In this document: positions 1 to 64,000 of the stretch, in pieces
How positions within the stretch are numbered: position 1 is the first letter of the stretch
Layout of the letters: each line of letters begins with the position of its first letter
Assembly: GCA_041664365.1 (NCBI GenBank)
Contig: JBAYKW010000003.1
Span: forward strand, 28,696 to 92,695
Origin: Patescibacteria group bacterium
GTDB lineage: Bacteria; Patescibacteriota; Patescibacteriia; UM-FILTER-42-10
DNA length: 64,000 nucleotides
Direction of reading: 5' to 3'
Program-made: the position numbers and the translations under genes
Notes under the pieces: model-generated
Database searches by the model: none
The model's input: the letters and a program-made list of their open reading frames with translations, nothing else
Told to the model about the DNA's origin: nothing

Positions 1-1230
1 GTGGGAATTCTGCCTCGTACGCATGGAACAGGTCTGTTTAATCGTGGTGAAACTCAAGTACTATCAGTAGTTACGTTAGGATCACCGGGAGATGAGCAGT
101 TATTGGACGGAATGGAAGTATCCGGTAAGAAACATTATATGCATCATTACAACTTCCCGGGATTCTCCGTGGGAGAAGTAAAAAGAATGATGTCCGCCGG
201 CAGAAGAGAAATCGGACACGGGGCATTAGCTGAAAAAGCAATCTTGCCTCTATTGCCTGATAAGGAATCTTTTCCTTATACCATCCGCGTGGTATCAGAA
301 GTATTGTCATCCAATGGATCAACATCCCAGGCTTCAATCTGCGGATCGTCTCTGGCATTAATGGATGCCGGTGTACCGATCTCAAGCCCGGCAGCCGGTA
401 TCTCAATCGGTCTGATGGCTAACGAAGATATGTCCAATTATAAACTGCTGACTGATATACAAGGGCTGGAAGACCACATCGGTTTGATGGACTTTAAAGT
501 GGCCGGAACCCGTAAAGGGATTACAGCCATGCAGGTTGATATTAAGAATAACGGACTGACTTTAGAAGTAGTAAAAGGGGCGCTGGAAAAAGCTAAAATT
601 GCACGTGGAAAAATTCTGGATGTAATGGAGCAGACAATCCCAAGCGTTCGCACAGAACTATCAAAGTACGCACCGCGCATCGTTCCGATGAGAATTGATC
701 CGGATAAAATCCGCGAACTGATCGGCCCGGGCGGAAAAGTAATCAATGAGATTATTGATACAACCGGTGTTCAGATTGATATTGAAGATGACGGATTAGT
801 AATGGTTACAGCTGACAAAGATTCCAAACTTGAAGAAGCATTGGAATGGATCAAAGGTATCACCAGCGATCCGGAAGTTGGTCAGGTGTATGAAGGTAAG
901 GTATTGAAGATTGTTACAGACCGCAACAGCGGTAAAGAAATAGGCGCTTTAGTGGAACTGGCTCATGGTAAAGACGGAATGGTTCATGTTTCGCAAATTG
1001 CCCATGAACATGTGAACAATGTAACTGACAAAATAAATGTCGGTGATATCGCTAAAGTAAAAGTGATGGGCGTTGATAAGGAACGCGGTCGTGTAGAACT
1101 TTCTATGAAAGTATTACTGCCGAAACCGGCCGGTTATGAGGACCGGGGTGATGATCGCGGAGGTTTTAGCAGAGGTGGTGGCAGAGGAGGAGAGCGACCA
1201 CAAAGACCCCAACGAAGAGACCGTTACTAA
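1..1230 (+). CDS. pnp: Polynucleotide phosphorylase (PNPase), 3' part of the gene. It covers the second RNase PH domain, KH and S1, then a Gly/Arg-rich tail. The 5' end lies outside the window.
   Basis: Open frame from base 1. RNase PH-like core motifs (SICGSSLALMDAGVP, HIGLMDFKVAGT), KH (GPGGKVINEI) and S1 (GQVYEGKV..V) are present. RGG-rich C-terminus. Confidence 0.9.
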   Translation: MGILPRTHGTGLFNRGETQVLSVVTLGSPGDEQLLDGMEVSGKKHYMHHYNFPGFSVGEVKRMMSAGRREIGHGALAEKAILPLLPDKESFPYTIRVVSEVLSSNGSTSQASICGSSLALMDAGVPISSPAAGISIGLMANEDMSNYKLLTDIQGLEDHIGLMDFKVAGTRKGITAMQVDIKNNGLTLEVVKGALEKAKIARGKILDVMEQTIPSVRTELSKYAPRIVPMRIDPDKIRELIGPGGKVINEIIDTTGVQIDIEDDGLVMVTADKDSKLEEALEWIKGITSDPEVGQVYEGKVLKIVTDRNSGKEIGALVELAHGKDGMVHVSQIAHEHVNNVTDKINVGDIAKVKVMGVDKERGRVELSMKVLLPKPAGYEDRGDDRGGFSRGGGRGGERPQRPQRRDRY

Positions 1231-1371
1231 GTAATCGAAGAATTCAACCGTCCCCTGTGAAAAGGGGGCGGTTTTAGTTTATCCCGTGGTCGAGCAAAAC
1301 TCAATCTAACGGGATTTATTCTCGGTCCAATTTGTGGTAGAGTATAATAAAGTTATCTTTAAGGGGGAAAC

Positions 1372-2724
1372 ATGAGGAAAAAGGAAAAACTGTTTATTAT
1401 CTCCGGTCCGTCCGGAGCGGGAGAAGATTCGGTGATTGAAGGTCTCCGGAGTCATTTTGATATAGAGCGGGTTATTACTACAACTACCAGAGAAAAAAGA
1501 AAAGGTGAATCAAAAGGCAACCCATATTATTTTGTGAGTAAAAATGATTTTAAATCCAAAATCAAAAAAGGCAATTTTATAGAATATGCCGAGGCATATA
1601 ACGGTAATTATTACGGGACGACCAATGATGAAATTGAACGCGTTAGAAATTCTGGTAAGATCGGAATCTGGAAAATAGAATATAAAGGTGTCCAGATTGT
1701 TAAGAAAAAACTGCCGGATGTGAAGTCAATTTATATTGCTCCGCCGGATTTAAAAACTTTGGAGAATCGCATCAAAAAAAGAAGCAAGGTGGATGCTTCA
1801 TATGTTGAAGAGCGGATGAAATATACGAAACAATGGTTGAAATATGAAAAAATTTATGATTATAAGGTTGTTAATCAGGAAGGAAAATTAGATCAGACAA
1901 TTGTTGAAGTCAGAAATATCATTAAAAATCAGTTAAGCAAGGGAATTGGACTGAAAATTGCCTTTGGTTTCATAACTTTACTTATCTTGATCGGATATTT
2001 TATCGGTTTCAGTTTTTTTCATCTGGACAGCCGGGATCAGATTATCAATTACTATGAAAAGATCACAGCTTCCTACAAAATAAAGCATAAAGAACAGTCC
2101 TATTCTGAATTACTAAAATTTGTGCCAAAAGACAGCACTTTGGCCTATATTGTCGGACCATTAACGTTTGATTTCTTTACCGGGAGCAATATTGATGATT
2201 TTCCAGTGCCAACATACCAACAGGCACTCTTTTTTTACCCGAAAGAAGGACTATCGCCGGGGGTTGTTCTACGATTAAATGATCCAAAATCGGAGCAATG
2301 GGAGAGCTTCAGCAAGCTTGTTGCGCAGGTTTGGGCTAAAAAATTCCCGGAAAAAGTACCTTTAACCTTGCCGGATGGCACAGTTGTTTACGAATTAGTG
2401 CCAAAACCGGAAAATATTAAACCAACAACCCTCGAATACAAAGGAGAAACAATATATACGCTATCTGATGGCTCAGAATCTGCTATTTCGTACGTCAAAG
2501 TCGCAGATTACGTGATTGTATCATCATCAGACCAAATCACTCGTTTAGCCCTTTTATCCGCTAATGATATCACTCAAAGATATGAAAAAGGCTTATATTC
2601 CCGCTGTTTAGCAACAAAACCATATGAATATCTATTGATGGATAATGCAAAAAAAGCTGAAAACATTGATATATTAGCAAATGTTTTACCCGTCATTATG
2701 TATTCAACTGAAAAATGCATATAA
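1372..2724 (+). CDS. gmk: Guanylate kinase domain (about 190 aa) fused in one ORF to a TM helix and an extracytoplasmic domain of about 230 aa with unknown function
   Basis: N-terminal P-loop ISGPSGAGEDSV and Gmk-like core. Then the hydrophobic segment IAFGFITLLILIGYFIGFSFF and a long non-homologous tail, with no stop in between. Confidence 0.7.
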   Translation: MRKKEKLFIISGPSGAGEDSVIEGLRSHFDIERVITTTTREKRKGESKGNPYYFVSKNDFKSKIKKGNFIEYAEAYNGNYYGTTNDEIERVRNSGKIGIWKIEYKGVQIVKKKLPDVKSIYIAPPDLKTLENRIKKRSKVDASYVEERMKYTKQWLKYEKIYDYKVVNQEGKLDQTIVEVRNIIKNQLSKGIGLKIAFGFITLLILIGYFIGFSFFHLDSRDQIINYYEKITASYKIKHKEQSYSELLKFVPKDSTLAYIVGPLTFDFFTGSNIDDFPVPTYQQALFFYPKEGLSPGVVLRLNDPKSEQWESFSKLVAQVWAKKFPEKVPLTLPDGTVVYELVPKPENIKPTTLEYKGETIYTLSDGSESAISYVKVADYVIVSSSDQITRLALLSANDITQRYEKGLYSRCLATKPYEYLLMDNAKKAENIDILANVLPVIMYSTEKCI

Positions 2725-2770
2725 ATTGGCTAAAATTAGCCTATTATGTCAATTTTTCACTAAAATCTGT

Positions 2771-2805
2771 TGACATGAGGTAAAAAATATGATATACTAC
2801 CTTTG
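2771..2805 (+). promoter_or_regulatory. Near-consensus sigma70-type promoter: TTGACA, 17 nt, TATACT
   Basis: ttgaca tgaggtaaaaaatatga tatact is read directly from the sequence. No ORF follows for about 340 nt. Confidence 0.45.
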
Positions 2806-2811
2806 TGAAGT

Positions 2812-3158
2812 AATTTCACGTTATACAAGCGTATATTGAAAATCTAATCTACCACACGGAATAGCAAGGAATATCTCCCTATAAGACGCTTGTAGGGACA
2901 AAGTTCTTTACTATTTTGAAGAGGGAACAAAACAAAAATAAAAGCGGTTAACATATATAAAAATATGGTTAACCACAAAAATGGTAGAGAATCGTCATTT
3001 TCTCCCTAAAACCCTCATAGGAAAGAAAATGCTTAAAGTCTTTGCGACACCAATCGAGCGATCGTCTCACGACGAAAGTGAGTTGGGCAAGGGCCTTGGG
3101 CGTGACAGTGCTTAAATAACTTTGTAATGGCGCTAGTTGCGCCCTTTTTCTTTTCTCA
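2812..3158 (+). ncRNA. Candidate structured non-coding RNA, or a long regulatory leader, of about 340 nt. It lies between a strong promoter and an intrinsic terminator. Its class is unidentified.
   Basis: No plausible ORF. There are several imperfect hairpins: gtgaagtaatttcac, ccctataagacgcttgtaggg, ggttaacatat..atatggttaacc, ctcacgacgaaagtgag. A terminator hairpin plus T-tract ends it at 3129-3155. Confidence 0.25.
3129..3155 (+). terminator. Rho-independent terminator: ggcgctagttgcgcc followed by ctttttcttttc
   Basis: GC stem-loop followed by a T-rich run, 45 nt upstream of the DksA-like start. Confidence 0.45.
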
Positions 3159-3199
3159 ATATTTTGTATAATGTATCTATAAGTAATAAAGAAAAAACA

Positions 3200-3562
3200 A
3201 TGGATAAAGAGTTTTTAAAGAAGATAGAAGGAGAGCTTCTCAAGCAACAGGCTAAATTACGCGGTGAGTTAGGTAGTTTTGCGGACAAGAATGTAAACAA
3301 GGAAGATGATTTTAACACCCGTTTCCCAAGCTATGGAGACAAAGATGAAGAAAATGCAACTGAGGTTGCCGATTTTCAGGATAACCTTTCAGTGGAAAGA
3401 AGTTTGGAAAAGACTTTGGAAAGAACTGATTTAGCATTGGAAAAAATTAAGAATGGTACATATGGCAGTTGTGCTAAGTGTGGGAAAGAAATAGATCCGG
3501 CGCGTTTGGAAGCATTCCCAGCGGCAACGCTTTGCATGGAGTGTCATAAATCTGCTCAATAA
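3200..3562 (+). CDS. DksA/TraR-family C4 zinc-finger protein
   Basis: C-terminal CAKCGKEIDPARLEAFPAATLCMECH (CxxC-N17-CxxC), preceded by a charged coiled-coil region. The start is chosen at MDKEF, and the upstream in-frame extension is unlikely. Confidence 0.65.
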   Translation: MDKEFLKKIEGELLKQQAKLRGELGSFADKNVNKEDDFNTRFPSYGDKDEENATEVADFQDNLSVERSLEKTLERTDLALEKIKNGTYGSCAKCGKEIDPARLEAFPAATLCMECHKSAQ

Positions 3563-3569
3563 AAACTAA

Positions 3570-4046
3570 ATGAAAGAAGAGTCCAAACAACTGATGCTTA
3601 TTAATATTGGATTCTTTTTTTTGTTTGTTATAGATCGGATATTGAAATGGTGGGCTCTTAATTCATTATCCGATATCTCGTCGATAACTTTTTTTCGTAT
3701 ATTCCGGTTAGAATTGTATTTGAATGAGGGAATAATTTTTAGCGTACCACTACCAAAAATCTTAATCTATATAATAACGGTATTTATCATCGGGATTGTC
3801 GCTTCATTTTTAAATTTGGCATATCGGAAAATAAATTTATATTTGATTTCAGGATTATCTTTAATTTTAATTGGAGCATTCTCTAATCTGCTCGATCGGA
3901 TTAACCATAGTGCGATTATTGATTTTGTAAATTTACGATTTCTGCCTGTCTTTAATCTGGCTGATTGTCTGATTGTCACCGGTTCCATAATCATAATTTT
4001 AAAATTATTTAATTCATCTGAATATCATGATGAAAAAATTCACTAA
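3570..4046 (+). CDS. lspA: Lipoprotein signal peptidase (signal peptidase II)
   Basis: Four TM segments; conserved motifs NxGxAF-like, LDRINHSAIIDFVN and FNLADCLIVTGSI. Confidence 0.8.
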   Translation: MKEESKQLMLINIGFFFLFVIDRILKWWALNSLSDISSITFFRIFRLELYLNEGIIFSVPLPKILIYIITVFIIGIVASFLNLAYRKINLYLISGLSLILIGAFSNLLDRINHSAIIDFVNLRFLPVFNLADCLIVTGSIIIILKLFNSSEYHDEKIH

Positions 4047-4347
4047 AAAGAAAGAAAACTTTATTTGCATTAACTGTAAAAAGAAAGTCGAAGGTGACGG
4101 GTATACCAATCATTGTCCTTTTTGTTTGTATTCCTTGCACGTAGATGAATCTCCCGGTGACCGATCTTCAGTCTGCAATGGTGTGATGAAGCCGATCAAT
4201 TTGATTATCAAAAACAAAGAGGAGAAGATTGTGCATGTCTGTAAAAAGTGCGGAATGCAGAAACTGAACCGTCTGCACGAGTCAGACAACAGAGAAATAA
4301 TTTATAATATTATAGAACAATATAACCGGAATAATTTGCCGATATAG
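4027..4347 (+). CDS. RNHCP-domain zinc-ribbon protein
   Basis: CINCKKKV..YTNHCPFCLYSLHVDESPGDR..VCNGVMKPI..VCKKCG matches the RNHCP arrangement. Confidence 0.55.
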   Translation: MMKKFTKKKENFICINCKKKVEGDGYTNHCPFCLYSLHVDESPGDRSSVCNGVMKPINLIIKNKEEKIVHVCKKCGMQKLNRLHESDNREIIYNIIEQYNRNNLPI

Positions 4348-4479
4348 CGTTTAATTCTTTTTTATAATATTAACTAAAACGTGGGCAGTTTGACTGTCAG
4401 GTGGGTTGGTGCTAACATATAGGAAATAAATAGATAAGCAATGGGCGTCTTGCGATGCCTTATTTTTATTGTAAATAGT

Positions 4480-6000
4480 ATGCCTTCAAAACTATACTCC
4501 GCCGCGTTGGTCGGTATTGAAAGCCAAATAATTGAGGTGGAAGCTGACGTAGCCTCTGGCCTGCCTAACTTGATTGTGGTCGGTCTACCGGATACAGCGG
4601 TGCAAGAGGCGAAGATCAGGGTGCGCTCGGCGATTATCAACAGCGGTTTGCCTTTCCCAAGGACCAGGGTAACTGTAAATTTAGCGCCTGCGGATCTAAA
4701 AAAAGAAGGTTCATCTTTTGACTTGCCGATAGCACTAGGGATTTATATGGCAACACGGGGTGTTGATATAAATTTACCGAAAGAAAAATCAATATTCATC
4801 GGGGAACTTGCTTTGGATGGAACGGTGCGGAGGGTCAGCGGTATATTGTCAATCGTTATGATGGCGAAACAAAATAATATTAAAAATATATTTCTCCCGG
4901 CGGAAAATATTGAGGAAGCGCGGGTCATCTCTGGGATAAAAGTATTTGCTGTCTCAAACCTGATGCAACTTGTAAATCATTTAGATAATTCACGTTTAAT
5001 TATCCCAACATCACATCATATTGAAAGGCTTACTGAAAATGAAAATATTGATGAAACATTTTCTCAGGTAAAAGGCCAGGAGTTTGCCAAGCGCGCGCTG
5101 GTTATTGCTGCGGCAGGAGGACATAACCTCTTCATGACCGGACCTCCGGGCACCGGTAAAACTATGCTGGCCAGAAGTATCCTTTCAATCTTGCCTGAAC
5201 TTCAGACATCAGAAATGTTTGAAGTAACCAAAATCTACAGTGTTGCAAAATTACTGGCCAAAGGCGGGTCGTTGGTGTCAAAGAGGCCATTCCGATCACC
5301 ACACCACACCGCATCTGCCGCCGCACTGATCGGCGGCGGCAGAACTCCAAAGCCTGGCGAAATATCGCTTGCTCACCGGGGAGTATTGTTCCTGGATGAG
5401 TTGCCGGAATTCCCGAGAATCGTTCTGGAAAGTCTTCGCCAGCCTTTGGAGGATGGGCAAGTGACAGTGGCCAGAGTTTCGGGCACTATTCAGTTTCCAG
5501 CTAAGTTTATGCTGATCACTGCTGCCAATCCTTGCCCATGCGGTTATCTCTCCGATCCCAAACAGGTGTGTCGATGTTCACCGAATCAAATAATAAATTA
5601 TCAGAAAAGAGTATCCGGTCCGCTTTTGGACAGGATGGATTTACATGTGGAGGTGGCTAGGATCGAATTTTCTGAACTGGTTAGAGAGCCGGGTTCGATG
5701 CTTGAAACCATCGAGATCAGAAGAAAGATAAAGAAAGCGCGATTAATCCAGAACAGCCGTTTAAAACCGGCAGGACTTCTGGAGAATTCTGAAATGACTC
5801 AAAAGGAAATAAACCGCTATTGTCAGGTGGATAAAAATGCACAGACTCTTTTGAAACAAGCGGTGGAAAAATTCCCCCTGTCAGCACGAGCATATTTTAG
5901 AGTATTGAAAGTTGCCAGAACAATTGCCGATATAGAACAAGAGGAAAGAATCCAGACTCAGCATATTGCCGAGGCGCTGCAGTATAGATTAAAGTTGTAA
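4480..6000 (+). CDS. comM: YifB/ComM-family Mg-chelatase-like AAA+ ATPase
   Basis: N-terminal Lon-like domain (SAALVGIESQIIEVEADVASGLPNLIVVGLPDTAV), Walker A GPPGTGKT, and a C-terminal Mg-chelatase-like region. Confidence 0.85.
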   Translation: MPSKLYSAALVGIESQIIEVEADVASGLPNLIVVGLPDTAVQEAKIRVRSAIINSGLPFPRTRVTVNLAPADLKKEGSSFDLPIALGIYMATRGVDINLPKEKSIFIGELALDGTVRRVSGILSIVMMAKQNNIKNIFLPAENIEEARVISGIKVFAVSNLMQLVNHLDNSRLIIPTSHHIERLTENENIDETFSQVKGQEFAKRALVIAAAGGHNLFMTGPPGTGKTMLARSILSILPELQTSEMFEVTKIYSVAKLLAKGGSLVSKRPFRSPHHTASAAALIGGGRTPKPGEISLAHRGVLFLDELPEFPRIVLESLRQPLEDGQVTVARVSGTIQFPAKFMLITAANPCPCGYLSDPKQVCRCSPNQIINYQKRVSGPLLDRMDLHVEVARIEFSELVREPGSMLETIEIRRKIKKARLIQNSRLKPAGLLENSEMTQKEINRYCQVDKNAQTLLKQAVEKFPLSARAYFRVLKVARTIADIEQEERIQTQHIAEALQYRLKL

Positions 6001-6104
6001 GTTTTAAGATTTAAGTGAATATCTTTAACTTTAATCATAAATCCTTAATCTATAACAAACAGAAAAAATGGTATATACTGAAGGGGTATATTTATCATCA
6101 AAAT

Positions 6105-6857
6105 ATGAAGGGTCAGTCAAATTACAGCCATATAATTATCTCCATAACAATCGCCATAATAATGATTGTTTTAATTTCCGGTTTTGCGTATGGATTTTTA
6201 TGGTTTTTTAATAATTATATTGGAAGCAGTCTGGATCCATCCAACAACGTAGTTAAACAGTGTATCGGTCAGTGTCAGGAAGAGGCGGCTTGCTCAGTGG
6301 GGACCAGCAGTAATTATCGGTTGGTCAACGGGGTTTGCCAGTGCAGTTGTATTAAACTAAAAAATGTTCTTAATACGAATACGGCTACAAATACTAATAT
6401 TCAGAATACAAATGAATCTGAAAATACAAATACCCAAGATACAGGTTTGCAGATATATGAAAATCCGAAGTTTACTATAGAGTACCCGAGCGGTTGGGAA
6501 GCTCGTACCGATATATCCGGATCAGATCTCGCATCGGAAACTGTAACTATTTCATCACCAGAGACAATAGGGGATACTATCTGGTCCGTTTTGCTTTATA
6601 ACGCTGATTCAACCGACATGGATTCTTTAATCGCCAAAATGGGCGATCAGTTTTCAGACCGCCGAGAAATAAGAGATAGAATCACGATTGCCGGTAAACA
6701 GGCAACTAGAGTTACGGTAACGACGGAAACAATAGAGGGTTGGGAACATGTACAAATATTTTTTGAGGATGATGATACACTCTATGCCATCAATGACGGT
6801 GCCGGTCGCAATCTGGAATTTGAAACTTTTTATAATTCATTTCAATTTATAGAATAA
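6105..6857 (+). CDS. Member A of a paralogous N-anchored secreted protein family: signal-anchor, Asn/Thr-rich linker, C-terminal domain of about 130 aa ending SFQFIE
   Basis: TM segment IIISITIAIIMIVLISGFAYGFLWFF, an NTNTATNTNIQNTNESENTNTQDT linker, and a C-terminal domain shared with the next two genes (xYPxxW ... TFQF). Confidence 0.55.
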   Translation: MKGQSNYSHIIISITIAIIMIVLISGFAYGFLWFFNNYIGSSLDPSNNVVKQCIGQCQEEAACSVGTSSNYRLVNGVCQCSCIKLKNVLNTNTATNTNIQNTNESENTNTQDTGLQIYENPKFTIEYPSGWEARTDISGSDLASETVTISSPETIGDTIWSVLLYNADSTDMDSLIAKMGDQFSDRREIRDRITIAGKQATRVTVTTETIEGWEHVQIFFEDDDTLYAINDGAGRNLEFETFYNSFQFIE

Positions 6858-6871
6858 TTTATTTTAATTAT

Positions 6872-8782
6872 ATGATTAATCAAAAAGGACTTACCCATAT
6901 AATAATCGCAATCGGTGCGTTTGCCGTAGCGGCTGTAATTTTTGTCGGCGCATGGTGGTTTGTTTTCGGTCGTTCAGATGATGCCAATACCACAAACACC
7001 AATACAACAGTTACAATAAATTCTTTTACTGAATGTGAGGCGGCCGGGTATCCGGTAATGGAAAGTTATCCTAGGCAATGTGCAGCGGGAGGTAAAACAT
7101 TTACGGAAGTAATTACCAATACAAATATTTCGGTTAATCAAAATGTTAATAGCACGACAGATAATAATTCTGTAAATCAAGTTTCATTTATTTCCTATTT
7201 AAGTGATGATAAAATATTTTCTCTGAATACAGAGAACGGAGATACTTCAATTGTGTTAGAGATATCTCAAATAATTGATTATGATATTACAAAAGATGGA
7301 CAAAATATTGCTTATGTATCAAAAAAGGATGATTTAGAAACAGAGGTACACATATATAATATTGGTACGCGATTAGATAGTATTGTTTTAAATGAACCGT
7401 TGACATATTATCATGATATTCTATTGTCCCCCGATGGCGGTAAAATTGCATATGTGAAAAAAATATATAATAATCAGGAAAATGAATATTTAAATCAGGC
7501 AGTTTATTATAGTGATATTGATGGAACAAGTGAAACAAAAATTGCCGACACCGGTAAGACTGATGCTGAGATTGGCAATATATATGGTAATGATGTTTGC
7601 CAGTGGGGGAATGATATAAATCTATTAGGTATTGAAGGTTGGGTACCAGAAAGTAATTATGTAGTTTATTATATTAACGATGATTATGAGTGTAGTGGTC
7701 CAGGACACGATAGAATTTATATTACGGATCTTAATGGGAATAAATCATTTTTTGATGAATATCTTTCTAATTCAGGAACTTTCGACTTTAACGGAAATGA
7801 AACTTCTTGGTTACCGGTAAGAATAGATTGGCCGATTGATGCAACTGTGAATGGTTCATTTTTGCTTTCTCAACATGCTCCAATCCCTATGACAAATAGT
7901 CGAATGGTTACTGTTGAAAATAATGAAATAAAAAAAGATTTTAATCTTATCAATTACGATGATCCGGAGTATAAGAATAATATGCAGAGGATCCGTTCAA
8001 ATTATGATTATAATAGTGAGCTTGTTGTATGGGATGAAAAAATACACTACTTTGGTAGTCGTTGGGAAGAATTAGGAAGTAATGAATCGATACAATTACT
8101 AAATCTGAGTCAAAATGAAGCATCAACTATTATTGAAGCGCAAACTGATCTAGCATACACAAATCCTGTGTTTATAGGCGATAATAAAATCTTATATCGT
8201 CGTTATAATGTTGAGGTGGTAACTAATCCATCCGGTTATACATATAATAAAAAATCTGATGATTTTGATTTGTTCATTTATGATTCATCTGATGAAAGTA
8301 ATAGAATGTTGATTGAAAATATCATTGCTGAAGATATTCATGGATATATTGCATCAGCGGCAAGTGGTTGGCAGACACATACCAATGATACTTATGGATT
8401 ATCTTTTAGTTATCCCTCGACAGTTGATATTGAGCAAGCAAGTGGCAATATTTATTTGGCATCTGGTGATGTACAATTCAACGAGATTGGCTCTTCAAAC
8501 GCTTTTTTAGCAGTAATTAATAATGCTGAATATTATGATCAGGACAATGCTCGATTGAATAACATTGTTGAGGATACCATCACTATTGCCGGGGGAGATT
8601 ATAAACGTACAACTGGAAATGACAATGGGCGATATGAGGGTGATTCTGCTGGGATAGTAGTTAATATTGCTTTTAGCGATTATACAATTCATATTGAGCA
8701 GAATCCGGGTAATACACATCCGATGGAAGACACTATTGCACTAGCAAATCAAATACTTTCAACATTCCAATTCACTAATTAA
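6872..8782 (+). CDS. Family member B: signal-anchor, Asn/Thr linker, TolB/PD40-like beta-propeller repeats, C-terminal domain ending TFQFTN
   Basis: N-terminus MINQKGLTHIIIAIGAFAVAAVIFVGAWWF; PD40-like motif LSPDGGKIAYV; C-terminus ANQILSTFQFTN. Confidence 0.6.
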   Translation: MINQKGLTHIIIAIGAFAVAAVIFVGAWWFVFGRSDDANTTNTNTTVTINSFTECEAAGYPVMESYPRQCAAGGKTFTEVITNTNISVNQNVNSTTDNNSVNQVSFISYLSDDKIFSLNTENGDTSIVLEISQIIDYDITKDGQNIAYVSKKDDLETEVHIYNIGTRLDSIVLNEPLTYYHDILLSPDGGKIAYVKKIYNNQENEYLNQAVYYSDIDGTSETKIADTGKTDAEIGNIYGNDVCQWGNDINLLGIEGWVPESNYVVYYINDDYECSGPGHDRIYITDLNGNKSFFDEYLSNSGTFDFNGNETSWLPVRIDWPIDATVNGSFLLSQHAPIPMTNSRMVTVENNEIKKDFNLINYDDPEYKNNMQRIRSNYDYNSELVVWDEKIHYFGSRWEELGSNESIQLLNLSQNEASTIIEAQTDLAYTNPVFIGDNKILYRRYNVEVVTNPSGYTYNKKSDDFDLFIYDSSDESNRMLIENIIAEDIHGYIASAASGWQTHTNDTYGLSFSYPSTVDIEQASGNIYLASGDVQFNEIGSSNAFLAVINNAEYYDQDNARLNNIVEDTITIAGGDYKRTTGNDNGRYEGDSAGIVVNIAFSDYTIHIEQNPGNTHPMEDTIALANQILSTFQFTN

Positions 8783-8790
8783 AAAATTGT

Positions 8791-9573
8791 ATGAATAACC
8801 AAAAAGGGATTGTCCCAGTAGTAATAGTAGCTATCATTGCCGGGGTAGTAATTATTGGGGGCGGTGTAATTTGGTACTTCACATCTCAAAATAGTACCAA
8901 TAGTAATACCAACACAAAGAATACAATCGAAAATACAAATAGTGTAATGAATACAAATACCAACAGTGCATTGAATACTAATTCAAAGGTAAATACAAAT
9001 AGCACAATTAATACAAACAACAACACAATTCAAAACACAAATAACGTAACAAATACTAATACAACTGTAACCATAAACACGAATAGTGCATTGGATGAAA
9101 CTGCAGATTGGGAAACATATACAAATACTCGTTATGCATACACAATAAAATATCCTGATAATTGGTATGTAGACACGAATTATTCCGAAGCCGATTTTAC
9201 TTATAGAGCTGGCGAGCAGACTTATATTGGGGGTGATACTTCATGGTCTAATTACAGCAACCCAAGTCAATATACTCTTGGAACAATTCCAAATGACATT
9301 GAGTCGGTAAATCTTCTTATCTGGAAAGTAAGTCAATCATCAAGTGTTGATGATTTTATAAATGGTAAATTTTCTTACTATGATAAAGAATCCTTTATTT
9401 CAAATGATGTTACAGTAACCCGTTTATTTTTGAATGATGAAAATGGTCAGGAAAGTGAAAGAAGAATGCTTCTATTAAAGCAGGATGATAGATTGTTTGA
9501 CTTTACATATGGTCAGAATGGATCATTATCTGTTATGGAAGATATGATTAATACATTTCAATTCACTAATTAA
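8791..9573 (+). CDS. Family member C: signal-anchor, long NTN-repeat linker, C-terminal domain ending TFQFTN
   Basis: N-terminus MNNQKGIVPVVIVAIIAGVVIIGGGVIWYF; C-terminus MEDMINTFQFTN. Confidence 0.6.
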   Translation: MNNQKGIVPVVIVAIIAGVVIIGGGVIWYFTSQNSTNSNTNTKNTIENTNSVMNTNTNSALNTNSKVNTNSTINTNNNTIQNTNNVTNTNTTVTINTNSALDETADWETYTNTRYAYTIKYPDNWYVDTNYSEADFTYRAGEQTYIGGDTSWSNYSNPSQYTLGTIPNDIESVNLLIWKVSQSSSVDDFINGKFSYYDKESFISNDVTVTRLFLNDENGQESERRMLLLKQDDRLFDFTYGQNGSLSVMEDMINTFQFTN

Positions 9574-9592
9574 GTTATTAATTAAAAATGGT

Positions 9593-10324
9593 ATGAATAA
9601 CCAAAAAGGTTTTGCCCCGGTAATGCTCGTTGGTATTATCGCAGCAGTAGTAATAATTGGGGGTGGTTTGACCTGGTATTTTTTATCTCAGGATGCCGGG
9701 GATGATCTTAACATTAATATTTCAAATACAAACACATATTCAAATGTGAACCAATCAGCGAATGCAAATGTCGCTGTATCAAATAGTAATATGCAGGCAG
9801 CGGCCGGTAAGTATGCAACAATTGATTCTACGTATGCAACTGTCAGTGCTAAGGAATTTTCCACGACAAAAATCCATGAGCCTGGTTACTATATGCTCGG
9901 ACATGTGTCAGTAAAAACAACCAGTGAGGCATCTGCTGTAGCTGCGGAGAATGTCAGTATTAATAATATGAGCGCCATGGGTACTTGTGAAACGGTCTCT
10001 AATACGTCCAATCTTGGTACTTGGATCAGTGGGAGTGAAACACAAGCATCATCAGTCGAGGTACGTGTTGAATGCCGTCCGGGTGTGATATACAATGAAG
10101 ACGATATTATTGATACTACTGGATCACATGATTCAAGCAATATACTGAAGTATGCCAATCATACATCGGCTTCAATAAACCGTATATTATCATTTAACGT
10201 AGTGGTTACATATAAGGACGGAACCACAGCCTCGACACCAATCACGGTCAGTATGGATCCGAATAAACTCATGGTAAATGATTTCGGCGCGGGAATGATT
10301 ACTGAGCCTGGGGCAACTTTCTAG
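9593..10324 (+). CDS. Family member D: same signal-anchor N-terminus with a divergent C-terminal domain
   Basis: N-terminus MNNQKGFAPVMLVGIIAAVVIIGGGLTWYF is nearly identical to member C. Confidence 0.55.
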   Translation: MNNQKGFAPVMLVGIIAAVVIIGGGLTWYFLSQDAGDDLNINISNTNTYSNVNQSANANVAVSNSNMQAAAGKYATIDSTYATVSAKEFSTTKIHEPGYYMLGHVSVKTTSEASAVAAENVSINNMSAMGTCETVSNTSNLGTWISGSETQASSVEVRVECRPGVIYNEDDIIDTTGSHDSSNILKYANHTSASINRILSFNVVVTYKDGTTASTPITVSMDPNKLMVNDFGAGMITEPGATF

Positions 10325-10335
10325 TTTTAAAAAAT

Positions 10336-10370
10336 AAAAAAGAGCTGTGAATGTCACAGTTCTTTTTTAT
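10336..10370. terminator. Bidirectional intrinsic terminator between convergent genes
   Basis: An A-run, then hairpin gagctgtga-atg-tcacagttc, then a T-run. Confidence 0.5.
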
Positions 10371-10486
10371 ATTATACTTATACATTTGTCATGCTGAACT
10401 TGATTCCCCGGCCGCCTAGCTGTCGCAAGGCAGCGGGGCAGGCAGCATCCACGGAGATTCTGAAATAAATTCAGAATGACAGTTCG

Positions 10487-11149
10487 TTATTTAATGGCGC
10501 TGATAATTACCACAAACTCGCCTTTGGTAATTTTTAAATTTTCCTGTACTTCAGTGACAGTGCCTCTTAAGAATTCTTCATAAATTTTGGTCAATTCACG
10601 AGCTACTACAATTTTTCTATCTCCTAATATATCTTTTAATTCTCCCAGCAGTTTTTCTATACGGTGCGTTGATTCATAAAAAACAATGGTTCTTTTTTCG
10701 TCTTTAAAAGAATCCAGTATTGTTTTCCTTCCTTTTTTATGTGGAAGAAATCCTAGATATACAAAAGAATCGGTCGGCACTCCTGCGGCAGAAAGCGCTG
10801 TAATAACCGCAGACGGTCCTGGGATTGGTATTACAGATATATTATTTTCTATAGCCTTTTTTATCAGAACCTGCCCGGGGTCGGATATACCGGGAGTTCC
10901 GGCGTCGGTTACTACCGCAATATTTTTATCTGCTTTCAATTCTCCGATCAGGTAATCAATTTTAGCGATCTTGCTGTGCTGATGATAACTGACCAGCGGT
11001 TTATTGATGCTATAGTGATTTAGAAGAATGGAAGTATGTCTGGTATCTTCACAAGCGATGATATCAACCGTTTTGAGTGTATTAAGAGCTCTCAGAGTGA
11101 TATCCTCCAAGTTTCCGATAGGTGTGGCAATGGTGTATAGGTTTCCCAT
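10487..11149 (-). CDS. rsmI: 16S rRNA (cytidine1402-2'-O)-methyltransferase (tetrapyrrole-methylase fold)
   Basis: N-terminus GNLYTIATPIGNLEDITLRALNTLKTVDIIACEDTRHT is diagnostic of RsmI. Confidence 0.85.
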   Translation of the reverse strand: MGNLYTIATPIGNLEDITLRALNTLKTVDIIACEDTRHTSILLNHYSINKPLVSYHQHSKIAKIDYLIGELKADKNIAVVTDAGTPGISDPGQVLIKKAIENNISVIPIPGPSAVITALSAAGVPTDSFVYLGFLPHKKGRKTILDSFKDEKRTIVFYESTHRIEKLLGELKDILGDRKIVVARELTKIYEEFLRGTVTEVQENLKITKGEFVVIISAIK

Positions 11150-11177
11150 AGCGAATTAATTATATCATTTTCCAATC

Positions 11178-11212
11178 AAAAAAGCGCCCCGGATATCGGA
11201 GCGCCTTTAAAG
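11178..11212 (-). terminator. Intrinsic terminator downstream of the M23 peptidase gene
   Basis: The minus strand reads GGCGCTCCGATATCCGGGGCGC followed by TTTTTTG. Confidence 0.5.
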
Positions 11213-11213
11213 T

Positions 11214-12452
11214 TTATAAGTAACTTAGGGGGTTCTGTTTCCTGCCGTTAACGATCACTTCAAAGTGTAAATGATTTCCGGTGCACCATCCAGTACAGCC
11301 CATCATACCTAGCGTTTGGCCTCTGCTGACATTATCACCGACACTAACCGCTATTTTACTGAAATGGCCGTAAAGCGTCTGCATACCGTTACCATGGTCA
11401 ATCATCACCATAAGCCCGTACCCGCCTGACCACCCGGCAGCTGTAACGCGTCCGGTATCGGCGGCATAGTTCGGTGACGTGGTGTCACCGTCAATATCAA
11501 TGCCGGTATGTCGCCAACCGTAATACTGATTAATGCGACGGCTCGGTGTTGGCCATTGTAGTTTTGTTCCATAGGTCGGAGTTGCGTCAGCCGGTACAAA
11601 GAAATTAGAAACAGAAGCAAAACGGGATGTCGGCTGGACAACCGGTGCCGGCGGTGCCGGCGGTTCTCCGCCCGGCAAGATAATAATCTGATCTTTGGAA
11701 ATTGCTTCAGCGGAAGCCAGTTGGTTGTATTCAACTATTTCACTTGCTTCAGCCTCGTATTTTTCCGCTATTTTATCCAGGGTATCGCCGGATTTAACCT
11801 GATAGGAAATTCCGGAGACCGGCAGGATTGTTAATTTTTGACCGGGCTTAATAAAATCTCTGGCACCAAGTTTGTTTTCCCAAAGAATTGTGTTGGTAGA
11901 AATATCATATTGTGATGCAATATCGCTGACTGTCTCTCCACCCTGGACTTCATGATAGACCACTGATTCGCGGACCCGATCACCGATCGTAGTGGCAATC
12001 AGATTTGGTTTGACAATTGCTCCTTCAGCGGTGATGGATGCACTGTCTACAATCATAGTTTCATCATTCCCGAAATATTGGGAGCTTGCAACGCTTCCGG
12101 TTGTGTCCGCAAACATGGAATTATTATCAATTGTTGTGTCCGATGTTTCTACAAATAATTCTTCACCCTGCGGTTGAATGAGAGAAGCAAGAATATTATT
12201 TTGCCCGACCTCTGAATTCAGTTCCTTGGCATTCAAATTGTTGGTGGTAACGATAATTGTCAAAAGGATTATTAATGCATGGACAACGTATCTGGTGGTG
12301 AGCGAATAGAGCAGCTTTCCTTTAGCCGGACGGTAGATTGAGCCCAGCTGTGATTTCACTGTCAGATACACTTTATACATTCTCACAATCAGGAAATAGA
12401 ATATGAAGTTTCCTATTTTTTGTAGCGGAACAACAATCAGATATTTACCCAA
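11214..12452 (-). CDS. Secreted or membrane-anchored peptidoglycan hydrolase: two LysM domains plus an M23 (LytM) metallopeptidase
   Basis: LysM motifs (ETVSDIASQYDIS, DTLDKIAEKYEAEASEIVEYNQL). M23 HxxxD/HxH motifs HTGIDIDG ... GCTGWCTGNHLHFEV. Confidence 0.85.
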   Translation of the reverse strand: MGKYLIVVPLQKIGNFIFYFLIVRMYKVYLTVKSQLGSIYRPAKGKLLYSLTTRYVVHALIILLTIIVTTNNLNAKELNSEVGQNNILASLIQPQGEELFVETSDTTIDNNSMFADTTGSVASSQYFGNDETMIVDSASITAEGAIVKPNLIATTIGDRVRESVVYHEVQGGETVSDIASQYDISTNTILWENKLGARDFIKPGQKLTILPVSGISYQVKSGDTLDKIAEKYEAEASEIVEYNQLASAEAISKDQIIILPGGEPPAPPAPVVQPTSRFASVSNFFVPADATPTYGTKLQWPTPSRRINQYYGWRHTGIDIDGDTTSPNYAADTGRVTAAGWSGGYGLMVMIDHGNGMQTLYGHFSKIAVSVGDNVSRGQTLGMMGCTGWCTGNHLHFEVIVNGRKQNPLSYL

Positions 12453-12833
12453 AAAGAAAAGTGCTCTCTTCAGGTAGATAAGACCTTTTAAGAAAATTAC
12501 CAGTATATGACTAAGTGTTTTTTTAATTTGAATACTAATTGATTTCTCCCAAATTAAAAGCCATGTTCTATGGTTAGAAGATAGCTATTAGTTGTTTTAG
12601 TATTTCATAATATATTACCTAAACCAAGGTTTCAGTATCCAACAATTTAGGATACTCAATAAGCTATCATGGCTACTTTCATTTGTCAAATTTTTTTTCT
12701 AAAATAATCTGAAATAACGGCTAAAATTAGCCAAAAAAAATGGCAGATTTCGCAGATTACCCCCATTTTATCTGGGTTTTGTGAATTCCATTATGTCCGG
12801 AAAGGTGGTAAAATACCGTAAACAGGGGCTTAA

Positions 12834-15800
12834 ATGACTTTAATGGGAATGAATAATAGCATGCCGGAAGCAGAAAAATACGATCATCAATCGATTGAGA
12901 AAAAATGGCAGGAAAAGTGGGAGCAGGAAGGTCTTTATGAGACGAAAGACGACACCAAAAAGGACAAATTCTACTGTTTGATTGAATTTCCGTATCCGTC
13001 AGCGGAGGGATTGCACGTCGGACACCCGCGCAGTTACACGGCGCTCGACATTGTTGCGCGCAAAAAACGCATGGAAGGCAATAACGTCCTGTTTCCTATT
13101 GGTTTCGATGCATTCGGCCTGCCGACGGAAAATTATGCAATCAAAGTCAAAAAAAATCCGGCTGATATCACGGATGAGAATATCGGACGCTTCCGCAAGC
13201 AGTTAAAATCCCTGGGGCTTTCCTTTGATTGGTCCAGAGAAGTAGTAACTACTGATCCGGAATATTATAAATGGACGCAGTGGATTTTTATAAAGCTTTT
13301 CAAGGCAGGTCTGGTCTATCAAGCGGAGATGCCGATTAATTGGTGTCCTTCCTGCAAGATCGGACTAGCCAATGAAGAGGTGGTGAACGGCAAGTGCGAA
13401 CGCTGTGGTACTGAAGTAACCAAAAAGAACTTGAAACAATGGATGTTTAAAATAACTCAGTATGCCCAGCGCCTGATTGACGATCTGGATACGGTGGATT
13501 ATCTGGAAAAAATAAAATCTCAGCAGATTAACTGGATCGGCCGTTCAGAAGGCGCACGGGTTCAATTTAAATTAAAAAATTCTAAATATCACGTAGAAGT
13601 TTTTACCACCCGGCCGGACACAATATTTGGTGCAACCTATTTAGTGCTGGCACCGGAACATGAACTGGTGGAGAAATTGAAACCGGAAATTTCTAATGTC
13701 AAAGAGCTGGAGAAATATATTAATGCTTCTCAGAATAAAAGCGATTTAGAAAGAACAGATCTGGCTAAAGACAAAACCGGGGTTGAATTGAAAGGAATTA
13801 AAGCGATCAATCCGGCTAGTGGTGAAGAGATTCCGGTTTGGGTTGCGGATTATGTTTTGACGGGATACGGTACCGGCGCGATTATGGCTGTGCCGGCGCA
13901 TGATTTAAGAGATTTCGAGTTTGCTAATAGATTCAATCTAGATATAAGGTGTGTTATTAATCCAGACAAAAAAGATCTAAACCCGTCAAATATAATAAAT
14001 TCTTCTTTTAAATTCCATGAATCAAAACATCCAGAAGTCACTCTTACACTTACTCAATGGTTAGGACGTGAATGGGATCCAAAAACAGAGCATCAAGAGC
14101 TTTTGATAGGCAATAGATGTTATGTCGGCGAAGGCAAGATGATCAACTCTGGTGAGTTTAATGGTATAGATTCGCAGGCAGGAATCAAAAAAATTACAGT
14201 TTGGTTAGAAAAATTAGGTAATGGAAAAAAAGAAGTTAACTACAAACTGCGTGATTGGATATTTTCCCGTCAGCATTATTGGGGTGAGCCGATACCACTA
14301 ATTCATTGTGAACAATGCAAGAAAAAAGATAAAAAAACAGTGCTAATCATCCACGGAACCGGGGGTTACGGCAGAAATAACTGGTACGGCTGGCTGGCCG
14401 ACGAGCTGGAAAAAATGGGCCACGAGGTTATTGCTCCTGACATGCCTGAACCTTTTGAGCCTGTTTTGGAGAAATGGCTTAAAGTTTTGGATAAATATAC
14501 TGACAGGCTCAATGAAAATTCAGTGGTAATTGGACATTCTTTGGGCGGTCCTGCCGCGTTGCATTTTGTTGCCAATCTGAATAAAAAAATTGGCAAGCTT
14601 ATTTTAGTTGCTCCGACCTATCGTGATATGGACTGGGAAGATTATGCGAAAAAGCATCCCGATGATCCGGTGGAATATCAGCATAAATTCAACCAGCCGG
14701 AGATTCTCTATAAATCAGTACATAATAATACGGAAAAAATAGTATATTATTATTCTGATAATGATTTTTATATTCCGAGTACAGTTCCTGAACATTACAA
14801 AAAAGTTTTAAAGGCAGACTTCAGAATGTTAAAAAGTAGAAATCATTTTTCAATATCTCAAGGTGGAGCATTTACTTTTCCAGAAATATTTGAAGAAATA
14901 ATGGAAGGAAAAAAGACAGCGGTCGGAATCGTTCCGGTGCCGGAAAAAGATCTGCCTCTAGAACTGCCGAAAGTAAAAAATTATGAACCGACGGAAACCG
15001 GCGAATCACCTCTGGCGGGAATTACAGATTGGGTTAATACCATTTGTCCTAAATGTGGTGGTCCCGCAAAAAGAGAGACAGATACCATGCCGAACTGGGC
15101 GGGTTCCAGCTGGTATTTTCTGCGCTATACTGATCCACATAACGACAAGGAATTTGCTTCACAAAAAGCATTGAAGTACTGGCTACCGGTGGATCTGTAT
15201 AACGGTGGGATGGAACATACTACTTTGCATCTTCTGTATTCCCGATTCTGGCACAAAGCGCTTTATGATTTGAAACTGGTGCCGACTCCGGAGCCATATC
15301 AAAAAAGGATTTCCCACGGCATGGTTCTGGCGGAAGACGGAAAGAAGATGTCCAAGTCGCTGGGCAATGTGATCAATCCTGACGATGTAGTTAAAGAGTA
15401 CGGCGCGGACACTCTGCGAATGTATGAAATGTTTATGGGACCGTTTGCCGAAGCGATCCCTTGGGACACGAAGGGGATTGTTGGTGTAAGAAGATTTTTG
15501 GATAAGGTTTATTTATTAGGGGATAGGGTTAAGGGATTAGGGGTGAGGGGTGGGGGTGTTGATGAAAAGACAAAGAGTCTGCTCCACAAAACAATCAAAA
15601 AGGTAACGGAAGACATCGATGAATTCCGGTTTAATACTGCTGTTTCTGCTTTAATGATTTTGGTTAATGAAATGCAGGGAGAAAATAAAGTTGATAAAAG
15701 TACCATGGAAAAACTGTTACTGATATTATCTCCATTCGCCCCGCATTTAACTGAAGAGTTATGGATAAAGCTTGGAAACAATAAATCTATCCATTCGGAA

Positions 15801-16028
15801 TCCTGGCCGAAATTTAACGCAATACTGGTTAAAGATCAGAAAATCGAATTCGTCATACAAATCAACGGCAAACTCAAGGATAAAAGTCTGATGCCGGCTG
15901 ACGCTACAGAGGAAGATGTGATACAATATGTAGAGCAAAGTAGTAAAATTCAGAAACTGATTGCAAATAAGCAAGTCATCAAAAAAATATTTGTACCGGG
16001 CAAGCTGTTAAATATTGTGGTCAAATAA
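12834..16028 (+). CDS. leuS: Leucyl-tRNA synthetase carrying an inserted YdeN/RBBP9-type serine hydrolase domain of about 200 aa
   Basis: HIGH (HVGHPRSY), editing CP1 domain (TTRPDTIFGATYLVLAPEH), KMSKS (KKMSKSLGN). The insertion lies between IHCEQC and GIVPVPEKDLPLELP (about nt 14318-14924) and carries the IIHG..GHSLGG..SDND..NHF catalytic-triad motifs. Confidence 0.9.
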   Translation: MTLMGMNNSMPEAEKYDHQSIEKKWQEKWEQEGLYETKDDTKKDKFYCLIEFPYPSAEGLHVGHPRSYTALDIVARKKRMEGNNVLFPIGFDAFGLPTENYAIKVKKNPADITDENIGRFRKQLKSLGLSFDWSREVVTTDPEYYKWTQWIFIKLFKAGLVYQAEMPINWCPSCKIGLANEEVVNGKCERCGTEVTKKNLKQWMFKITQYAQRLIDDLDTVDYLEKIKSQQINWIGRSEGARVQFKLKNSKYHVEVFTTRPDTIFGATYLVLAPEHELVEKLKPEISNVKELEKYINASQNKSDLERTDLAKDKTGVELKGIKAINPASGEEIPVWVADYVLTGYGTGAIMAVPAHDLRDFEFANRFNLDIRCVINPDKKDLNPSNIINSSFKFHESKHPEVTLTLTQWLGREWDPKTEHQELLIGNRCYVGEGKMINSGEFNGIDSQAGIKKITVWLEKLGNGKKEVNYKLRDWIFSRQHYWGEPIPLIHCEQCKKKDKKTVLIIHGTGGYGRNNWYGWLADELEKMGHEVIAPDMPEPFEPVLEKWLKVLDKYTDRLNENSVVIGHSLGGPAALHFVANLNKKIGKLILVAPTYRDMDWEDYAKKHPDDPVEYQHKFNQPEILYKSVHNNTEKIVYYYSDNDFYIPSTVPEHYKKVLKADFRMLKSRNHFSISQGGAFTFPEIFEEIMEGKKTAVGIVPVPEKDLPLELPKVKNYEPTETGESPLAGITDWVNTICPKCGGPAKRETDTMPNWAGSSWYFLRYTDPHNDKEFASQKALKYWLPVDLYNGGMEHTTLHLLYSRFWHKALYDLKLVPTPEPYQKRISHGMVLAEDGKKMSKSLGNVINPDDVVKEYGADTLRMYEMFMGPFAEAIPWDTKGIVGVRRFLDKVYLLGDRVKGLGVRGGGVDEKTKSLLHKTIKKVTEDIDEFRFNTAVSALMILVNEMQGENKVDKSTMEKLLLILSPFAPHLTEELWIKLGNNKSIHSESWPKFNAILVKDQKIEFVIQINGKLKDKSLMPADATEEDVIQYVEQSSKIQKLIANKQVIKKIFVPGKLLNIVVK

Positions 16029-16029
16029 G

Positions 16030-17193
16030 ATGAGCGGATTTTTTTCAAAATTCTATCTGAAGAGTGAACTTTCTTCAGGGGTAATTTCGCTGTATATGAA
16101 TCGGGTGATTCTGCAGGTGGCGAACGGAATGCTCGGGCTTTTTTTGCCCGTTTTTCTTTATCTGGTTTATGACCAGAATATCTATTATGTAATTGCCAAC
16201 TTTCTCATAGGCTATCTGGCCTATTTTTTTATGTGTCCGATTGGAGCCAAAGTTATGTCCAGGATCAATCTGAAAAAGACACTCATTTTGAGTATCCCTT
16301 TCTTAGTTTTACATTATATTTGTTATTACTATTTTGAAACCAACATTCTTTTATTCACTGTTTTATCAATAGTTTTCCTGACAATTTACCGGATGTTTTA
16401 TTGGGTCCCATATCACACTGACTTTGCCGAATTCACGGATCGGCGCAACCGGGGAAAACAGATCAGCTTTCTGGCGGCAATCGCATCGCTAGTCAGCATC
16501 GCTGTTCCGTTTACCGGGGGGTTTATTTTGGACCAGTTTAATTTTCAAATACTGTTTGTAGTTGTAATTATTTTAATTTCATTGTCACTAATCCCTTTTC
16601 TTCTAACCAGGGCGGTCTATGAAAAGTACAGCTTCGGATATTTTGAAACATTCAAAAAACTTTTCCATAAAAAAAACCGGAGGATGCTTTTAGCCTATGG
16701 AGCAGATGGTGCGGAAAATTCAGTCGGAGTAGTATTGTGGCCGATCTTTGTCTGGCAAATTTTAGACGGAAAATATCTGGTGATCGGAATTATTTCCTCG
16801 ATCGTTGTATTGTTAACAATTATTATCCAGTTGAGTATGGGAAAGTTCACGGACCAGATGCGCAAGAAGAAACTGATGCGTACCGGCTCTATTCTTTATG
16901 CGGTTGGCTGGCTGATCAAAACTTTTGTTACTACCGGTTTCCAAATTTTTATCGCGTCGACATACCACAGTTTTGCAACGATTGTCATGCGCACTCCGTT
17001 TGATGCGCTAATGTACGAAAAAGCGGCTGATTCCGGTCATTATGTTGATGAATATACTGTATTGCGGGAAATGGCTATCAGTTTAGGACGGGTTATTATA
17101 CTGGGCTTTATGCTCTTGGCAATCGCCTTTGGTGGTATGGGTTTAGCTTTCCCGCTGGCTGCCTTGGTATCATTATTTATTAATGTATTATAG
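16030..17193 (+). CDS. Polytopic membrane protein of about 11-12 TM segments, probably an MFS-type transporter
   Basis: Hydropathy pattern only. The start overlaps the leuS stop. Confidence 0.5.
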   Translation: MSGFFSKFYLKSELSSGVISLYMNRVILQVANGMLGLFLPVFLYLVYDQNIYYVIANFLIGYLAYFFMCPIGAKVMSRINLKKTLILSIPFLVLHYICYYYFETNILLFTVLSIVFLTIYRMFYWVPYHTDFAEFTDRRNRGKQISFLAAIASLVSIAVPFTGGFILDQFNFQILFVVVIILISLSLIPFLLTRAVYEKYSFGYFETFKKLFHKKNRRMLLAYGADGAENSVGVVLWPIFVWQILDGKYLVIGIISSIVVLLTIIIQLSMGKFTDQMRKKKLMRTGSILYAVGWLIKTFVTTGFQIFIASTYHSFATIVMRTPFDALMYEKAADSGHYVDEYTVLREMAISLGRVIILGFMLLAIAFGGMGLAFPLAALVSLFINVL

Positions 17194-17199
17194 ATACTC

Positions 17200-17811
17200 A
17201 TGGAGAAATATTTCCTTAAAAGTAAGAAGCTCACTAATCAAGATTTAAAAAGAATTATTTCCCTCCTGAAAGCGGGGGGGATAATTATTTATCCTACTGA
17301 AACGGCCTACGCGATTGGCGGTGACGCATGTAATATTGAAGTAATCAAAAAAATATATTCAATTAAAAAAAGATCAGCTAAACTTCCACTGCCGGTTATC
17401 GTGGGCAGTATGTTGCAGGCAAAAAAATTTGTAACATTTGATTCTGTTTCCCTTAAACTGGCAAAAAAATATTGGCCGGGAGCTTTGACATTAATTTTGA
17501 AGAAGAAAAATAATATCCCCTCTCTTCTGACAGCAGGAAAACGGAATTTGGCGCTGAGAGTATCCGGAAATTTGATTGCACAATCAATTGCATTAGGATT
17601 AGGTGGTCCTTTGATCAGTACCAGTGCCAACAGTTCCAAAGAAAAAGAATGTTATTCCATAAGTATGGTCAGAAAACAGATTTCTAATTTAAACGGACTG
17701 GTTTCAGTAATTATTGATGCTGGTAAATTGCCGAGTGTTGTGCCGTCAACAATTGCACAAATTAAATCAAACAAAATAGTGACATTAAGAAAAGGAAACA
17801 TTACATTTTAG
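17200..17811 (+). CDS. tsaC: L-threonylcarbamoyladenylate synthase (YrdC/Sua5 domain)
   Basis: GGIIIYPTETAYAIGGDA, KKRSAKLPLPVIVGS, YWPGALTLIL. Confidence 0.8.
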   Translation: MEKYFLKSKKLTNQDLKRIISLLKAGGIIIYPTETAYAIGGDACNIEVIKKIYSIKKRSAKLPLPVIVGSMLQAKKFVTFDSVSLKLAKKYWPGALTLILKKKNNIPSLLTAGKRNLALRVSGNLIAQSIALGLGGPLISTSANSSKEKECYSISMVRKQISNLNGLVSVIIDAGKLPSVVPSTIAQIKSNKIVTLRKGNITF

Positions 17812-17828
17812 TATTAAATAAACCGATT

Positions 17829-18701
17829 TTGAACAGTCTTGAAGCCGAAATAAAATACCTGACAAAAAATTACGGGATCCACCCGCAACGCGAGAGCGGT
17901 CAGAACTTTCTGATTGATGAAGATGTCCTGGATGCGATCGTAGAATCAGCACAGCTTAAACCTGACGATAACGTCTTGGAGATTGGCGCAGGATTTGGTC
18001 CGTTGACTAAAAAGCTCGCAGAAAAAGTGCAAAAAGTATGGGCGGTTGAGCTGGAAAAAAGATTTATCCCTGCATTAAACAAATTGGGAAAATCATATTC
18101 CTCAATTGAAATAATTCATCAGGACATTATTAAAACTGAAATAAGCAAACTGGTTGGTAAGAAGCAATACAGAATTGTGGCGAATATTCCGTACAATATA
18201 ACATCCTATGTACTCAGAAAATTTTTAGAACAGGACCCGAAGCCAAAAACAATGACAGTCTTGATTCAAAAAGAAGTAGCAGAAAGGATTACCGCTGAGC
18301 CTGGTGCGCTCAGTCTATTGGCTGTTTCTATTCAATATTTTGGCAATCCGCATATTGTGAGAGAAGTTACGAAGGAATGTTTTTGGCCAGAGCCCAAAGT
18401 GGATAGTGCGGTAATCATGATCGATGGGATAAAGACTGATAGCCAAATTCAGGAGGAAAACAGGAAAAATGGCTATAAATTCAGCCAAAAACAGTTTTTT
18501 CAGGTTGTAAAAGCCGGTTTTTCCGCCAAACGTAAGCAAATTCACAATAATCTTACTAATAGTTTCCACACAAACGCTGATATTATCAGGCAAATACTGG
18601 TAGAATGCGATATAAAGCCAGAACTGAGGCCTCAAGATATCCAAATAAACAGCTGGAAAATGATAACAAATGCCCTTATAAATAAGGATATTATTAATTA
18701 A
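17829..18701 (+). CDS. rsmA: 16S rRNA (adenine1518/1519-N6)-dimethyltransferase
   Basis: GQNFLIDEDVLDAIV, SAM motif LEIGAGFGPLT, ANIPYNITS. Confidence 0.9.
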   Translation: MNSLEAEIKYLTKNYGIHPQRESGQNFLIDEDVLDAIVESAQLKPDDNVLEIGAGFGPLTKKLAEKVQKVWAVELEKRFIPALNKLGKSYSSIEIIHQDIIKTEISKLVGKKQYRIVANIPYNITSYVLRKFLEQDPKPKTMTVLIQKEVAERITAEPGALSLLAVSIQYFGNPHIVREVTKECFWPEPKVDSAVIMIDGIKTDSQIQEENRKNGYKFSQKQFFQVVKAGFSAKRKQIHNNLTNSFHTNADIIRQILVECDIKPELRPQDIQINSWKMITNALINKDIIN

Positions 18702-18744
18702 TAGACAATAATTAGAATTATCGTTATTATATGGGTATAGCAGT

Positions 18745-19611
18745 TTGACACATTGGGGTTATTATGATATAATTGAGGCGCATATTTTTGAGCTATTTTA
18801 CACTCTAAGAAGAGTTATGGATATAGTCTCATCCCAGGAAAATAAAGATAAAAAGACACAAATAGATTCGCGAAAAAGGCAGAATATTATATTTGGAGCG
18901 CTTTTGTTTGTGGGATCTAGTGCTTTAATTCTAGGTATTTTCCAAATTTCGAAAACTATTACTTCCCCCCTCGCCGGATCCGATTATCAGGACGTTGATG
19001 ACAGTACATTGGTAAATGATGATCCTGACTACCAACAGTTGGTTTTTCTTAAAGGAAAAGATACGGATCAAGACGGATTAAATGATTATGATGAGCTCAA
19101 TATATACGAAACCAGCCCGTATGTTGCGGATTCAGACAGTGATAATATCTCAGACAAAGAAGAACTGGACAGTGGTAATGATCCGAACTGCCCGAAAGGA
19201 AAAACATGTGTAATCACAACGGCTGAAACAGATCCGACAGCAAACAGCAATAATAATTCCGGAGCAACAGCGCCTGAAATATCGTCTGCAGAACTGAGGG
19301 CCACATTGAAAGAGATCGGCGCACCGGCAAATATCGTTGATGCAATGGATGATGCGACACTAAGATCAGTCTATCAGGAAACTGTTATTGATACCGGCAT
19401 AGATTTGGATGATCTGACCGGGAACACAAATAGCGGGGCGCCTACTGAGTCAGCAGGACAGGAAATAACGGTGGATGCTTTGCAGAAGCTGGATGCCGCG
19501 CAGATCAGGCAACTGCTGATCAGCAGTGGAATCAGTGAGTCCGAACTAAGTCAGGTGGATGACGAAACTTTAGTGCTTTTATACTCGCAAGTTTTACAGG
19601 AACAATTATAA
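18745..19611 (+). CDS. Membrane-anchored protein with thrombospondin type-3-like Ca-binding Asp-rich repeats
   Basis: TM segment IIFGALLFVGSSALILGIF; DTDQDGLNDYDELNIYETSPYVADSDSDNISDKEELDSGNDPNCP. The start may instead be the internal Met at 18817. Confidence 0.5.
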   Translation: MTHWGYYDIIEAHIFELFYTLRRVMDIVSSQENKDKKTQIDSRKRQNIIFGALLFVGSSALILGIFQISKTITSPLAGSDYQDVDDSTLVNDDPDYQQLVFLKGKDTDQDGLNDYDELNIYETSPYVADSDSDNISDKEELDSGNDPNCPKGKTCVITTAETDPTANSNNNSGATAPEISSAELRATLKEIGAPANIVDAMDDATLRSVYQETVIDTGIDLDDLTGNTNSGAPTESAGQEITVDALQKLDAAQIRQLLISSGISESELSQVDDETLVLLYSQVLQEQL

Positions 19612-19644
19612 TTTTCCAGGTTTTAATTATTACAACCAAGTAAT

Positions 19645-22600
19645 ATGCCGAGCAACCAAAAAAATCCAAAACGCCATTTTAAAAAATCAATATTTGGTGT
19701 TTTTATTTTCGTTGCTTTTTTCGTGCAGCTTTTTTTATTAGCGCCAAAACCGGCGAACGCAATTTTTGGAGTTGGGGATGTTACATTTTCCACTGTTATT
19801 GGAGATATTCCGGCAAAGTTGTGGAACGCAGTAACCTCAGCTGTAAAAAAATCAGGAGATATTGCTTATAAAAATGCACTGAAAACATTTACCCAGCAAC
19901 TTGCTTATGATGCTGCTGTTAAAATTGCCAGCGGAGCGGCGGGCCAACAACCGTTATTTAATACTAAGCCGTTTAGTAAATCAATCACAGATGCTGCCAA
20001 TGCGGCGGTCGGTGATTATCTTGACCAGATAACTACAGCAGCTTGGGGTAAAAGTCTTTGCGACATAGACCCGAAACTGAAAATTTCAATCCAGGCATCA
20101 ATCAATGTTGATTTGGGGTACGCAGGACCGCCAAGGCAGGCAAAGTGTACACTTTCCTCAATCACGAGCAGGTTGGGTAAGAAGAGCCTGAATGATTTTT
20201 ATGAAGTGGATGCGAAACTGGGTTTTGCCATTAAAGGCGTGGATCCTGCCCAGCTTTCCCAAGCTCTACTCAAAGGATTCCCGGAAATGTTCGGCGAGGA
20301 CCAGGCGGAAATTTCCCAGTACCTTTCGGTCTATAGAGGGGCAATGACTGAAAAGGAAAAAGCGGAAAAAGCGGAAGAAGCAAAACAGGCGAAGGATTTT
20401 AATAATCTAGTTAGTGCGATTACCGGTGATACTAAAACACCGGCGGCACAGGTTGAGGCAGTGGCGGAAGTTGCATTAACGGAAACAACAACACCTGAAA
20501 AAGTAACAACCGGTTCTATAATTGCTGACATGATCGGTGTGTTTAGTAATACTTTGGTTAAGAAGTATATGGAATTTATCTTGGTTAAAGGTTTAAACCC
20601 GAATGCGGACAGCACCGGATCAGTTCAGGGTAAATTCGGCAGGACATCGGGCATCGCTGCGGCGGAAGCAAAATTTGCATCATTCAACCAGCCTTCACTT
20701 GGTGCCGGAGGATCCGTGGACATTTTAAATACACTATCGACCTGCCCGACGGATTTCGCCGAGCCGGAAAACTGCGCGATTGATCCTAGTTTCCGAACAG
20801 CGGTAGAACAGCAGCTTCGTTTGGAAGAAGCGATTGAATCAGGCTACATTAATGGTGACAAGCCTTTCGGTTATGGAGATGGTGGAGCCCAGTTGAATTA
20901 CCAGGAGGGTTATCCATACCGCAGTTTGGTCCTGCTTAGAAGGTATCGGGTGATCCCGGTAAGTTGGGAACTGGCTGCATCGTACGTCAGAGAATTCGGG
21001 GGAGGAACTAAAACCCTGAATGAATTAATCAGAGAGTACGACGATCCAGCATCACAGTACTATCAGTTAATTGATCCGGATTGGGTTTTGAAAGCACCGG
21101 CCACGATGTGTGTCAATAGCGGTTACAATGAAACGTTTCTTTTTGATGAATATATTGATGAAGACGGAATAAATGAGACGCCAAAAATCCGCCAAATCCA
21201 ACGAAACACATCATGCGTTGATGATCAGTCCTGTATTGTAGAAGACGGCAATGGTAACTGCCAGCAGTATGGCTACTGTACCAAAGAAGATCCGATTTGG
21301 CGGTTTAACGGTGAATCGTGCCCTGATTATTATAATACTTGTACAACCTATACCAACAGACAGGGTCAGCCCGCTTCATATCTGGCGAAGACATTGGACT
21401 TTAACGGCTGTTCTGCGGATAATGTCGGTTGTCAGTGGTATTGTTCGGAATATAATACTACCGATGAAAGATGGGAATGTTATTATAATGATGATGGCGC
21501 TGCCGGCACGGAGGACTATGGCTATTGGAATTATGATCCGAATTCTCCGGGCGGTGGAATTGCAGAGCCAGCCTTGGCCTCAAGCTGGTTATCGCATCTG
21601 AATGCCAATGCGGAGAGTTGTACTGCCGGAGCGGACGGATGTAGTGAATTTGTTAGGACCGACCATGGCTCCAACTTAATCAGCAATGCCAGTTTTGAAT
21701 ATTATACAGGCACCCCCGACGATGGTAATGCAGATATTTTCACTAATTCATGGTCCGCTGTAAACGGAGCAGTTACCGAAGCGGATACGATCACTTCGCT
21801 GGGTGTTTCCCCATATTCAGACGTAACGGTTATGAATCTGCATTCAGCTGCTGTGCCTGGACCTTATATAATCTATGGAATTGATGCCGGGTCACCTGTC
21901 AGAAACAGGATATTTACGTATTCTTTTTATGCAATGCGAGATCCGGATCTGATTAATCCTGCGTGTACAGATACCGCTCGATTAGAACTATTACAGGCGG
22001 TCGGCCCTGCGTTGGCCTCAACAACTATAGATAATCTGAATGATCAATGGCAGAGATATCAAGTCACATATGCACATCCTGATTCATTCAATCCTGCCGT
22101 TTCCTATTTACTATTAAACATTGTTCCTGACACCGGCTGTAATATAATTATAGACGCCGCCAAAATAGAAGAAGCGGAAAGTGCCGGCCAGTATGAAAAT
22201 TATGGAGCGATAAATAGAGTTTATTTAACCGGAGAGCGGGAAAGTTGTAATCCGGATGATGTCGGGTGCCAGAACTATACACCGCTTGCCGGTGGTTCCG
22301 TGATCCCTGGGCAGGTTAGACCACAAGATCAGTGTGATAGTGCAGATGTCGGTTGCAAAGCTTTTGAGGAGGTCAAACTAACCAACGTTGTACCGCGCCC
22401 GGATAATATTGAACGTTCCGGCATGTATTGTTATGGCGGGGCAAACCAGGGCAATGCGTGTTTAGTTGCCGGTGATTGTCCGGCAGGATACTGCCTCCCG
22501 GCTATATCATTTGTTCCGGACACAGGCGCGCAATGTTCCGCAGCCTATGTTGGTTGTGAAGAATTTACGAATTTGGATGAAGTTTCGGCCGGCGGAGAAG

Positions 22601-25600
22601 GAAAGGAATATTATTCTTTTCTGAAACAATGCGTTACGCCAGCCGATACGGACATTGCTTCATATTATGCCTGGGAAGGTGACGCGGTAGCCGGATACCA
22701 GTTAAGAGCATTCCGACTGAAACGCAGTGATGTTGGCGGTGCATTTCCGGCCCCTTGTACTCATTTGGAAGTCGGACCGACACTCCCGCTGGATTGTGAA
22801 GATTCATTAAACACTGTTGATGATTGTACTAGTGAGTACGGTATAAATCCTGATTGTACACAATTCTTTGATTCAAATTTAAATATATTTTATCGGTATA
22901 AAACGCAAACTATATCAGTAACAGAAGACTGCCACCCGGAGAGAAACAGTATAGACAACCTGACGTATTATGGATCGCCAAGCGAAAGCCGGTCATGTCC
23001 GGCACAATTTGCCGGGTGCAGAGAATACCTGGGAAATGCGGGATACAATTACCGACAGGTTAATTATGATGATTTTGAAGACGGTACCAATCAGGGTTGG
23101 AGTGCAGGTGTTGTAAGTCCTGAATCAGTTATGCTTAACGGTCATTCACTGAACATAGCGTCACCAAATCCAGTGAATAAGGAACCGCTTGATGAAACAC
23201 TGGAAAATAAAAAGACATATATGTTGAGTTTCTGGGCAAAAGGTACCAGCGTAGCCCCGACTATTCGGTTTAACCACGCATTAAATAATAATGGTTATTT
23301 TGCTGATGCGGATCCGGCAACATTCCCCGCTTCAGTAGTTTTGACTAGTGATTGGAATAAATATACACTTGGTCCGGTGAATATTGATACTAATGACTAC
23401 GTTGGTAATGTCGTGCCGGATGGTTTGGTTATTGAGGGCTTAGCCGGTGTTAATGACTATTTTGATAACATCGAACTGATTGAGACATCCAGCAGTCAAT
23501 ACCTGATCCGCGGGTCGTTTAGAACCTGTTATGGATCGGAAAACTGCGAGGCGTATTCTGATTGGGAAAATGTAACTCACAATCTAAAATCATTCACAAA
23601 ATTGTGTTCGGAAGACACGGTGGGATGTGAAGCACTAATTGATACACAGAATAACAGTAATCCGTTTACACAGGTATACGGCAGTGGAGTGCTTAGCGCC
23701 GAAACTATTCCGATTGATCAAGTGGTTACACTGATTAATGATCCGGATAAATATTGTGCTGCCGAGGATAAAGGGTGTAAAAAACTCGGTAAACCAATCA
23801 TTGATGCGAATAACAATCTTGTTTCTTATGAAGATACCTATTTAAAGGACAACCCGGAAGATTATGATGATATCTGGTGTGGTCAAACCGAGGTAGGTTG
23901 TGAGGAATACGGCTTTTCAGATAGCGGTGGTAAAACATTTTTCAAACAACCAAACGGCCGGACGTGTGAATACAAGCAACTACTGGGGACATATGAATTT
24001 AATTGGTATGTTGTCGGCACCGAAGAGGTCTGCGATCAGACACCAACTCCGCCTAATCCGGCGATTCCAGCATTTGTTTGTACGGAAGGAGCACTAGGCG
24101 GACCGCCGGCAGGGACAATTTGTGATCCGGAAAATCCAGTCGCCTGTACAGGATCAAGCACCTGCATACCGTGGGTCGGTTTGTGCGACTCGAAAGCTAA
24201 CGGATGCACGGCGTATAGCGATCCGATGGATCCGGTTGGCTGTCAGCCAAACTGCCCGTTTGAAAACGGAGCGTTTTATGATGAAAATTGCGTGGAGACG
24301 CCGGGCGGACTTCCGGGATGTGCGACATACTACAATATAAAATCAACAGTTGATTCAACCAGTTGTAACGGTGTGGTCAACGAAGAAAAGGGATGTAAGC
24401 TGTTTAGTGACACGCAACAATCTCTCAACTATTCAGCGGATTTAAGTCCGGATGGTATAAAAAATTATTGTGATCTTACTGATCCATCAACTTATGGAAA
24501 TGAATGCGATGTTGATGCTGATTGCGGAACCGGAATTTGTTTCCCGAATCCGGAATTTGGAGCGCCGGTATTGGGCAGAGACGGCACTTGCGTCGGCGGG
24601 ACGAACCCGGGTGATCCTTGCACTAATGCAGCGGATTGTCTTGATGCAGGTGTCTGTGATCCATATGCCATTACTGCCGAGAGTCCGTCGCTTGATTCCA
24701 ACACTGTATTGAAGGTGAAAAGAGACCGGGTTTGTGAAGAATGGCTATATTGTAAAACTTCATTTGAAGTGGACGACGAAACGGATACCGACGGTGACGG
24801 CAAAACAAAAGAAGATGTTTGTTTTGAAATCGGTCTGTGCGATGAGGCTGGGTCAAACGGTTCCTGTGCCAGCACGATTGATACGGCGCCGGTCAATGTA
24901 ACCGGCGATACCCCGGCGTATCCTCTGGATGAATTCCAGAACCTTTCCGGTTTTGTCAGCGCCGGTCTGCATTATGGCTGTCGAACCGACCATTCTGTGG
25001 CTTGCACGGTTGCCACCGAAGCTACTGCCTGCGCCGGCTATGGGGATGAATGCGATATTATTGAAGGATACTATCCTTATTCGGAGATGTATGAAGTAGG
25101 GTTGGGCGGAGCGGTAACCAAGGATTTGGTACGTTTTGGCAATTTTGAATCTGACGCATTATCCCAGTTTATGGTTTGTAGTTCAGATATGGGGAATAAA
25201 GATTCTTCTTGTATTATAAATGAACACTGTATACCAGATGAGGATTCGCCAACTGATCCTGATTGTCTTGATGTAAATGATGAACAAACATGGACAACTC
25301 TTTACCCGAATATTGGAATGGACAGTGCTATTTCAGTTGTTGAAGGAGATACGATCAAAGATGGAAATGCGGCACTCGATGAAAACAACTATCTGCTTTA
25401 TACGGCAGGATCACTGGGGGTGTGCGATAGTGACTCAACTAACGAAGGAACGCTATGTACCCTAGCCGGTACTGAATGTACTGGCGGGGGACTTTGTTCG
25501 TTCACTGGATTGGGTGTGAAGACCAGCTTGGGAACGAATATATTAAATAAAGCTGAATATATTGCCAGTCTTGATTTCCGATTTATCAATATGCCTGAAG

Positions 25601-28600
25601 CAGGGCAGGAACAAATTTCAATCTCTCTTGCACAAATTGATAGTTTCACCGGCAATATTGTTGGAGAAAATATTTTAGGCTATTTCGATGGTTCAACCGG
25701 CTGGACGGAGCAAATTCTGAAACCGGTGGTGGTTACGGGTATACCGGATGAAAATGCGGAAACTTTCCTTTTGATTAGAAGTATGAGTGGTAATGTTCCC
25801 TTTGCTATCGATAATGTTTCTATGAAGCCGGCACTGACAGTGAAAGCATCTGAATCAGCCGGAATTCGTGGTGATTATTACACTCTTATCTATGATAATT
25901 CAGGTATTCCCGGTCTGTCATATAGTTATTCAGGTACAACTACATATACTGGAACTGATCTTCAAATCAATGAATATGAATATTGTGTCCATGGTGATTA
26001 TGCATATCTACCACCACTTTGTACAGTACATAATGTACCTACAGGGCAAAGATGGTCTACTCCAAATGAGACTACGACATGGAATGGCGGAATCCTAATT
26101 GACTCCAGCGGTTTCCATACGGTATTTGTGAATATTAACGACGGTTTCAGGCTCTATGTTGATGATATGGTTACACCAATATTTGACCAATATGGCGGTG
26201 GTGTTGCAACTCAAGGGTATATGTTTAGCGGATATTTTACCGCCGGGTGGCATCCTATAAAACTCGAGTGGATTAATAATGGAGATGACGGCGGTGTGCA
26301 GCTAGGGAGTGTGGCCGGTACTTATACAAACAATGATTGTAATGGAACCATTCTTCCTAATTTCTGCCAGCGCTATTTTGACGGTGTTGATCAAGGACCA
26401 ATCGGAGCGGATATTGCTGATGGTGCTCGCGATTTCCCGATACCTTTGAATTATATAATCGGTCCAAGCCATCTGACAACACAACTTGATAGGGTATTCG
26501 GCACATATTTAGGAACGCATGTCAGTGAGTATCTGGATTACGATGCCGCGAGCATGGGCCCGCACTTGATTGACGTAACTGGTGCAGATGAGAAAATAGC
26601 GGTGCGCTGGACCGGAAAACTGCTAGTGGAAACAGCCGGTAATCATCAGTTCCAACTGCAACACGACGACGGAGTTAGGTTCTTTATAGATGACCTCGAT
26701 ACGCCAATCCCAGCTTCAAATGTGTGGAGTGATGGGAGTGGTACGGTTACATTTACTGTCAATGGACTTGATACCGGATCGCATCCAATAAAAATAGAAT
26801 ATTACCAAAATGAAGGAAATTCCAGTTTAAGTTTCTTATGGCAACCACCGGGAGCACCGGGGATGACAGTCGTTCCGACAACAAATTTATCAACGACAGA
26901 TGGTGATCAACAATATATCAAACGCTCCTGCCGTGCTTATCCTAGGGAGGATTCGGAAGTCTGCCAATATACCAACAGCGACCTGGTGCAGTTCAACGGC
27001 TGGCAGGGGTACTGTATTGAGACAGACCCGACCAACCCGAATAAATGTATCACCTGGTGGCCGGTAGATGCGATCTCCGGCGAGTCCAGTGTATTCGGTA
27101 CAGTGGAACCGGCCGGTTATCAAGGCAGGAGACCTCTTTATATGTGCGTGGAGTCAACTGGTAATTATAATGAAACAAGTACGTTTAATGACTTAATGGT
27201 TAATGGCGCGCAGTCATCTTGTCCGGATGATGAAGAGGGAGACATTAACATGCCGGTTTCAGAAATGCTCGGTCAGTTTTATGGGTATCGTCATCCGATA
27301 AAAACAAATTGGGCAAATATTCAGGCTGGTGCGGATAGTGATTGTGATGGTGGAGAAGATACAGCCTGTGGCATGGTAGAGAATCATGCTCCTTGTAGAG
27401 TAATTGGTGGAGGAACAAGCGCGAATCTCTATGGCTTTTGCGGCTGTACTGGTGGGGCAACAATGAGTTATTTAGTTGTCGATGCTTTAGAACAGGATAA
27501 ATTCTATGAATGGGAAATAGACCGAATTGAATGGACGGCACAAAGATCAAGTCATGGCGATTGGCCACAGGGTCAAACAACTTGGATCGCAAATAAAGCA
27601 AATGATTGGACAGTGCAGGGAGATGAAAGTAACTGGTTCAAAGATAAAGACGCATCGATTGAATGCGGTTCTCAAAACTGTTTCAATTTCAAAGTAAATT
27701 TTGACGGTAATCAATTGTTAGACAGTTTCAGAGTGCATATGGTTGATGGAAGTCAAGCTTGGGGTGGTATGTGGGTAACAGGTACGATATATTTGCGTGA
27801 TGTTTGTAAGGAAGTCGCTAAAGTTGTCAGTTCAACCGACGACAGTGCATGGGCGCAAAGAACAGCATCTGCCAGCTCATATATCATTCAGGACCTTTTA
27901 TATTCTTACAGTTCTGACGCTGCACCGTTTGGCGCAATGGTTGCCGGAGCAGGTGCTGATCCGGGTGAATCGTGGGGCAAAGATTCTTCTGGTCTACTAC
28001 CGGTATTACTTGAAGGACTTGATAGTTCACCATCGCCTGCAGTAAACAACACCAGGCTGGGGCAGTCGTACAGCTGTAGTGCAAGATGTAATAATAGCCC
28101 CACTACTTATTGTGAAGTAAACGCGGATTGTCCTCTAGGTGGTTTATGCGATCGTACCAGTTGTGTGCCAAAAGTTTGTTTTGGTGGAGCTAACGATTCA
28201 GTACATCGCAGTGTACAATATTCCTGTTCTTCGGATGCGGATTGTCAGGGAACAGAAGATGATCGCGCAGTCTGTGTAGGAGTTGGTTTATGTAGTGGTG
28301 ATCAGACGATTGAATGTACGACTGATACAGATTGCGGAACAGCAGGTTCATGTGTTGGCGCTGATGCGAAGCTGAAGGGTGATGGGCCAGTAAATACAGG
28401 AAATGCATGGGCTCTAGAAAGGTTACAAAGAATATTTGCCAATGTCTATGGATCATGGCGCTGGGATGATGCAACTGGTTCTTATGTTGATGTCCCTGAT
28501 TTTGGCGGTTCGTGGAGACAGGTATGGAATGATAAATTCGATAATATGGTTTTATGTAATTTAAACGGAACAGGACCGCGCCCAATTTGGCCAGGACCAG

Positions 28601-29031
28601 AAACTGACTACTGCGCGATTTTACCGAAGGTTAGTAATATACTGGTCAACGGAACAACCGGCGATGTGGTGATGAATGGTGGAGGTTCAGTTACACTGTC
28701 GTTTACCAGTTTTGTTGATGCTGAGCAGGAGGAGTTGAAGAATATAATTGTGGACTGGGGTGATGGTTCAACGCCAACCTCTATTGTGTGGAATGGCGCG
28801 CCGAAATCTGATCCGAGTCAACCGCATCTATTCTCACATACCTATGATGATGTTGTTGGTCCAGGGGCGGGGGAATACCAGATTGAAATCATGCTGAAAG
28901 ACAATTGGGGTTTCTGCAACAATGCTGTTTTGCCTCCGGGTCCAAATTATAGACAATGTGATATTAATGGATTATTTCCTTACCATGAGTATACAGAATA
29001 TGACGGTATAATCCGTGTCTACCCAAGCTAA
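19645..29031 (+). CDS. Giant (3128 aa) secreted Cys-rich surface protein with two PA14 domains
   Basis: Signal/anchor FGVFIFVAFFVQLFLLAPKPANA. More than 150 Cys in CxxC/CxxxxC arrays. PA14-like segments at about nt 25861-26290 (GIRGDYY..RLYVDDMV..WHPIKLEWINNGDDG) and about 26560-26860 (VRWTGKLL..HQFQLQHDDGVRFFIDD..HPIKIEYYQNEG..LWQPPG). Confidence 0.7.
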   Translation: MPSNQKNPKRHFKKSIFGVFIFVAFFVQLFLLAPKPANAIFGVGDVTFSTVIGDIPAKLWNAVTSAVKKSGDIAYKNALKTFTQQLAYDAAVKIASGAAGQQPLFNTKPFSKSITDAANAAVGDYLDQITTAAWGKSLCDIDPKLKISIQASINVDLGYAGPPRQAKCTLSSITSRLGKKSLNDFYEVDAKLGFAIKGVDPAQLSQALLKGFPEMFGEDQAEISQYLSVYRGAMTEKEKAEKAEEAKQAKDFNNLVSAITGDTKTPAAQVEAVAEVALTETTTPEKVTTGSIIADMIGVFSNTLVKKYMEFILVKGLNPNADSTGSVQGKFGRTSGIAAAEAKFASFNQPSLGAGGSVDILNTLSTCPTDFAEPENCAIDPSFRTAVEQQLRLEEAIESGYINGDKPFGYGDGGAQLNYQEGYPYRSLVLLRRYRVIPVSWELAASYVREFGGGTKTLNELIREYDDPASQYYQLIDPDWVLKAPATMCVNSGYNETFLFDEYIDEDGINETPKIRQIQRNTSCVDDQSCIVEDGNGNCQQYGYCTKEDPIWRFNGESCPDYYNTCTTYTNRQGQPASYLAKTLDFNGCSADNVGCQWYCSEYNTTDERWECYYNDDGAAGTEDYGYWNYDPNSPGGGIAEPALASSWLSHLNANAESCTAGADGCSEFVRTDHGSNLISNASFEYYTGTPDDGNADIFTNSWSAVNGAVTEADTITSLGVSPYSDVTVMNLHSAAVPGPYIIYGIDAGSPVRNRIFTYSFYAMRDPDLINPACTDTARLELLQAVGPALASTTIDNLNDQWQRYQVTYAHPDSFNPAVSYLLLNIVPDTGCNIIIDAAKIEEAESAGQYENYGAINRVYLTGERESCNPDDVGCQNYTPLAGGSVIPGQVRPQDQCDSADVGCKAFEEVKLTNVVPRPDNIERSGMYCYGGANQGNACLVAGDCPAGYCLPAISFVPDTGAQCSAAYVGCEEFTNLDEVSAGGEGKEYYSFLKQCVTPADTDIASYYAWEGDAVAGYQLRAFRLKRSDVGGAFPAPCTHLEVGPTLPLDCEDSLNTVDDCTSEYGINPDCTQFFDSNLNIFYRYKTQTISVTEDCHPERNSIDNLTYYGSPSESRSCPAQFAGCREYLGNAGYNYRQVNYDDFEDGTNQGWSAGVVSPESVMLNGHSLNIASPNPVNKEPLDETLENKKTYMLSFWAKGTSVAPTIRFNHALNNNGYFADADPATFPASVVLTSDWNKYTLGPVNIDTNDYVGNVVPDGLVIEGLAGVNDYFDNIELIETSSSQYLIRGSFRTCYGSENCEAYSDWENVTHNLKSFTKLCSEDTVGCEALIDTQNNSNPFTQVYGSGVLSAETIPIDQVVTLINDPDKYCAAEDKGCKKLGKPIIDANNNLVSYEDTYLKDNPEDYDDIWCGQTEVGCEEYGFSDSGGKTFFKQPNGRTCEYKQLLGTYEFNWYVVGTEEVCDQTPTPPNPAIPAFVCTEGALGGPPAGTICDPENPVACTGSSTCIPWVGLCDSKANGCTAYSDPMDPVGCQPNCPFENGAFYDENCVETPGGLPGCATYYNIKSTVDSTSCNGVVNEEKGCKLFSDTQQSLNYSADLSPDGIKNYCDLTDPSTYGNECDVDADCGTGICFPNPEFGAPVLGRDGTCVGGTNPGDPCTNAADCLDAGVCDPYAITAESPSLDSNTVLKVKRDRVCEEWLYCKTSFEVDDETDTDGDGKTKEDVCFEIGLCDEAGSNGSCASTIDTAPVNVTGDTPAYPLDEFQNLSGFVSAGLHYGCRTDHSVACTVATEATACAGYGDECDIIEGYYPYSEMYEVGLGGAVTKDLVRFGNFESDALSQFMVCSSDMGNKDSSCIINEHCIPDEDSPTDPDCLDVNDEQTWTTLYPNIGMDSAISVVEGDTIKDGNAALDENNYLLYTAGSLGVCDSDSTNEGTLCTLAGTECTGGGLCSFTGLGVKTSLGTNILNKAEYIASLDFRFINMPEAGQEQISISLAQIDSFTGNIVGENILGYFDGSTGWTEQILKPVVVTGIPDENAETFLLIRSMSGNVPFAIDNVSMKPALTVKASESAGIRGDYYTLIYDNSGIPGLSYSYSGTTTYTGTDLQINEYEYCVHGDYAYLPPLCTVHNVPTGQRWSTPNETTTWNGGILIDSSGFHTVFVNINDGFRLYVDDMVTPIFDQYGGGVATQGYMFSGYFTAGWHPIKLEWINNGDDGGVQLGSVAGTYTNNDCNGTILPNFCQRYFDGVDQGPIGADIADGARDFPIPLNYIIGPSHLTTQLDRVFGTYLGTHVSEYLDYDAASMGPHLIDVTGADEKIAVRWTGKLLVETAGNHQFQLQHDDGVRFFIDDLDTPIPASNVWSDGSGTVTFTVNGLDTGSHPIKIEYYQNEGNSSLSFLWQPPGAPGMTVVPTTNLSTTDGDQQYIKRSCRAYPREDSEVCQYTNSDLVQFNGWQGYCIETDPTNPNKCITWWPVDAISGESSVFGTVEPAGYQGRRPLYMCVESTGNYNETSTFNDLMVNGAQSSCPDDEEGDINMPVSEMLGQFYGYRHPIKTNWANIQAGADSDCDGGEDTACGMVENHAPCRVIGGGTSANLYGFCGCTGGATMSYLVVDALEQDKFYEWEIDRIEWTAQRSSHGDWPQGQTTWIANKANDWTVQGDESNWFKDKDASIECGSQNCFNFKVNFDGNQLLDSFRVHMVDGSQAWGGMWVTGTIYLRDVCKEVAKVVSSTDDSAWAQRTASASSYIIQDLLYSYSSDAAPFGAMVAGAGADPGESWGKDSSGLLPVLLEGLDSSPSPAVNNTRLGQSYSCSARCNNSPTTYCEVNADCPLGGLCDRTSCVPKVCFGGANDSVHRSVQYSCSSDADCQGTEDDRAVCVGVGLCSGDQTIECTTDTDCGTAGSCVGADAKLKGDGPVNTGNAWALERLQRIFANVYGSWRWDDATGSYVDVPDFGGSWRQVWNDKFDNMVLCNLNGTGPRPIWPGPETDYCAILPKVSNILVNGTTGDVVMNGGGSVTLSFTSFVDAEQEELKNIIVDWGDGSTPTSIVWNGAPKSDPSQPHLFSHTYDDVVGPGAGEYQIEIMLKDNWGFCNNAVLPPGPNYRQCDINGLFPYHEYTEYDGIIRVYPS

Positions 29032-29043
29032 GCAAAATAAATA

Positions 29044-32000
29044 ATGTTCAGAAAGAATTTTTCTCGATTCAGAAAAGCACTGTTACCAATTATTGGTGTA
29101 TTGCTTTTAGTTGTGTTTGTCGGGTTGTTGATGCCAGGGGAAACAAAAGCAAATTGGGTTGCAGATGGATTTATCAGTGTCATTGGTTCGTTCGGCGGTA
29201 AAATACTGGAGTTACTCGGTGCATTGCTCGGTCTGCTGATTGAAATGACGATCAAGATATTCCGCTTCAATAATTTCGTCAATATGAAAGCTCCACCGGC
29301 GGTGCATATCGGTTGGACAATCGTCAGAGATCTGTCCAACATGATGTTTATCGTAATACTGATCGTGATTGCTTTCGGTACCATTATGAAGATCCAGGCA
29401 TACCATGCCCGCAGTCTTTTGACGAAAATGATTATCATGATAATCCTGATAAATTTCAGCAAGACAATCACAGGATTGTTTGTGGATTTCTCACAGGTGA
29501 TCATGCTGACATTTGTGGATTCGTTCAGTGATTCAGCTCCGATTGTGCTTACGGTCGGCCTGAATTTGAATCAAATGGTCAGTTTTGCCAAGGAAACGGA
29601 TGGAAAATTAGGGGTTGTATCTGTGCTAGTTGCGGTTTTTCTGGCTAACGCCATGCTGGTGGTCGCGATTGCGGTCATCCTTGCCATGCTGGTTATCCTT
29701 ATCTATAGAATCCTGAATATTTGGATTTTAGTTATACTTTCCCCGATAGCTTATGTTGCATCGGTCCTACCTAACACGTCGCGGTATGCCTCCAGATGGT
29801 GGTCGGAGCTGGGAAAGAATCTCTCATCCGGACCGATTTTGGCTTTCTTTTTATGGTTGTCGCTTTCCATCATTTCCACCAGCGCCGGTGCGCCGATTGA
29901 TTTATCTGATCCGAGCATTGGTGGAATAACCAACGAACCTATTTCTGATGAGCTTGATGATACACAACTGCCGAAAGGTGCTTCGGCAATTATGAATACT
30001 CAGAACATGTTCAACTACATAATTACCATCGCCCTTTTATTAACCGGAATCATGTTGACACAAGAGTTAGGGGTGATGGGAGGAAGTACAGCTGCTAAAT
30101 TCCCGGCTATGGCGAAAAAAATCGGCATGGGCGCCGTCACCAAGCCGTTTAGTAAAGGATCACAAGCATGGGCATGGGGTGCCAGAAAGATCAGAGCCGG
30201 CGGAATAGGCAAGAAGAATGCGGAAGGAAGGGGTTTTATGCAAGGAGTTGATCTGAATCCGGCAAGTGTGCTTCGCACCATGAAGGGTGGTTTTGACCGA
30301 AAACGCGATCAGGAAGAACGTACAGGAAGGGTTGAAACCGGCAGAAGGCTGGAACAAGGAGGATTTACGGGAGGGATATTGGGGGCGGGATCATCATCCT
30401 GGGTGGATAATTATGCCCAAGGGTTTTTATATAATAAAGGTATTAAGCATCTGTTTAAAGGAAAGCAAGGTGATATTACGGCTATGGATACGGAAAGACA
30501 CCGCCAGGAAGAAGAAATGAAAAAACTGCAGGAAATGAGTCAACAGCAAAATACCACGGAAGCATATACTGATATAGCTGGTGGCGATTTGGATCATGCC
30601 GTTGGGGAGGTTGAGAGTATTGATTTTGAAATTAAAGGGATAAAAGTTCAGGCCGAGGCGGCAGATAACGTTTATCATACACCCGATAATCTGGATGCGG
30701 AGGCATTGGAAATTGAAAATCAAGTTAGTAGCGGTATGTTGTTACCGGGTGATATTAAATCACTTGAAGCGCAATCAAAAGTCCTCCGTAAGCAATCTGC
30801 AGATACCGGGGACATTAAACTTTCTGAAGAGGCGGATGCAATTGATGTAAGGATCGGGGCCGGTGTGTTGTCTGATGACGAAAAAGGTTATCTTGCAGAA
30901 TCCGCCAAAGCTAAACGTGCGGAAGCTAATCGACTCCGTGAAAGTCGCAGATTGGCAGAGGGCCAAGAGAAACCGTCCGATCTGGACGATCAGGCATTTC
31001 AGATCCAGAATACAATTAGTTCTGGTGTTTGGACGCCGGAACAAATACAATCAATCAAAAGAGAAGCCAATGATAAACGTGAGGAAGCAGAAGTAATCAG
31101 AAGAGAAGATCCTACTGGGGCTGATGCAGTGGCACAAGCAAGGGTGGCTGCCTTGGAAAAAGAAGCTGGTGAAATAGATACACTAGTTGATCCGGCTGCA
31201 AAGAAATTGGATGAAATGGAAGAGCTCAAAGCAAAAGCTAAAGCCAAACGTGATGAAGCAGCAGCAACTACGGATACTACAAAGCAAATAGCTTTGGAAA
31301 AAGAAGCGGTTGATATAGAGGCAGAAATCAAAGATGTTGAAGTATCGCCGGGAGAAAGTTCGCGACTATTTTCGATTGCTGAAGCTAAACGCAAGGATTC
31401 AGAAAAACTACGAGCCGTAGAACCGGCAGAAAGAATAGCGGAATTGAGTGCCCGACGAGAAAAAGCAATAGCGGAAAAAGCAAAGAAACAGTCGGAGTTA
31501 GACGAATTCAACAATATGACAGATGGGATAGATGCTAGTGGTAAAAAAGTAACAAGATCGGAAAGACAGCGTGAATTTGCACGAGCTAGACTGAAAGAAA
31601 TGGCTGCGGAAAAGGAAGCGGCCCGCCAAGCTCTGTTGGATGGTGGACTTAGCGATGCTCAAAAAGATGACAGAAATAGTCAAATCAAAGCTAAAGACAT
31701 AAAGATAAAAGTAGTTACTGATGATATAAATAGGAAAGCTGCTTTAGGCGAAAGTACAGATCTTTTGAGAAAAATGCTGGCAGAGCTGAAAAAAGACAGA
31801 AACGCTTTACAAGTTGATGAAACTACGGGAAAAGTTAGCGATAACGCCAAGGCAACTGACAAAGAAAGAGAAGCCAACGAGCCGCAGATAGAATTTTTGA
31901 AAAAAGAAGCGGATAAATTCAATGAAATCGCAGGCAGGGAAGATATGGATGAGACTGTGCGGAAAAACTATGCGGACGAAGCAGCAAAAAAACATAAAAT

Positions 32001-32976
32001 AATTGTTGATCTTGAGGAAAGAATCAAAGAAGAATCCGCCTTTCGCCCGATCGACTTTTTAGCAAACTTAGAAAGAAGAAGCATGGTTAGTGAAGCAGCA
32101 AGAAAGATAGATACTACTAACGAAGACGAATTGATGGCATTGATGCAAAATGCTGTTGCGAGGGGGAATGTAACAGATGCATCTGCGGTGGCAATGTCGG
32201 CGGCAAAAGCAGCGCATTTAAATGAAGTGGTTATGGATCATCGTGCGCAATCGGACTGGTATGAAGATGTGGACGGCAAGCTTACAACAATTAAGTCAGA
32301 TGGGGCTAGGATGGTTTTCAAAGCCGGCCAGTCCATGTCAGCCGGTATTGAGGGCCTGCATGTATTTATGAATGAAATATTTGAGAAACAACTGGGCTAT
32401 AGTCATCAATCTACATTGGCGCTGGAGAGTGATTTATCGAGCGCGGCGGAACATGTTGAACATTGGACTTTTGGACAAGCAGTTGGCACATCTCCTGATG
32501 GTCAGTTTAAGCAGAGATCCCGCGCGGAACAAGGCGCGAGAGTGGCGACAGAAAGATCCAAAAGAGATCCCGCAGCTTTATACCGCCTCGGTAACCGGCT
32601 CTCACTTTCTACTGAAATGTGGAAGGATGACTCCGACCATACTAAAGGACGCGAGTCGGTACTCAATGAATATGCTGTTCCGGAAATTATGAATTGGCAA
32701 AGATATTCATTTCTTGCTGAGAGACAGAATATAAATGCTAATGCGGCAAAGCATTTACTTGGTGAAAGAAATAAACCGCTATTTGACCTTATGAGGGAAA
32801 AGGCAATAAGTAAAGGTACATTTGATGGGGATGTGAAGGCAGGAGGAAAGGGTGGATTCAGAAAATTATACGATGACTTACTAATACTTGCTCAATCGGA
32901 GGATAAGGAAAGCGGAACTCAGGCTGATATTAGAAGATCACAACAATTGATGAGGAGTTTACGTATGTTAAAGTAA
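29044..32976 (+). CDS. Polytopic membrane protein (about 8 TM in the first 330 aa, VirB6/TrbL/TcpH-like topology) with a charged coiled-coil tail of about 850 aa
   Basis: Hydropathy pattern. The tail is E/K/A/R-rich heptad-like sequence. The VirB6-like call is an inference from topology and from T4SS genes elsewhere in the window. Confidence 0.4.
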   Translation: MFRKNFSRFRKALLPIIGVLLLVVFVGLLMPGETKANWVADGFISVIGSFGGKILELLGALLGLLIEMTIKIFRFNNFVNMKAPPAVHIGWTIVRDLSNMMFIVILIVIAFGTIMKIQAYHARSLLTKMIIMIILINFSKTITGLFVDFSQVIMLTFVDSFSDSAPIVLTVGLNLNQMVSFAKETDGKLGVVSVLVAVFLANAMLVVAIAVILAMLVILIYRILNIWILVILSPIAYVASVLPNTSRYASRWWSELGKNLSSGPILAFFLWLSLSIISTSAGAPIDLSDPSIGGITNEPISDELDDTQLPKGASAIMNTQNMFNYIITIALLLTGIMLTQELGVMGGSTAAKFPAMAKKIGMGAVTKPFSKGSQAWAWGARKIRAGGIGKKNAEGRGFMQGVDLNPASVLRTMKGGFDRKRDQEERTGRVETGRRLEQGGFTGGILGAGSSSWVDNYAQGFLYNKGIKHLFKGKQGDITAMDTERHRQEEEMKKLQEMSQQQNTTEAYTDIAGGDLDHAVGEVESIDFEIKGIKVQAEAADNVYHTPDNLDAEALEIENQVSSGMLLPGDIKSLEAQSKVLRKQSADTGDIKLSEEADAIDVRIGAGVLSDDEKGYLAESAKAKRAEANRLRESRRLAEGQEKPSDLDDQAFQIQNTISSGVWTPEQIQSIKREANDKREEAEVIRREDPTGADAVAQARVAALEKEAGEIDTLVDPAAKKLDEMEELKAKAKAKRDEAAATTDTTKQIALEKEAVDIEAEIKDVEVSPGESSRLFSIAEAKRKDSEKLRAVEPAERIAELSARREKAIAEKAKKQSELDEFNNMTDGIDASGKKVTRSERQREFARARLKEMAAEKEAARQALLDGGLSDAQKDDRNSQIKAKDIKIKVVTDDINRKAALGESTDLLRKMLAELKKDRNALQVDETTGKVSDNAKATDKEREANEPQIEFLKKEADKFNEIAGREDMDETVRKNYADEAAKKHKIIVDLEERIKEESAFRPIDFLANLERRSMVSEAARKIDTTNEDELMALMQNAVARGNVTDASAVAMSAAKAAHLNEVVMDHRAQSDWYEDVDGKLTTIKSDGARMVFKAGQSMSAGIEGLHVFMNEIFEKQLGYSHQSTLALESDLSSAAEHVEHWTFGQAVGTSPDGQFKQRSRAEQGARVATERSKRDPAALYRLGNRLSLSTEMWKDDSDHTKGRESVLNEYAVPEIMNWQRYSFLAERQNINANAAKHLLGERNKPLFDLMREKAISKGTFDGDVKAGGKGGFRKLYDDLLILAQSEDKESGTQADIRRSQQLMRSLRMLK

Positions 32977-32988
32977 AGGGATAATAAT

Positions 32989-34350
32989 ATGACTGATAAA
33001 ATAAATACAAATAATATACCGGATTTAGAAGATTTAAAATTACTTGAAAAATACAAGGAATATATTGATTATGTTGAATTTAACAACGAGATAGCACTGG
33101 CCAAAGATATCTCCGACATGCTGCTTGCTCTGTTCGGGCATACCCCGAATTTCAATGTAAAAAATCCGGATTTATTTAAGGAATATCAGTCTATTTTAAT
33201 CCGCGCGCGCTGGGTCGCTCTTCCACTTCTGAAAGACCCGGATGTATTGGAGATGTTTGAAAAATATTACATGGAAGGGATGGCAATGTCGGAATTGGTG
33301 GATATCCAGGAAAAACTGAAAATTAATTTATTGAATCACTTATTACCGGAGGATCGGGATAAGCTGAAACTGGCAATCAGAAAAGCTTTGGAAAGAAATG
33401 TCCAGTTAATAACGAAAGACAAGCTTCAGGCGGATGAGGAAAAAAGAGATCCGACAATTGCAAATTGGATTTTGGATTTTACTTCAGAATTGGGGACCAA
33501 TATGTTTGACCGGGTAAAGGAGAACCAATATTTTGTAAATGGAAATAATACAAAAAAACTGTCAGAAACGGAAAAAACAAATCTGAGAGTACTACTTAAT
33601 ATCTATCGCCGTTGTGGCAGATCGTCTTTGACTCTTGAGGGAAATGAAGAACCAATTCCAGTTGATACAGAAAACAGAGTCGGTACCATCCGCGAAGGCC
33701 AGTTTGAAGAGATAAAAATGAAGGATTGGATAGCATTGGTGGAAAAGATGAAAAGTATCCGTAACATGAATTATAATGTTGATGATGCGCCGGCGGAAAT
33801 GACCGAAACGGAGAAAGAATTACAGCGGGAAAAACTGATTATGGAATTTCTCGGATCAGAAGGGGAGAGGATTATGATCCATAACGAGGAGAACAGCCTC
33901 GAGGAGACTAGTAATACAGGATTACAGGCGCTTGTTTCGATACTGATGGATGCGGTAGATCGGAAAGATAAATACAAAGCAATAGCTGCATTGCGCGTAA
34001 TCGCGGATAAGGGTAATTTGACGGAAGAATTTAAACTGAATGAAAGAGTCAGCGCATTGGCTAAAGAAATATTGCAAAAGCAATACAAACCGGAAATAAC
34101 CGCTGATTTTCAGCGTAATGGTTTCACGGCGCCCTATTTAAGTATATTTCTACAGCATATATTCCGGGAGAAAATGAATCTGGATGATGCGGAGTCCGCC
34201 CGATTTGGCGTACAGCTGGAAAATATTTTGGTGGAAAAGGGGCAGACATCCGTACAGGGGATGGTCTATGGTGATTTGATGAGCGGAAAATATATGTGGC
34301 AAGCAATAAAAGATGAAGGAGTTAAACTGTCAATTCCGGATCAGATCTAG
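32989..34350 (+). CDS. Hypothetical protein, no recognisable motifs
   Basis: Long ORF in the same orientation, tightly spaced with its neighbours. Confidence 0.45.
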   Translation: MTDKINTNNIPDLEDLKLLEKYKEYIDYVEFNNEIALAKDISDMLLALFGHTPNFNVKNPDLFKEYQSILIRARWVALPLLKDPDVLEMFEKYYMEGMAMSELVDIQEKLKINLLNHLLPEDRDKLKLAIRKALERNVQLITKDKLQADEEKRDPTIANWILDFTSELGTNMFDRVKENQYFVNGNNTKKLSETEKTNLRVLLNIYRRCGRSSLTLEGNEEPIPVDTENRVGTIREGQFEEIKMKDWIALVEKMKSIRNMNYNVDDAPAEMTETEKELQREKLIMEFLGSEGERIMIHNEENSLEETSNTGLQALVSILMDAVDRKDKYKAIAALRVIADKGNLTEEFKLNERVSALAKEILQKQYKPEITADFQRNGFTAPYLSIFLQHIFREKMNLDDAESARFGVQLENILVEKGQTSVQGMVYGDLMSGKYMWQAIKDEGVKLSIPDQI

Positions 34351-34437
34351 TTACTTATTGGCAACTAAAAAACAGACTGGAAAGCCTGTTTTTTGTTGGG
34401 TTTACAATTAATTAGTCAGGAGTAAAATGTAATTATA

Positions 34438-35484
34438 ATGCGAAGAATATATATTCTATCAGAAAAAAATATAGCTGAGTATTTATTGAACCAAGTCAAT
34501 AAATCGCTTCCTTTCAGGTTATTAAAAATTACCGAAGTCACGGAGATAACTAAATATACTAACGCTAGTTTTGTTTACCGGGTGCACTGCATTACCAATC
34601 AGGGGAAAAAGACTTTATTTCTTAAGCAGTCAGATGGTTATACGAAAAGAAACAGGAGAATTCGCGTGGATCCCGAGAGGGTAATAATTGAAGGAGAAAA
34701 GCTGAAGTTATTAGAATCATTGTTTGGTAAAGGAATTGTGCCTTTGGTATTATATGTTGATCTGAAAAATTATATTTTGGTGATGGATGATATTCAGGGG
34801 AAAAAGAAGATACTGATCGAAGAATTTGATCAGCATAAAGTGTATCCTCAGCTGGCACGGAAATTTGGCATTTTTTTTGGCACTCTGCACGGTAAAACAT
34901 ATAACACCCCACCCGTTTTCAACCGCTCGGCCTGGCAAAAAAGAATTTATCGTCTATGGAGAAACTGGATTCTATTTGGAGCGAAAAAGATCCTGCCCGA
35001 TAAAACAATTCGTGCGTTTATCCGACAGTCTGATCGGGCAAAAAAATCCTTGATCTGGGGAGATCCGGTCAACAAAAATATCTTTGTTAATCGGCAAAAT
35101 TTTTCGGTACTGGATTTTGATTTTGCTATGTATCACGATCCTGCTCTGGATAACGGGGTGTTTCTGGCGCACTGGGTTATAAAAATGTTGGAAGGAAAAA
35201 AGAAAATTGCCATTGATTGCCGGAATTTTATCATAAATTTCACCAAAGCATATCTTAAAACAACTATGACCATGGGTTTGTCAGTGCAAGAGCGCGACGG
35301 CATTATGAAAAGAACCATTGTCTGGACGGGTGTTTACATGGTCTCTCGTACGGACGGGCGGTCGGGCTCTTATTACAAAAAGTCACCGGTCTGGGAAAGC
35401 CAAATCAGAGAAACAGGTTTGGCGCTAATTACAAAGAAAAAAAATAATACCGCTGATTGGTTTAGAAAAGCTTTGACAAAATAA
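34438..35484 (+). CDS. Protein-kinase-like fold phosphotransferase (APH/choline-kinase/MtnK-like)
   Basis: Catalytic loop-like IWGDPVNKNIF (D..N) and the DFD-type motif VLDFDFAMYHDPALD. Confidence 0.5.
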   Translation: MRRIYILSEKNIAEYLLNQVNKSLPFRLLKITEVTEITKYTNASFVYRVHCITNQGKKTLFLKQSDGYTKRNRRIRVDPERVIIEGEKLKLLESLFGKGIVPLVLYVDLKNYILVMDDIQGKKKILIEEFDQHKVYPQLARKFGIFFGTLHGKTYNTPPVFNRSAWQKRIYRLWRNWILFGAKKILPDKTIRAFIRQSDRAKKSLIWGDPVNKNIFVNRQNFSVLDFDFAMYHDPALDNGVFLAHWVIKMLEGKKKIAIDCRNFIINFTKAYLKTTMTMGLSVQERDGIMKRTIVWTGVYMVSRTDGRSGSYYKKSPVWESQIRETGLALITKKKNNTADWFRKALTK

Positions 35485-35540
35485 AACACCCCGCGCACCG
35501 TACCAAAATCAATCAGTACGAAACGCGGGGGAAAAGGTGA
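35480..35540. terminator. Bidirectional GC-rich terminator hairpin between convergent genes
   Basis: ccccgcgcaccgtac...gtacgaaacgcggggg is flanked by an A-run on one side and a T-run on the other. Confidence 0.45.
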
Positions 35541-35552
35541 GGGCGCCAGGTT

Positions 35553-35684
35553 TTACGCCAAGGCGCCAGCGAAAAGGAGCAGGGTGCCGATCGTGGCGAA
35601 AGGTCCATCACCGCGATGGTTCTTTACCGAAATCAGCAGACACGCTAGTGCGAGCACTAGCACGATAGGCTTGACGAAGCGCAT
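35553..35684 (-). CDS. Small (43 aa) two-helix membrane peptide, second gene of the high-GC cassette
   Basis: MRFVKPIVLVLALACLLISVKNHRGDGPFATIGTLLLFAGALA. Its start codon lies 3 nt after the stop of the upstream gene, and it shares the same high GC. Confidence 0.35.
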   Translation of the reverse strand: MRFVKPIVLVLALACLLISVKNHRGDGPFATIGTLLLFAGALA

Positions 35685-35686
35685 TG

Positions 35687-36259
35687 TCAGCCTTCCTTGG
35701 TGAGGAATTCCACGGCCATCTCTTCGTTTTCGTGGAAGGCCAGCCATTTGTCGGCCGGCGACCACAGGCCGAGCGTCCGCAGAGCGTACATTTGGTCACG
35801 CGACCAACCGAACAGCACGACCTTCTTGGCCCGTCCCTCCTTGGCCAGAGACTTGCGGTTCCAAGCGAGGATCGGCACAAGGTGTGCGATGGTTCCTTCG
35901 CGACCGGAGAAGAACAGGAAAGCGTCGGATCGGGACGCCCAGATGCCGAGACGAAGGCTCCAGGTGACGAAAGGATCCGCCACGCCTCCTTGACGGTATT
36001 CCCTCGGAAGGGATTGGGCGATGATGTTGCAGTCCGTGATCGTCCGAATACTCCCGACATGGACAGTGCGGAGGGGAGCCGCAATGTGACCATGACAGAG
36101 GATGCCAGACTCATCAAAGATCCGGACGAGATCGCCCTGGATGCCCACGTTGGCTTCCCAGCGCTTCTGATTGAGAAGTATCGCGATTTTCATCGCGGCT
36201 TCAGCAAAGCTACCGCCACCGAGGTCGCGGTCCCCCTGAATGAACACTCTTTTTCCCAT
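35687..36259 (-). CDS. Degenerate LOG/TIGR00730-like (SLOG-superfamily Rossmann) protein within an island of about 60% GC
   Basis: C-terminal segment SDAFLFFSGREGTIAHLVPILAW resembles the LOG signature sDAfIalPGGxGTleEl..tW, with PGG and E replaced. N-terminal VFIQGDRDLGGGSF. GGAGG lies 9 nt upstream of the ATG at 36259. Confidence 0.45.
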   Translation of the reverse strand: MGKRVFIQGDRDLGGGSFAEAAMKIAILLNQKRWEANVGIQGDLVRIFDESGILCHGHIAAPLRTVHVGSIRTITDCNIIAQSLPREYRQGGVADPFVTWSLRLGIWASRSDAFLFFSGREGTIAHLVPILAWNRKSLAKEGRAKKVVLFGWSRDQMYALRTLGLWSPADKWLAFHENEEMAVEFLTKEG

Positions 36260-36556
36260 TGTCACTTGCCTCCGGGACGGTGGTGATTCTAAACCAGCCA
36301 GAATAATTTCTGGACTAGTTGTGCTCTATGTCAATGTGCCAGTAAAATGGGCACTCCTCTAAAAACGAATTATTTCACTTTCGACGGAATGCCCACTTCT
36401 CTCTCCAGTGTTTGAGTTTAACCGGCCATTATATACCTAATTTCACTTTTTGTCAATCCTAAAAGACTAATTCTTGGCTAAAATAGGGGGTTTTCAAAAC
36501 GTGAAAAATCCATTATGATTGTAGGTACTATCTAATGATTTAATATTTATTGTTTT

Positions 36557-36841
36557 ATGAATCCCGTTAGAGAAAATAGTATATGGTATACTTATCTAAT
36601 ACAAAGCCAAAAAGATAAACATTGGTATACCGGTTGTACTGATGATTTACGAAAGCGCTTTAAGGAACACAATAACGGTATGGTAAATTCTACTAAAGGT
36701 CGAGGGCCATTTAAATTAATTTATTATGAAGTGTGTCTTAATAAAAATGATGCTTTTGCTAGGGAAAAATATTTGAAATCTGGTATGGGCAAAAGATATC
36801 TAAAAAATCGTATTAAGCGCTTCCTAACTCTAACGGGATGA
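36557..36841 (+). CDS. Small standalone GIY-YIG nuclease-domain protein (UPF0213/YhbQ-like)
   Basis: YTYLIQSQKDKHWYTGCTDDLRKRFKEHNNG ... YLKSG. Confidence 0.7.
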   Translation: MNPVRENSIWYTYLIQSQKDKHWYTGCTDDLRKRFKEHNNGMVNSTKGRGPFKLIYYEVCLNKNDAFAREKYLKSGMGKRYLKNRIKRFLTLTG

Positions 36842-37512
36842 ATAAGCGTATCGCCAAGCTACTCAGTGACTTTGGTTTTTTTGTTTTCGGTAAGTTTTAC
36901 GGATCACTGGGCGAACCGTCACCTATCTACATAACAAGCAAGCGTCTTTATTCCCACCCGGACAAAATGAAAGTAGTGTCAGAAGAAATAGCTGATTTTA
37001 TGAAAGGTAAAAGTATTGATCTAGTGGCCGGTACAATGGTTTCCGGCACCCCTTTAGCCATGGCCGTATCGCTTGCATCGCATAAGCCGTTTATTTATCT
37101 TCGGCAAAAAACGAAGAAAGATGGTTCTTTGGTTACTTTATTGGAAGGGTTATACAGAAAAGGGGAAAGTGTGTTGGTGGTAGATGACGGGATCGGTACC
37201 GGCAGTACCAAAGAGCGCTTTATTAAAACTCTGCAGAAAAAGGGTCTGGTTGTCAAAGATGTACTGGTCCTTTATGATGCCGGGGTAGAGTATATTCCAT
37301 TCTATGCAAAACATAAAATTAAAATTCATTCGTTTGTAAAACATAATGATCTGGTTAAGTTCATGGTGAAGAATGGTTACATTTCAAAAAAATTAGGGGA
37401 CTATATGTATGATATTTGGAAGAACCTGAAAGAATGGCAGAAAGACCAGAAAAAGTGGAATGAATTTGTGTCACTGGCAAAATCCGAGGGTTTTACTGAT
37501 TCAAACAAATGA
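36838..37512 (+). CDS. Type I phosphoribosyltransferase, orotate-PRTase-like
   Basis: FGKFYGSLGEPSPIYI (OPRTase-like N-terminus) and the PRPP-binding motif VLVVDDGIGTGST. Confidence 0.6.
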   Translation: MNKRIAKLLSDFGFFVFGKFYGSLGEPSPIYITSKRLYSHPDKMKVVSEEIADFMKGKSIDLVAGTMVSGTPLAMAVSLASHKPFIYLRQKTKKDGSLVTLLEGLYRKGESVLVVDDGIGTGSTKERFIKTLQKKGLVVKDVLVLYDAGVEYIPFYAKHKIKIHSFVKHNDLVKFMVKNGYISKKLGDYMYDIWKNLKEWQKDQKKWNEFVSLAKSEGFTDSNK

Positions 37513-38411
37513 AGCGGATTTTACTTAGTGGATCTTCAAATAATCCCTTGGCAAAAAAAATTGCTTTAAAGACGGGTATCAGGTTGGGAAGATTATCCAT
37601 CAAAAAATTCAGAGACGGGGAAAAATATGTAAATGTCGGGGAAAATTTAAAAGAAAAGGAAGTAATTATCCTGCAATCAGGTTCTATGCCGGCAGATGAA
37701 CATTTAGTTGAGCTTTTATTAATTTTGGATGCGGTAAAAAGATTACGACCAAAAAAAATAATAGTGCTATTGCCGTTTTATCCTTATCGCAGGCAGGAAA
37801 AGGAATCACAAAAGGGGGATGCAATATCAGCAGAACTAATTGGGGGGCTTTTGCAGGCCTGTAAAATAGATAAACTTGTTGTTGTAGATCTGCATAGCCC
37901 TGTAATAAAAGGATTTTACAAAATTCCGGTCAAAGAAATATCCGCGATTCCATTATTTGTGAAATACTTCCAAAATAAAAAGATAGATGCCGCAGTTGCC
38001 CCCGATAAAGGAAGTATAAATCGTTCTGGCCGGTTTGCCTCCTTACTTAAAATTCCGGCCTTGGTAATGGAAAAAAAGCGAACTGAGCATGATAAGGTAC
38101 ATAGCCTAAAACTTATGGATATTTCTGGAAAAGCAGTGGAAGTGAAAAATAAGAATGTTGTGCTGGTTGATGATGAAATAAATACGGCGGGAACATTGGC
38201 AGAAAATGTAAATGTTTTAAAAAAACTTGGAGTAAATGATATATATTTTGCAGCGACTCATGCTGTTTTATCCGGTAAAGCGATACAGAGGATAAAAAAA
38301 ATGGCAGTCAAAGAGATAATTACTACTGATACTATCCGATTGCCTTCCGTAAAGAAAATTAGTAAACTGAAAGTGTTGTCCGTTGCAGATATAATCGCAA
38401 GAACGTTATAA
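37509..38411 (+). CDS. prs: Ribose-phosphate pyrophosphokinase (PRPP synthetase)
   Basis: N-terminal Prs domain (LAKKIALKTGIRLGRLSIKKFRDGE) and the PRPP-binding motif VVLVDDEINTAGTL. Confidence 0.85.
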   Translation: MKRILLSGSSNNPLAKKIALKTGIRLGRLSIKKFRDGEKYVNVGENLKEKEVIILQSGSMPADEHLVELLLILDAVKRLRPKKIIVLLPFYPYRRQEKESQKGDAISAELIGGLLQACKIDKLVVVDLHSPVIKGFYKIPVKEISAIPLFVKYFQNKKIDAAVAPDKGSINRSGRFASLLKIPALVMEKKRTEHDKVHSLKLMDISGKAVEVKNKNVVLVDDEINTAGTLAENVNVLKKLGVNDIYFAATHAVLSGKAIQRIKKMAVKEIITTDTIRLPSVKKISKLKVLSVADIIARTL

Positions 38412-38580
38412 TACATCAATAAGCGGGTTTAAACTATATAAAGATACTCGTTCGCCTTGTCTTATTCGTGCCCATAACTCCTCCCTTCGTTTAATTAGAT
38501 TTGAGCTTCGGAAGGCAAGCAGTTATTCAATTAACAATGTTTGCCCGTCGAAGCTCCAATTTCAATCGGAGCGTAGTCGG

Positions 38581-38657
38581 GCGCCCGTAGCTCAGCTGGA
38601 TAGAGCGTAGGATTCCGGATCCTAAGGTCGGAGGTTCAAGCCCTCCTGGGCGCACCA
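38581..38657 (+). tRNA. tRNA-Arg (anticodon CCG), CCA encoded
   Basis: Manual cloverleaf: acceptor GCGCCCG/TGGGCGC, D-stem GCTC/GAGC, anticodon stem TAGGA/TCCTA with loop TTCCGGA, T-arm GGAGG-TTCAAGC-CCTCC, discriminator A plus CCA. Confidence 0.85.
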
Positions 38658-38904
38658 AAATTTAACATAGGATGATCATAGTGGAATAAGGAATAACGGT
38701 TTCCGCCAGAGGCGGACCAGCCTTGGGCTGGCAAATCCTGTCGGGCGCACCATTATAATCAATCGAATAAAATTGCAGTGTGATTCGGGGAATAAAGTTA
38801 AAGGTTCTGCGCCCGAGGCGCACCCGCCTCCGGCAGGGATTCCTCATGGTGGCACTAATCTCTTCCGGTAAAAATCAAAATATTTGATATTCAGGATAAC
38901 AAAT

Positions 38905-38937
38905 AAACTACCCATTTCTGGGTAGTTTATTTGTTTT
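38905..38937. terminator. Bidirectional intrinsic terminator
   Basis: Perfect 10-bp stem aaactaccca-tttc-tgggtagttt followed by atttgtttt. It lies downstream of minus-strand pncB and of the plus-strand tRNA. Confidence 0.5.
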
Positions 38938-38945
38938 AGTATTGC

Positions 38946-40334
38946 TTATTTTAGGTGTTCTTTTTTGACCTGGTCCAGTAGTTGTTCTAATTTTTTACTA
39001 ATGTCCACGCGATATGGGTGTTGTTTATCGATGTCTAAAAGTTTTTCAGGTATAGTGCTAAGTTGTTTATTGAAATATTTTCTTATTTCATCAAGACTCG
39101 GTAATTTCTTTACTAATTTGCCTTTGGTTAGCACTTTTTTAAGTAATGGGGAGCCATAATTTTCATTTTCCAAACCAACAATATCATAAGCTATTTTATT
39201 ATTCTTATATTTTCGGAAAACCTGTTTTCTACCGGGATAACTTTGCTTGCCAGGAGTTAATTTCGCCGTGTAATGTATGTTTTTACCATCTCTAATTTCC
39301 GCAACTTTATATACAACTTCAAGACTGGGGGAGTCAGACATGGTGGCATATTCTGTGGCGATAACAAATGAATCAATCGGCGCTTTATCAGCTAATAATT
39401 TTTTCACTTTATATTCATCCAGATTAGTGGCTACCATGATTTTTACATTATGGAGACCATTTTTATCCAACATTTTTTTGGCAACAAATGATAGTTTGCC
39501 GAGATCGCCGGAATCTATGCCAATATAGTTCAGATTACCCCCTTTTTTCTGTAATTCTTTGGCAACAATTATTGCATTTTTTATCCCTTGCTTTATATCA
39601 TAAGTATCTACCATGAATGCCCCGTTATCAGGGAAATAATGAACCATTTTTCTAAAAGCGGTCAGCTCCTCTGTAAATGATTTAATAAAAAAATGCTGTC
39701 CTAATACAAGGTAATTTTCTTGCTGGGGAATTTTATACTTTCTAATAAATTCCGGCCAGGCATTAATATGCAGTCCACAAATATATCCACTGCGCAAACC
39801 TTTCATCCCTGATTCAAAGGATTGAGATCGCTGCATACCCAAAACAATATCTTTACTAATAGTACTAATTCTAGCCGCCTTGGACATAAACAAAACATTG
39901 GAAACGGTAATGCCAAAAATAACGGTTTCAATAACCGAGGCTTCAATTAAAGGCGCGGTTATCCTTATTATCGGTTCTCCGGGGAAGAAAATAGTTCCCT
40001 CTGGCATGGCAGAAACATCACCAGTAAAACGAAATTTTCTTAAGTAGTCGGCAAATTTTTTGGTAATTAAATTACCATCAATAAGTATTTGAATTTGTTC
40101 TTCTGAATAGCGTAAATTTGTCAGGTAATTTACTAATTCTTCTAAACCTCCGCAGACCATATAATTTCTGTTTTTTGGCATATCTCTGACAACTAAATCA
40201 AAGGTAGCAATTTGTTTATCTTTACCTTCTTCTAACCAAATAGCAGCTTGAGCATAAGTGGAAGATAGTTGTGTCAGAAATAAGCTGGAAAATTCAAAAA
40301 GATTATTCATAAGTATGTTTTTAATGGCTTTCAC
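38946..40334 (-). CDS. pncB: Nicotinate phosphoribosyltransferase family protein
   Basis: Length and N-terminal NAPRTase pattern (LFEFSSLFLTQLSSTYAQAAIW..MVCGGLEE). Confidence 0.75.
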   Translation of the reverse strand: MKAIKNILMNNLFEFSSLFLTQLSSTYAQAAIWLEEGKDKQIATFDLVVRDMPKNRNYMVCGGLEELVNYLTNLRYSEEQIQILIDGNLITKKFADYLRKFRFTGDVSAMPEGTIFFPGEPIIRITAPLIEASVIETVIFGITVSNVLFMSKAARISTISKDIVLGMQRSQSFESGMKGLRSGYICGLHINAWPEFIRKYKIPQQENYLVLGQHFFIKSFTEELTAFRKMVHYFPDNGAFMVDTYDIKQGIKNAIIVAKELQKKGGNLNYIGIDSGDLGKLSFVAKKMLDKNGLHNVKIMVATNLDEYKVKKLLADKAPIDSFVIATEYATMSDSPSLEVVYKVAEIRDGKNIHYTAKLTPGKQSYPGRKQVFRKYKNNKIAYDIVGLENENYGSPLLKKVLTKGKLVKKLPSLDEIRKYFNKQLSTIPEKLLDIDKQHPYRVDISKKLEQLLDQVKKEHLK

Positions 40335-40490
40335 ATTACAATTATAGTACTTTTATTCAACTTTGTTAAGTTTATTATAATTTTTATTTAGCAAGTTACG
40401 TGGTAATGATAATATTTTTTTAAGATGATGATGTAATAGAAATAGTTGAGGAAAAAATTGTAATAACAAAAGTAAGCAAATAGAATATTA

Positions 40491-40519
40491 TTGACAAAAG
40501 ACAAAAAATCTGTTATCCT
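40491..40519 (+). promoter_or_regulatory. Sigma70-like promoter: TTGACA, 17 nt, TATCCT
   Basis: Read directly. It is duplicated with the downstream copy of the gene. Confidence 0.4.
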
Positions 40520-40547
40520 GAGGTGGTAATATGATTATAAAAAAACT

Positions 40548-43097
40548 ATGCGTAATGATATCAACGCATTTAGATTAGGTAACATAATGACTAAAGTAGT
40601 TGTTATTTTTGTTTTTAGTGCCGCCGTTTTTTCGGCGATTTTTTATTTAGGGCAAAGCGGAAAGTTAGTGGAAAAAACAAAGGCAACTGACTCATATGCT
40701 GAGATTATCCAGCCCTATGCAGGGAGTCAGGTTATTGCACATACTGATGCCACAGAAGATTCAACCTATGAGTGGAAAGTGAATGAGGTATCCCAGCAGA
40801 GCGGAATAGTACCGACTAAATTCCTTGCGCATTTTAATGGTAGCCTCCAAACTGCAGCGGGTGAGAATCCAGCCACGAGTGAGTCGATTGCTTATGAGGA
40901 TGTAAAATTCGGCCAGGGGATGGTCGGTACGGCTGATTATCCGATGACCGGCAATTTTGATGTCACAAAGGGTACGCTGGATCTTTGGCTGACACTAAAA
41001 AAACCGCTGGACGATCCAGATTTTGACAGTAGTCCGTATTTTCTTTATTACCATAATTCCGGTACGAGTGATTCTTTCATGGTGAATGTCCATAGTTCAA
41101 ATGTTTTAAGCTTTACAATGTATGATTCTTCAGACGGTTGGGAGCTGGCTGTTCAGGTCAATACAAGCAACTACACAATTCCGGTGGGAGTGCCTTTTCA
41201 CTTTGTAGCAACATGGTCTGTCGCGGAAAAGACAGCAAAATTATACCTGAATGGTGAACAGGTATCACGCAGAGATTATGAGGCGGACGAGCGCTTTCCG
41301 GAAATCGTTGTCGGCGCGGAAAATGTTAGGATTGGAAACACAAACGTAGTGGTTGACGAAGTCAGGTTTTTGAATGATGTATTATCAACAGACCAGATAA
41401 AAGATTCTTATGTCCGTGGCATACCGTATTCAGAAAGTGATGTTTATTATAATGGTACTATCAGTCAGGGCGATACGGTTGAGCTTACTGTTACGGATGG
41501 CGGAATTCCGCTTTCAGACAGTGCAACTGTCGCTGGACAAAAAATTACTGTAACCAGCCCGGTCGGTTATTTTGTACCGAATACTGATAGCTTAACAGTT
41601 AGTTTTAATACCGCTACCGCGATGACCTGCCGTTACGGCACAGTGCCGGATGCGTATGATAATCTGCCGTTGATTGCGGAAGGTGCGGAAACGTTACATA
41701 CGATTACATACGCGGTGGACAGTATAATTGAACAATTCCCAGTGGCGATCAAATGCCAGGGAACAAGTGATGATGCTGATGATTATGGATTCTTCCGCCG
41801 TTACCGTGTATTGCCTGAGCCGAAACTGACCTATCCTAAAATCTCAAAACTTTGGTGGGGTAATGCAGTGTTGGATTCAGAAATTCCATATCTTGCTAAA
41901 TTTGATTTTGTTAATACGTCAAAAAGTAATGTTACAAAACCTGGAATGATTAAACAACTCAAAACGTTAAACCCGGACATAGTTACACTTGTCTATCAGG
42001 ATATGATTGGCGTCCAGGATTATCCCGGCGTGGCATATCAGTCTGAATTGGACCGCGTGTCGGAGTCTTGGCGTCTTCAAAGTTCTGAAGTCCCGGGTGA
42101 TTATTGCCGAAACCTTTATTTTCCCGATAATGATCCTTACAACCTGTATGTAAATGCTCCTTTTAATGAACAGAGCGCAAATCATACGGAGAAGGATCTG
42201 ATAGATCGCCTTTCCTATTTTGATGGTATTTGGTGGGATGTGGTCGGACCGGATTTTTGGTTTTTGTATGATTTTACCGGAACCCCGCCCAGCTTTATTG
42301 AAAATTGTGATTTTGATAATGATGGAATTGATGAAGATTTAAACGTGACTGAAGATCGTGTTAAAGCATTACAAATCTGGGCTGACGGTATTCATGATAT
42401 AATGTTGCGTTCACGCCAAAAATTGGGGCAAGATGTTCTGATGGCCGGCAATGGTGATGCATCTGTGCATTCCGACTTCAACGGAAAAAATGTTGAACAT
42501 TTTTTCTCCCCCAGCAGATTTTCATATTACTTTGATCCGAATAACCTGCAGGGTTTTCTCTATTGGCAAGCACATTCAAAAGAGCCGAGAATGAATGAGA
42601 ATTTGTATGAGATTCTCTATCCATATGGAACTTCGACATTTTATAAATATATGCGATACGGCTTAACCGCAAGCCTTCTGGCCGGTGTTTATTTTGATCC
42701 TAACTTGGGATCTGACAATGAGAACAATTCATGGTGGTTTGATGAATACTGGATCGATATCGCAACAGGCAGGCCGACTGACATTCTTGAAACTGGTAGC
42801 GGATATCTCGGTGAACCGCTAGGGGACTTTTATATAGTACAATCAAATGTGTACCGTCGTGACTTTGAAAACGGGATAGTCCTGCTTAATAATACTTCCG
42901 GATCATCTACCGTTAACCTCGGTGGAACATACCGGTATCTGGATGCGACGAACGGCGGACAGGACCCAGTCGCTAATCCGGGCGGTGAAACAGATTCAGT
43001 TACCATGAGTTGGTACGATGGGAGAATATTACTTAATCCTTTACCGCCGCAAGACAGTACACCACCGGGAACAATTAACGATTTGAATGCTACTTAA
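40548..43097 (+). CDS. Membrane-anchored ConA-like/LamG-domain protein, with a large C-terminal domain that may be glycoside-hydrolase-like; copy 1
   Basis: TM segment MTKVVVIFVFSAAVFSAIFYL. LamG-like segment DVTKGTLDLWL...FHFVATWS...LYLNGEQV...DEVRF. The C-terminus is conserved with copy 2. Confidence 0.6.
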   Translation: MRNDINAFRLGNIMTKVVVIFVFSAAVFSAIFYLGQSGKLVEKTKATDSYAEIIQPYAGSQVIAHTDATEDSTYEWKVNEVSQQSGIVPTKFLAHFNGSLQTAAGENPATSESIAYEDVKFGQGMVGTADYPMTGNFDVTKGTLDLWLTLKKPLDDPDFDSSPYFLYYHNSGTSDSFMVNVHSSNVLSFTMYDSSDGWELAVQVNTSNYTIPVGVPFHFVATWSVAEKTAKLYLNGEQVSRRDYEADERFPEIVVGAENVRIGNTNVVVDEVRFLNDVLSTDQIKDSYVRGIPYSESDVYYNGTISQGDTVELTVTDGGIPLSDSATVAGQKITVTSPVGYFVPNTDSLTVSFNTATAMTCRYGTVPDAYDNLPLIAEGAETLHTITYAVDSIIEQFPVAIKCQGTSDDADDYGFFRRYRVLPEPKLTYPKISKLWWGNAVLDSEIPYLAKFDFVNTSKSNVTKPGMIKQLKTLNPDIVTLVYQDMIGVQDYPGVAYQSELDRVSESWRLQSSEVPGDYCRNLYFPDNDPYNLYVNAPFNEQSANHTEKDLIDRLSYFDGIWWDVVGPDFWFLYDFTGTPPSFIENCDFDNDGIDEDLNVTEDRVKALQIWADGIHDIMLRSRQKLGQDVLMAGNGDASVHSDFNGKNVEHFFSPSRFSYYFDPNNLQGFLYWQAHSKEPRMNENLYEILYPYGTSTFYKYMRYGLTASLLAGVYFDPNLGSDNENNSWWFDEYWIDIATGRPTDILETGSGYLGEPLGDFYIVQSNVYRRDFENGIVLLNNTSGSSTVNLGGTYRYLDATNGGQDPVANPGGETDSVTMSWYDGRILLNPLPPQDSTPPGTINDLNAT

Positions 43098-43146
43098 AGA
43101 ATTGCATGTGAAAAGGTTAAGACCATTTAATGGTAAGTAACGCTTA

Positions 43147-43175
43147 TTGACAAAAACCATATTTTCTGTTATCAT
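43147..43175 (+). promoter_or_regulatory. Sigma70-like promoter: TTGACA, 17 nt, TATCAT (duplicate of 40491-40519)
   Basis: Read directly. Confidence 0.4.
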
Positions 43176-43203
43176 GAAGTGGTAACATGAGTATAAAAAA
43201 ACT

Positions 43204-45753
43204 ATGCGTAATGATATCAGCGCATTTAGATTAGGCAACATAATGACTAAAGTAGTTGTTATTTTTGTTTTTACTGCCGCCGTGTTGTCGGCGGTTTTTT
43301 ATTTAGGTAGGAGCGGTAATTTAATAGAAAAAACAAGAGCAACAGATTCATATGCTGAAATAGTACAGCCATATGTAGGAAGTCAGGTTATTGCACATAC
43401 TGATGCTATGGAAGGGTCTAATTATGAATGGACAATAAACGCTGAACCGGTCCAAAGCGGAACAGTCCCAACAACATTTCTTTCGCATTTTGACGGTGAT
43501 TTACGAACGATAACAGGCGAGGAGCCGATAACCAGCAGTTCTGTTACATATGAATCAGTGAAATTCGGCCAGGGTATGGTAGGAACAGCAGATTATCCGA
43601 TGACCGGCAATCTTGACGTTACAAAGGGTACACTTGATCTTTGGCTGACACTAAAAAAACCGCTGGACGATCCGGAGTTTGATAGTAGTCCGTATATTCT
43701 TTATTATCACAATTCCAGTACAGGTGATTCTTTTATAGTGAATGTGCATAATACCGATGTAATAAGTTTTACCATGTATGATTTTTCTGACGGATGGGAA
43801 TTGGCTGTTCAGGCCAGCACGAGCAACTATACAATCCCAGTAGGAGTACCTTTTCACTTTGTAGCAACATGGTCTGTCACGGATAAAGTGGCAAAAGTTT
43901 ATTTGAATGGTGAACAGGTATCACGCAGAGATTATGAAGCGGACCAGCACTTTCCGGAAATCGTTGTCGGCGCGGAAAATGTTATGATTGGAAATACAAA
44001 TGTTGTAATGGATGAGATCAGGGTTTCAAATGATGTATTATCAACAGATCAGATAAAAGATTCTTATGTCCGTGGCATGCCGTATTCAGAAAGTGATATC
44101 TATTACAACGGGATTGTTAGTGAAGGTGATACTGTAGAATTGAGCGTTACTAACGGTGGTATTCCTCAGACGGACAGTGCAACTGTCGCCGGACAAAAAA
44201 TTACTGTAACCAGCCCGGCGGGATATTTCATACTAAATACAGACACATTTACTGTCAGCTTTAATACACCTACCGTCATGACTTGTCATTATGGAGCTGT
44301 GCCGGACTCATACGCTAACCTACCGCAGGTTACAGAAGGGACGGGGACTTCACATACAATTACATATAATGTAGATACTATTGTCGAACAATTTCCGGTT
44401 GCTATCAAATGTCACGGGGTGGGCGACGAAGCTGATGATTACGCGTTCTTCCGGCGCTACCGTGTATTGCCTGAGCCGAAACTGACCTATCCTAAACTTT
44501 CAAAGATTTGGTGGGGTAATACAGTATTAGATTCAGAAGTCCCATACCTTGCTAAATTTGATTTTGTTAATACATCAAAGAGTAATATTACAAAACCCGG
44601 ACCGATTAAACAACTCAAAACATTAAATCCGAACCAAGTTGTCCTTGTTTATCAGGATATGATAGGCGTTCAGAATTATGGAGGTGTAGCATATCATTCT
44701 GAATCGGATCGCGTTTTGGAGTCTTGGCGTCTTCAAAGTTCTGAGGTTCCGGGTGATTTTTGCCGAAACCTTTATTATGCGGGTAATGATCTTTATAATC
44801 TTAATGTTAATGTTCCTTTTGGTGAGCAGAGTGCAGATCATACGGAGAAGGATTTAATTGATCGCCTTTCCTATTTTGATGGTATTTGGTGGGATGTGGT
44901 CGGACCGGATTTTTGGTTTTTGTATGATTATAACGGAAACCCGGCAAGTTATGTTGAAAATTGTGATTTTGATAACGACGGCATAGATGAAGATTTAAAC
45001 ATCACAGCAGATCGGCTGAAAGCACAGCAGATTTGGGCGAACGGTATTCATGATATAATGTTGCGTTCACGCCAGAAATTGGGACAGGAAGTATTGATGG
45101 TAGGCAACGGTAATGCATCTGTGCATTCCGACTTCAACGGAAAACATCTCGAACATTTTTTCACCCCCAGCACATTTTTACAATATTTTGATCCGAATAA
45201 CGTGCAGGGGTTTCTCTATTGGCAGAATAATTCAAAAGAGCCGAGAATGAATGATAATTTGTATAAAATTAGCGGTTCGTATGGTACTCAGTCATTCTAT
45301 AAGTCTATGCGATATGGCTTGACCGCAAGTCTCTTAGCCGGTGTTTATTTTGATCCAAACTCGGGAGCTGAAAATGTGAACAATACATGGTGGTTTGATG
45401 AATACTGGATCGATACGGAAACGGCTAGACCGACTGACATTCTTGAAACTGGTAGCGGATATCTCGGTGAACCGCAAGGGGACTATTATATGGTACAATC
45501 AAATGTGTACCGCCGTGACTTTGAAAACGGGATAGTCCTGCTTAATAATACTTCCGGATCATCTACCATTAACCTCGGCGGAACATACCGGTATCTGGAT
45601 GCGACGAACGGCGGACAAGACCCAGTCGCTAATCTGGGCGGTGAAACAGATTCAGTTACCATGAGTTGGTACGATGGGAGAATATTACTTAATCCTTTAC
45701 CGCCGCAAGACAGTACACCACCGGGGACAATTAACGATTTATATACTGAATAG
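43204..45753 (+). CDS. Tandem paralog (copy 2) of the LamG-domain protein
   Basis: Same length (849 aa), about 80% identical by eye, same leader and promoter. Confidence 0.6.
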   Translation: MRNDISAFRLGNIMTKVVVIFVFTAAVLSAVFYLGRSGNLIEKTRATDSYAEIVQPYVGSQVIAHTDAMEGSNYEWTINAEPVQSGTVPTTFLSHFDGDLRTITGEEPITSSSVTYESVKFGQGMVGTADYPMTGNLDVTKGTLDLWLTLKKPLDDPEFDSSPYILYYHNSSTGDSFIVNVHNTDVISFTMYDFSDGWELAVQASTSNYTIPVGVPFHFVATWSVTDKVAKVYLNGEQVSRRDYEADQHFPEIVVGAENVMIGNTNVVMDEIRVSNDVLSTDQIKDSYVRGMPYSESDIYYNGIVSEGDTVELSVTNGGIPQTDSATVAGQKITVTSPAGYFILNTDTFTVSFNTPTVMTCHYGAVPDSYANLPQVTEGTGTSHTITYNVDTIVEQFPVAIKCHGVGDEADDYAFFRRYRVLPEPKLTYPKLSKIWWGNTVLDSEVPYLAKFDFVNTSKSNITKPGPIKQLKTLNPNQVVLVYQDMIGVQNYGGVAYHSESDRVLESWRLQSSEVPGDFCRNLYYAGNDLYNLNVNVPFGEQSADHTEKDLIDRLSYFDGIWWDVVGPDFWFLYDYNGNPASYVENCDFDNDGIDEDLNITADRLKAQQIWANGIHDIMLRSRQKLGQEVLMVGNGNASVHSDFNGKHLEHFFTPSTFLQYFDPNNVQGFLYWQNNSKEPRMNDNLYKISGSYGTQSFYKSMRYGLTASLLAGVYFDPNSGAENVNNTWWFDEYWIDTETARPTDILETGSGYLGEPQGDYYMVQSNVYRRDFENGIVLLNNTSGSSTINLGGTYRYLDATNGGQDPVANLGGETDSVTMSWYDGRILLNPLPPQDSTPPGTINDLYTE

Positions 45754-47409
45754 ATGCATATGAATACAGTTTTAATGATTAAGAATAAGCCAAGAGTTCT
45801 GGTCAGAATTAATATTTATATTGCTGTTATAGCATTAGTATCAGCATTTATCGGTTTTGCGTATAGTATGTTGTATCCATACGGGAACCAGTCATATTTG
45901 CCAGAGGTCCAGGCGGGGTTTAGCGCTACATCAGCAAATTCAGTAACCATTAACTGGACTGCTCCGGGGGATGATAGTTTTTCCGGCACGGCAGTTGGCT
46001 ACGATATCCGTTATAGCACCCAGTCTATTAACGATTCTAACTGGACTGCTGCTTCGGTTGTTTCTGATGTTCCCGCGCCTTTAACTGCCGGTAGCGCGGA
46101 ATCATTTGTTGTAATGGGTCTGGCGCCAAATACAACGTACTATTTTGCAATTAAAACTGTCGATAATGAAGGTCTGTGGTCGGCGCTTTCAAATATTGCA
46201 TCGCACACAACAGACTGCGTGGAATCATGGACATGTTCTGTCTGGTCAGAATGCGTAAATGGAACTCAGTCCAGAACTTGCAGTGATTTAAACAACTGCG
46301 GAACACAGGAGGAAATTCCATATCTGACGAACTTGTGTACAGTTGAAATTCCACCGACAGAACCACCAACTGTTCCACCAACTGTGCCACCGGTGGATGA
46401 ACCTACTACACCGCCCAGTGGTGGTGACGAGCCTCAAATCCAGGAAAGCTATATCGTTGCTGCACCGAATCTGGGTGGAGGGCCGCAGGTAAGAATTTTT
46501 TCAAAAACCGGAAAATTATTGTCACAATTCTATGCCTATTCAACATCATTCCGCGGTGGAGTTAATGTTGCTGTAGACGATCTTGATAATGACGGAATTG
46601 ACGAAATTGTAGTCGGACCGGGGCCCGGGTATGAACCTAAAGTAAGAGTCTTTACCTGGAAGGGCAGGTTGCTTTATGAGTTTACCGCATACCAAGCGGG
46701 ATATCGCAATGGTGTGAAGGTTGCGATCGGAGATGTCGATGATAAAGGCGGAAAGGAAATAATTGTTTCTCCTGCATCCGGTGGCGGTCCGAACATAAGG
46801 ATATTCGGCAAACGTAACGGTACCTATAGTCCTACAATTGAGAATTTTTTCGCATACAATCAATGGTTGCGCGGGAGCTGGAATGTGGCGAGCGGTGATT
46901 TAGATAGGGATGGTCATTCCGATATCATTACGGCGCCGGGTAAATTAACCGGTGGTCCGCATGTCCGTATATTCCATTATGAAGGTAATAAAATCTGGCC
47001 GCATATTTTAGGATTCATGGCATATCCAACGAATTTCAGGGGAGGAGTAAATATAGCTGCCGGAGATCTAGTCGGAAACAGTGGAGATGAAATAATAACA
47101 GCGCCGGTTGCTGTCGGCGGACCATTTGTCAGAATATTTCGTCGTTTACCTGACGGTTCTATAGCTTTATACCGAAACGGATTCTTTGCCTATCATCCGG
47201 AATTCCGGGGAGGGGTGAGTTTGGCTACCGGAGATTTTAATTATGATGGTAAAGATGAGATCGTAACTGCCGTACAGTCCGGTGATCGGGCGGTGGTAAA
47301 GATTTGGAAAGGAATGGGCGAATATCCTCTTTACGAAGTTGTGGTTTTTCCAAACGAGATGCAAGCTGGTGTTAATATTGCTGTCGGCAAATTCTTTCTG
47401 CCACAGTAA
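45754..47409 (+). CDS. Membrane-anchored protein with a fibronectin-III-like domain and a seven-bladed FG-GAP/VCBS-type beta-propeller
   Basis: TM segment IYIAVIALVSAFIGFAYSML. Seven repeats of the form GGPxVRIF...Y...F.GGVNVA.GDLD.DG..EI. Confidence 0.6.
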   Translation: MHMNTVLMIKNKPRVLVRINIYIAVIALVSAFIGFAYSMLYPYGNQSYLPEVQAGFSATSANSVTINWTAPGDDSFSGTAVGYDIRYSTQSINDSNWTAASVVSDVPAPLTAGSAESFVVMGLAPNTTYYFAIKTVDNEGLWSALSNIASHTTDCVESWTCSVWSECVNGTQSRTCSDLNNCGTQEEIPYLTNLCTVEIPPTEPPTVPPTVPPVDEPTTPPSGGDEPQIQESYIVAAPNLGGGPQVRIFSKTGKLLSQFYAYSTSFRGGVNVAVDDLDNDGIDEIVVGPGPGYEPKVRVFTWKGRLLYEFTAYQAGYRNGVKVAIGDVDDKGGKEIIVSPASGGGPNIRIFGKRNGTYSPTIENFFAYNQWLRGSWNVASGDLDRDGHSDIITAPGKLTGGPHVRIFHYEGNKIWPHILGFMAYPTNFRGGVNIAAGDLVGNSGDEIITAPVAVGGPFVRIFRRLPDGSIALYRNGFFAYHPEFRGGVSLATGDFNYDGKDEIVTAVQSGDRAVVKIWKGMGEYPLYEVVVFPNEMQAGVNIAVGKFFLPQ

Positions 47410-47420
47410 AACAAAACAAT

Positions 47421-47909
47421 ATGAAAAATAATAAAGGATTTACTCTGTTAGAGTTGTTGGTTGTCGTGGCAATCATCGGTCTTATTTCTTCCATTGCTTT
47501 CGTAGCAATGCAAAACGCCCGCGCAGAGGCGCGCGATGCAAAAAGATTGGCTGATGTTCATGCAATAAGGAATGCACTGGAGCTTTATTATCACGATAAT
47601 GGATCTTATCCTGATCCATGGTGTATTGGTTTGACATCTGTCGCAGGCTGTAATTCATTTGTTGAGCCAAATAGCTGGATACCATCATTGATACCAAAGT
47701 ATATGCAGACACTACCTAATGATCCGTTGAACACAACAAATGATGAAACTAATGAACATTATTTATATTTTTATACACGATGGGCAGTAGATGAAAATGC
47801 ACCTCAACAATACTACCTCATATACAGAAGAGAAACGAAAGGTCAGGTAAGAGAATGCCCTGTTTTATGGGGTGGTAATTGGTCTTCGTTATGTGGAGGA
47901 ATAATTTAA
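47421..47909 (+). CDS. Type IV pilin/pseudopilin (prepilin-type N-terminal methylation motif)
   Basis: MKNNKGFTLLELLVVVAIIGLISSIAFVA. Confidence 0.8.
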   Translation: MKNNKGFTLLELLVVVAIIGLISSIAFVAMQNARAEARDAKRLADVHAIRNALELYYHDNGSYPDPWCIGLTSVAGCNSFVEPNSWIPSLIPKYMQTLPNDPLNTTNDETNEHYLYFYTRWAVDENAPQQYYLIYRRETKGQVRECPVLWGGNWSSLCGGII

Positions 47910-47989
47910 ATTTAGTAAACTAAGCATTTTTTCTAATTGCCTACAAATGGTATAATATAACAGCAATATAGGCTGTTTTTATTTATTAA

Positions 47990-49624
47990 ATGAATAGAAT
48001 GCCTGAAAAGAAAATTAAGCATATTAATAACCAAGATTCATGGATGCTGGCTGAAGACATCCCTGATATTGATTTGTTTTTTTCTCAAATTTGGTTATCC
48101 TGCCTTGCTAATGAGTTCGCCCGTCCGGGAGGATATGCCAATGAAAAAGTTATGACTATTTTCAGAGGCTACCATATGTGGTTCTATTTTGGCGAGGAAG
48201 ATTCATTCAAACAGGGTCAGCATCTAGTTGAAAGGTTTGTTAAAAACCTTCAGTTTGCAGCGGAAGCGAATGAAGAGATTGTAAAATGGTCTGACAAACT
48301 GCGCTATTTTGCGCATAATCTCCCGCAGGAGAATTTAGAAAAACTCACTAGAAAACAGTTATGGTTTTTTTATCAGAGACACGATGAAGTTCACACAAAA
48401 TATTATCAGTGGTACTGGCTTCCGGTTGCAGCCGACATGTTCCACGGAAATTTTACCGAAGAGATGAAAAAATATTTGAAGTCGATTGGGGTGGAAAAAG
48501 ATAAAATAAATGAATATCTGGTAATTTTAACTGCTCCCGAAAACAAGTCTCTAATCCAGATTGAACGTGAAGAATTTCTGACTATCGCGTCAAAAATCCA
48601 GAAAGACCCGTATCATAAAAAACTTTTCCAGAGATTATATCAGGAATTTATGGAGTACAATGGATTGCCAAATGGGATGGAGAATCATGCACCCGAATAT
48701 GAATTGGCTTTTGAAAAGAAGGTTGCAGATATAAAGGATAATATTAAGATGGAAATTCTGAAATTAATTCAGGATCACTACATTAAATACCATTATGTTA
48801 GATATATGTGGATTGGCCGTGACGATATCTATACATATGATTATTATCTCAAAGAGTTAGTGAAGCTGATTGGTGAAGACGTTAACTTCGGGGAAATATT
48901 GAAAAATGAAATCAATCAGCATAAAAATTTGATAACAAAAAAGAATGCGCTAATTAAAAAACTGAAGATTGGTAAGGATTGGAGGGTAATTTTAGCCGGT
49001 TGGTCAGAATTCATGGTAACTAAAATCCATGGCCGGTTCGCGCAAATTTACACAATCTACAACATGCAGCCGGTTTTAGGTGAAATTGCCAGAAGGCTGG
49101 ATATTTCACTCATGCAGGCAAGATTTATGATGAAATCAGAGGTCAGAGATGCGTTGATTGGGGGTAAGAAACCGGATAAGAAAACATTGCAAAAAAGGAC
49201 GAAATTCTGCGTGTATTATGTAGAAAAGGGAATTGAGAAAATATATACCGGCAATCAGGCAAAAAAAATGGCTGAAAAAACCACAATGACTGTTAATGAG
49301 GAAATCACAGAAATAAACGGACAATGCGGATGCGTGGGGAGAGGGAAAGGGAAGGTCAGATTGATAATCAGGGCTTCTGACATGGGAAAAATGAAAAACG
49401 GCGATGTTTTAGTTTCAATCGCAACTAATCCTGGCATAGTCGCGGCAATGAAAAAAGCTTCGGCAATCGTAACTGATCAGGGCGGGATTACTTCGCATGC
49501 GGCTATTATTGCCAGGGAACTGGGTATTCCATGCGTAATCGGCACAAAAATTGCGACAAAAGTATTCAAAGACGGAGATTTGGTGGAGGTGGATGCTACT
49601 AAAGGAATGGTGAGAAAATTGTGA
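47990..49624 (+). CDS. Paralog 1: unknown N-domain of about 420 aa fused to a C-terminal PEP-utilizing-enzyme mobile (phosphohistidine swivel) domain
   Basis: C-terminus [55 protein letters not shown]. Confidence 0.65.
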   Translation: MNRMPEKKIKHINNQDSWMLAEDIPDIDLFFSQIWLSCLANEFARPGGYANEKVMTIFRGYHMWFYFGEEDSFKQGQHLVERFVKNLQFAAEANEEIVKWSDKLRYFAHNLPQENLEKLTRKQLWFFYQRHDEVHTKYYQWYWLPVAADMFHGNFTEEMKKYLKSIGVEKDKINEYLVILTAPENKSLIQIEREEFLTIASKIQKDPYHKKLFQRLYQEFMEYNGLPNGMENHAPEYELAFEKKVADIKDNIKMEILKLIQDHYIKYHYVRYMWIGRDDIYTYDYYLKELVKLIGEDVNFGEILKNEINQHKNLITKKNALIKKLKIGKDWRVILAGWSEFMVTKIHGRFAQIYTIYNMQPVLGEIARRLDISLMQARFMMKSEVRDALIGGKKPDKKTLQKRTKFCVYYVEKGIEKIYTGNQAKKMAEKTTMTVNEEITEINGQCGCVGRGKGKVRLIIRASDMGKMKNGDVLVSIATNPGIVAAMKKASAIVTDQGGITSHAAIIARELGIPCVIGTKIATKVFKDGDLVEVDATKGMVRKL

Positions 49625-49767
49625 TAATATATTCATTCTATCGAGGTGTCCTGTACCACTAAATGGTACAGGACAACCCCGCACCCAAGGTGGTGCGGGG
49701 TAGACGCGACAAGGGGAGTTGTTAAAAAGATTTAAGGTTAATACATTTAATATAATTTATTTAAAAT

Positions 49768-50676
49768 ATGCCAGATCATTTTAAACCAGAACAACAATTA
49801 GCAAATCCAGAAAGAGAAAGGGAATATACTTCTAGAGTTTTACTTCATTTTTTTCGCCATGGAGAAAAGGAGTCTATCCCAGGTAGAACAAACGAAGAAC
49901 AGATGTTGACAGCCGCTGGCCGCCGTCAAGGTTTGGAAACTGGACTAATGAGACCGGAAGCTAAGCCATCAGCTATGGCCTTTGGTAGTGATATACCTAG
50001 ATCTCAAGAAATGGCCGGTTTTGACCTAGCCGGAGCTCAAAGACGAGAAGATATTAGTGGAGATGAATCATTGGATGAATTAAGGGATATATTAGACCAA
50101 GATATTAAAATAGGTACCAAATTAGCAGTAGATCCGCGACTGGGTTTTCATTATGACGATCCGGGATTATTAGCTGAGGCTACTAAAGCTTATAAAAATG
50201 GACAGGCATTAAAATTTGTTGTTGAGAATAGTGATGAAATAGCCAAAAATGCGGGTGATAACGATAGTACAACATATGCTAAATCAGCAGCTAATGTTTC
50301 AGAGATACTTAATAAGTATATGACAATTGCGTCCCGTTTTGATCAGATTGTCAGCGATGAGGATAAAAAAGAAAAATATAGTGATACGCTGGAGAGATTC
50401 ATGGGTTCGCATGCCGGTGTGATAGATGTTTTTTTATGTAAGGTAGTGGAAAAATTAAAAGGCGTGGAAGTGCGAAATAAATTAGTGCAAGCATTGAATA
50501 ATAACGGTTTTAATTTTGCTGAGGGTTTTGATATAGAAATTGATGTGATAAATGGTGAAACGCAAATGCGTATCAAGTATTCAAAACCAGAAGATGAACG
50601 CGGTGAAGCTTTTGAAATTGATGAGATGATTCCCAGGGAGATGCTAGAAGAAATGATGGAAGCGGGAGGAAAATAG
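49768..50676 (+). CDS. Histidine-phosphatase-superfamily (PGAM-like) protein, paralog 1
   Basis: RHG motif LLHFFRHGEKE with LTAAGRRQGLETG, and the distal motif GSHAGVI. Confidence 0.5.
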   Translation: MPDHFKPEQQLANPEREREYTSRVLLHFFRHGEKESIPGRTNEEQMLTAAGRRQGLETGLMRPEAKPSAMAFGSDIPRSQEMAGFDLAGAQRREDISGDESLDELRDILDQDIKIGTKLAVDPRLGFHYDDPGLLAEATKAYKNGQALKFVVENSDEIAKNAGDNDSTTYAKSAANVSEILNKYMTIASRFDQIVSDEDKKEKYSDTLERFMGSHAGVIDVFLCKVVEKLKGVEVRNKLVQALNNNGFNFAEGFDIEIDVINGETQMRIKYSKPEDERGEAFEIDEMIPREMLEEMMEAGGK

Positions 50677-50706
50677 TAATTTTATCAATCATTAAATAAA
50701 AATTTT

Positions 50707-52197
50707 ATGGCGGGAGCAGTAATAAGATCAGGAGAGTGGAGGATTAAGCCGTCCGGTAAATTACCAATTTTTTTGCGTTTTATGATTAACTCTAGCTTTA
50801 GCCATGAAATTGCCAATCAAGTTGGCTTTAAGAATCATATAGTAAATCGAGTTTATTTGAATCATATGATGTACTGGCCGGCAAAAGAATATGATGCTTT
50901 TGAAACAGAAATAATTAATAACTTAAAGCAGGATAATTATTGGCTTGATAACTATTGCAACAGAGAACTTAAAAATTCAGAAGAACTTTATAATTTAGGT
51001 TTAAAATTACAAAAAACTGATTGGTCAAAAAAAAGTAATTTAGAGATGAAAAAAACTTTAGATAGTCTGTTAAATAAATATAAATTGTTATCATGCTCAT
51101 GGTATGCACAGTACCCGATTGATATTTATTATGAAGATAGAATAGAGGAATTTTTGCTAAAATATATAAAAATATCCAACTCTGATTTTAGAAAATTAGT
51201 TTTGATTTTTACTGACCCTAAGGAAATGACTGAAGTAGCTGAAGAAAGGTGGAAATTAATAACAATCGCAAATAAATTTAAAAAGAATAAAGAAGATTTA
51301 AATAACTTATCAAAATCAGCAGACAATGATTTAAATAATCATTTAGATAGATTCGCTTATATCAATCGCGGTTTAGCTACCAGTAAGCCTTATACTAGAC
51401 AAGATATAATTGATAGGATAAAAGAGTCTTTGCATAGCAAAGAAGGTCTTAATAAATTGATCAATAATAGTTCGCCTGAAAAAGTAAAAGAGGATTATAA
51501 CTGGGCATTAAGTCAAATTAAACCAGAAGCTGATTTTAAACGTACAATTGAACAAGCTCGTTTACATTCCTATACTAGAAACAGAAGGGTAGAGGCTTTT
51601 TTTAGAGCCGACTTTGGAGCTAGTTTTATGTATCATGAAATTGCCAGAAGAAACAAATTCAACGAGGATTGGGTAATGGAATTATCTGTAGAGGAAATGT
51701 ATGGTGCTTTAGATGGTAAAATATTACCAGACAAGACCGAAATGCAACGTCGTTTTACCAACTATGCCATGGTTGTTGAAGATGCCAAAACAAAATTAGT
51801 TGTTGATCCTAAGGAAATAAAAAAGTTAGAAGAAAAATATAGTGTTGAGATTGTGGATTCTAATGAATTGCAAGGTAAAATGGCTAGTTTGGGCGGGATA
51901 ATCAGGGGGAGGGCCAAAATATGCTTAGACAAGAAAGATATTGGTAAAATAGAAAGAGGGGACATCTTGGTAGCTCAGTTTACTACGCCTGACTTTGTCC
52001 CAGCGATGGAAAAAGCTGCTGCGATTGTTGCTGATCAAGGCGGGCTATCTTCCCACGCCGCTATTGTTTCAAGAGAGCTGGGAGTGCCGTGCGTCATAGA
52101 TACTAAAAATGGTACTCGAATTATTAAGGACAATGATTTACTGGAGATCAATGCTCAAACAGGCTTAGTTAAAATATTAGAAAGAGCAAAAGAATAA
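50707..52197 (+). CDS. Paralog 2: unknown N-domain plus PEP-utilizing mobile domain
   Basis: C-terminus [49 protein letters not shown]. The N-domain shares the LTAP/TDP...E..L..IA motif with paralogs 1 and 4. Confidence 0.65.
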   Translation: MAGAVIRSGEWRIKPSGKLPIFLRFMINSSFSHEIANQVGFKNHIVNRVYLNHMMYWPAKEYDAFETEIINNLKQDNYWLDNYCNRELKNSEELYNLGLKLQKTDWSKKSNLEMKKTLDSLLNKYKLLSCSWYAQYPIDIYYEDRIEEFLLKYIKISNSDFRKLVLIFTDPKEMTEVAEERWKLITIANKFKKNKEDLNNLSKSADNDLNNHLDRFAYINRGLATSKPYTRQDIIDRIKESLHSKEGLNKLINNSSPEKVKEDYNWALSQIKPEADFKRTIEQARLHSYTRNRRVEAFFRADFGASFMYHEIARRNKFNEDWVMELSVEEMYGALDGKILPDKTEMQRRFTNYAMVVEDAKTKLVVDPKEIKKLEEKYSVEIVDSNELQGKMASLGGIIRGRAKICLDKKDIGKIERGDILVAQFTTPDFVPAMEKAAAIVADQGGLSSHAAIVSRELGVPCVIDTKNGTRIIKDNDLLEINAQTGLVKILERAKE

Positions 52198-52201
52198 GAC
52201 A

Positions 52202-53593
52202 ATGCTAAAAGATAAAGCTAGAATTAATTTGGATATCAAATTCATTGCCGACAAAACGTCGGGGATCTCCTGTGAACCATTTTTGGCTTCTATACCACTC
52301 AAAGTAGTTGAAGCTAACAATTATCGGCATTTAATTAAATTCCCTTTTTATGGTTTAAGTATCAATTGTCGTCAGAAGTATGCCGACGAATATATAGATG
52401 AAGCTAAATATGAAGGAGAGACTAATAAGCTATTAGTTTATGTAAGAAAAAATGGTCCTAAATATATACAAGATATTGCTACTTTAATTACTCAAGAAGC
52501 CAAGGATTTTAAGAAATATTCAGATAAGCTCATAGCCAAAATACCTAAACTTAGTAATCGCCAATTAGTTGACCAGATGACGTCTTATGTTAATCACTAT
52601 GCTTATCATTTTGGCTTAGGGGGGCCAACTTTTGTTTATGAAGCTATTTTATCGGCTCGGATCACTGAATCACTGTTTTTCCGGTACCAAGAGGCGCCGC
52701 AAATTATTAACCAGCTTTTGGCTGGTAAACACCAAAGTTTCATGGTGGATAGTGAAAAACTACTTTTAAAAATCAAGCAAGAAAAAAGTAAAAGACAAAA
52801 AGATGCTTTAATAAAAAAGTATATTAAAGAATTTTACTATATGGGCCCGGCTTATATCTACACAAAACCTTTGAATGCAAGTAGAGTCCTTAAGTTGGCA
52901 GCTACTGCTATGGCATCCAAACATCAATCATTTGAAAAAATAAAAGGTTTTAAACTTTTACCTGAGGAAAAATTAATTATCGATATTTTAAAACCGACGG
53001 AAATAATTCGTGATAAAAGAAAGTATATCAATCATATTGGTTCTTACACTTTATCTAGATTCTTAGATGAAGCAGTCAAAAGGTCTGGTGTGCCAATGAG
53101 TTTAGCTGTTAAGTCTTTCTGGTTTGAATACAGTGATTTAGTTTTTTCACCACAGATAATTAGGAGGAAACTGCAAAAAAGGAGTAAGGTCTCACTTGTG
53201 GCAGTTGATAATAATTTAATGTATCTAGAGGGAGATAGGATAAAAAACAGATTGCCGGTAAATAAAGGACAGCGATCTTTCATTGGTATTTCAGCATGCC
53301 AAGGAAAAACTACTGGTAAGGTACGCGTAATTCTGGGACCGTCAGATTTTAGAAAATTTAAGATAGGAGAGATACTGGTAACTGATATGACCAGGCCGGA
53401 TTTCATGCCAATTATCCGTCATGCTAGAGCCATTATTACAAATGAGGGAGGGCTTACTTCTCACGCGGCTGTTATTTCCAGGGAGCTTAATATTCCCTGC
53501 GTACTGGGCACTAAAGTTGCGACCAGAATATTAAAGGACGGAGATTTCGTGGAAGTAGACGCAAATCGCGGTATAATAAAAAAATTAAAATAG
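52202..53593 (+). CDS. Paralog 3: unknown N-domain plus PEP-utilizing mobile domain
   Basis: C-terminus GEILVTDMTRPDFMPIIRHARAIITNEGGLTSHAAVISRELNIPCVLGT. Confidence 0.65.
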   Translation: MLKDKARINLDIKFIADKTSGISCEPFLASIPLKVVEANNYRHLIKFPFYGLSINCRQKYADEYIDEAKYEGETNKLLVYVRKNGPKYIQDIATLITQEAKDFKKYSDKLIAKIPKLSNRQLVDQMTSYVNHYAYHFGLGGPTFVYEAILSARITESLFFRYQEAPQIINQLLAGKHQSFMVDSEKLLLKIKQEKSKRQKDALIKKYIKEFYYMGPAYIYTKPLNASRVLKLAATAMASKHQSFEKIKGFKLLPEEKLIIDILKPTEIIRDKRKYINHIGSYTLSRFLDEAVKRSGVPMSLAVKSFWFEYSDLVFSPQIIRRKLQKRSKVSLVAVDNNLMYLEGDRIKNRLPVNKGQRSFIGISACQGKTTGKVRVILGPSDFRKFKIGEILVTDMTRPDFMPIIRHARAIITNEGGLTSHAAVISRELNIPCVLGTKVATRILKDGDFVEVDANRGIIKKLK

Positions 53594-53597
53594 TTTT

Positions 53598-55103
53598 ATG
53601 AAATATGTAGAAGGTCTGCTGAAAAAAAATCTTAAAAAATGGAGTGGTAAAAAATGGTACCATCAGCGGTTTGATGGAGCGCCATATTTAATCCATACAA
53701 TAGCAGAAGCGGAAATAACTGTAGATATCAAAAAGAAAAAGGGAACGCATAATGCTGTCCATTATTGCTTTTTTAATGATGGCAAAGCTGACTGGTATAT
53801 TGAAATAGAAGATATGAAGAGGGTCTACTCGGCTGTATTGAAGGCCGGTAAAAAAAATTATCAACTGGGTCGTACTATGATTTCTGCTTGGCAGCCACAG
53901 CAAGATAGTTTTTACAAAAAGTGTTTGGAAATTGATAAAGTCAACTTAAAAATTCTAAAAAATCAAGAGTTAATAAAGTTACATGATGAGTTTCTGGAAA
54001 TAATCTTACATAAAAACAGTTGTAGTTCTATTATCGATGGATTCGCTTTAGGAACGGATGAAATTGTAGCCGAAATGATACAAAAAATATACGATGTCAA
54101 TCCAATAAATAAAAAATTAAGATTTGCGGAAGTATTTTCTATTCTGACTGCTCCAGTTCATTTGTCTTTTATTAATGAAGCGGAAATAGAGCTCTTGCAA
54201 ATTGCAAAGGCTGTTAAGAGGGGAGAAAATAAAAACAAATTATTGAAGGAGTATCAGAAAAAATATTTCTGGATTAGAAACAATTATATTGATGCCAACA
54301 TACTGACATTCAATCATTTCGCGAATGAATTGAAAAAGATTCTTTCACAAAAGACCAATATTGATAAAAAGATAAATAATATTAAAAATACACCGACCAG
54401 AAGTAGGCTGTTAAAAGATAAATTAATTGTAGAATTGAAAATAAGCAAGGAATTAAAATTTTTATTAAAAACATCAGAGGATTTTACATATTGGCAAGAC
54501 GAAAGAAAGCGGGGAACATTCTGGATTGCGCATTATACCTATTTGATATTAAAAGAGATTTGTCGTCGTACGGGTATTACTCCGGAAGAAATAAAATATT
54601 TATCACCACGCGAAGTAAGTGAAATATTTAAAAATAAGGTAAATAGAAAATTATTACAACAAAGAATCAAAGCTTGTGTTTTTTATTGGGATTTAAATGG
54701 ACACGAAGCAGTGGTCGGTAAGGATTATAAAAATGTGATGCATGAAATATTAGGAAATAAAAAGTTATCAGATGTTGATGATTTTCGAGGGCTGACTGCC
54801 TGCATGGGAAAGGCACGCGGTCAGGTTAGAATAGTCCATAGTGCTAGGGAAGTTAATAAAGTTGAGCAAGGTGATATATTAGTTGCTGTTATGACTAGGC
54901 CGGATTATGTACCGGCAATGAAGAAAGCGGCGGCTATTATAACTGATGAGGGAGGCTTAACTTGCCACGCAGCTATAATATCGCGGGAGTTAAATATCCC
55001 TTGTATTATCGGGACTAAGATTGCCACCAAAGTTCTCAAAGATGGTATGGAAGTAGAGGTCAATGCAAATCATAGTTGGGTAAAAATTATCAAAAAAATA
55101 TGA
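53598..55103 (+). CDS. Paralog 4: unknown N-domain plus PEP-utilizing mobile domain
   Basis: C-terminus GDILVAVMTRPDYVPAMKKAAAIITDEGGLTCHAAIISRELNIPCIIGT. Confidence 0.65.
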   Translation: MKYVEGLLKKNLKKWSGKKWYHQRFDGAPYLIHTIAEAEITVDIKKKKGTHNAVHYCFFNDGKADWYIEIEDMKRVYSAVLKAGKKNYQLGRTMISAWQPQQDSFYKKCLEIDKVNLKILKNQELIKLHDEFLEIILHKNSCSSIIDGFALGTDEIVAEMIQKIYDVNPINKKLRFAEVFSILTAPVHLSFINEAEIELLQIAKAVKRGENKNKLLKEYQKKYFWIRNNYIDANILTFNHFANELKKILSQKTNIDKKINNIKNTPTRSRLLKDKLIVELKISKELKFLLKTSEDFTYWQDERKRGTFWIAHYTYLILKEICRRTGITPEEIKYLSPREVSEIFKNKVNRKLLQQRIKACVFYWDLNGHEAVVGKDYKNVMHEILGNKKLSDVDDFRGLTACMGKARGQVRIVHSAREVNKVEQGDILVAVMTRPDYVPAMKKAAAIITDEGGLTCHAAIISRELNIPCIIGTKIATKVLKDGMEVEVNANHSWVKIIKKI

Positions 55104-55117
55104 TTTAGGAAATTGAA

Positions 55118-56509
55118 ATGAATAGTAAAGCAAACAAATATAATTGGAAAAAATTGTGGGCAAGAAATTATACCCCATTTATGATGGAGTCATTTATTCA
55201 TGTTTTTCAAAAAACAGCCAATTTAAATATGTCTAATAATAAACTAGTTGTCCCGGATGGTAAGCTCTATGCGATTTATTTTGAAGAAAAGGAATTTGGA
55301 CAACTGACTGAAAATTATAAACGTTTGCTTCTGAAGAAAGACATAAAAGACTTTGCAGTTGCTTATGAACAGTCGTTTAAAAATTTTAATAATTGGTCTA
55401 AGAAAATTACTGATAGAGATTTTAGCAAACTTACTAATCAGCAGTTAGCTCGTTTTATCAAAGTCCTTCATAAAAAACTCATCATATTTTCCGAGCAGCA
55501 ATTTTGCGCTTTTCTGGTTTTAGAAGGTATGGGTCGAGAAATTGAGCGTATTTTTGCTGAGCAGCCTGAAATTTTGCATGCCATAGGTACTCCCTACCGC
55601 TTTACCAAAATAGTAAAAGCAAGGGTTGAATTACTGAAATTAAAAACGAGAGGAAAAGTAACAAACAAAGATTTACAAAATTATATTCGTCGAAATTCCT
55701 GGCTTTCAGTTTACCAATTTACTGACAATTTACTGACAGTCGATAATGTTAAAGAAGAATTATCTGGGATAAAACATTCTCAGACCGAATTAAAACGTCT
55801 AATCACTAACCAAAAAAAAGATTTAAAGCAATACAAAGTATTTGTAAAAAATCTTAAGGACAAAAAACTAAAAAAGATGGTGGCGATAGTTCATGCTTTT
55901 GCCTATCTAAAAGAAATGCGTGACGATTATAGACGTCATGCTTATTACTATTATGCTGGATTTTGGCAAGAAATTAGCAAGAGGTTGAGTATTTTGTTCA
56001 CAGAAACAAATTATTTGGTATCTGAAGAGCTACAAGAAGTATTAATGGGATCAAAAAAAATAAACTATAAGAAATTGGTAAAAGAAAGAAAAAATAGTTA
56101 CGCACTCGTTCTTAAAGAAGGCAAGCTAAGTATTTATAGTGGTAAAAAAGCAAATACAATAACTGCGTTGATTAAACCAATAGCACACAGTAAGGAATTA
56201 TCGGGTTATACTGCCTGCCAAGGGAAAGCTAAGGGCAGGGTAAATATAATTTCACATCATGGTGAACTGAAAAAATTTAAAAAAGGAGATATTTTAGTAA
56301 CTAGCATGACTCATCCTGAGTTTATAAGTATAATGAAAAAAGCATCGGCAATTGTTACTGATGAAGGGGGAATTACTTGCCATGCTGCTATTGTGTCTAG
56401 AGAATTAGGGATTCCTTGTATAATTGGCACGAAAATTGCCACCAAAGTATTTAAAGACGGGGATATGGTGGAAGTGGATGCAACGAAAGGAATAGTAAAA
56501 AAGCTGTAA
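55118..56509 (+). CDS. Paralog 5: unknown N-domain plus PEP-utilizing mobile domain
   Basis: C-terminus [49 protein letters not shown]. Confidence 0.65.
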
Positions 56510-56545
56510 TAATAGAAAATATAATTAATTAATTTAAGAATTATT

Positions 56546-57481
56546 ATGCCAGAACCCGGATTTAAACCAAAACAGCCCGGTCTTCAACCAGAACAACAAG
56601 AGCGAAAAGAGTGGGGTCGCAACGTAGCGCTTACATTAAAAATAATGCGTCATGGGGATCGTGACAAACAAAAAAACTTAAGTGAATATGGCCGAAAGGA
56701 AACCCGTCAGCGTGCAAAGGATTTAGGCATTAAACCGGATGATTTTGATGCAATCAAAGCAATCGGTTCAAGTGCCGGTCCGGAAAGAGAAATAGAAGTA
56801 AATGGCAAAAAAGTTTCTATGGGCAGGGCTTTAGAAACTGCCCATATCTATGCGGACGAGCTGGATAGTGAAAATGAATTTGTGACTCGTGTAAATGATT
56901 TGTTGAATTTTGAAACGATCAAAACGCCGGCTCCTCATGACCATACTGCGGTTTATAATTCTAATCTGCCGGAAAATTATGATGATTTAGATGAAGTAGC
57001 GAAGGCGAAGGCGGCGGAAGATGCGCAGATCGCTACAGTTAATTACGTATTCAGCTTGCATAATCCGGAAGCGGAAGCATGGAAAAGGGAACAGGCAGGT
57101 GCTTTTGCTTATTTGGTGGAGCATTATCAAAAACTAGTAAAAAAATTAAAAAATAATTCAAGAGTATTAATACCCGCCGGCAGTCATGGCCCAACTATTG
57201 AAATTTTACTTCAACAGGCTTTAGTCATTAAGAAAGAAGACGGCACAGAACAGGTTGGCTTTGACAATATTGATGATATTGGCGGGCCTTCGCAGCCTTC
57301 TGATTCTTATAATATTGAAATTGTTACTGATGAAAATGGTGAATTCCAGGATTTAGTGGTGACCTTTGATGATCCAGACAGACCGCAATTTGAAATGCGG
57401 TTGGACGGGGATAGAATAAGAGAGCTTGCCGAATTTTATGAAGAACTTCATCCTGTGGAAAGATATAACCCAGGGGGATAA
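56546..57481 (+). CDS. Histidine-phosphatase-superfamily (PGAM-like) protein, paralog 2
   Basis: LKIMRHGDRD with LSEYGRKETRQRAKDLG, and the distal motif GSHGPTIE. The N-terminus is paralogous with 49768-50676 (MP..FKP.QQ). Confidence 0.5.
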   Translation: MPEPGFKPKQPGLQPEQQERKEWGRNVALTLKIMRHGDRDKQKNLSEYGRKETRQRAKDLGIKPDDFDAIKAIGSSAGPEREIEVNGKKVSMGRALETAHIYADELDSENEFVTRVNDLLNFETIKTPAPHDHTAVYNSNLPENYDDLDEVAKAKAAEDAQIATVNYVFSLHNPEAEAWKREQAGAFAYLVEHYQKLVKKLKNNSRVLIPAGSHGPTIEILLQQALVIKKEDGTEQVGFDNIDDIGGPSQPSDSYNIEIVTDENGEFQDLVVTFDDPDRPQFEMRLDGDRIRELAEFYEELHPVERYNPGG

Positions 57482-57516
57482 ATTCAGAATGACAGAGAGT
57501 ATTTAAAAACAAAAAA

Positions 57517-57542
57517 CTCGGCCAGATCAGCCGGGTTTTTTT
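57517..57542. terminator. Weak bidirectional terminator between convergent genes
   Basis: Short GC hairpin cggc-cagatca-gccg, flanked by an A-run and a T-run. Confidence 0.35.
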
Positions 57543-57555
57543 AATTTGGTTTATT

Positions 57556-57927
57556 CTATTGCTTTGGTGCAGAGTTAAGAATATTGGAAATCAACTTTTT
57601 AATATCATCTATATGGATATTGTCCTTTTGCAGGAAATATTTGACACCTAAAGCTTTAACTTTTTCTTCGTTACCGTCTTGGCCTAGAGATGAAAGGACA
57701 ATAACAGGTATCGTTGATTCTTTATTTTGTTTTAAGAAATCAAAACCCCCCATCACTGGCATCATAATATCCAGCATAATTACGTCCGGCTGGAATTCTT
57801 TTACCAGATCCAAACCTGCTTGCCCATTATCCGCTGTCCTGACATCGTACCCTTCAGGAACAAGGGATGATTTAATAACTTGTTGAATAGCGCTATCATC
57901 ATCAATTACTAAGATTTTTTTTGTCAT
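57556..57927 (-). CDS. Standalone CheY-like response-regulator receiver domain
   Basis: KILVIDDDSAIQQVI...DVIMLDIMMPVMGGFDFLK...PVIVLSS. Confidence 0.85.
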   Translation of the reverse strand: MTKKILVIDDDSAIQQVIKSSLVPEGYDVRTADNGQAGLDLVKEFQPDVIMLDIMMPVMGGFDFLKQNKESTIPVIVLSSLGQDGNEEKVKALGVKYFLQKDNIHIDDIKKLISNILNSAPKQ

Positions 57928-57933
57928 AATAAT

Positions 57934-59682
57934 TTATTCTAAAGGTAAGATAAAGAAAAATGTACTACCCTTATCTTCAGTTGATTCAACGCTAACCAGT
58001 CCGCCGTGCGCTTCAATGATTCCTTTCGCAATAACCAGACCTAAACCGGTTCCTTTTGCCTGGGTCTTTTTTTGCCCTTCCGCCTGCTCAAATTTATTAA
58101 ACAACTTTTTAATCTGGTCTTTTCGAATACCAGAGCCATTGTCTGTTACTGCACAAATTATGACATCTTTTTCTCGTTTTTGCAAAACCTCAGATGAATT
58201 TGAAATAAACCATTTGATTCCCGCCTGCTTCGCTTTGCTTTCTATGTCCTCATCTTTTTTCAGAAGCAATGTTTGAACTTTCACGACTCCTTTTTCTTCC
58301 GTGAATTTAATGGCATTGGAAAGTAAATTGTTTAGAACTTGAATTATCTCTTTTTCATCAAATGGAACCTGTTCAATATCCGGTCCCCAGTAAGAATTTA
58401 AAACAATATTTTTTTCACTTGCTAAACTTTGGAAAAAATTGATTCTTTCTTCAATAACTCTTTTTAAATCTCCCTTTGACTTAGTGACAATAAATTTACC
58501 CGCTTCCAGCTTGGCAACATCCAACAAATCGTTAACCAGTTCTAAAATGTTAGTTGTACTGCCGTGGATCATTTTAGCGGATTGTAAAAACTGGTCTTTC
58601 GGCATTTTTTTATCCTGCAGCATTTCGGAAATCAACCGAATGCCGTTTAAAGGAGACCGTAAATCGTGCACCATCATGTTGGTAAAGTCTTCTTTGACTT
58701 TTTCCAGTTCCTTATCATGGGTTATGTCGTGCAGAATAATTACGGCGCCGAGTGTCTCACTGTTTTTATCTTTAACCGGTGAAAACAAAATCCGGATATA
58801 TCGGTGTTGGATGTATGTTTCTTCGATTACTTCCTGCCGATTCAATTTAATACATTCTTCCAGTTTTGTCCTGAAGTCTACTTTTCCTTCAAAAGCTTCG
58901 ATTATGTCAAATATGGATGTTTCTTTATTCTCGATACCTAGAAGATCCTTAACCTTGGGATTTGTGACATAAACCCTGTTGTCTTTATCAATCATTAGGA
59001 CTCCGTCAGCCATACTGACTACCATGGCGTTAAGCTTGCTTTGCTCCGAGTCTAATACATCCTGCAGACGTGTTACGGCATTGGATGCTTGCGCGGTTAT
59101 CTTATACAGAATAGTCATTTCATCTTCCTTATATAGTCCGGTTTTGGTGCTTGATACATTTAATATTCCCACTACTTTGTTGCCAACAGTTAATGGGATA
59201 TTAAAAAATGAGCTCAATGGCTCATTATTATCATCATCCAAGATGGTACCGGCAATTACTTCTTCGATTGTTCTATTCTGATAATTCTGATCTGTCAGGA
59301 CTGATAGTGCTGCTACCATTTTTCCCTTTACATCTTCCACGAATTTAGGACTGACGCTCTCTTCAACTTCACACTTGAAAAGCAATTCCTTCTTTTGAGT
59401 ATCTTCCAAAATGTAAGAGGTAGTGGAATAATCAATCAGTTCTTTTAACGATCCGGTGATAATATCGGCGATTCTCTGGGTGTTTAAAGAATACCCTGCC
59501 CTTTCCCCGATTTCTTTAAGTATGGAAAGTTCATACATGCGCCGGTTATTTTCTGATTCTCTTTTTTCACTTTCAGCTTTTAATGTGCCTCTTAATTTTC
59601 TGATATAAACGCAAAAACTGACTATAACCGCAATGATTACAATCGAAAAAACAAATATCACTGATACATTCGCTTGATCCAT
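57934..59682 (-). CDS. Membrane-anchored sensor histidine kinase: TM, GAF/PAS-like region, HisKA, HATPase_c
   Basis: H-box MMVHDLRSPLNGI; N, G1 and G2 boxes (LLSNAIKFT, VTDNGSGI, GTGLGLVIAKG). Confidence 0.85.
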   Translation of the reverse strand: MDQANVSVIFVFSIVIIAVIVSFCVYIRKLRGTLKAESEKRESENNRRMYELSILKEIGERAGYSLNTQRIADIITGSLKELIDYSTTSYILEDTQKKELLFKCEVEESVSPKFVEDVKGKMVAALSVLTDQNYQNRTIEEVIAGTILDDDNNEPLSSFFNIPLTVGNKVVGILNVSSTKTGLYKEDEMTILYKITAQASNAVTRLQDVLDSEQSKLNAMVVSMADGVLMIDKDNRVYVTNPKVKDLLGIENKETSIFDIIEAFEGKVDFRTKLEECIKLNRQEVIEETYIQHRYIRILFSPVKDKNSETLGAVIILHDITHDKELEKVKEDFTNMMVHDLRSPLNGIRLISEMLQDKKMPKDQFLQSAKMIHGSTTNILELVNDLLDVAKLEAGKFIVTKSKGDLKRVIEERINFFQSLASEKNIVLNSYWGPDIEQVPFDEKEIIQVLNNLLSNAIKFTEEKGVVKVQTLLLKKDEDIESKAKQAGIKWFISNSSEVLQKREKDVIICAVTDNGSGIRKDQIKKLFNKFEQAEGQKKTQAKGTGLGLVIAKGIIEAHGGLVSVESTEDKGSTFFFILPLE

Positions 59683-59697
59683 GAGTCCAGCTGTAAT

Positions 59698-59973
59698 TTA
59701 TTGTTTATTTTCGATTACAACAGAAGGATATTTTGCCAGTAATGGTTCCATTGTCTTTTTAACAATTAATCCGGACAGCGCGACATATTCATCAATTAAT
59801 CTTTGTAATGCCACCTGTGGATCGCCGTTGATTTCAGTTACTTCACCGTCAGCGCTGATTGCCAATTCTGTAACATTTTTTGCTTTCATGATCGCAATAT
59901 CCGGACCTAAGATGACAATTTGCTTTTTTATCATCTCGCTCATTATATTTTTATATTCTTCTCCGTTTGCCAT
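59698..59973 (-). CDS. Small hypothetical protein of 91 aa, upstream of the histidine kinase in the same operon-like run
   Basis: ORF only; 15-nt gap to the kinase start. Confidence 0.4.
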   Translation of the reverse strand: MANGEEYKNIMSEMIKKQIVILGPDIAIMKAKNVTELAISADGEVTEINGDPQVALQRLIDEYVALSGLIVKKTMEPLLAKYPSVVIENKQ

Positions 59974-59997
59974 TTTTTTAATGTTAATGATTTTTTA

Positions 59998-60324
59998 TTA
60001 TCCTTGGGTAATTTTTTTGGCTTCTTCACCGGCAGATTTTAGCGCCTTCAATGTCCAAACAAATGTTACAAACCAGCCAGCAAAAACTGGCAGTACCCAA
60101 TAAACTCCTTTGGCATTTTCAAACATATATGCGGTACTGACTATCCCCAGGGAATACATCTCTACCAACATAGTATAAACCAAAACTTTTGTTATTTTAC
60201 CGACCAGCGATCCTTTAACTAACTGGTAAACGCTTCTGCCTTTGACAAAAATATAGATTGAGCCACCAATCAATATTGGCCAACCAATGAATAATATTAC
60301 ATTTCTCATAAGTTCTAGTGACAT
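59998..60324 (-). CDS. Small 3-TM membrane protein, tandem paralog A
   Basis: About 60% identical to the adjacent ORF (..VGKITK.LVY.MLVEMYSLGIVST.Y...). Confidence 0.5.
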   Translation of the reverse strand: MSLELMRNVILFIGWPILIGGSIYIFVKGRSVYQLVKGSLVGKITKVLVYTMLVEMYSLGIVSTAYMFENAKGVYWVLPVFAGWFVTFVWTLKALKSAGEEAKKITQG

Positions 60325-60335
60325 AAATTTATTAG

Positions 60336-60662
60336 TTAATTATTTGTTATTTTTTTAGTCTCCTCGCTAGATATTTTTATTGTCTTAATACTCCACATAA
60401 AAACCGCTCCCCAAATAATAAACACCGGCAGAACAACATAAACACCTTGAGCGTTATCAACGAGGTACACAGTACTGACAATTCCCAGAGAATACATCTC
60501 AACGAGCATCGAATAAACCAGTGCCTTGGTGATTTTACCTACCAGAGAGTCTTTGATTACGGAATATACTTGCTTGCCCACCTTAAAGATGTAAATACTG
60601 AAAAAAAACAATACTGGCCATCCAACCGCCAGTATAATGTTTCGAACAGTATCTAAATTCAT
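60336..60662 (-). CDS. Small 3-TM membrane protein, tandem paralog B
   Basis: Paralog of 59998-60324. Confidence 0.5.
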   Translation of the reverse strand: MNLDTVRNIILAVGWPVLFFFSIYIFKVGKQVYSVIKDSLVGKITKALVYSMLVEMYSLGIVSTVYLVDNAQGVYVVLPVFIIWGAVFMWSIKTIKISSEETKKITNN

Positions 60663-60891
60663 TGAATATTACGTTATTTGTGTGAATACCATCTTATTGT
60701 ACCATAAGTTAGCAAAAAAATCAAGTGGAATCAACTATTTATTATATGTACTGATTGTATGGTTATTGAGTATTTGGCAATCTAATTTATCCGCAACACT
60801 TCGAGAAATTATTCAAGCTAGAATATGAGTTACTATTCACACGGTATGTTGTTAATTATTATCACTTATGCTATAATATAAAAGATTTTTC

Positions 60892-61839
60892 ATGGCAAAA
60901 TTTACCAAAACTTTTTCACAATTAAATAGAAAAAGTGTAGCAGAAGCGGGAGGAAAGGGCGCACAACTGGGTGAGATGACAAAGGCAAAATTGCCAGTTC
61001 CACCAGGGTTTGTGGTACTTTCCGGCACATTTGAGCGTTTTTTGGAAGAAACGGACCTGGATGTAGAGATAGACGCATTGTTAAAAAAGGTAAATTTGAG
61101 TGATATTAACAGTGTGGACCGGGTTTCCAATGCAATCCGGGAATTAATCCACGAATTAGTTGTCCCGGATGATATCGCAAAAGAGATCCAGACCGCTTTT
61201 AATAAATTGAAAACCAAATATGTTGCTGTCCGTTCTTCCGCGACAGCCGAGGATTCATCCGTTGCATCCTGGGCGGGCGAACTGGAAACATATTTGTTTA
61301 TTACTAAAGCAAATTTGGTTGAAACAGTGCGTAAATGTTGGTCATCGCTGTTTACCCCCCGCGCGATTTTTTACCGCTTTGAGAAAAAACTGCACAAGAC
61401 CAAAGTAAGTGTCGGCGTCGTAGTCCAAAAGATGATTAATTCGGAAATATCCGGCGTGACATTTACAGCCCACCCGGTTACCAACGATCTGGATCAGATG
61501 GTGATTGAGGCGGGGTTCGGCCAGGGTGAATCAATCGTCTCAGGACAGATTACGCCGGATACCTATGTGGTAGATAAGAAAAATAAAATCATTTTAGATA
61601 TTAATATCTCTGAGCAAAAGAAAATGATTGTTCAGAATGGTAGTAAGGGAACAAAAACAGTCACTGTTGTAAAATCAATGCAGGAAAAGCAGAAACTCAC
61701 AGGCAAACAAATCATTCAACTTGCCGAAGTCTGCAAAAGAATAGAAAAACATTATAACCATCCCCAAGACATAGAATGGGCGATGGAAAAAAATAAAATT
61801 TATATTACGCAATCAAGACCAATAACAACACTGAAATAA
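60892..61839 (+). CDS. Standalone PEP-synthase/PPDK N-terminal ATP-grasp (PPDK_N, PEP/pyruvate-binding) domain protein with no His or TIM domains
   Basis: AGGKGAQLGEM..PVPPGFVV, VAVRSSATAEDSSVASWAGELETYL, DIEWAMEKNKIYITQSRPIT. The ORF stops where the swivel domain begins in PpsA and in rifampin phosphotransferase. Confidence 0.7.
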   Translation: MAKFTKTFSQLNRKSVAEAGGKGAQLGEMTKAKLPVPPGFVVLSGTFERFLEETDLDVEIDALLKKVNLSDINSVDRVSNAIRELIHELVVPDDIAKEIQTAFNKLKTKYVAVRSSATAEDSSVASWAGELETYLFITKANLVETVRKCWSSLFTPRAIFYRFEKKLHKTKVSVGVVVQKMINSEISGVTFTAHPVTNDLDQMVIEAGFGQGESIVSGQITPDTYVVDKKNKIILDINISEQKKMIVQNGSKGTKTVTVVKSMQEKQKLTGKQIIQLAEVCKRIEKHYNHPQDIEWAMEKNKIYITQSRPITTLK

Positions 61840-61840
61840 A

Positions 61841-63181
61841 ATGGAGGATCAAAAAAACAAAATCAACACAGCAAAATCGGTGAAAGTAAATGTTGCTTCC
61901 GGAAAGAAAGACGATGAAGAAAAGCAGATTTTAAAAGGTGCCAGAATTCTAATTAAAGACCAAAAAGGGCAGTACAGCTATGTAAAAGGAGCCAAATTAA
62001 TGGGTGAGGACGAGGTTGTTGTTGCTTCTGCGCCGGTGGTTTCCGCGCCAACAAAGAGTAAAATAGATCCATCCATTATCAAAAAAGCGGTTGCGCAGTT
62101 GGCTAATCAAAAGATGATAACGCCATCCGTTAAACCGGCCCCCCTACCAAGAAAACAGGACGAAGTAAGTACGGTAACAGCTTCTCAGCTAAAACCGGTT
62201 TTTCAAGATCGGATGGTTCCGAATAAAGGAGTTAACGCAAGTTTTTATTTTGATGTAGAGGATGAGGAGGAAGTGAAAAAAATGCATAATGAGGAAATTT
62301 CCTCATCGGCCAGAACTATTGATTACGGCACAGTTGTTAAAGAGATTGCAAATCAGGTCGGATTAAATTTTACTGATGAATCTTTGCAAAAAAGATTTGA
62401 AAGCCTAATAACATCCCGTCTGAGAGATATTCGAACTTCCGTCCAATTAAGAGAGCTTTTGGTCCGTTCAAAAAAAGTCGGCGGTTTAGAACTTGAACCT
62501 GAGATTGCGGAATCGATCGTGAAAATAACCGCAGAGAAGGCGCTGAGTTTTCATAATGAAACCGAGATCAAAAAAATTGAATACCGGCAGATGATGAAGT
62601 TGCAGGAAGCGGAAAAAGAGAGAGAGCAGCAGGAAAGGATGAGAAAAGCAGTAGCAAATGAACAGATTAAGAAAGCGGTTCTCAATCTGCATTTGCAGAA
62701 GAAAAATGAATTAGAAAATGCGGTCAAACCGGAACCACAGCCGGTCATTAACAAGCCGATTATTGATAGACGGATTCCAATTATCCCAAAGATGCAAAGA
62801 CCGATGCCGGTTTTTGACAGCAGGCCAAAAATTGTGGATATCAAGACGCCGCCAAGATTAATGGGTCCGATAGAGGAAATAAGAAGCTTGAATTTGGTGG
62901 ATTTTAGAAGGCTCGGCGGGAACCCCCAGCAGTCAATTGAAAAAATAAAAGAGAAAGTTGATCTGTTGGAAGAGGAATCATATACCAAGAAAGCGGAAGC
63001 GATCCAAGCCTGGAAGAAATCGGAGATTTATCAGATATATCTAGACATCGGTAATGAAGGTATGAATAAAGGAAAATCCGTCCAGGATGTGATAACAAGC
63101 AGGAAAATGGACGGCCGTTCCTATCTGACCGATGAAGAGTTTGAAGCGGTAGGGGATCTAAATAGACAGTTAAGATTTTAA
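61841..63181 (+). CDS. Hypothetical K/E-rich protein
   Basis: ORF directly abutting upstream and downstream genes. Confidence 0.4.
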   Translation: MEDQKNKINTAKSVKVNVASGKKDDEEKQILKGARILIKDQKGQYSYVKGAKLMGEDEVVVASAPVVSAPTKSKIDPSIIKKAVAQLANQKMITPSVKPAPLPRKQDEVSTVTASQLKPVFQDRMVPNKGVNASFYFDVEDEEEVKKMHNEEISSSARTIDYGTVVKEIANQVGLNFTDESLQKRFESLITSRLRDIRTSVQLRELLVRSKKVGGLELEPEIAESIVKITAEKALSFHNETEIKKIEYRQMMKLQEAEKEREQQERMRKAVANEQIKKAVLNLHLQKKNELENAVKPEPQPVINKPIIDRRIPIIPKMQRPMPVFDSRPKIVDIKTPPRLMGPIEEIRSLNLVDFRRLGGNPQQSIEKIKEKVDLLEEESYTKKAEAIQAWKKSEIYQIYLDIGNEGMNKGKSVQDVITSRKMDGRSYLTDEEFEAVGDLNRQLRF

Positions 63182-63184
63182 AAT

Positions 63185-63622
63185 ATGCGGTTTGTAGTTC
63201 CCCAATTTATTGAAGTAGAAGATAAAATTATCGGACCGATTTCCGTCCGGCAATTTATAATTTTTCTAGTGGCATTCGGAATCATTTTCATTGAATACCA
63301 AGTATTAGGATTTATAACATTTATTTTTGCTGCCCTGTTTATGTTCGGGTTGGCCGGCATTGTTGCATTCGCTAAAATTAACGGTCAGCCTTTCCATTAT
63401 TTTTTTCTTAATATCCTGTATACAATCAGGAAGCCGAAAATTAAGATTTGGAGCAAAGAAGTGGTCAGCGGAGCAAGTAAAATAAGCCATAAAAATTCCA
63501 TTAAAACTGCCGTGGTTGTAGCTCCAAAAATGGCTGTTACAAATTCAAAACTGACTCGTTTGTCACTGGTAGTCGACACGGGAGGGGCGTTTAAAGAGGA
63601 CGAAGATGATGTCAATTTTTAA
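63185..63622 (+). CDS. PrgI/VirB3-like small membrane protein of Gram-positive-type T4SS
   Basis: N-terminus FVVPQFIEVEDKIIGPISVRQFIIFLVAFG followed by two TM helices. Confidence 0.5.
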   Translation: MRFVVPQFIEVEDKIIGPISVRQFIIFLVAFGIIFIEYQVLGFITFIFAALFMFGLAGIVAFAKINGQPFHYFFLNILYTIRKPKIKIWSKEVVSGASKISHKNSIKTAVVVAPKMAVTNSKLTRLSLVVDTGGAFKEDEDDVNF

Positions 63623-63639
63623 GTCTAATCAAAACAAAT

Positions 63640-64000
63640 ATGCATTCTAAACAGCTAGCAGGACAAAAACCAAAAGCTTCCACCCAGAGCCATCTTGATA
63701 TTCTTGAAATCAAAGATAACGTGGTTGCTTTGAAAGACGGGACATTAAGGGCGATAATTTTAGTATCTTCAATCAACTTTGCATTAAAATCAGAAGACGA
63801 GCAGATCGCTGTTATTCAGGGTTATACGCAGTTTTTGAATTCATTCGATTTCTCTATTCAGATAGTAATCCAGTCCAGAAGATTAAACATTGAAGAATAT
63901 CTGGATAGACTTAAGAAAGTTGAAAAGGAACAAACCAACGAACTGCTCAGAATGCAAACAGCAGAATACCGCCAATATATTAATGAGCTGGTGGAGATAG
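63640..64000 (+). CDS. VirB4-family T4SS ATPase (TraE/PrgJ/TcpF-like), N-terminal 120 aa only. The 3' end lies outside the window.
   Basis: Hand translation gives LDILEIKDNVVALKDGTLRAIILVSSINFALKSEDEQIAVIQGYTQFLNSFDFSIQIVIQSRRLNIEEYL, the characteristic VirB4 N-terminal pattern. The frame is open to the window end. Confidence 0.55.
   Translation, partial: MHSKQLAGQKPKASTQSHLDILEIKDNVVALKDGTLRAIILVSSINFALKSEDEQIAVIQGYTQFLNSFDFSIQIVIQSRRLNIEEYLDRLKKVEKEQTNELLRMQTAEYRQYINELVEI

What the first reader, a model, noticed from the sequence alone, without database searches (positions are those of the whole stretch)
14318..14924. Leucyl-tRNA synthetase with a complete serine-hydrolase (YdeN/RBBP9-type alpha/beta-hydrolase) domain inserted in its zinc knuckle
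In canonical bacterial LeuRS the segment reads IHCExCG-VVPVPEEELP. Here the CxxC half (IHCEQC) is separated from GIVPVPEKDLPLELP by about 200 aa. The inserted block has every hallmark of the PF06821-type serine hydrolases. These are IIHGTGG, NHWFxWL-like NNWYGWLADEL, MPxP, the nucleophile elbow GHSLGG, the acid SDNDFYIP and the histidine NHFS. An intact catalytic triad embedded in an essential aaRS is highly unusual. Possible roles are a trans-editing or deacylase activity, an esterase acting on aminoacyl-adenylates or aminoacyl-tRNA, or a moonlighting activity. The second CxxC (CPKCGG) is retained downstream, so zinc binding may be preserved around the insert.
Basis: partly seen in the sequence, partly recalled or inferred. 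Interest (0 to 1): 0.8.

Follow-up and report, generated by a model that had tools for sequence, protein, structure and literature searches.

The report
Serine hydrolase nested inside leucyl-tRNA synthetase
An essential protein-synthesis enzyme (leucyl-tRNA synthetase) of a tiny uncultured Patescibacteria (CPR) bacterium carries a complete second enzyme, a serine hydrolase with its catalytic residues intact, spliced into one of its zinc-binding loops; this is one case of a widespread and apparently undescribed habit of these bacteria of lodging small clean-up enzymes inside this one synthetase.

Summary
ORF 12834-16028 (+) encodes a 1064-aa bacterial-type LeuRS. A 202-aa YdeN/RBBP9-type serine hydrolase (PF06821, E 5e-18) sits exactly between the CxxC and the following Gly of the ZN-2 zinc knuckle (aa 496-697, nt 14319-14924). 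The Ser569/Asp644/His671 triad and the HG oxyanion motif are intact. The AF2 model of the insert matches YdeN (TM 0.83-0.90). All LeuRS motifs, both zinc sites and the CP1 editing residues are kept.

It is not a chimera. Independent assemblies with the same gene order carry it. It is also not unique: 57 of 121 nearest LeuRS proteins, where named all Patescibacteria/CPR, have this module at ZN-2. Others carry it before or after CP1, twice, or together with NUDIX, RdgB/HAM1, HAD and other modules. An orthologous leuS with an 86.6% identical core carries a module only 35% identical at a different site. One relative has it as a separate gene just upstream of an insert-free leuS.

Best reading: a bifunctional protein whose hydrolase is an autonomous, active accessory enzyme hosted by LeuRS, not a replacement for editing. 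The substrate is unknown. No publication describing this was found.

The parts
12834..16028 (+). leuS ORF, 1064 aa, bacterial-type leucyl-tRNA synthetase. The true start may be Met10 at nt 12861, because homologues have only about 5 residues before the conserved KY(D/N)H.
13014..13025 (+). HIGH signature (HVGH, aa 61-64)
   Evidence: both His invariant in the relatives
13344..13406 (+). ZN-1 zinc module (CPSC ... CERC, Cys171/174/188/191)
13530..13988 (+). CP1 editing domain (PF13603, aa 233-385). The T-rich TTRPDT motif (aa 258-263) and the AHD aspartate (Asp357) are intact.
13986..14114 (+). 43-aa lineage-specific extension (aa 385-427) at the post-CP1 insertion hot spot. It has low model confidence and is shared with P0017 and P0021.
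14301..14318 (+). First half of the ZN-2 knuckle (IHCEQC; Cys492, Cys495)
14319..14924 (+). Nested YdeN/RBBP9-type serine hydrolase domain, aa 496-697 (202 aa), including a Lys-rich N-terminal linker (KKKDKK)
14352..14357 (+). Oxyanion-hole HG motif (His507-Gly508)
14538..14540 (+). Nucleophile Ser569 in the GHSLGG elbow (nt 14532-14549); equivalent to RBBP9 Ser75
14763..14765 (+). Catalytic acid Asp644 in SDNDFYIP; equivalent to RBBP9 Asp138
14844..14846 (+). Catalytic His671 in NHFS; equivalent to RBBP9 His165
14925..14957 (+). Resumption of LeuRS (GIVPVPEKDLP), equivalent to Tth Gly443 onward
15045..15062 (+). Second half of the ZN-2 knuckle (CPKCGG; Cys738, Cys741)
15345..15359 (+). KMSKS signature (aa 838-842)
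15576..15914 (+). Anticodon-binding domain (PF08264, aa 915-1027), followed by the C-terminal tRNA-binding domain

Best explanation
SHOWN. The gene encodes one polypeptide with two enzymes. The first is a complete, editing-competent bacterial-type LeuRS. The second is a complete PF06821 (YdeN/RBBP9-type) alpha/beta serine hydrolase, nested between the two halves of the ZN-2 zinc knuckle. Its Ser569-Asp644-His671 triad and HG oxyanion hole are preserved. It belongs to a large set of Patescibacteria (CPR) LeuRS proteins that host small hydrolase modules in surface loops of the connective-polypeptide region. These modules are this serine hydrolase, NUDIX, RdgB/HAM1, HAD and others. Modules are gained, lost, swapped and relocated even between orthologous genes.

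INFERRED mechanism. The hydrolase folds as an independent globular domain on short linkers. The four ZN-2 cysteines can therefore still close the knuckle, and LeuRS charges and proofreads tRNA-Leu normally. The hydrolase works as an autonomous second active site that does the ordinary job of its family. By homology with RBBP9, that job is probably hydrolysis of a small acyl or alpha-aminoacyl ester or amide. LeuRS serves as a chassis that supplies constitutive expression, retention and tethering. The module is an accessory 'clean-up' enzyme and does not replace CP1 editing. The association with leuS is non-random, so some benefit of being on or next to LeuRS is likely. Precise active-site geometry is probably not required.
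For: Identity and integrity:
- Pfam PF06821 scores E 5e-18. Sequence search of the PDB gives YdeN 1uxo at 1.5e-15 and RBBP9 at 3e-10.
- The insert-only AF2 model has pLDDT 95.2 and matches 1uxo with TM 0.83/0.90 and rmsd 2.0 A.
- The full-length AF2 model has pLDDT 85.7 and pTM 0.79. Most 10-residue blocks of the insert are at pLDDT 87-97, with two dips to 63-69. The LeuRS part superposes on Tth and E. coli LeuRS with target TM 0.81-0.85.
- In 90 related hydrolase domains, Ser is 100% conserved, His 98%, HG 92-98% and Asp 84%. A nearby Asp is present in the remaining subfamily.

Host intact:
- HIGH, KMSKS, the ZN-1 and ZN-2 cysteines, the CP1 T-rich motif and the AHD Asp are about 100% conserved, whether or not an insert is present.

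Not an artefact:
- The same junction and the same gene order (RsmI, LysM-M23, leuS, MFS, Sua5, KsgA) occur in JGI, ENA, Logan and GTDB assemblies.

Autonomy rather than geometric coupling:
- The module sits at ZN-2 in 57 proteins, after CP1 in 17, before CP1 in 5 and near the N-terminus in 1. Some proteins carry two copies, and one carries a tandem pair.
- The positions conserved in embedded copies are the same as in 105 free-standing ones.
- Unrelated house-cleaning modules are hosted in the same way. One is an RdgB/HAM1 that passes the TIGR00042 equivalog cut-off.
- Ham1, NUDIX, an alpha/beta hydrolase and a NUDIX-hydrolase fusion form a run of free-standing genes in L008.
- The family also fuses to PBP1, IMPase, peptidases and a methyltransferase.
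Against: - The link with leuS looks too specific for a mere permissive scaffold. At least three distinct hydrolase lineages occur in LeuRS cores that are at least 72% identical.
- The closest free-standing relative of one nested copy lies 79 nt upstream of an insert-free leuS in conserved synteny. A second free-standing relative abuts a class Ia aaRS gene.
- None of the 150 best representative hits lies in a protein recognisable as another aaRS.
- The only characterised relative, RBBP9, needs a free alpha-amine on a hydrophobic aminoacyl group (PMC8866121). That is the chemistry LeuRS handles.
- Embedded copies are slightly more basic (pI 6.4 against 5.7, p = 0.002). Asp600 is enriched in them (68% against 9%).
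- No enzymatic activity was measured. The position of Ser569 relative to the LeuRS active sites could not be measured.
Confidence: 0.5

Rival explanations
1. LeuRS-coupled quality control. The nested hydrolase deacylates mischarged or modified aminoacyl-tRNA-Leu, or hydrolyses misactivated aminoacyl-adenylates released from the synthetic site. It would act as an extra editing activity, either in cis or as a tethered trans-editing activity.
For: - RBBP9 hydrolyses aminoacyl derivatives and requires a free alpha-amine (PMC8866121).
- The insertion sites (pre-CP1, post-CP1, ZN-2) all lie in the connective-polypeptide region between the Rossmann halves.
- The association with leuS is recurrent and specific, including a gene adjacent to leuS in L009.
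- Embedded copies are slightly more basic.
Against: - CP1 editing residues are fully conserved in all 121 LeuRS, so there is no gap to fill.
- The module's position is not fixed, and close relatives lack it altogether.
- Embedded copies share almost all conserved positions with free-standing ones; the only embedded-enriched ones are linker or poorly defined positions (K500, L504, L589, D600), so no clear LeuRS-specific pocket signature was found.
- The equivalent of RBBP9 Glu108, the alpha-amine anchor, is not clearly conserved.
- The fold is unrelated to known editing domains.
Confidence: 0.2
2. Target-embedded antidote. The hydrolase, and the sister modules NUDIX, NTase-like and HAD, destroy LeuRS-directed inhibitors such as aminoacyl-adenylate mimics, or reverse toxin-made modifications of Leu-tRNA. 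Protection would act at the target itself.
For: - The patchy, fast-changing presence, absence and position among orthologues is typical of functions under fluctuating selection.
- One relative carries an aminoglycoside-nucleotidyltransferase-like module (PF10706).
- NCBIfam has a curated IleRS-with-GNAT family.
- From my own knowledge: MccF, a serine peptidase, and MccE, a GNAT, detoxify aminoacyl-adenylate mimics.
Against: - There is no PADLOC hit and no homology to MccF.
- RdgB/HAM1 and NUDIX modules are ordinary house-cleaning enzymes.
- No inhibitor is known in these habitats. The idea rests on analogy only.
Confidence: 0.08
3. Amino-acid supply. The module is an RBBP9-like aminopeptidase that releases N-terminal hydrophobic residues from scavenged peptides next to the LeuRS amino-acid pocket, in an organism that probably cannot make amino acids.
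For: - RBBP9 is an aminopeptidase.
- Family members are fused to Peptidase_S51 and to S9/S33-type peptidases.
- From my own knowledge: CPR bacteria are auxotrophs.
Against: - It does not explain the NUDIX and HAM1 modules hosted in the same way.
- It gives no reason why only LeuRS is the host.
- Identity to RBBP9 is only 22-25%, and the specificity residues are not conserved.
Confidence: 0.08
4. Not a functional nested enzyme: an assembly chimera, a pseudogene, an intein-like element removed after translation, or a catalytically dead spacer.
For: GC3 of the insert is somewhat lower than that of the rest of leuS (0.35 against 0.42).
Against: - The reading frame is uninterrupted.
- The same junction is found in independent assemblies.
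- There is no Hint or intein domain, and the junction residues (K...V|G) are not those of an intein.
- The triad is strictly conserved over 80 embedded copies.
- The predicted fold is of high confidence.
Confidence: 0.03

Closest known systems
Bacterial leucyl-tRNA synthetase (T. thermophilus 1H3N/2BYT, E. coli 4AQ7); its CP1 editing domain is itself a hydrolytic domain nested in the Rossmann fold
   Same: All catalytic, zinc and editing motifs are present. The predicted fold superposes with target TM 0.81-0.85. The principle of a hydrolase domain inserted into the catalytic core is the same as for CP1.
   Different: It carries an additional 202-aa alpha/beta hydrolase inside ZN-2. It lacks the leucine-specific domain and has a 43-aa post-CP1 extension. 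The inserted fold is unrelated to CP1 or to any known aaRS editing domain.
Free-standing PF06821 serine hydrolases: B. subtilis YdeN (1UXO) and human RBBP9 (2QS9, 7OEX; an aminopeptidase, PMC8866121)
   Same: Same family by profile and fold. Same GHSxG-Asp-His triad and HG motif, and the same conserved positions.
   Different: Here the domain has no termini of its own. Both ends are joined to an essential synthetase. Identity to the structurally characterised members is 22-25% in the fold alignment, so the substrate cannot be transferred. The RBBP9 alpha-amine anchor Glu108 has no clear equivalent.
aaRS with appended accessory enzyme domains, for example NCBIfam NF040702 'isoleucine--tRNA ligase, N-acetyltransferase domain-containing'; from my own knowledge, YbaK/ProX fused to ProRS and AlaX-type domains
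   Same: An aaRS polypeptide that carries a second catalytic domain.
   Different: Those I know of (from memory; the IleRS-GNAT architecture was not examined here) are terminal fusions or long-established editing modules. Here the module is nested inside a zinc knuckle, is of a non-editing family, and changes position and lineage between close relatives.
Naturally rearranged LeuRS (from my own knowledge: split alpha/beta LeuRS of Aquifex aeolicus; CP1-less LeuRS of Mycoplasma mobile, 3ZIU)
   Same: They show that the LeuRS connective-polypeptide region tolerates large rearrangements.
   Different: Those cases are a split or a deletion of LeuRS parts, not the capture of foreign enzymes.

Membership tests
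Bacterial-type LeuRS (TIGR00396 leuS_bact) | Whole-protein score above the curated cut-off | tested here: met
   1017.1 bits against a cut-off of 548.4
Bacterial-type LeuRS (TIGR00396 leuS_bact) | Class I signatures HIGH and KMSKS | tested here: met
   HVGH at aa 61-64 and KMSKS at aa 838-842; conserved in the relatives
Bacterial-type LeuRS (TIGR00396 leuS_bact) | CP1 editing domain placed after ZN-1, with the T-rich motif and the conserved Asp | tested here: met
   PF13603 at aa 233-385, E 6e-64; TTRPDT at 258-263 and AHD Asp357
Bacterial-type LeuRS (TIGR00396 leuS_bact) | ZN-2 module with four Cys, specific to bacterial and mitochondrial LeuRS and needed for activity (PMC4005665) | tested here: met
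   Cys492/495 and Cys738/741 are present. They are 41 residues apart once the insert is removed, against 42 in Tth. Zinc binding itself cannot be tested with these tools.
Bacterial-type LeuRS (TIGR00396 leuS_bact) | Leucine-specific domain (Tth 577-634). It is typical of the family but not universal. | tested here: not met
   Query 834 joins 838 where Tth has residues 580-637. The domain is absent in all CPR cores of about 800 aa. This is not a defining feature of the family.
PF06821 Ser_hydrolase (YdeN/RBBP9 family) | Profile score above the Pfam gathering threshold, covering nearly the full profile | tested here: met
   66-70 bits against 22; profile positions 1-159 of 172
PF06821 Ser_hydrolase (YdeN/RBBP9 family) | Compact alpha/beta-hydrolase fold | tested here: met
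   AF2 pLDDT 95.2; Foldseek gives 1uxo at TM 0.83/0.90 and rmsd 2.0 A, and RBBP9 at TM about 0.75-0.84
PF06821 Ser_hydrolase (YdeN/RBBP9 family) | GxSxG nucleophile, catalytic Asp and His, and HG oxyanion motif | tested here: met
   Ser569, Asp644 and His671 align with RBBP9 Ser75, Asp138 and His165 (the RBBP9 sequence was partly taken from memory). They are conserved in 90 domains.
PF06821 Ser_hydrolase (YdeN/RBBP9 family) | Hydrolytic activity and substrate (aminopeptidase with a free alpha-amine requirement in RBBP9) | not testable with these tools
   The equivalent of RBBP9 Glu108 is ambiguous (D/E in 42% of copies).
aaRS editing or trans-editing domains (CP1, INS/YbaK, AlaX, DTD) | Homology of the insert to one of these folds | tested here: not met
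   The insert gives only alpha/beta-hydrolase hits in Pfam, NCBIfam and the PDB. This lowers the claim 'is an editing domain', not the claim 'could deacylate'.
Inteins | Hint domain blocks, a Cys/Ser/Thr at both splice junctions and a terminal HN | tested here: not met
   No Hint hit. The insert starts with KKKDKK, ends with KTAV and is followed by Gly.
Known anti-phage defence proteins (PADLOC) | Match to any PADLOC model | tested here: not met
   0 families

The most novel reading that the evidence does not exclude
Patescibacteria LeuRS is a modular chassis that repeatedly captures and exchanges enzyme cassettes at five or more loops. The cassettes include the serine hydrolase, NUDIX, RdgB/HAM1, HAD and an NTase-like module. 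They would act on by-products or poisons of the aminoacylation reaction itself: misactivated aminoacyl-adenylates or esters, Ap4A, non-canonical ATP analogues and adenylate-mimic antibiotics. That would be a new on-enzyme layer of translational quality control or target-embedded immunity, distinct from CP1 editing.
Probability: 0.15. Interest if true: 0.9.

Novelty: new variant of a known kind. Interest (0 to 1): 0.7.

Why it matters
Aminoacyl-tRNA synthetases are among the most conserved proteins known. Their accessory domains have been catalogued for decades, yet no description of a foreign catalytic domain nested in the LeuRS zinc knuckle was found.

The finding opens onto a whole system. 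In Patescibacteria, LeuRS hosts up to four extra enzyme modules (P0121, 1554 aa). These modules move, swap and disappear between orthologous genes.

If the modules act on LeuRS substrates, this is a new form of translational quality control or of antibiotic immunity. If they are independent house-cleaning enzymes, it is a striking example of how ultra-small genomes keep accessory functions by embedding them in an essential gene. It would also be a natural map of insertion-tolerant sites in LeuRS that is useful for protein engineering.

There is a practical consequence as well. These insertions can affect the use of LeuRS as a phylogenetic marker. They also mislead automatic annotation: some of these LeuRS proteins are named 'alpha/beta fold hydrolase' or 'non-canonical purine NTP pyrophosphatase' in public records.

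Tried and rejected
- Word-indexed protein search with the insert plus short flanks found only 10 free-standing hydrolases and no LeuRS. This is a sensitivity limit of that tool; the full-length search found them.
They were corrected to 14319.
- Eight literature searches on LeuRS or aaRS with Patescibacteria/CPR, hydrolase, NUDIX, PF06821 or ZN-2 found no description of this architecture (one search was a syntax error). PMC8662615 held nothing relevant.
- No flanking direct repeats or target-site duplication were found at the insert borders. There are only A-rich lysine codons.
- The idea that free-standing family members are generally next to leuS was rejected. In a metagenome scan, 74 of 80 loci are free-standing with no leuS in the flanks. 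Adjacency holds only for the closest relatives of nested copies.
- A broad alignment of free-standing hydrolases was too divergent to seed the metagenome scan.
- The idea that the hydrolase replaces a decayed CP1 was rejected, because CP1 residues are intact everywhere.
- Intein and defence-system readings were rejected.
- A neighbour-joining tree of 90 domains is too weakly resolved at 25-40% identity to count insertion events. I relied on pairwise identities and synteny instead.
- The link between the hydrolase and NUDIX in free-standing loci is only modest: 5 of 74 loci, with no HAM1 neighbour.
- The charge difference between embedded and free-standing copies is small.
- Cluster look-up gave almost no taxonomy.
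- The distance from Ser569 to the LeuRS active sites could not be obtained, because model coordinates are not returned.
Full report
THE OBSERVATION

The window has one long ORF at 12834..16028 on the + strand (1064 aa). It scores 1017 bits against NCBIfam TIGR00396, the bacterial leucine--tRNA ligase model, whose cut-off is 548. Pfam finds the class I catalytic domain in separate stretches. It also finds the LeuRS editing domain (aa 233-385) and the anticodon-binding domain. In between, it finds PF06821 Ser_hydrolase at aa 503-677 (E 5e-18, 66 bits against a threshold of 22).

The alignment to T. thermophilus LeuRS pairs query 428-495 with Tth 375-442, and query 696-834 with Tth 441-580. The extra block therefore lies exactly between Cys442 and Gly443 of the ZN-2 zinc knuckle.

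The insert is aa 496-697, nt 14319-14924. Alignment with close relatives that lack the insert shows clean borders: HCExC | 202 aa | G(I/V)VPVPEKDLP.

WHAT THE INSERT IS

On its own, the insert matches B. subtilis YdeN (1uxo, E 1.5e-15) and human RBBP9 (E 3e-10) by sequence. An AlphaFold2 model of the insert alone has pLDDT 95.2 and pTM 0.92. Its best structural matches in the PDB are YdeN (TM 0.83/0.90, rmsd 2.0 A) and RBBP9.

In the full-length model (pLDDT 85.7, pTM 0.79), most 10-residue blocks of the insert have pLDDT 87-97, with two dips to 63-69. The rest of the model superposes on T. thermophilus and E. coli LeuRS with target TM 0.81-0.85.

I aligned 90 related domains: 80 nested in LeuRS and 10 free-standing. 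The conservation is as follows.
- The nucleophile Ser569 is invariant.
- His671 is present in 98%; the exceptions are gaps.
- The oxyanion His507-Gly508 pair is present in 98% and 92%.
- Asp644 is present in 84%. The remaining subfamily has an Asp two or three positions earlier.

This is the pattern of an active enzyme kept under selection.

THE HOST IS INTACT

I compared 121 LeuRS proteins: this one and its 120 best relatives. HIGH, KMSKS, the four ZN-1 and four ZN-2 cysteines, the CP1 T-rich motif and the AHD aspartate are all about 100% conserved. This holds for the 57 proteins with the hydrolase at ZN-2, the 28 with other inserts and the 36 with none.

The hydrolase is therefore not compensating for a dead editing site. 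ZN-2 matters for activity: Cys-to-Ala pairs in this module abolish aminoacylation in a bacterial-type LeuRS (PMC4005665).

NOT AN ARTEFACT, AND NOT UNIQUE

The gene order around leuS in the window is RsmI-like methylase, LysM-M23 peptidase, leuS, MFS transporter, Sua5, KsgA and a giant PA14 protein. The same order recurs in a JGI metagenome contig (L001), in ENA and Logan contigs (L002, L003) and in a GTDB species representative (L004). The same ZN-2 junction is present in L002, L003 and L004. That excludes an assembly chimera.

The 120 best relatives are Patescibacteria wherever a source names them: Kerfeld-, Falkow-, Magasanik- and Paceibacteria.

I built a profile of the insert-free core of about 800 aa and mapped every insertion onto it. 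The hydrolase module was found at these sites:
- exactly at the ZN-2 position in about 52 proteins, plus a few within a few core positions of it;
- just after CP1 in 17 proteins;
- just before CP1 in 5 proteins;
- twice in some proteins (P0023, P0033, P0069);
- as a tandem pair in P0132;
- near the N-terminus in P0197.

Other modules occupy the same hot spots:
- NUDIX, in about 27 proteins;
- RdgB/HAM1, in 15 proteins; one passes the TIGR00042 equivalog cut-off;
- HAD;
- a PD-(D/E)XK domain;
- an aminoglycoside-nucleotidyltransferase-like domain;
- several inserts without any Pfam match, including a 132-aa block at the very same ZN-2 position.

The largest protein, P0121, has 1554 aa and four inserts.

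A RESTLESS HISTORY

The LeuRS cores closest to the window's are P0014 (86.6% identical) and P0015 (84.7%), and the P0014 locus (L001) has the same gene order as the window. They carry the hydrolase before CP1 and have an uninterrupted ZN-2. Their module is only 35% identical to the window's.

The next relatives, P0011-13 and P0018, have cores 77-80% identical. They carry it at ZN-2, and their modules are 69-75% identical to the window's. P0017 has a core 72.8% identical and also carries a module at ZN-2. That module is only 32% identical to the window's, and its best matches are post-CP1 modules (53-55%) and a free-standing protein (49%). Conversely, P0019, P0020 and P0028 have cores only 58-60% identical, but their modules are 61-63% identical.

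A sliding comparison shows the window's core is nearest to P0014 and P0015 everywhere except core positions about 321-440. That stretch is adjacent to the insert, and there the ZN-2 carriers are nearer. Module and host therefore have discordant histories. This implies repeated capture, replacement or cassette exchange. No flanking repeats mark the borders.

LINKS TO leuS AND BETWEEN MODULES

A full scan of 1.84 billion representative proteins with the insert gave 2362 hits. Of the best 150, about 25 are LeuRS or LeuRS fragments and 103 are free-standing proteins of about 190 aa. The rest are fusions to unrelated enzymes: PBP1, inositol monophosphatase, S51 and S9/S33 peptidases, a methyltransferase and NUDIX. 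None is in a protein recognisable as another aaRS.

The closest free-standing relative of the P0014 module is P0142 (48% identical). It lies 79 nt upstream of an insert-free leuS that is followed by Sua5 and MFS (L009). The closest free-standing relative of the P0017 module, P0165, abuts a gene ending in a class Ia anticodon-binding domain.

This adjacency is not general. In a metagenome scan, 74 of 80 loci are free-standing with no leuS in the flanks.

In L008, a Ham1 gene, a NUDIX gene, an alpha/beta hydrolase gene and a NUDIX-hydrolase fusion lie in one run. NUDIX genes lie within the fetched flanks (up to 6 kb) of 5 of the 74 free-standing hydrolase loci, four of them within about 1 kb. 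The families nested in LeuRS thus also keep company outside it.

HOW IT MOST LIKELY WORKS

Shown: this is a bifunctional polypeptide with two intact catalytic machineries. The rest is inferred.

The hydrolase folds as a separate globule on short linkers, so the four cysteines can still form ZN-2 and LeuRS works normally. Four observations argue against a precise cis mechanism:
- the module works from at least four different attachment points;
- embedded copies keep the same conserved positions as free-standing ones;
- CP1 is intact in all proteins;
- genuine house-cleaning enzymes such as RdgB are hosted in the same way.

I therefore judge it most likely (about 0.5) that it is an autonomous accessory hydrolase doing its family's ordinary job, with LeuRS as its chassis. 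The only characterised relative, RBBP9, removes N-terminal hydrophobic or aromatic residues and needs a free alpha-amine (PMC8866121). A small acyl or alpha-aminoacyl ester or amide is therefore the best guess for the substrate.

The specific and recurrent link with leuS keeps LeuRS-coupled roles alive: extra clearance of aminoacyl species (0.2), an antidote to LeuRS inhibitors (0.08) and leucine supply from peptides (0.08).

I could not measure where Ser569 points, because model coordinates are not returned. That single measurement, together with S569A and deletion enzymology, would decide between these readings.

COMPARISON AND NOVELTY

The protein meets every tested defining feature of bacterial LeuRS. 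The leucine-specific domain, which is not universal, is absent. The insert meets every tested defining feature of PF06821. It is not an editing-domain homologue, an intein or a known defence protein.

aaRS proteins with accessory domains are a known kind. A foreign, non-editing catalytic domain nested in the ZN-2 knuckle, which changes site and lineage between orthologues, is a new variant. Eight literature searches found no description of it. Public records carry only automatic names such as 'leucyl-tRNA synthetase/predicted alpha/beta hydrolase family esterase'.

Noticed in passing
Relatives P0011-P0130 (LeuRS core profile positions about 145, 212-241, 364-384, 398-440, 516-519, 634-643 and the C-terminus): CPR LeuRS has several insertion hot spots. 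They host NUDIX (about 27 proteins), RdgB/HAM1 (15), HAD_2, PDDEXK_3 and a PF10706-like nucleotidyltransferase. They also host Pfam-less blocks: 132 aa at the same ZN-2 position, 182 aa at position 517, and 173-175 aa at the C-terminus. P0121 reaches 1554 aa with four inserts.
   Followed up: partly
window 13986-14114 (aa 385-427): A 43-aa extension sits right after CP1, at the hot spot where relatives carry NUDIX or hydrolase modules. Model confidence is below 50 at aa 393-407. It is shared with P0017 and P0021. It could be a remnant or a landing pad.
   Followed up: partly
window about 15333-15347 (aa 834-838): The leucine-specific domain (Tth 580-637) is missing here and in all CPR LeuRS cores of about 800 aa.
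   Followed up: partly
L009 439-3525: A free-standing hydrolase gene (P0142) lies 79 nt upstream of an insert-free leuS, followed by Sua5 and MFS as in the window. This is the unfused counterpart of the nested arrangement.
   Followed up: yes
L008 3132-6014: A run of Ham1, NUDIX, an alpha/beta hydrolase and a NUDIX-Ser_hydrolase fusion, all on one strand with almost no spacing. These are the families that are nested in CPR LeuRS.
   Followed up: partly
LeuRS core positions about 321-440 (window about 13850-14318): Mosaic similarity. The window's LeuRS is closest to P0014 and P0015 everywhere except this stretch next to the insert, where the ZN-2 carriers P0011 and P0012, and P0021, are closer. 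This suggests recombination or co-adaptation.
   Followed up: partly
window 1372-2724: A 450-aa ORF with a guanylate kinase domain only in aa 5-186. The C-terminal 260 aa or so have no Pfam match.
   Followed up: no
window 40548-43097 and 43204-45753: Two tandem 849-aa paralogues with Laminin_G_3 and GHL15 (putative glycosyl hydrolase) domains.
   Followed up: no
window 19645-29031: A 3128-aa ORF. The syntenic genes in L001 and L002 carry PA14 domains, so this is probably a giant surface protein.
   Followed up: no
L004 (CAZVMV010000012.1): The GTDB record is titled 'uncultured Gammaproteobacteria'. It nevertheless encodes a CPR-type LeuRS with the ZN-2 hydrolase and the same LysM-M23 neighbour. 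The bin is probably mislabelled.
   Followed up: partly
P0132, P0197: P0132 has two hydrolase domains in tandem at the pre-CP1 site. P0197 (270 aa) has the hydrolase between LeuRS core positions 27 and 29, which is a further site or a truncated gene.
   Followed up: no
window 16015-16028: The leuS stop overlaps the start of the downstream MFS transporter ORF (16015..17193), which suggests co-transcription with MFS, Sua5 and KsgA.
   Followed up: no

Follow-up and report, generated by a model that had tools for sequence, protein, structure and literature searches.

The Patescibacteria type IV secretion system (T4SS) is akin to the MPF-FATA conjugation systems of monoderms (Wang et al., 2023, PMC10633639; Quinonero-Coronel et al., 2025, PMC12102498). 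In the cultured Saccharibacterium Southlakia this system is essential, and no PrgB-type adhesin has been detected for it (PMC12102498; PMC10633639). In Gram-positive conjugative systems such as that of pCF10, PrgB-type adhesins are large exported surface proteins that are encoded with a monoderm-type T4SS and are proposed to make the cell-cell contact needed by pilus-less systems. Extended VirB6 proteins, a class treated in the T4SS nomenclature review (PMC12857230), have at least five hydrophobic helices and a large C-proximal hydrophilic domain; examples are Southlakia SEML1_0011 and SEML1_0013 (998 and 1088 aa).

Here, we analyzed a stretch of 64,000 nucleotides taken from a Patescibacteria MAG at NCBI (hereafter the window). 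Sequence comparisons lead us to consider it probable, if well short of certain, that four of its genes (g1, the giant gene g2, g3, and g4; 18817–34350) are the promoter-proximal half of a chromosomal patescibacterial T4SS locus, and that the giant protein leaves the cell via Sec, binds glycans, and is coupled to the T4SS as its host-contact component. Like described patescibacterial systems, the locus is chromosomal, has KsgA nearby, and comprises (in the window or in relatives) an extended VirB6-like protein, PrgI/VirB3, a TrsD/TraC-like protein, VirB4, and VirB2-like pilins, while neither a relaxase nor a coupling protein was found among those window ORFs that were scanned. It differs in that its two parts lie 27 kb from each other, and in its giant Cys-rich CBM/PA14 protein, TSP3 anchor, and g4, which are not described as conserved members in PMC10633639 or PMC12102498. 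According to the 2025 survey, adhesins were not detected, and the portion of its supplements considered here has no CBM_4_9, PA14, or TSP3 entries (PMC12102498). Southlakia differs as well, with no 3000-aa protein listed in SEML1_0006–0014, which counts against our reading.

Gene Content and Organization of the Locus

Table 1. Positions of the features in the window.
Feature	Position	Strand	Description
Sigma-70-type promoter	18745..18773	+	Upstream of g1; TTGACA, 17 nt spacer, extended -10 TGnTATAAT
g1	18817..19611	+	264 aa, membrane protein with a basic N-terminus and a single TM segment
g1 TSP3 repeats	about 19060-19164	+	Two bacterial Ca-binding repeats, extramembrane part
g2 (giant)	19645..29031	+	3128-aa exported protein, 120 Cys
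g2 conserved core	19792..24144	+	aa about 50-1500; in about 85-120 of 120 homologues
g2 first CBM4-type beta-jelly-roll module	21739..22194	+	aa about 699-850
g2 second CBM (CBM_4_9/CBM22-like)	23068..23367	+	aa about 1142-1241
g2 tandem PA14 domains	25822..26904	+	aa about 2060-2215 and 2275-2420, in variable region aa about 1800-2400
g2 C-terminal Cys-rich module	26905..29028	+	aa 2421-3128; PKD-like W-G-D-G beta domain at end (by eye)
g3	29044..32976	+	1310 aa, extended VirB6/TrbL-like T4SS membrane subunit
g3 polytopic N-domain	29044-30183	+	About 380 aa; then hydrophilic tail
g4	32989..34350	+	453 aa, soluble, mostly alpha-helical, no TM segment; after VirB6 in most loci
g5	34438-35484	+	348 aa, kinase-like
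T446	61841..63181	+	Conserved patescibacterial T4SS-locus protein; first gene of displaced second half
PrgI/VirB3-like T4SS membrane protein	63185..63622	+	Pfam PrgI E 3.6e-7, 31.1 bits vs cut-off 27
TraC-like/TrsD-like, N-terminal part	63640..64000	+	Ends at window edge; precedes VirB4 in relatives

A first-pass annotation had read 18745–34350 as a surface-adhesion module of five co-directional, tightly packed genes, the last of them kinase-like. The orientation and packing were as described, with all genes on the + strand and gaps of 33, 12, 12, and 87 nt from g1 to g5. However, only four genes lie inside that range and the kinase gene lies beyond it. Its product is indeed kinase-like (APH match, E 4.7e-9), but g5 does not belong to the block: it adjoins it in the closest relatives only, and it is grouped with PRPP synthetase and phosphoribosyltransferase genes. 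It is a neighboring salvage gene outside the system.

KsgA is directly upstream of g1, and its proximity to virB4 is reported as common in the literature. The promoter before g1 is a perfect 12/12 consensus match plus the TG; a 12/12 match was also found upstream of the g1 orthologue in 15/69 loci and an 11/12 match in 9/69, while equal-length stretches within the giant gene gave none of at least 11/12. In the ORF list g1 was called at 18745–19611 (+ strand) from a TTG start that we rejected, as this TTG belongs to the -35 box of the promoter (18745–18773); the true start is the ATG at 18817.

Besides its TSP3 repeats, the extramembrane part of g1 has a CPxGxxC motif and a low-complexity linker, and a helical R-x-LL...DD-x-L motif occurs in it twice. 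By itself, the window protein matches TSP3 under the Pfam cut-off (E 0.018–0.02). However, 17/18 orthologues match TSP3_bac (best 3e-11), and the Asp and Gly positions of the D-x-D-x-D-G...D..E motifs are invariant in the orthologue alignment, which bears out the TSP3 repeats named in the first-pass annotation. The CBM modules and g3 of the window are likewise below Pfam thresholds, and their assignments, like that of the TSP3 repeats, rest on family-level evidence.

Architecture of the Giant Protein

The giant protein begins with a signal peptide (aa 1–39, its AxA cleavage site judged by eye) and contains 120 cysteines (3.8%) rather than the more than 150 first reported. No LPXTG motif or C-terminal anchor was found, nor any SLH or other wall-anchoring domain in the domain searches. 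Among the 120 homologues listed (1757–4077 aa), most of them nameless, all those with an organism name came from MAGs of Patescibacteria/CPR-type or unclassified bacteria. At E<=1e-3, the family of the N-terminal domain comprises 1180 cluster representatives.

The conserved core comprises a low-confidence helical N-region, an alpha/beta domain (aa 360–480), and Cys-rich segments, with invariant Cys columns in three alignments. An AF2 model of the core is confident at aa 360–480, 670–860, and 970–1120 only, and pLDDT is below 50 in the N-terminal region, which is the proposed anchor. The second CBM of the window protein matches Pfam CBM_4_9 under the cut-off (E 6.2e-4 to 2.7e-3); PF02018 is precomputed for most homologues, and the family profile matches the CBM22 structure 4xup (1.6e-9).

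Domain searches also recovered the two PA14 domains expected from the first-pass annotation. One was detected with Pfam (E 2.6e-15, aa 2314–2408), and a second, paralogous PA14-like domain at about aa 2146–2212 resembles the first (BLASTP, E 4e-11) as well as the PA14 structure 6qdi (E 1.2e-3); 6qdi matches the giant protein in two stretches. Only 7–14 of the 120 homologues (~10%) cover the PA14 region, and the PA14 pair itself occurs in about 8–14; other homologues carry dockerin-type repeats. The PA14 pair is thus a lineage-specific insert and not a defining feature of the giant protein. Identity among the closest relatives is 46–54% in the tandem PA14 region, and close relatives diverge most in the bins of the lectin-like domains.

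The C-terminal module is covered by 18–95 of the 120 homologues and is homologous to the last 735 aa of a 1545-aa protein that adjoins VirB6 in a Nomurabacteria genome (CP060223; E 2.9e-58). No PDB match, Pfam match, or known family was found for this novel module.

The VirB6-Like Protein and the Displaced Second Half

The product of g3 had been described as an 8-TM protein with an 850-aa coiled-coil tail. Within its first 340 aa there are 7–8 hydrophobic segments, followed by a long tail (hydrophilic, about 930–970 aa, charged, Cys-free, and Pro/Gly-poor), but a coiled coil is not supported: a crude heptad test gave 181 residues vs 110 +/- 59 in shuffles. Many of its 253 homologues have PF04610 or PF19590 precomputed and one is named 'type IV secretion system protein'; Pfam TrbL is matched by 14/36 aligned homologues. 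These family matches place g3 in the extended VirB6/TrbL-type T4SS family, with which it shares its layout and, at about 1000–1300 aa, a size similar to that of the Southlakia proteins. It differs from described members in that the window protein reaches no Pfam TrbL threshold and its highly charged tail is poorly conserved beyond close relatives.

The remaining T4SS genes resume 27 kb downstream (61841–64000), so that the locus is split in the window lineage, with its second half starting at 61841. T446 is homologous to the CP060223 gene between g4 and PrgI (E 3.7e-47), the slot that it occupies in most loci. The window PrgI is 55% identical to that of one related locus (L003), and the TraC-like fragment is 67% identical over 123 aa to a gene of the same locus (16972–17673; Pfam TraC-like). 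In relatives, VirB4 (about 630 aa) is the next gene after the TraC-like gene.

Conservation of Gene Order in Relatives

We compared 160 related loci, 80 from GTDB species (from VirB6) and 80 from metagenomes (from the giant protein); both samples are the best 80 matches per scan, which biases them toward the query's relatives. The usual order was TSP3 anchor, giant, VirB6-like, g4, T446, PrgI, TraC-like, and VirB4. In the VirB6-based GTDB loci, a giant homologue was upstream of VirB6 in 44/51, g1 directly preceded the giant gene in 24/27, g4 adjoined VirB6 in 52/65, and core T4SS genes were downstream of VirB6 in 46/53. Reciprocally, from the giant, a VirB6-like gene was downstream in 45 of 51 metagenome loci (18 within 100 bp) and g1 was directly upstream in 65 of 69. 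A partner was absent within the flank in about 12–14% of sampled loci. The complete genome CP060223 has the order large CBM proteins, VirB6-like, a 467-aa gene, T445, PrgI, TraC-like, VirB4 (DUF87/P-loop_TraG), T4SS_pilin, and DsbA, and DsbA-like genes were found in the flanks of 22 loci.

The synteny proposed for checking thus extends to relatives for g1, the giant, VirB6, and g4, and these four genes are inherited as a block. They stay together even in split loci, and in the closest relatives the block is also separate from VirB3/VirB4, as in the window genome. The 27 kb between the two parts in this genome indicate that physical linkage is not obligatory. Those relatives that have a name are Kerfeld-, Falkow-, Komeili-, and Buchananbacteria, taken here to belong to GTDB class ABY1.

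A Putative Host-Contact Component and Its Alternatives

We propose that the strong promoter at 18745 would drive g1 through g4. The giant protein would be exported via Sec with cleavage of its signal peptide and oxidized outside the cell to a disulfide-stapled, elongated multi-domain protein. Its conserved N-terminal region would keep it at the surface, where the Ca-binding TSP3 protein g1, anchored in the membrane, and/or the external loops of VirB6 would probably hold it. The CBM4/22-type and PA14 lectin domains may then bind glycans of the host envelope and so set the T4SS channel (VirB6, VirB3, and VirB4) against the host. Two features would determine host specificity: the lectin domains, which evolve fast, and a variable region that can be swapped (with PA14 in this protein and dockerin-like or other domains elsewhere). 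The charged, Cys-free VirB6 tail and soluble, helical g4 would be cytoplasmic, linking to the ATPase module.

Carbohydrate recognition by the giant protein is implied by the folds and sequence families that it shares with glycan sensors and adhesins containing PA14 or CBM, such as the PA14 modules in RsgI anti-sigma factors from Clostridium thermocellum (PDB 6qdi and 6qe7) and the xylanase and laminarinase modules CBM4 and CBM22. Its context sets it apart from these: it spans 3128 aa, is Cys-rich and non-enzymatic, and is encoded in a T4SS locus within a lineage of ultra-small episymbionts. It may be the host-contact adhesin so far missing for the patescibacterial T4SS. Nevertheless, it is at most an analogue of PrgB and not a homologue: no sequence or domain kinship was found, and the giant protein is built of CBM/PA14 lectin modules and disulfide-rich segments and carries neither an LPXTG motif nor a C-terminal anchor.

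Functional coupling of the giant protein with the T4SS is suggested by gene order. However, the wider neighborhood (LeuRS, MFS, Sua5, and KsgA) is likewise conserved, such that gene order by itself is no proof of shared function. The giant could instead be a general envelope or S-layer-like coat that, with g1, lies beside the T4SS only through a conserved, highly expressed region. The strong promoter, the presence of one giant gene (or split-gene run) per sampled locus (a count per locus, not per genome), and the splitting of the locus with loss of neither half are compatible with such a coat. We nonetheless consider it unlikely. Cysteines are few or absent in classical S-layer proteins, unlike in the giant protein with its Cys at invariant positions, and the searches for wall-anchoring domains were negative. 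Moreover, the giant stays with VirB6 and g4 when the locus splits, and the gap between giant and VirB6 is very short (12 nt in the window, <=100 bp in 18 loci), which suggests translational coupling.

Even less credence is given to a secreted polysaccharide-targeting factor for host feeding or lysis, CBM-guided and wall-degrading or toxin-like, with T4SS neighbors that are unrelated or merely co-regulated. CBM4/22 and PA14 are typical glycoside hydrolase appendages among the PDB matches, and about 1700 residues without an assigned fold could conceal a catalytic domain. However, none was detected with Pfam, NCBIfam, and PDB profiles, the conserved parts are Cys-rich scaffolds and not enzyme-like, and GHL15/LamG proteins are encoded separately elsewhere in the window.

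A stand-alone five-gene adhesion operon, independent of any secretion machine, is a similarly poor prospect that the synteny data already largely refute: despite its packed genes, its lectin domains, and the distance of the block from VirB3/VirB4 here and in the closest relatives, the supposed coiled-coil protein is VirB6/TrbL-type, the kinase is a neighbor, and g1–g4 form the conserved 5' portion of a T4SS locus, running directly into the T4SS core in most loci. The idea of an adhesin was partly right, given the reading of the giant as a host-contact component and the survey's report of no adhesins: an exported, lectin-rich PA14 protein makes an adhesin role plausible in an episymbiotic lineage.

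Gene Block and Promoter

Five co-directional, tightly packed open reading frames (ORFs) were identified in the window, with intergenic gaps of 33, 12, 12, and 87 nt. These code for a TSP3-repeat membrane protein (g1), a giant Cys-rich exported protein (hereafter, the giant), a polytopic membrane protein (g3), a 453-aa protein (g4), and a kinase-like protein (g5). The first-pass annotation had described a five-gene surface-adhesion module at 18745-34350; the packing and shared orientation of the ORFs hold up, but that interval takes in just four of the five genes. The apparent TTG start of g1 is part of a promoter, and the gene instead starts at an ATG at 18817, in agreement with an alignment of its orthologs. 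Promoters matching at least 11 of 12 consensus positions were detected 5' of g1 in 24 of 69 related loci, versus none of 69 control stretches.

Features identified in the window; the last three rows refer to related loci (L labels)
Feature	Coordinates	Strand	Description
Promoter	18745-18773	+	Perfect TTGACA-17-TGnTATAAT; TTG "start" at 18745 is its -35 hexamer
g1	18745-19611	+	ORF as called
Giant	19645-29031	+	3128 aa
g3 (VirB6-like)	29044-32976	+	1310 aa
g4	32989-34350	+	453 aa
g5 (kinase-like)	34438-35484	+	348 aa
T446 (445-aa type)	61841-63181		By comparison with CP060223
PrgI	63185-63622		Pfam 3.6e-7; 31.1 bits, cut-off 27
TraC-like, N-terminus	63640 to window end		67% identical to L003 gene bearing Pfam TraC-like
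Guanylate kinase ORF	1372-2724		450 aa; kinase domain only at aa 5-186
LeuRS	12834-16028		1064 aa
LeuRS insert	~14340-14864		aa 503-677; Pfam Ser_hydrolase 5e-18
Second surface-protein cluster	40548-47909		Two tandem 849-aa paralogs, 551-aa and 162-aa proteins
PEP-utilizers paralogs	47990-56509		Five in tandem: 544, 496, 463, 501, 463 aa
Histidine kinase/response regulator	57556-59682		
Paralogous membrane proteins	59998-60662	-	Two in tandem, 108 aa
315-aa ORF	60892-61839		Just 5' of T446
DsbA-like, L003	22655-23189		Coordinates within L003
DsbA-like, 3' of VirB4			L013, L017, L019, L021, L024-L026, L030, L049, L082
DsbA-like, 5' of g1			L108, L110, L117, L130, others

Identity of the Proteins Encoded by the Block

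Direct searches of Pfam, NCBIfam, and the PDB produced no above-threshold match for g1, g3, g4, or the greater part of the giant, and neither whole g3 nor its residues 1-400 matched the Pfam families PF04610 or PF19590 even at E<=10. Homologs of g3 nevertheless assign it to the VirB6/TrbL family of type IV secretion system (T4SS) subunits. Among 253 homologs, those with a named source were all from Patescibacteria-type metagenome-assembled genomes (MAGs); many carried precomputed PF04610 or PF19590 assignments, including ones that share 30-40% identity (E 1e-50 to 1e-80), and one was annotated as a T4SS protein. Furthermore, Pfam TrbL was matched by 14 of 36 aligned homologs (best 1.3e-6). A Kyte-Doolittle scan of the N-terminal domain identified 7-8 hydrophobic segments (aa 12-339), where VirB6/TrbL proteins have at least five transmembrane segments, and these are followed by a hydrophilic tail of ~930 aa. 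This arrangement fits the "extended VirB6" class in a review of T4SS nomenclature (PMC12857230), and Southlakia has two essential VirB6-like proteins (998 and 1088 aa) that g3 resembles in size. The tail had previously been interpreted as an 850-aa coiled coil. That reading failed a crude heptad test, in which the tail performed no better than shuffled sequences, although its composition is charged and low in Pro and Gly.

The g1 product spans the membrane once (type II). It bears two TSP3 Ca-binding repeats of the bacterial type, together with a CPxGxxC motif and, in one or two copies, a short helical motif. The TSP3 repeats that had been proposed for g1 were borne out: two D-x-D-x-D-G-x-x-D-x-x-E motifs were detected by regular expression and are invariant in 18 orthologs, 17 of which match TSP3_bac (PF18884; best 3e-11), whereas g1 from the window alone falls below the cut-off (E 0.018). 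The g4 product is predicted to be soluble and mainly helical (AF2 pLDDT 84), and a structural search with this model returned no informative neighbor.

The g5 product scored 36.8 bits against the APH superfamily (cut-off 23.2) and 52 bits against the S-methyl-5-thioribose kinase (MTRK) equivalog (cut-off 275). We excluded g5 from the block, to which it had been attributed, based on gene context: the kinase accompanies the block solely in the closest relatives, and genes for a phosphoribosyltransferase and PRPP synthetase lie next to it, downstream.

The Block as Part of a Split T4SS Locus

In the complete Nomurabacteria genome CP060223, three large exoproteins, one with CBM_4_9, precede a VirB6-like gene, and the C-terminal 735 aa of another are homologous to the C-terminus of the giant (E 2.9e-58). 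Next after the VirB6-like gene come two genes coding for 467 and 445 aa, and then genes for PrgI, a TraC-like protein, an ATPase of the VirB4 type, a T4SS pilin, and a DsbA-like protein; the gene at the g4 position belongs to the same family as g4 by transitivity. Homologs of the 445-aa gene (T446, a conserved protein of Patescibacterial T4SS loci), PrgI, and the TraC-like gene were identified in the window, indicating that the block forms the leading half of a T4SS locus. T446 opens the second half, which in this genome begins 27 kb farther downstream. The window ends within the TraC-like gene, which in relatives precedes VirB4, a gene present in 45 related loci.

Two synteny scans, each comprising the best 80 hits, were conducted with a simple ORF-calling procedure of our own. 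In the first, the VirB6 N-domain alignment was searched against one genome per GTDB species and our ORF calls were mapped to the window proteins with phmmer; in the second, the N-terminal part of the giant was searched against metagenomes. The recurrent order was g1, giant, (small ORFs), VirB6-like, g4, T446, PrgI, TraC-like, VirB4, a ~200-aa gene, and a Cys-containing pilin-like gene. Among the best 80 hits from VirB6, a giant homolog lay 5' of VirB6 in 44 of 51 loci, g1 lay 5' of a complete giant in 24 of 27, g4 adjoined VirB6 in 52 of 65, and core T4SS genes (T446, PrgI, TraC-like, VirB4) lay 3' of VirB6 in 46 of 53. In seven loci (L004-L006, L031, L051, L056, L064), the downstream flank lacked a core T4SS gene, a split like that in the window. 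Among the best 80 hits from the giant, g1 was just 5' of it in 65 of 69 loci and a VirB6-like gene was 3' of a complete giant in 45 of 51, with a gap of <=100 bp in 18. The synteny of the block that had been anticipated is thus found from both directions. Collectively, these observations make it very probable that the block belongs to a T4SS gene neighborhood.

A LeuRS, MFS, Sua5, and KsgA context also recurs 5' of the block, matching published work in which KsgA often occurs close to virB4. ORFs of 1000-1190 aa, LeuRS-like in size, recur 5' of the g1-giant pair in many metagenome loci. The LeuRS in the window carries an alpha/beta serine-hydrolase insert after its editing domain and ahead of the KMSKS/anticodon part. 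Many GTDB records that show the gene order characteristic of Patescibacterial T4SS loci bear the title "uncultured Gammaproteobacteria bacterium" or "Planctomycetota bacterium" (L011-L014, L018, L024-L026, L082, and others); these MAG titles are probably mislabelled.

Anatomy of the Giant Protein

Residues 1-39 of the giant form a signal peptide with an AxA site, and inspection of its sequence revealed no LPXTG-like motif, hydrophobic C-terminus, or C-terminal anchor. A PrgB-type or sortase-anchored adhesin was considered and rejected, as the giant lacks the first two of these features and related Pfam domains. Its N-domain defines a family of 1180 cluster representatives at E<=1e-3; of the best 150 listed, almost every one is 1500-3900 aa in length. 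Residues ~50-1500 are conserved in nearly all of 120 homologs, residues 1800-2400 are variable, and a C-terminal module (aa 2421-3128), whose profile matched nothing in the PDB or Pfam, is kept in a subset.

Two modules in the conserved part, CBM4-like (aa ~700-860; family profile vs. 1gui, 1.2e-6) and CBM22-like (aa ~1130-1270; vs. 4xup, 1.6e-9), combine the beta-jelly-roll fold and profile similarity of CBM4/9/22 proteins. The presence of PA14 that had been noted was confirmed for one copy (aa 2314-2408; 56.9 bits, Pfam cut-off 24), while paralogy (E 4e-11) and PDB 6qdi (1.2e-3) point to a second. The PA14 pair occupies the variable region in ~8-14 of the 120 homologs; others carry dockerin-type repeats there. 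In comparisons with the four closest relatives, the lowest-identity 100-residue bins showed 33% in the first CBM-like module, 43% in the second, and 46-54% in the PA14 pair, with parts of the C-terminal module also among the least conserved, versus 81-86% identity at aa 301-600, 1701-1800, and 2401-2500.

Many Cys are invariant in alignments, and spacings of the CX5-6C type are frequent. DsbA/thioredoxin-like genes were identified in the flanks of 22 of ~160 T4SS/giant loci, and none were detected among the window ORFs compared. Given the conserved Cys of the giant and the pilin-like proteins, these flanking genes are consistent with a need for extracellular disulfides.

In some lineages (L003, L008, L010, L098, L141, L144), two or three consecutive ORFs encode the giant: an N-terminal core of ~1850 aa, a piece of ~1100-1500 aa, and one of ~1300-1560 aa with the C-terminal module. 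Either genuine division into subunits or frameshifts in the assemblies may account for this.

Proposed Role of the Giant Protein

The Patescibacterial T4SS is essential in Southlakia, the one genetically tractable species (PMC10633639), and is related to monoderm MPF-FATA systems (PMC12102498); the PrgI/VirB3 and TrsD/TraC-like genes in the window are those of an MPF-FATA-like locus. A systematic survey did not detect adhesins such as PrgB, and the accessible part of its supplements holds no CBM_4_9, PA14, or TSP3 entries (PMC12102498). The gene list of the Southlakia T4SS cluster includes no comparable giant. A 2023 Nature catalog of novel gene families reported unnamed transmembrane families beside virB6 in Patescibacteria, and targeted literature searches recovered no prior description of a giant partner of this T4SS. 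Thus, the T4SS is known, and its conserved accessory set (the TSP3 anchor, the giant lectin protein, and g4) is previously undescribed.

We propose that the giant, as a conserved candidate host-contact protein, would form a Sec-exported, disulfide-stabilized, glycan-binding surface structure, tethered through its conserved N-terminal region by g1 and/or VirB6 loops. It may bind host envelope glycans and thereby dock the T4SS onto the host, with the VirB6 tail and g4 as putative cytoplasmic connectors. We give even chances to the giant being a T4SS host-contact adhesin. More tentatively, g1, the giant, VirB6, and g4 might together form a T4SS host-recognition head, in which the giant is the undetected adhesin and swappable CBM4/22, PA14, and dockerin-like cassettes encode the host glycans recognized and, hence, the hosts.

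A giant that instead acts as a lytic or toxin protein guided by its CBMs has a low probability; Pfam, NCBIfam, and PDB profile searches found no catalytic domain in it. An S-layer-like coat, linked to the T4SS by neighborhood alone, fits poorly: S-layer proteins are Cys-poor and carry an SLH or wall-binding domain, whereas the giant has 120 Cys (3.8%; the first-pass annotation had given more than 150) and no Pfam SLH match, and its gap to VirB6 is very short. A stand-alone adhesion operon is contradicted by the VirB6 identity of g3 and by synteny, and the block is re-assigned to the T4SS locus. The earlier observation is confirmed in part, and its interpretation partly supported.

Patescibacteria account for a substantial fraction of bacterial diversity and apparently live on other cells. 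If the host-contact role is correct, the lectin cassettes would set which hosts an uncultured CPR bacterium attaches to and exploits. The variable lectin region is a sequence feature that might be matched to host identity across metagenomes. The giant, encoded by the second gene of a T4SS operon, is a concrete candidate contact element with a Ca-binding membrane partner and a putative cytoplasmic partner, and its family suggests that exoproteins rich in disulfides occur systematically in these monoderm cells.

Other Features of the Window

A second surface-protein cluster comprises two paralogs with Laminin_G_3 and GHL15 domains, an FG-GAP/fn3 protein, and a type IV pilin-like protein (N_methyl/T2SSG). 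It is followed by five tandem paralogs, all of which terminate in a PEP-utilizers mobile domain but have N-terminal parts without any other domain assignment. The 315-aa ORF just 5' of the second half of the T4SS locus resembles, by eye, a PPDK-type PEP/pyruvate-binding N-domain. The paralogous membrane proteins lie beside the histidine kinase/response regulator pair. Finally, the guanylate kinase ORF extends 260 aa C-terminally beyond its kinase domain, a stretch to which no domain was assigned.

What the first reader, a model, noticed from the sequence alone, without database searches (positions are those of the whole stretch)
35480..36300. Island of about 0.8 kb at roughly 60% GC in a low-GC genome, carrying a minus-strand two-gene cassette (degenerate LOG/SLOG-like Rossmann protein plus a 43-aa membrane peptide)
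GC content jumps to about 60% between about 35530 and 36290. It returns abruptly on both sides. The left side ends at a GC-rich bidirectional terminator. The island encodes a 190-aa protein, and GGAGG lies 9 nt before its ATG. Its C-terminal half matches the LOG/TIGR00730 signature (SDAFLFFSGREGTIAHLVPILAW against sDAfIalPGGxGTleEl..tW), but with the catalytic PGG...E degenerated. This suggests a nucleotide-binding sensor rather than an enzyme. It is immediately followed, with a 3-nt gap, by a tiny two-helix membrane peptide. SLOG/LOG-like domains are known as nucleotide-signal sensors in bacterial conflict systems. A sensor plus a small membrane peptide resembles a minimal abortive-infection or toxin-like module. 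The compositional discontinuity is direct evidence of recent horizontal acquisition.
Basis: partly seen in the sequence, partly recalled or inferred. Interest (0 to 1): 0.65.

Follow-up and report, generated by a model that had tools for sequence, protein, structure and literature searches.

The report
GC-rich LOG-like gene in Patescibacteria
The GC-rich patch is a real gene for an uncharacterised relative of the LOG nucleotide-cleaving enzymes. It has sat in the same nucleotide-salvage gene cluster of these tiny bacteria for a very long time and is GC-richer than its host genome in every lineage examined, so it is not a recently imported defence cassette.

Summary
Window 35489-36283 is 58.7% GC in a 39.8% GC window, and it carries a 190-aa ORF, a 43-aa ORF, an SD and a terminator on the minus strand.

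- The gene lies at the same site, opposite in strand to phosphoribosyltransferase, APH-type kinase, PRPP-synthase, NAPRTase and PEP-utilizer genes, in most of 14 Patescibacteria loci.
- It co-diverges with its neighbour.
- Its synonymous sites are as saturated as the flanks.
- It is still GC-richer than its surroundings in 14 of 14 loci (mean +13 points GC, +21 points GC3).
- The 43-aa peptide occurs only in the closest clade and has no homologue elsewhere.

Best reading: a vertically inherited, divergent LOG-like nucleotide-processing protein of a salvage cluster. It has its own consensus promoter and a conserved, structured 5' leader that pairs the SD. The cause of the persistent GC excess is unresolved. 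The mRNAs fold more stably than codon-permuted versions, but there is no conserved RNA structure.

The parts
35489..36283 (.). GC-rich segment (58.7% GC). It covers the terminator, ORF B, ORF A and the RBS only.
35687..36259 (-). ORF A, 190 aa: a divergent LOG-like (SLOG-cluster4-related) protein. Key residues are Q8-G9-D10-R11, N37/G39/G42, H58, C77, W100, R103 (equivalent to LOG's catalytic Arg), S111-D-A-F, G119, G122-T123, H126 (at LOG's catalytic Glu position) and G151-W152.
35553..35684 (-). ORF B, 43 aa, a small protein with two hydrophobic segments (MRFVKPIVLVLALACLLISVKNHRGDGPFATIGTLLLFAGALA). Its SD (AAGGAAGG) lies in the last codons of ORF A. It is specific to the closest clade.
   Evidence: Conserved as exactly 43 codons in L001 and L003. 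Absent in L008, L007, L011, L012 and L015. No homologue in the 5.8-billion-protein database. Synonymous sites are unusually conserved.
35470..35531 (-). Intrinsic terminator of the A-B transcript: a hairpin at 35489-35530 followed by a U-run. The U-run overlaps the last codons and stop of the convergent APH-like gene.
   Evidence: -29.4 kcal/mol, z -5.2. Conserved in L001, L003 and L008.
36428..36456 (-). Consensus sigma-70-type promoter: TTGACA, 17-nt spacer, TATAAT (12 of 12 matches).
   Evidence: The -35 and -10 elements are conserved in L001 and L003, and the -10 in L008.
36260..36421 (-). Conserved, structured 5' leader. P1 is a long hairpin (within 36328-36408). P2 is a hairpin at 36294-36318. 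A short helix pairs CCACC (36279-36283) with the SD GGAGG (36269-36273).
   Evidence: Alignment. MFE -52 kcal/mol, z -3.5. RNAalifold. 93% of cells paired against 37-47% in slid controls, and 5 double-change pairs reached by 7 of 500 shuffles. The covariance model hits only upstream of this gene in the close clade. No Rfam match.
34438..35484 (+). Convergent neighbour: an APH-family kinase, 348 aa, weakly similar to methylthioribose kinase. It is a conserved partner across the family.
   Evidence: PF01636. TIGR01767 at 52 bits, below its cutoff. Synteny.
36838..38411 (+). Divergently transcribed neighbours: a type-I phosphoribosyltransferase (OPRT/APRT-like, 224 aa) and ribose-phosphate diphosphokinase (PRPP synthase, 300 aa).

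Best explanation
ORF A encodes a Patescibacteria-restricted, highly divergent member of the LOG branch of the SLOG superfamily. It is not a recent import. It is an old, vertically inherited component of a conserved gene cluster made of type-I phosphoribosyltransferase paralogues, an APH-type (methylthioribose-kinase-like) kinase, PEP-utilizer-domain proteins, PRPP synthase and NAPRTase. Within that cluster it is almost always the single gene on the opposite strand.

Most likely function (inferred): it binds a nucleoside 5'-monophosphate-like ligand in the LOG pocket and cleaves or exchanges its N-glycosidic bond, using the retained Arg103 and a His126 in place of LOG's Glu. That would yield ribose-5-phosphate plus base, which PRPP synthase and the neighbouring phosphoribosyltransferases can re-use.

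Expression (inferred from sequence): it is transcribed from its own consensus promoter. Translation is gated by a conserved, structured ~165-nt leader whose last helix pairs the Shine-Dalgarno sequence. Transcription ends at a strong hairpin terminator.

Peptide B: in the window's clade a 43-aa hydrophobic peptide has been added between the gene and the terminator.

GC excess: it is a long-standing property of the gene family. I think the most likely cause is a gene-specific pressure that favours GC-rich, stably folded mRNA and opposes the host's AT-biased mutation. This last step is the weakest.
For: Shown:
- Coding under purifying selection.
- Homology to PF18306 proteins, hhalign 99.6%, E 1e-23.
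- Family profile hits LOG enzymes in the PDB across the Arg...GT..E region.
- The R103/T123/H126 spacing is identical to CgLOG Arg99/Thr119/Glu122.
- Synteny with PRT, APH, PRPP-synthase, NAPRTase, PEP-utilizer and ribokinase genes recurs across Patescibacteria loci, including Uhrbacteria and Kerfeldbacteria. The exceptions are L007, which has a different context, and short or truncated contigs.
- Bona fide LOG paralogues sit in the same clusters in L007, L015 and L023.
- Co-divergence with the APH neighbour, Mantel r 0.67, p 8e-4.
- Synonymous saturation equal to the flanks.
- Gene GC exceeds flank GC in 14 of 14 loci, and gene GC tracks host GC with r 0.72.
- Neutral decay from a single import cannot reproduce the observed GC3.
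- Native mRNAs fold better than synonymous permutations: mean z -2.2 against -0.57 for neighbouring genes, Mann-Whitney p 0.009. The result persists with a local-block null, 9 of 9 negative.
- Promoter, leader and terminator.
Against: - The pathway of the cluster is unknown, and the PRT and kinase neighbours all score below curated family cutoffs.
- GC maintenance is not proven. On the L001/L003 branches, third-position GC>AT changes outnumber AT>GC by 23 to 5. After allowing for parsimony bias this is marginal evidence (p about 0.04) of net decay.
- There is no conserved mRNA structure in the CDS: alifold z is -0.95 and +0.55.
- The correlation between structure z and GC3 excess is weak (rho -0.50, p 0.07).
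- The 14 loci are phylogenetically related, so the Wilcoxon p overstates independence.
- The leader is supported by only 5 distinct sequences.
Confidence: 0.55

Rival explanations
1. This is a recently acquired two-gene conflict module: a degenerate SLOG nucleotide-signal sensor controls a small membrane-disrupting peptide, in the manner of an abortive-infection or toxin-like system.
For: SLOG fold with an altered catalytic motif. ORF B is hydrophobic, follows ORF A after 2 nt and has its own SD. The cassette is a stand-alone transcription unit with a strong promoter and a strong compositional anomaly.
Confidence: 0.06
2. ORF A is a non-catalytic ligand-binding protein, acting as a carrier or regulator as the LOG-fold MoCo carrier protein does. 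It would sense or buffer a nucleotide or PRPP-related metabolite for the surrounding salvage cluster and would not hydrolyse anything.
Against: The catalytic Arg, the GT of the phosphate loop and the SDAF strand are almost invariant. His can act as a general acid or base. Canonical LOG paralogues are present in only some clusters, so this protein may supply the activity elsewhere.
Confidence: 0.28
3. The GC excess reflects repeated horizontal replacement. The gene is re-imported again and again, always into the same cluster, from a high-GC donor pool, and each copy is then ameliorating.
For: All three codon positions and the amino-acid composition are 'high-GC-like'. The loci look like a series of amelioration stages, with GC3 excess ranging from +0.06 to +0.34 while the GC1 and GC2 excess is usually retained. 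Net GC>AT flux at third positions in one sister pair. The nearest outgroup family (PF18306) includes proteins from non-CPR bacteria such as Terriglobia.
Against: No close homologue outside Patescibacteria-type contexts was found among 5.8 billion and 1.84 billion proteins. The gene co-diverges with its neighbour. Its synonymous divergence equals that of the flanks. There are no mobility genes, and the island-flanking repeat in the window is not conserved in relatives. Gene GC scales with host GC.
Confidence: 0.15
4. The GC-rich block is really a structured non-coding RNA or a dual-coding (antisense) gene, and ORF A is incidental.
For: In AT-rich genomes, GC-rich islands are often RNA genes. 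A 200-aa antisense ORF spans the block. The mRNAs fold more stably than permuted controls.
Against: The substitution pattern is protein-like in ORF A's frame. The AF2 model is confident and has a LOG fold. The antisense ORF is broken in L001 and L003. No Rfam hit. No conserved consensus structure.
Confidence: 0.02

Closest known systems
LOG / 'Lonely Guy' nucleotide 5'-monophosphate phosphoribohydrolases (PF03641, TIGR00730; for example B. subtilis YvdD 1t35, C. glutamicum LOG, PpnN)
   Different: No Pfam or NCBIfam hit even at E<=10. PGGxGTxxE is replaced by (P/S)G(R)EGTxAH, with the catalytic Glu changed to His and the adenine-contacting Glu changed to Ala. The N-terminal GGS-type loop is replaced by QGDR(D). 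The family has its own invariant W100, W152, H58 and C77. Activity is unknown.
SLOG cluster4 family (Pfam PF18306, LDcluster4)
   Same: This is the closest family by sequence: profile-profile probability 99.6%, E 1e-23, over nearly the full length. One peripheral member (P0064) carries a weak PF18306 hit and sits in the same kind of cluster.
   Different: PF18306 proteins keep GGGGPGTFLE with the Glu. The window protein is not detected by the PF18306 model. The Patescibacteria family has its own signature and its own conserved gene neighbourhood.
Molybdenum-cofactor carrier protein (LOG fold, non-catalytic; 2iz5)
   Different: No sequence relationship was detected and there are no molybdenum-cofactor genes nearby.
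Thoeris ThsA SLOG domain and other SLOG sensors of conflict systems
   Same: Same superfamily. Some SLOG domains bind nucleotide signals.
Compositionally atypical genomic islands from horizontal transfer, under the amelioration model
   Same: A sharp GC discontinuity of about +19 points, with GC3 about 6 SD above the other window genes.
   Different: The island is syntenic, as diverged as its flanks, and present with the same offset in deep relatives. It has no integrase, no tRNA target and no conserved flanking repeats. Neutral amelioration does not fit the numbers.

Membership tests
LOG family (PF03641 / TIGR00730) | Detected by the curated family HMMs | tested here: not met
   No Pfam or NCBIfam hit at E<=10.
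LOG family (PF03641 / TIGR00730) | LOG-type Rossmann-like α/β fold | tested here: met
LOG family (PF03641 / TIGR00730) | PGGxGTxxE nucleotide-binding motif with the catalytic Glu | tested here: not met
   The window protein has S-G-R-E-G-T-I-A-H and the family consensus is P-G-x-E-G-T-x-A-H. The Glu position is His126.
LOG family (PF03641 / TIGR00730) | Catalytic Arg 23 residues before the catalytic Glu position | tested here: met
   R103 is conserved in at least 90% of 50 family members and matches the CgLOG Arg99/Glu122 spacing.
LOG family (PF03641 / TIGR00730) | Phosphoribohydrolase activity on nucleoside 5'-monophosphates; homodimer with the active site at the interface | not testable with these tools
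   Needs enzyme assays and oligomer analysis.
SLOG cluster4 (PF18306) | Sequence homology to PF18306 members | tested here: met
   hhalign of A2 against A4 gives 99.6%, E 1.2e-23, over 168 columns. The family profile retrieves PF18306 proteins at E 1e-10 to 1e-14.
SLOG cluster4 (PF18306) | Detected by the PF18306 HMM itself | tested here: not met
   No hit for the window protein. Only the peripheral member P0064 has a weak hit.
SLOG-sensor defence system (Thoeris-like or other) | Match to known defence-system models, with an effector or TIR partner conserved next to the SLOG gene | tested here: not met
Two-gene toxin / abortive-infection cassette (protein plus small membrane peptide) | The two genes co-occur across homologues | tested here: not met
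   The peptide is present only in window/L006, L001 and L003. It is absent in L008, L007, L011, L012 and L015. No homologue elsewhere.
Two-gene toxin / abortive-infection cassette (protein plus small membrane peptide) | The peptide is toxic and the partner modulates that toxicity | not testable with these tools
   Needs expression experiments.
Recently acquired genomic island | Absent from, or differently placed in, related genomes; less diverged than the flanks; mobility signatures | tested here: not met
   Same site in L001, L003, L006, L008 and L019. Codon identity at conserved residues is near saturation, as in the flanks. No conserved flanking repeats. No integrase or tRNA at the borders.
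Recently acquired genomic island | Compositional discontinuity | tested here: met
   58.7% against 39.8% GC. GC3 0.70 against 0.355 +/- 0.057.
Known cis-regulatory RNA families (Rfam riboswitches and leaders) | Match of the 5' leader to an Rfam covariance model | tested here: not met
   No relevant hit at E<=10 on 35000-36800. Nothing at gathering score in the whole window except a tRNA.

The most novel reading that the evidence does not exclude
This small LOG-like gene family has kept a base composition 10-20 GC points (20-30 points at third codon positions) above its host genomes across a broad range of Patescibacteria lineages, while being inherited vertically in one gene cluster. That would imply a gene-specific, long-acting force that overrides genome-wide mutation bias. 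Candidates are selection for a GC-rich, stably folded mRNA, locally reduced deamination, or biased gene conversion. The same gene is controlled, in the window's clade, by a previously undescribed structured leader that may sense a nucleotide or PRPP-related metabolite.
Probability: 0.3. Interest if true: 0.75.

Novelty: new variant of a known kind. Interest (0 to 1): 0.5.

Why it matters
Patescibacteria (CPR) lack most de novo nucleotide synthesis and depend on salvage. This analysis defines an uncharacterised LOG-like protein with no Pfam, NCBIfam or PADLOC model. It is a conserved member of a cluster rich in phosphoribosyltransferases, kinases and PRPP synthase, which makes it a concrete candidate for a missing salvage step or regulator.

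The result is also a caution for island-based HGT calls. A sharp 19-point GC jump here is not a recent import but an old, family-wide trait. If that trait is actively maintained, this would be a rare case of gene-specific base-composition equilibrium in bacteria, and it could be tested by recoding the gene.

The conserved SD-sequestering leader is a candidate new cis-regulatory RNA.

Tried and rejected
- Pfam, NCBIfam, PADLOC and PHROGs scans of both ORFs gave nothing usable.
- A single-sequence PDB search gave nothing. Only the 50-member profile reached LOG enzymes. The PPR-protein hits in that search are short repeated chance matches.
- The afdb50 fold library was unavailable.
- The hidden-ncRNA idea was rejected. 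There is no Rfam hit and no conserved consensus fold in the CDS.
- The antisense 200-aa ORF was rejected because it is broken in L001 and L003.
- An inverted repeat that brackets the island exactly (35453-35467 / 36287-36301, 13 of 15) looked like a mobile-element end. It is not found in L001, L003, L008 or L019, and one arm lies in conserved APH coding sequence, so I treat it as chance.
- Head-on or lagging-strand orientation as the cause of high GC was rejected. Six other minus-strand genes in the window have normal GC3.
- Stop-codon recoding in L015 was rejected. The stop is TAA where the family has CAA, a simple nonsense change, and the contig carries ordinary bacterial housekeeping genes.
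- The covariance model of the leader found no instance in the deeper family loci.
- Peptide B returned no homologue.
- The first full alignment (A2) was too divergent for the locus scan. A3 worked but yielded few new loci.
- Literature searches for this family or cluster in CPR found nothing specific.
Full report
1. OBSERVATION

The compositional anomaly is real and strong.
- The maximal GC-rich segment is 35489-36283 at 58.7% GC, in a window averaging 39.8%.
- The best 760-nt window is 59.1% GC. The next best anywhere in the 64 kb is 49.7%, and the SD of such windows is 4.8%.
- On the minus strand lie a 190-aa ORF (ORF A, 35687-36259, ATG preceded by GGAGG at a 9-nt spacing) and a 43-aa ORF (ORF B, 35553-35684). 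ORF B starts 2 nt after ORF A's stop.
- ORF A has GC1/GC2/GC3 of 0.61/0.45/0.70. The other 43 long ORFs of the window have GC3 of 0.355 +/- 0.057, with a maximum of 0.453.
- The excess is confined to the RBS, the two ORFs and the terminator. The 5' leader is 40% GC and the promoter region 29%.
- The hairpin at 35489-35530 folds at -29.4 kcal/mol on the minus strand and is followed by a U-run. On the plus strand it is weaker (-20.1 kcal/mol) and has no U-run. It is therefore the cassette's terminator and not a clearly bidirectional one.

2. ORF A IS A REAL PROTEIN WITH A LOG FOLD

- Pfam, NCBIfam and PADLOC give no hit even at E<=10, and PDB sequences give none.
- Only six homologues exist among 5.8 billion clustered proteins. 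The two that carry an organism name are from Patescibacteria MAGs.
- An exhaustive profile search finds 59 clusters among 1.84 billion representatives.
- Across homologues, dN/dS is 0.2-0.3 and differences concentrate at codon position 3.
- The full-length antisense ORF seen in the window is broken in relatives, so it is a by-product of GC richness.
- The 50-member family profile retrieves proteins carrying PF18306 ('SLOG cluster4'). Against an alignment of those it gives hhalign probability 99.6%, E 1e-23, over almost the full length.
- Against PDB sequences, the profile hits LOG enzymes across the Arg...PGGxGTxxE segment.
- In C. glutamicum LOG the proposed catalytic residues are Arg99 and Glu122, and Thr119 binds the phosphate (PMC4979012). 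In ORF A, R103, T123 and H126 have exactly the same spacing.
- So the catalytic Arg and the GT are kept. The Glu is a His, which is invariant in the 13 closest members and is the majority residue family-wide. The adenine-contacting Glu is Ala, and the loop reads (P/S)-G-R-E-G-T.
- The family has its own near-invariant residues: QGDR after strand 1, G39/G42, W100, G151-W152, and in closer members N37, H58 and C77.

3. NOT A RECENT IMPORT

- The gene occupies the same position, between an APH-family kinase and phosphoribosyltransferase genes, in L001/L002, L003-L005, L006 (the window's own species), L008 and L019. These contigs come from several samples and assemblers.
- All of these copies are GC-rich in 38-42% GC flanks.
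- The flanking proteins are as diverged as ORF A. APH-like identity is 0.61-0.69, against 0.54-0.64 for ORF A.
- At residues conserved between species, codon identity in ORF A is 0.37-0.54. About 0.37-0.41 is expected at full synonymous saturation, and the flanks behave the same way.
- Pairwise identities of ORF A and of the neighbouring kinase are correlated across 11 loci (Mantel r 0.67, p 8e-4). No distant pair shows anomalously high identity.
- There are no mobility genes and no tRNA at the borders. The inverted repeat that brackets the island in the window is absent from relatives.

4. THE CONSERVED PARTNERS ARE METABOLIC; THE PEPTIDE IS NOT ONE OF THEM

- In nearly every locus with enough DNA, the gene is the single oppositely oriented gene beside type-I PRT paralogues and, where the contig extends far enough, an APH-family kinase. 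This includes Uhrbacteria (L011), Kerfeldbacteria (L012, two tandem paralogues) and several unnamed Patescibacteria-type contigs (L015, L017, L019, L023, L024, L025).
- The exceptions are L007, which has a different context (same strand, downstream of a bona fide LOG gene), and L021, whose neighbours are PEP-utilizer and NAPRTase genes.
- The PRT paralogues are OPRT/APRT-like but score below curated cutoffs. The kinase has a weak methylthioribose-kinase similarity.
- Also frequent in the cluster are PRPP synthase (TIGR01251, 279 bits in the window), NAPRTase, arrays of ~500-aa PEP-utilizer-domain proteins and, in L015, a ribokinase-like gene.
- Bona fide LOG (PF03641) paralogues occur in the cluster in L007, L015 and L023.
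- ORF B is conserved as exactly 43 codons, with an SD embedded in ORF A's last codons, only in window/L006, L001 and L003.
- ORF B is absent in L008, where just 80 nt separate the gene from the kinase, and in L007, L011, L012 and L015. It has no homologue in the protein database.
- This removes the main support for a sensor-plus-membrane-toxin module.

5. MOST LIKELY FUNCTION (INFERENCE)

- LOG enzymes cleave the N-glycosidic bond of nucleoside 5'-monophosphates to give a base plus ribose-5-phosphate. PRPP synthase converts ribose-5-phosphate to PRPP. PRTs join bases to PRPP. A LOG-like protein inside such a cluster fits a base/ribose-phosphate recycling role.
- I therefore favour a nucleotide-processing enzyme with an Arg/His active site (about 0.4).
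- The main rival is a non-catalytic metabolite binder or regulator, on the MoCo-carrier precedent (about 0.3).
- No step of this has been shown experimentally.

6. EXPRESSION SIGNALS

- A perfect TTGACA-17-TATAAT promoter lies at 36456-36428(-).
- The ~165-nt leader down to the ATG is far better conserved among window, L001, L003, L008 and L019 than the saturated synonymous sites of the CDS.
- It folds at -52 kcal/mol, z -3.5, into three elements: a 20-25-bp hairpin P1, a hairpin P2, and a short helix pairing CCACC with the SD GGAGG.
- On four sequences, 93% of cells are paired, against 37-47% when partners are slid. Five pairs show double changes, a count reached by 7 of 500 shuffles.
- The 3' arm of P1 can alternatively pair with a conserved GGCAC downstream.
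- A covariance model finds the element only upstream of this gene in the window's clade (E<=1e-15) and nowhere else in 233 kb. Rfam has no match.
- This is a candidate new translational-control leader. Its ligand or effector is unknown.

7. THE GC EXCESS IS FAMILY-WIDE AND UNEXPLAINED

- In 14 of 14 distinct loci the gene is GC-richer than its surroundings. The mean is +13 points, with a range of +2.5 to +19.5.
- GC3 exceeds that of the neighbouring genes by +21 points on average.
- Host GC ranges from 33% to 53%, and gene GC tracks it (r 0.72). Examples are 67% against 51% in the Uhrbacteria contig (GC3 0.81) and 63% against 53% in the Kerfeldbacteria contig.
- All three codon positions and the amino-acid composition are shifted. 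GARP residues are 0.305 against 0.189 in the neighbours, and third-position C is 0.42 against 0.14.
- Orientation is not the cause, because six other minus-strand genes in the window are normal.
- Neutral amelioration of a single ancient import does not fit. In simulation, even a start at GC3 0.95 predicts about 0.5 in L001/L003, where 0.71 is observed. By the same logic, lineages whose synonymous sites are fully saturated should retain essentially no excess, yet +0.17 to +0.30 is observed.
- Stationarity is not proven either. On the L001/L003 branches, third-position GC>AT changes outnumber AT>GC by 23 to 5, while the flanks show 42:46 and 24:38. After allowing for the parsimony bias of a near-saturated GC-rich outgroup (at most 65% expected), this is marginal evidence of net decay, p about 0.04.
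- Native mRNAs fold more stably than versions with synonymous codons permuted. The mean z is -2.2 for 14 homologues against -0.57 for 14 neighbouring genes (Mann-Whitney p 0.009).
- With permutation restricted to 30-codon blocks, 9 of 9 homologues are still negative, with mean z -2.2.
- There is no conserved consensus structure in the CDS, however. Alifold against column-shuffled alignments gives z -0.95 and +0.55.
- My reading, at low-to-moderate confidence, is a gene-specific pressure for GC-rich, generally well-folded mRNA. Another local GC-favouring process, such as reduced deamination in stable duplex DNA or biased gene conversion (background: PMC4450053, listed), is also possible. Either would act against AT-biased mutation.
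- Repeated xenologous replacement remains possible, at about 0.15.

8. VERDICT

- The fold and motif interpretation is supported.
- The recent-HGT and abortive-infection interpretations are not supported.
- The object is a new, divergent variant of a known kind: a LOG/SLOG-cluster4-like protein. It belongs to a conserved Patescibacteria nucleotide/PRPP cluster.
- Two features are genuinely unusual and deserve follow-up: a persistent, family-wide GC excess, and an undescribed structured leader.

Noticed in passing
window 36260-36421 (-); also L001 ~7838-8000, L003 ~7838-8000, L008 ~1275-1441, L019 ~5800-6000: A ~165-nt 5' leader is conserved far beyond the level of neutral sites. It has two hairpins and an SD-pairing helix, has no Rfam match, and is a candidate new cis-regulatory RNA in front of the LOG-like gene.
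   Followed up: yes
window 35553-35684 (-), especially the 18-nt block ATCGGCACCCTGCTCCTT: ORF B's synonymous sites are much more conserved (pS 0.22-0.36) than ORF A's (0.61), and dN/dS is 0.3-0.8. This suggests an extra nucleotide-level constraint on this stretch, whose nature is unknown. A 9-nt segment of ORF B (GAUCGGCAC) is complementary to ORF A's VPIL codons in the window, but not in L001.
   Followed up: partly
window 36557-36841 (+): A 94-aa stand-alone GIY-YIG domain gene sits between the cassette's promoter and the PRT gene, and its stop overlaps the PRT start. It is present only in the window's own species (L006) and not in L001, L003, L008 or L019, so it looks like a lineage-specific insertion. 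Its mRNA also folds unusually well (z -3.9 against codon permutations).
   Followed up: partly
L015 6001-6570 (contig Ga0180007_10000021, 304 kb): The family homologue has an in-frame TAA exactly at the conserved Gln (CAA) of the VFxQGDRD motif, so it is probably a recent pseudogene or a sequencing error. This copy also has one of the smallest GC excesses (+5 points, GC3 0.36).
   Followed up: partly
L012 3044-3649 and 3813-4424 (Kerfeldbacteria): Two tandem paralogues of the family lie side by side, both GC-richer than the contig. The upstream one has a more degenerate motif (YPGRFGG).
   Followed up: no
L008 ~1439-2008: The database protein P0004 is N-terminally truncated by the gene caller. 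The ORF really starts 45 nt upstream (MTKRLFIQGDGNLGMEQ...), which restores the QGD motif.
   Followed up: yes
L007 2431-3198, L015 4596-5219, L023 3749-4378: Canonical LOG (PF03641/PF18306) paralogues occur in the same clusters as the divergent family. Regional GC profiles around the L007 and L015 copies look close to their contig averages, but this was not measured per gene and was not checked for L023. If it holds, the anomaly is specific to the divergent family.
   Followed up: partly
L001 2414-7661, L019 1-4926, L021 2798-11104: Arrays of 3-6 type-I PRT paralogues and 2-4 ~500-aa PEP-utilizer-domain paralogues surround the gene. All score below curated family cutoffs. This is an uncharacterised, apparently Patescibacteria-typical phosphoribosyl/phosphotransfer gene cluster.
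   Followed up: no
window 35453-35467 and 36287-36301: A 15-nt inverted repeat (13 of 15) brackets the GC island exactly. One arm lies in conserved APH coding sequence and the pair is absent in relatives, so I judge it to be chance.
   Followed up: yes
window 38581-38654 (+): A single tRNA gene lies just downstream of the PRPP-synthase gene. It is the only Rfam gathering-score hit in the 64-kb window.
   Followed up: no
upstream of the cluster in L001, L003 and L006 (e.g. L001 11427-16588): The cluster is flanked by giant genes (~1200-1300 aa and >3100 aa with a PA14 domain), in conserved order. A 453-aa protein with no family hit lies at window 32989-34350.
   Followed up: no
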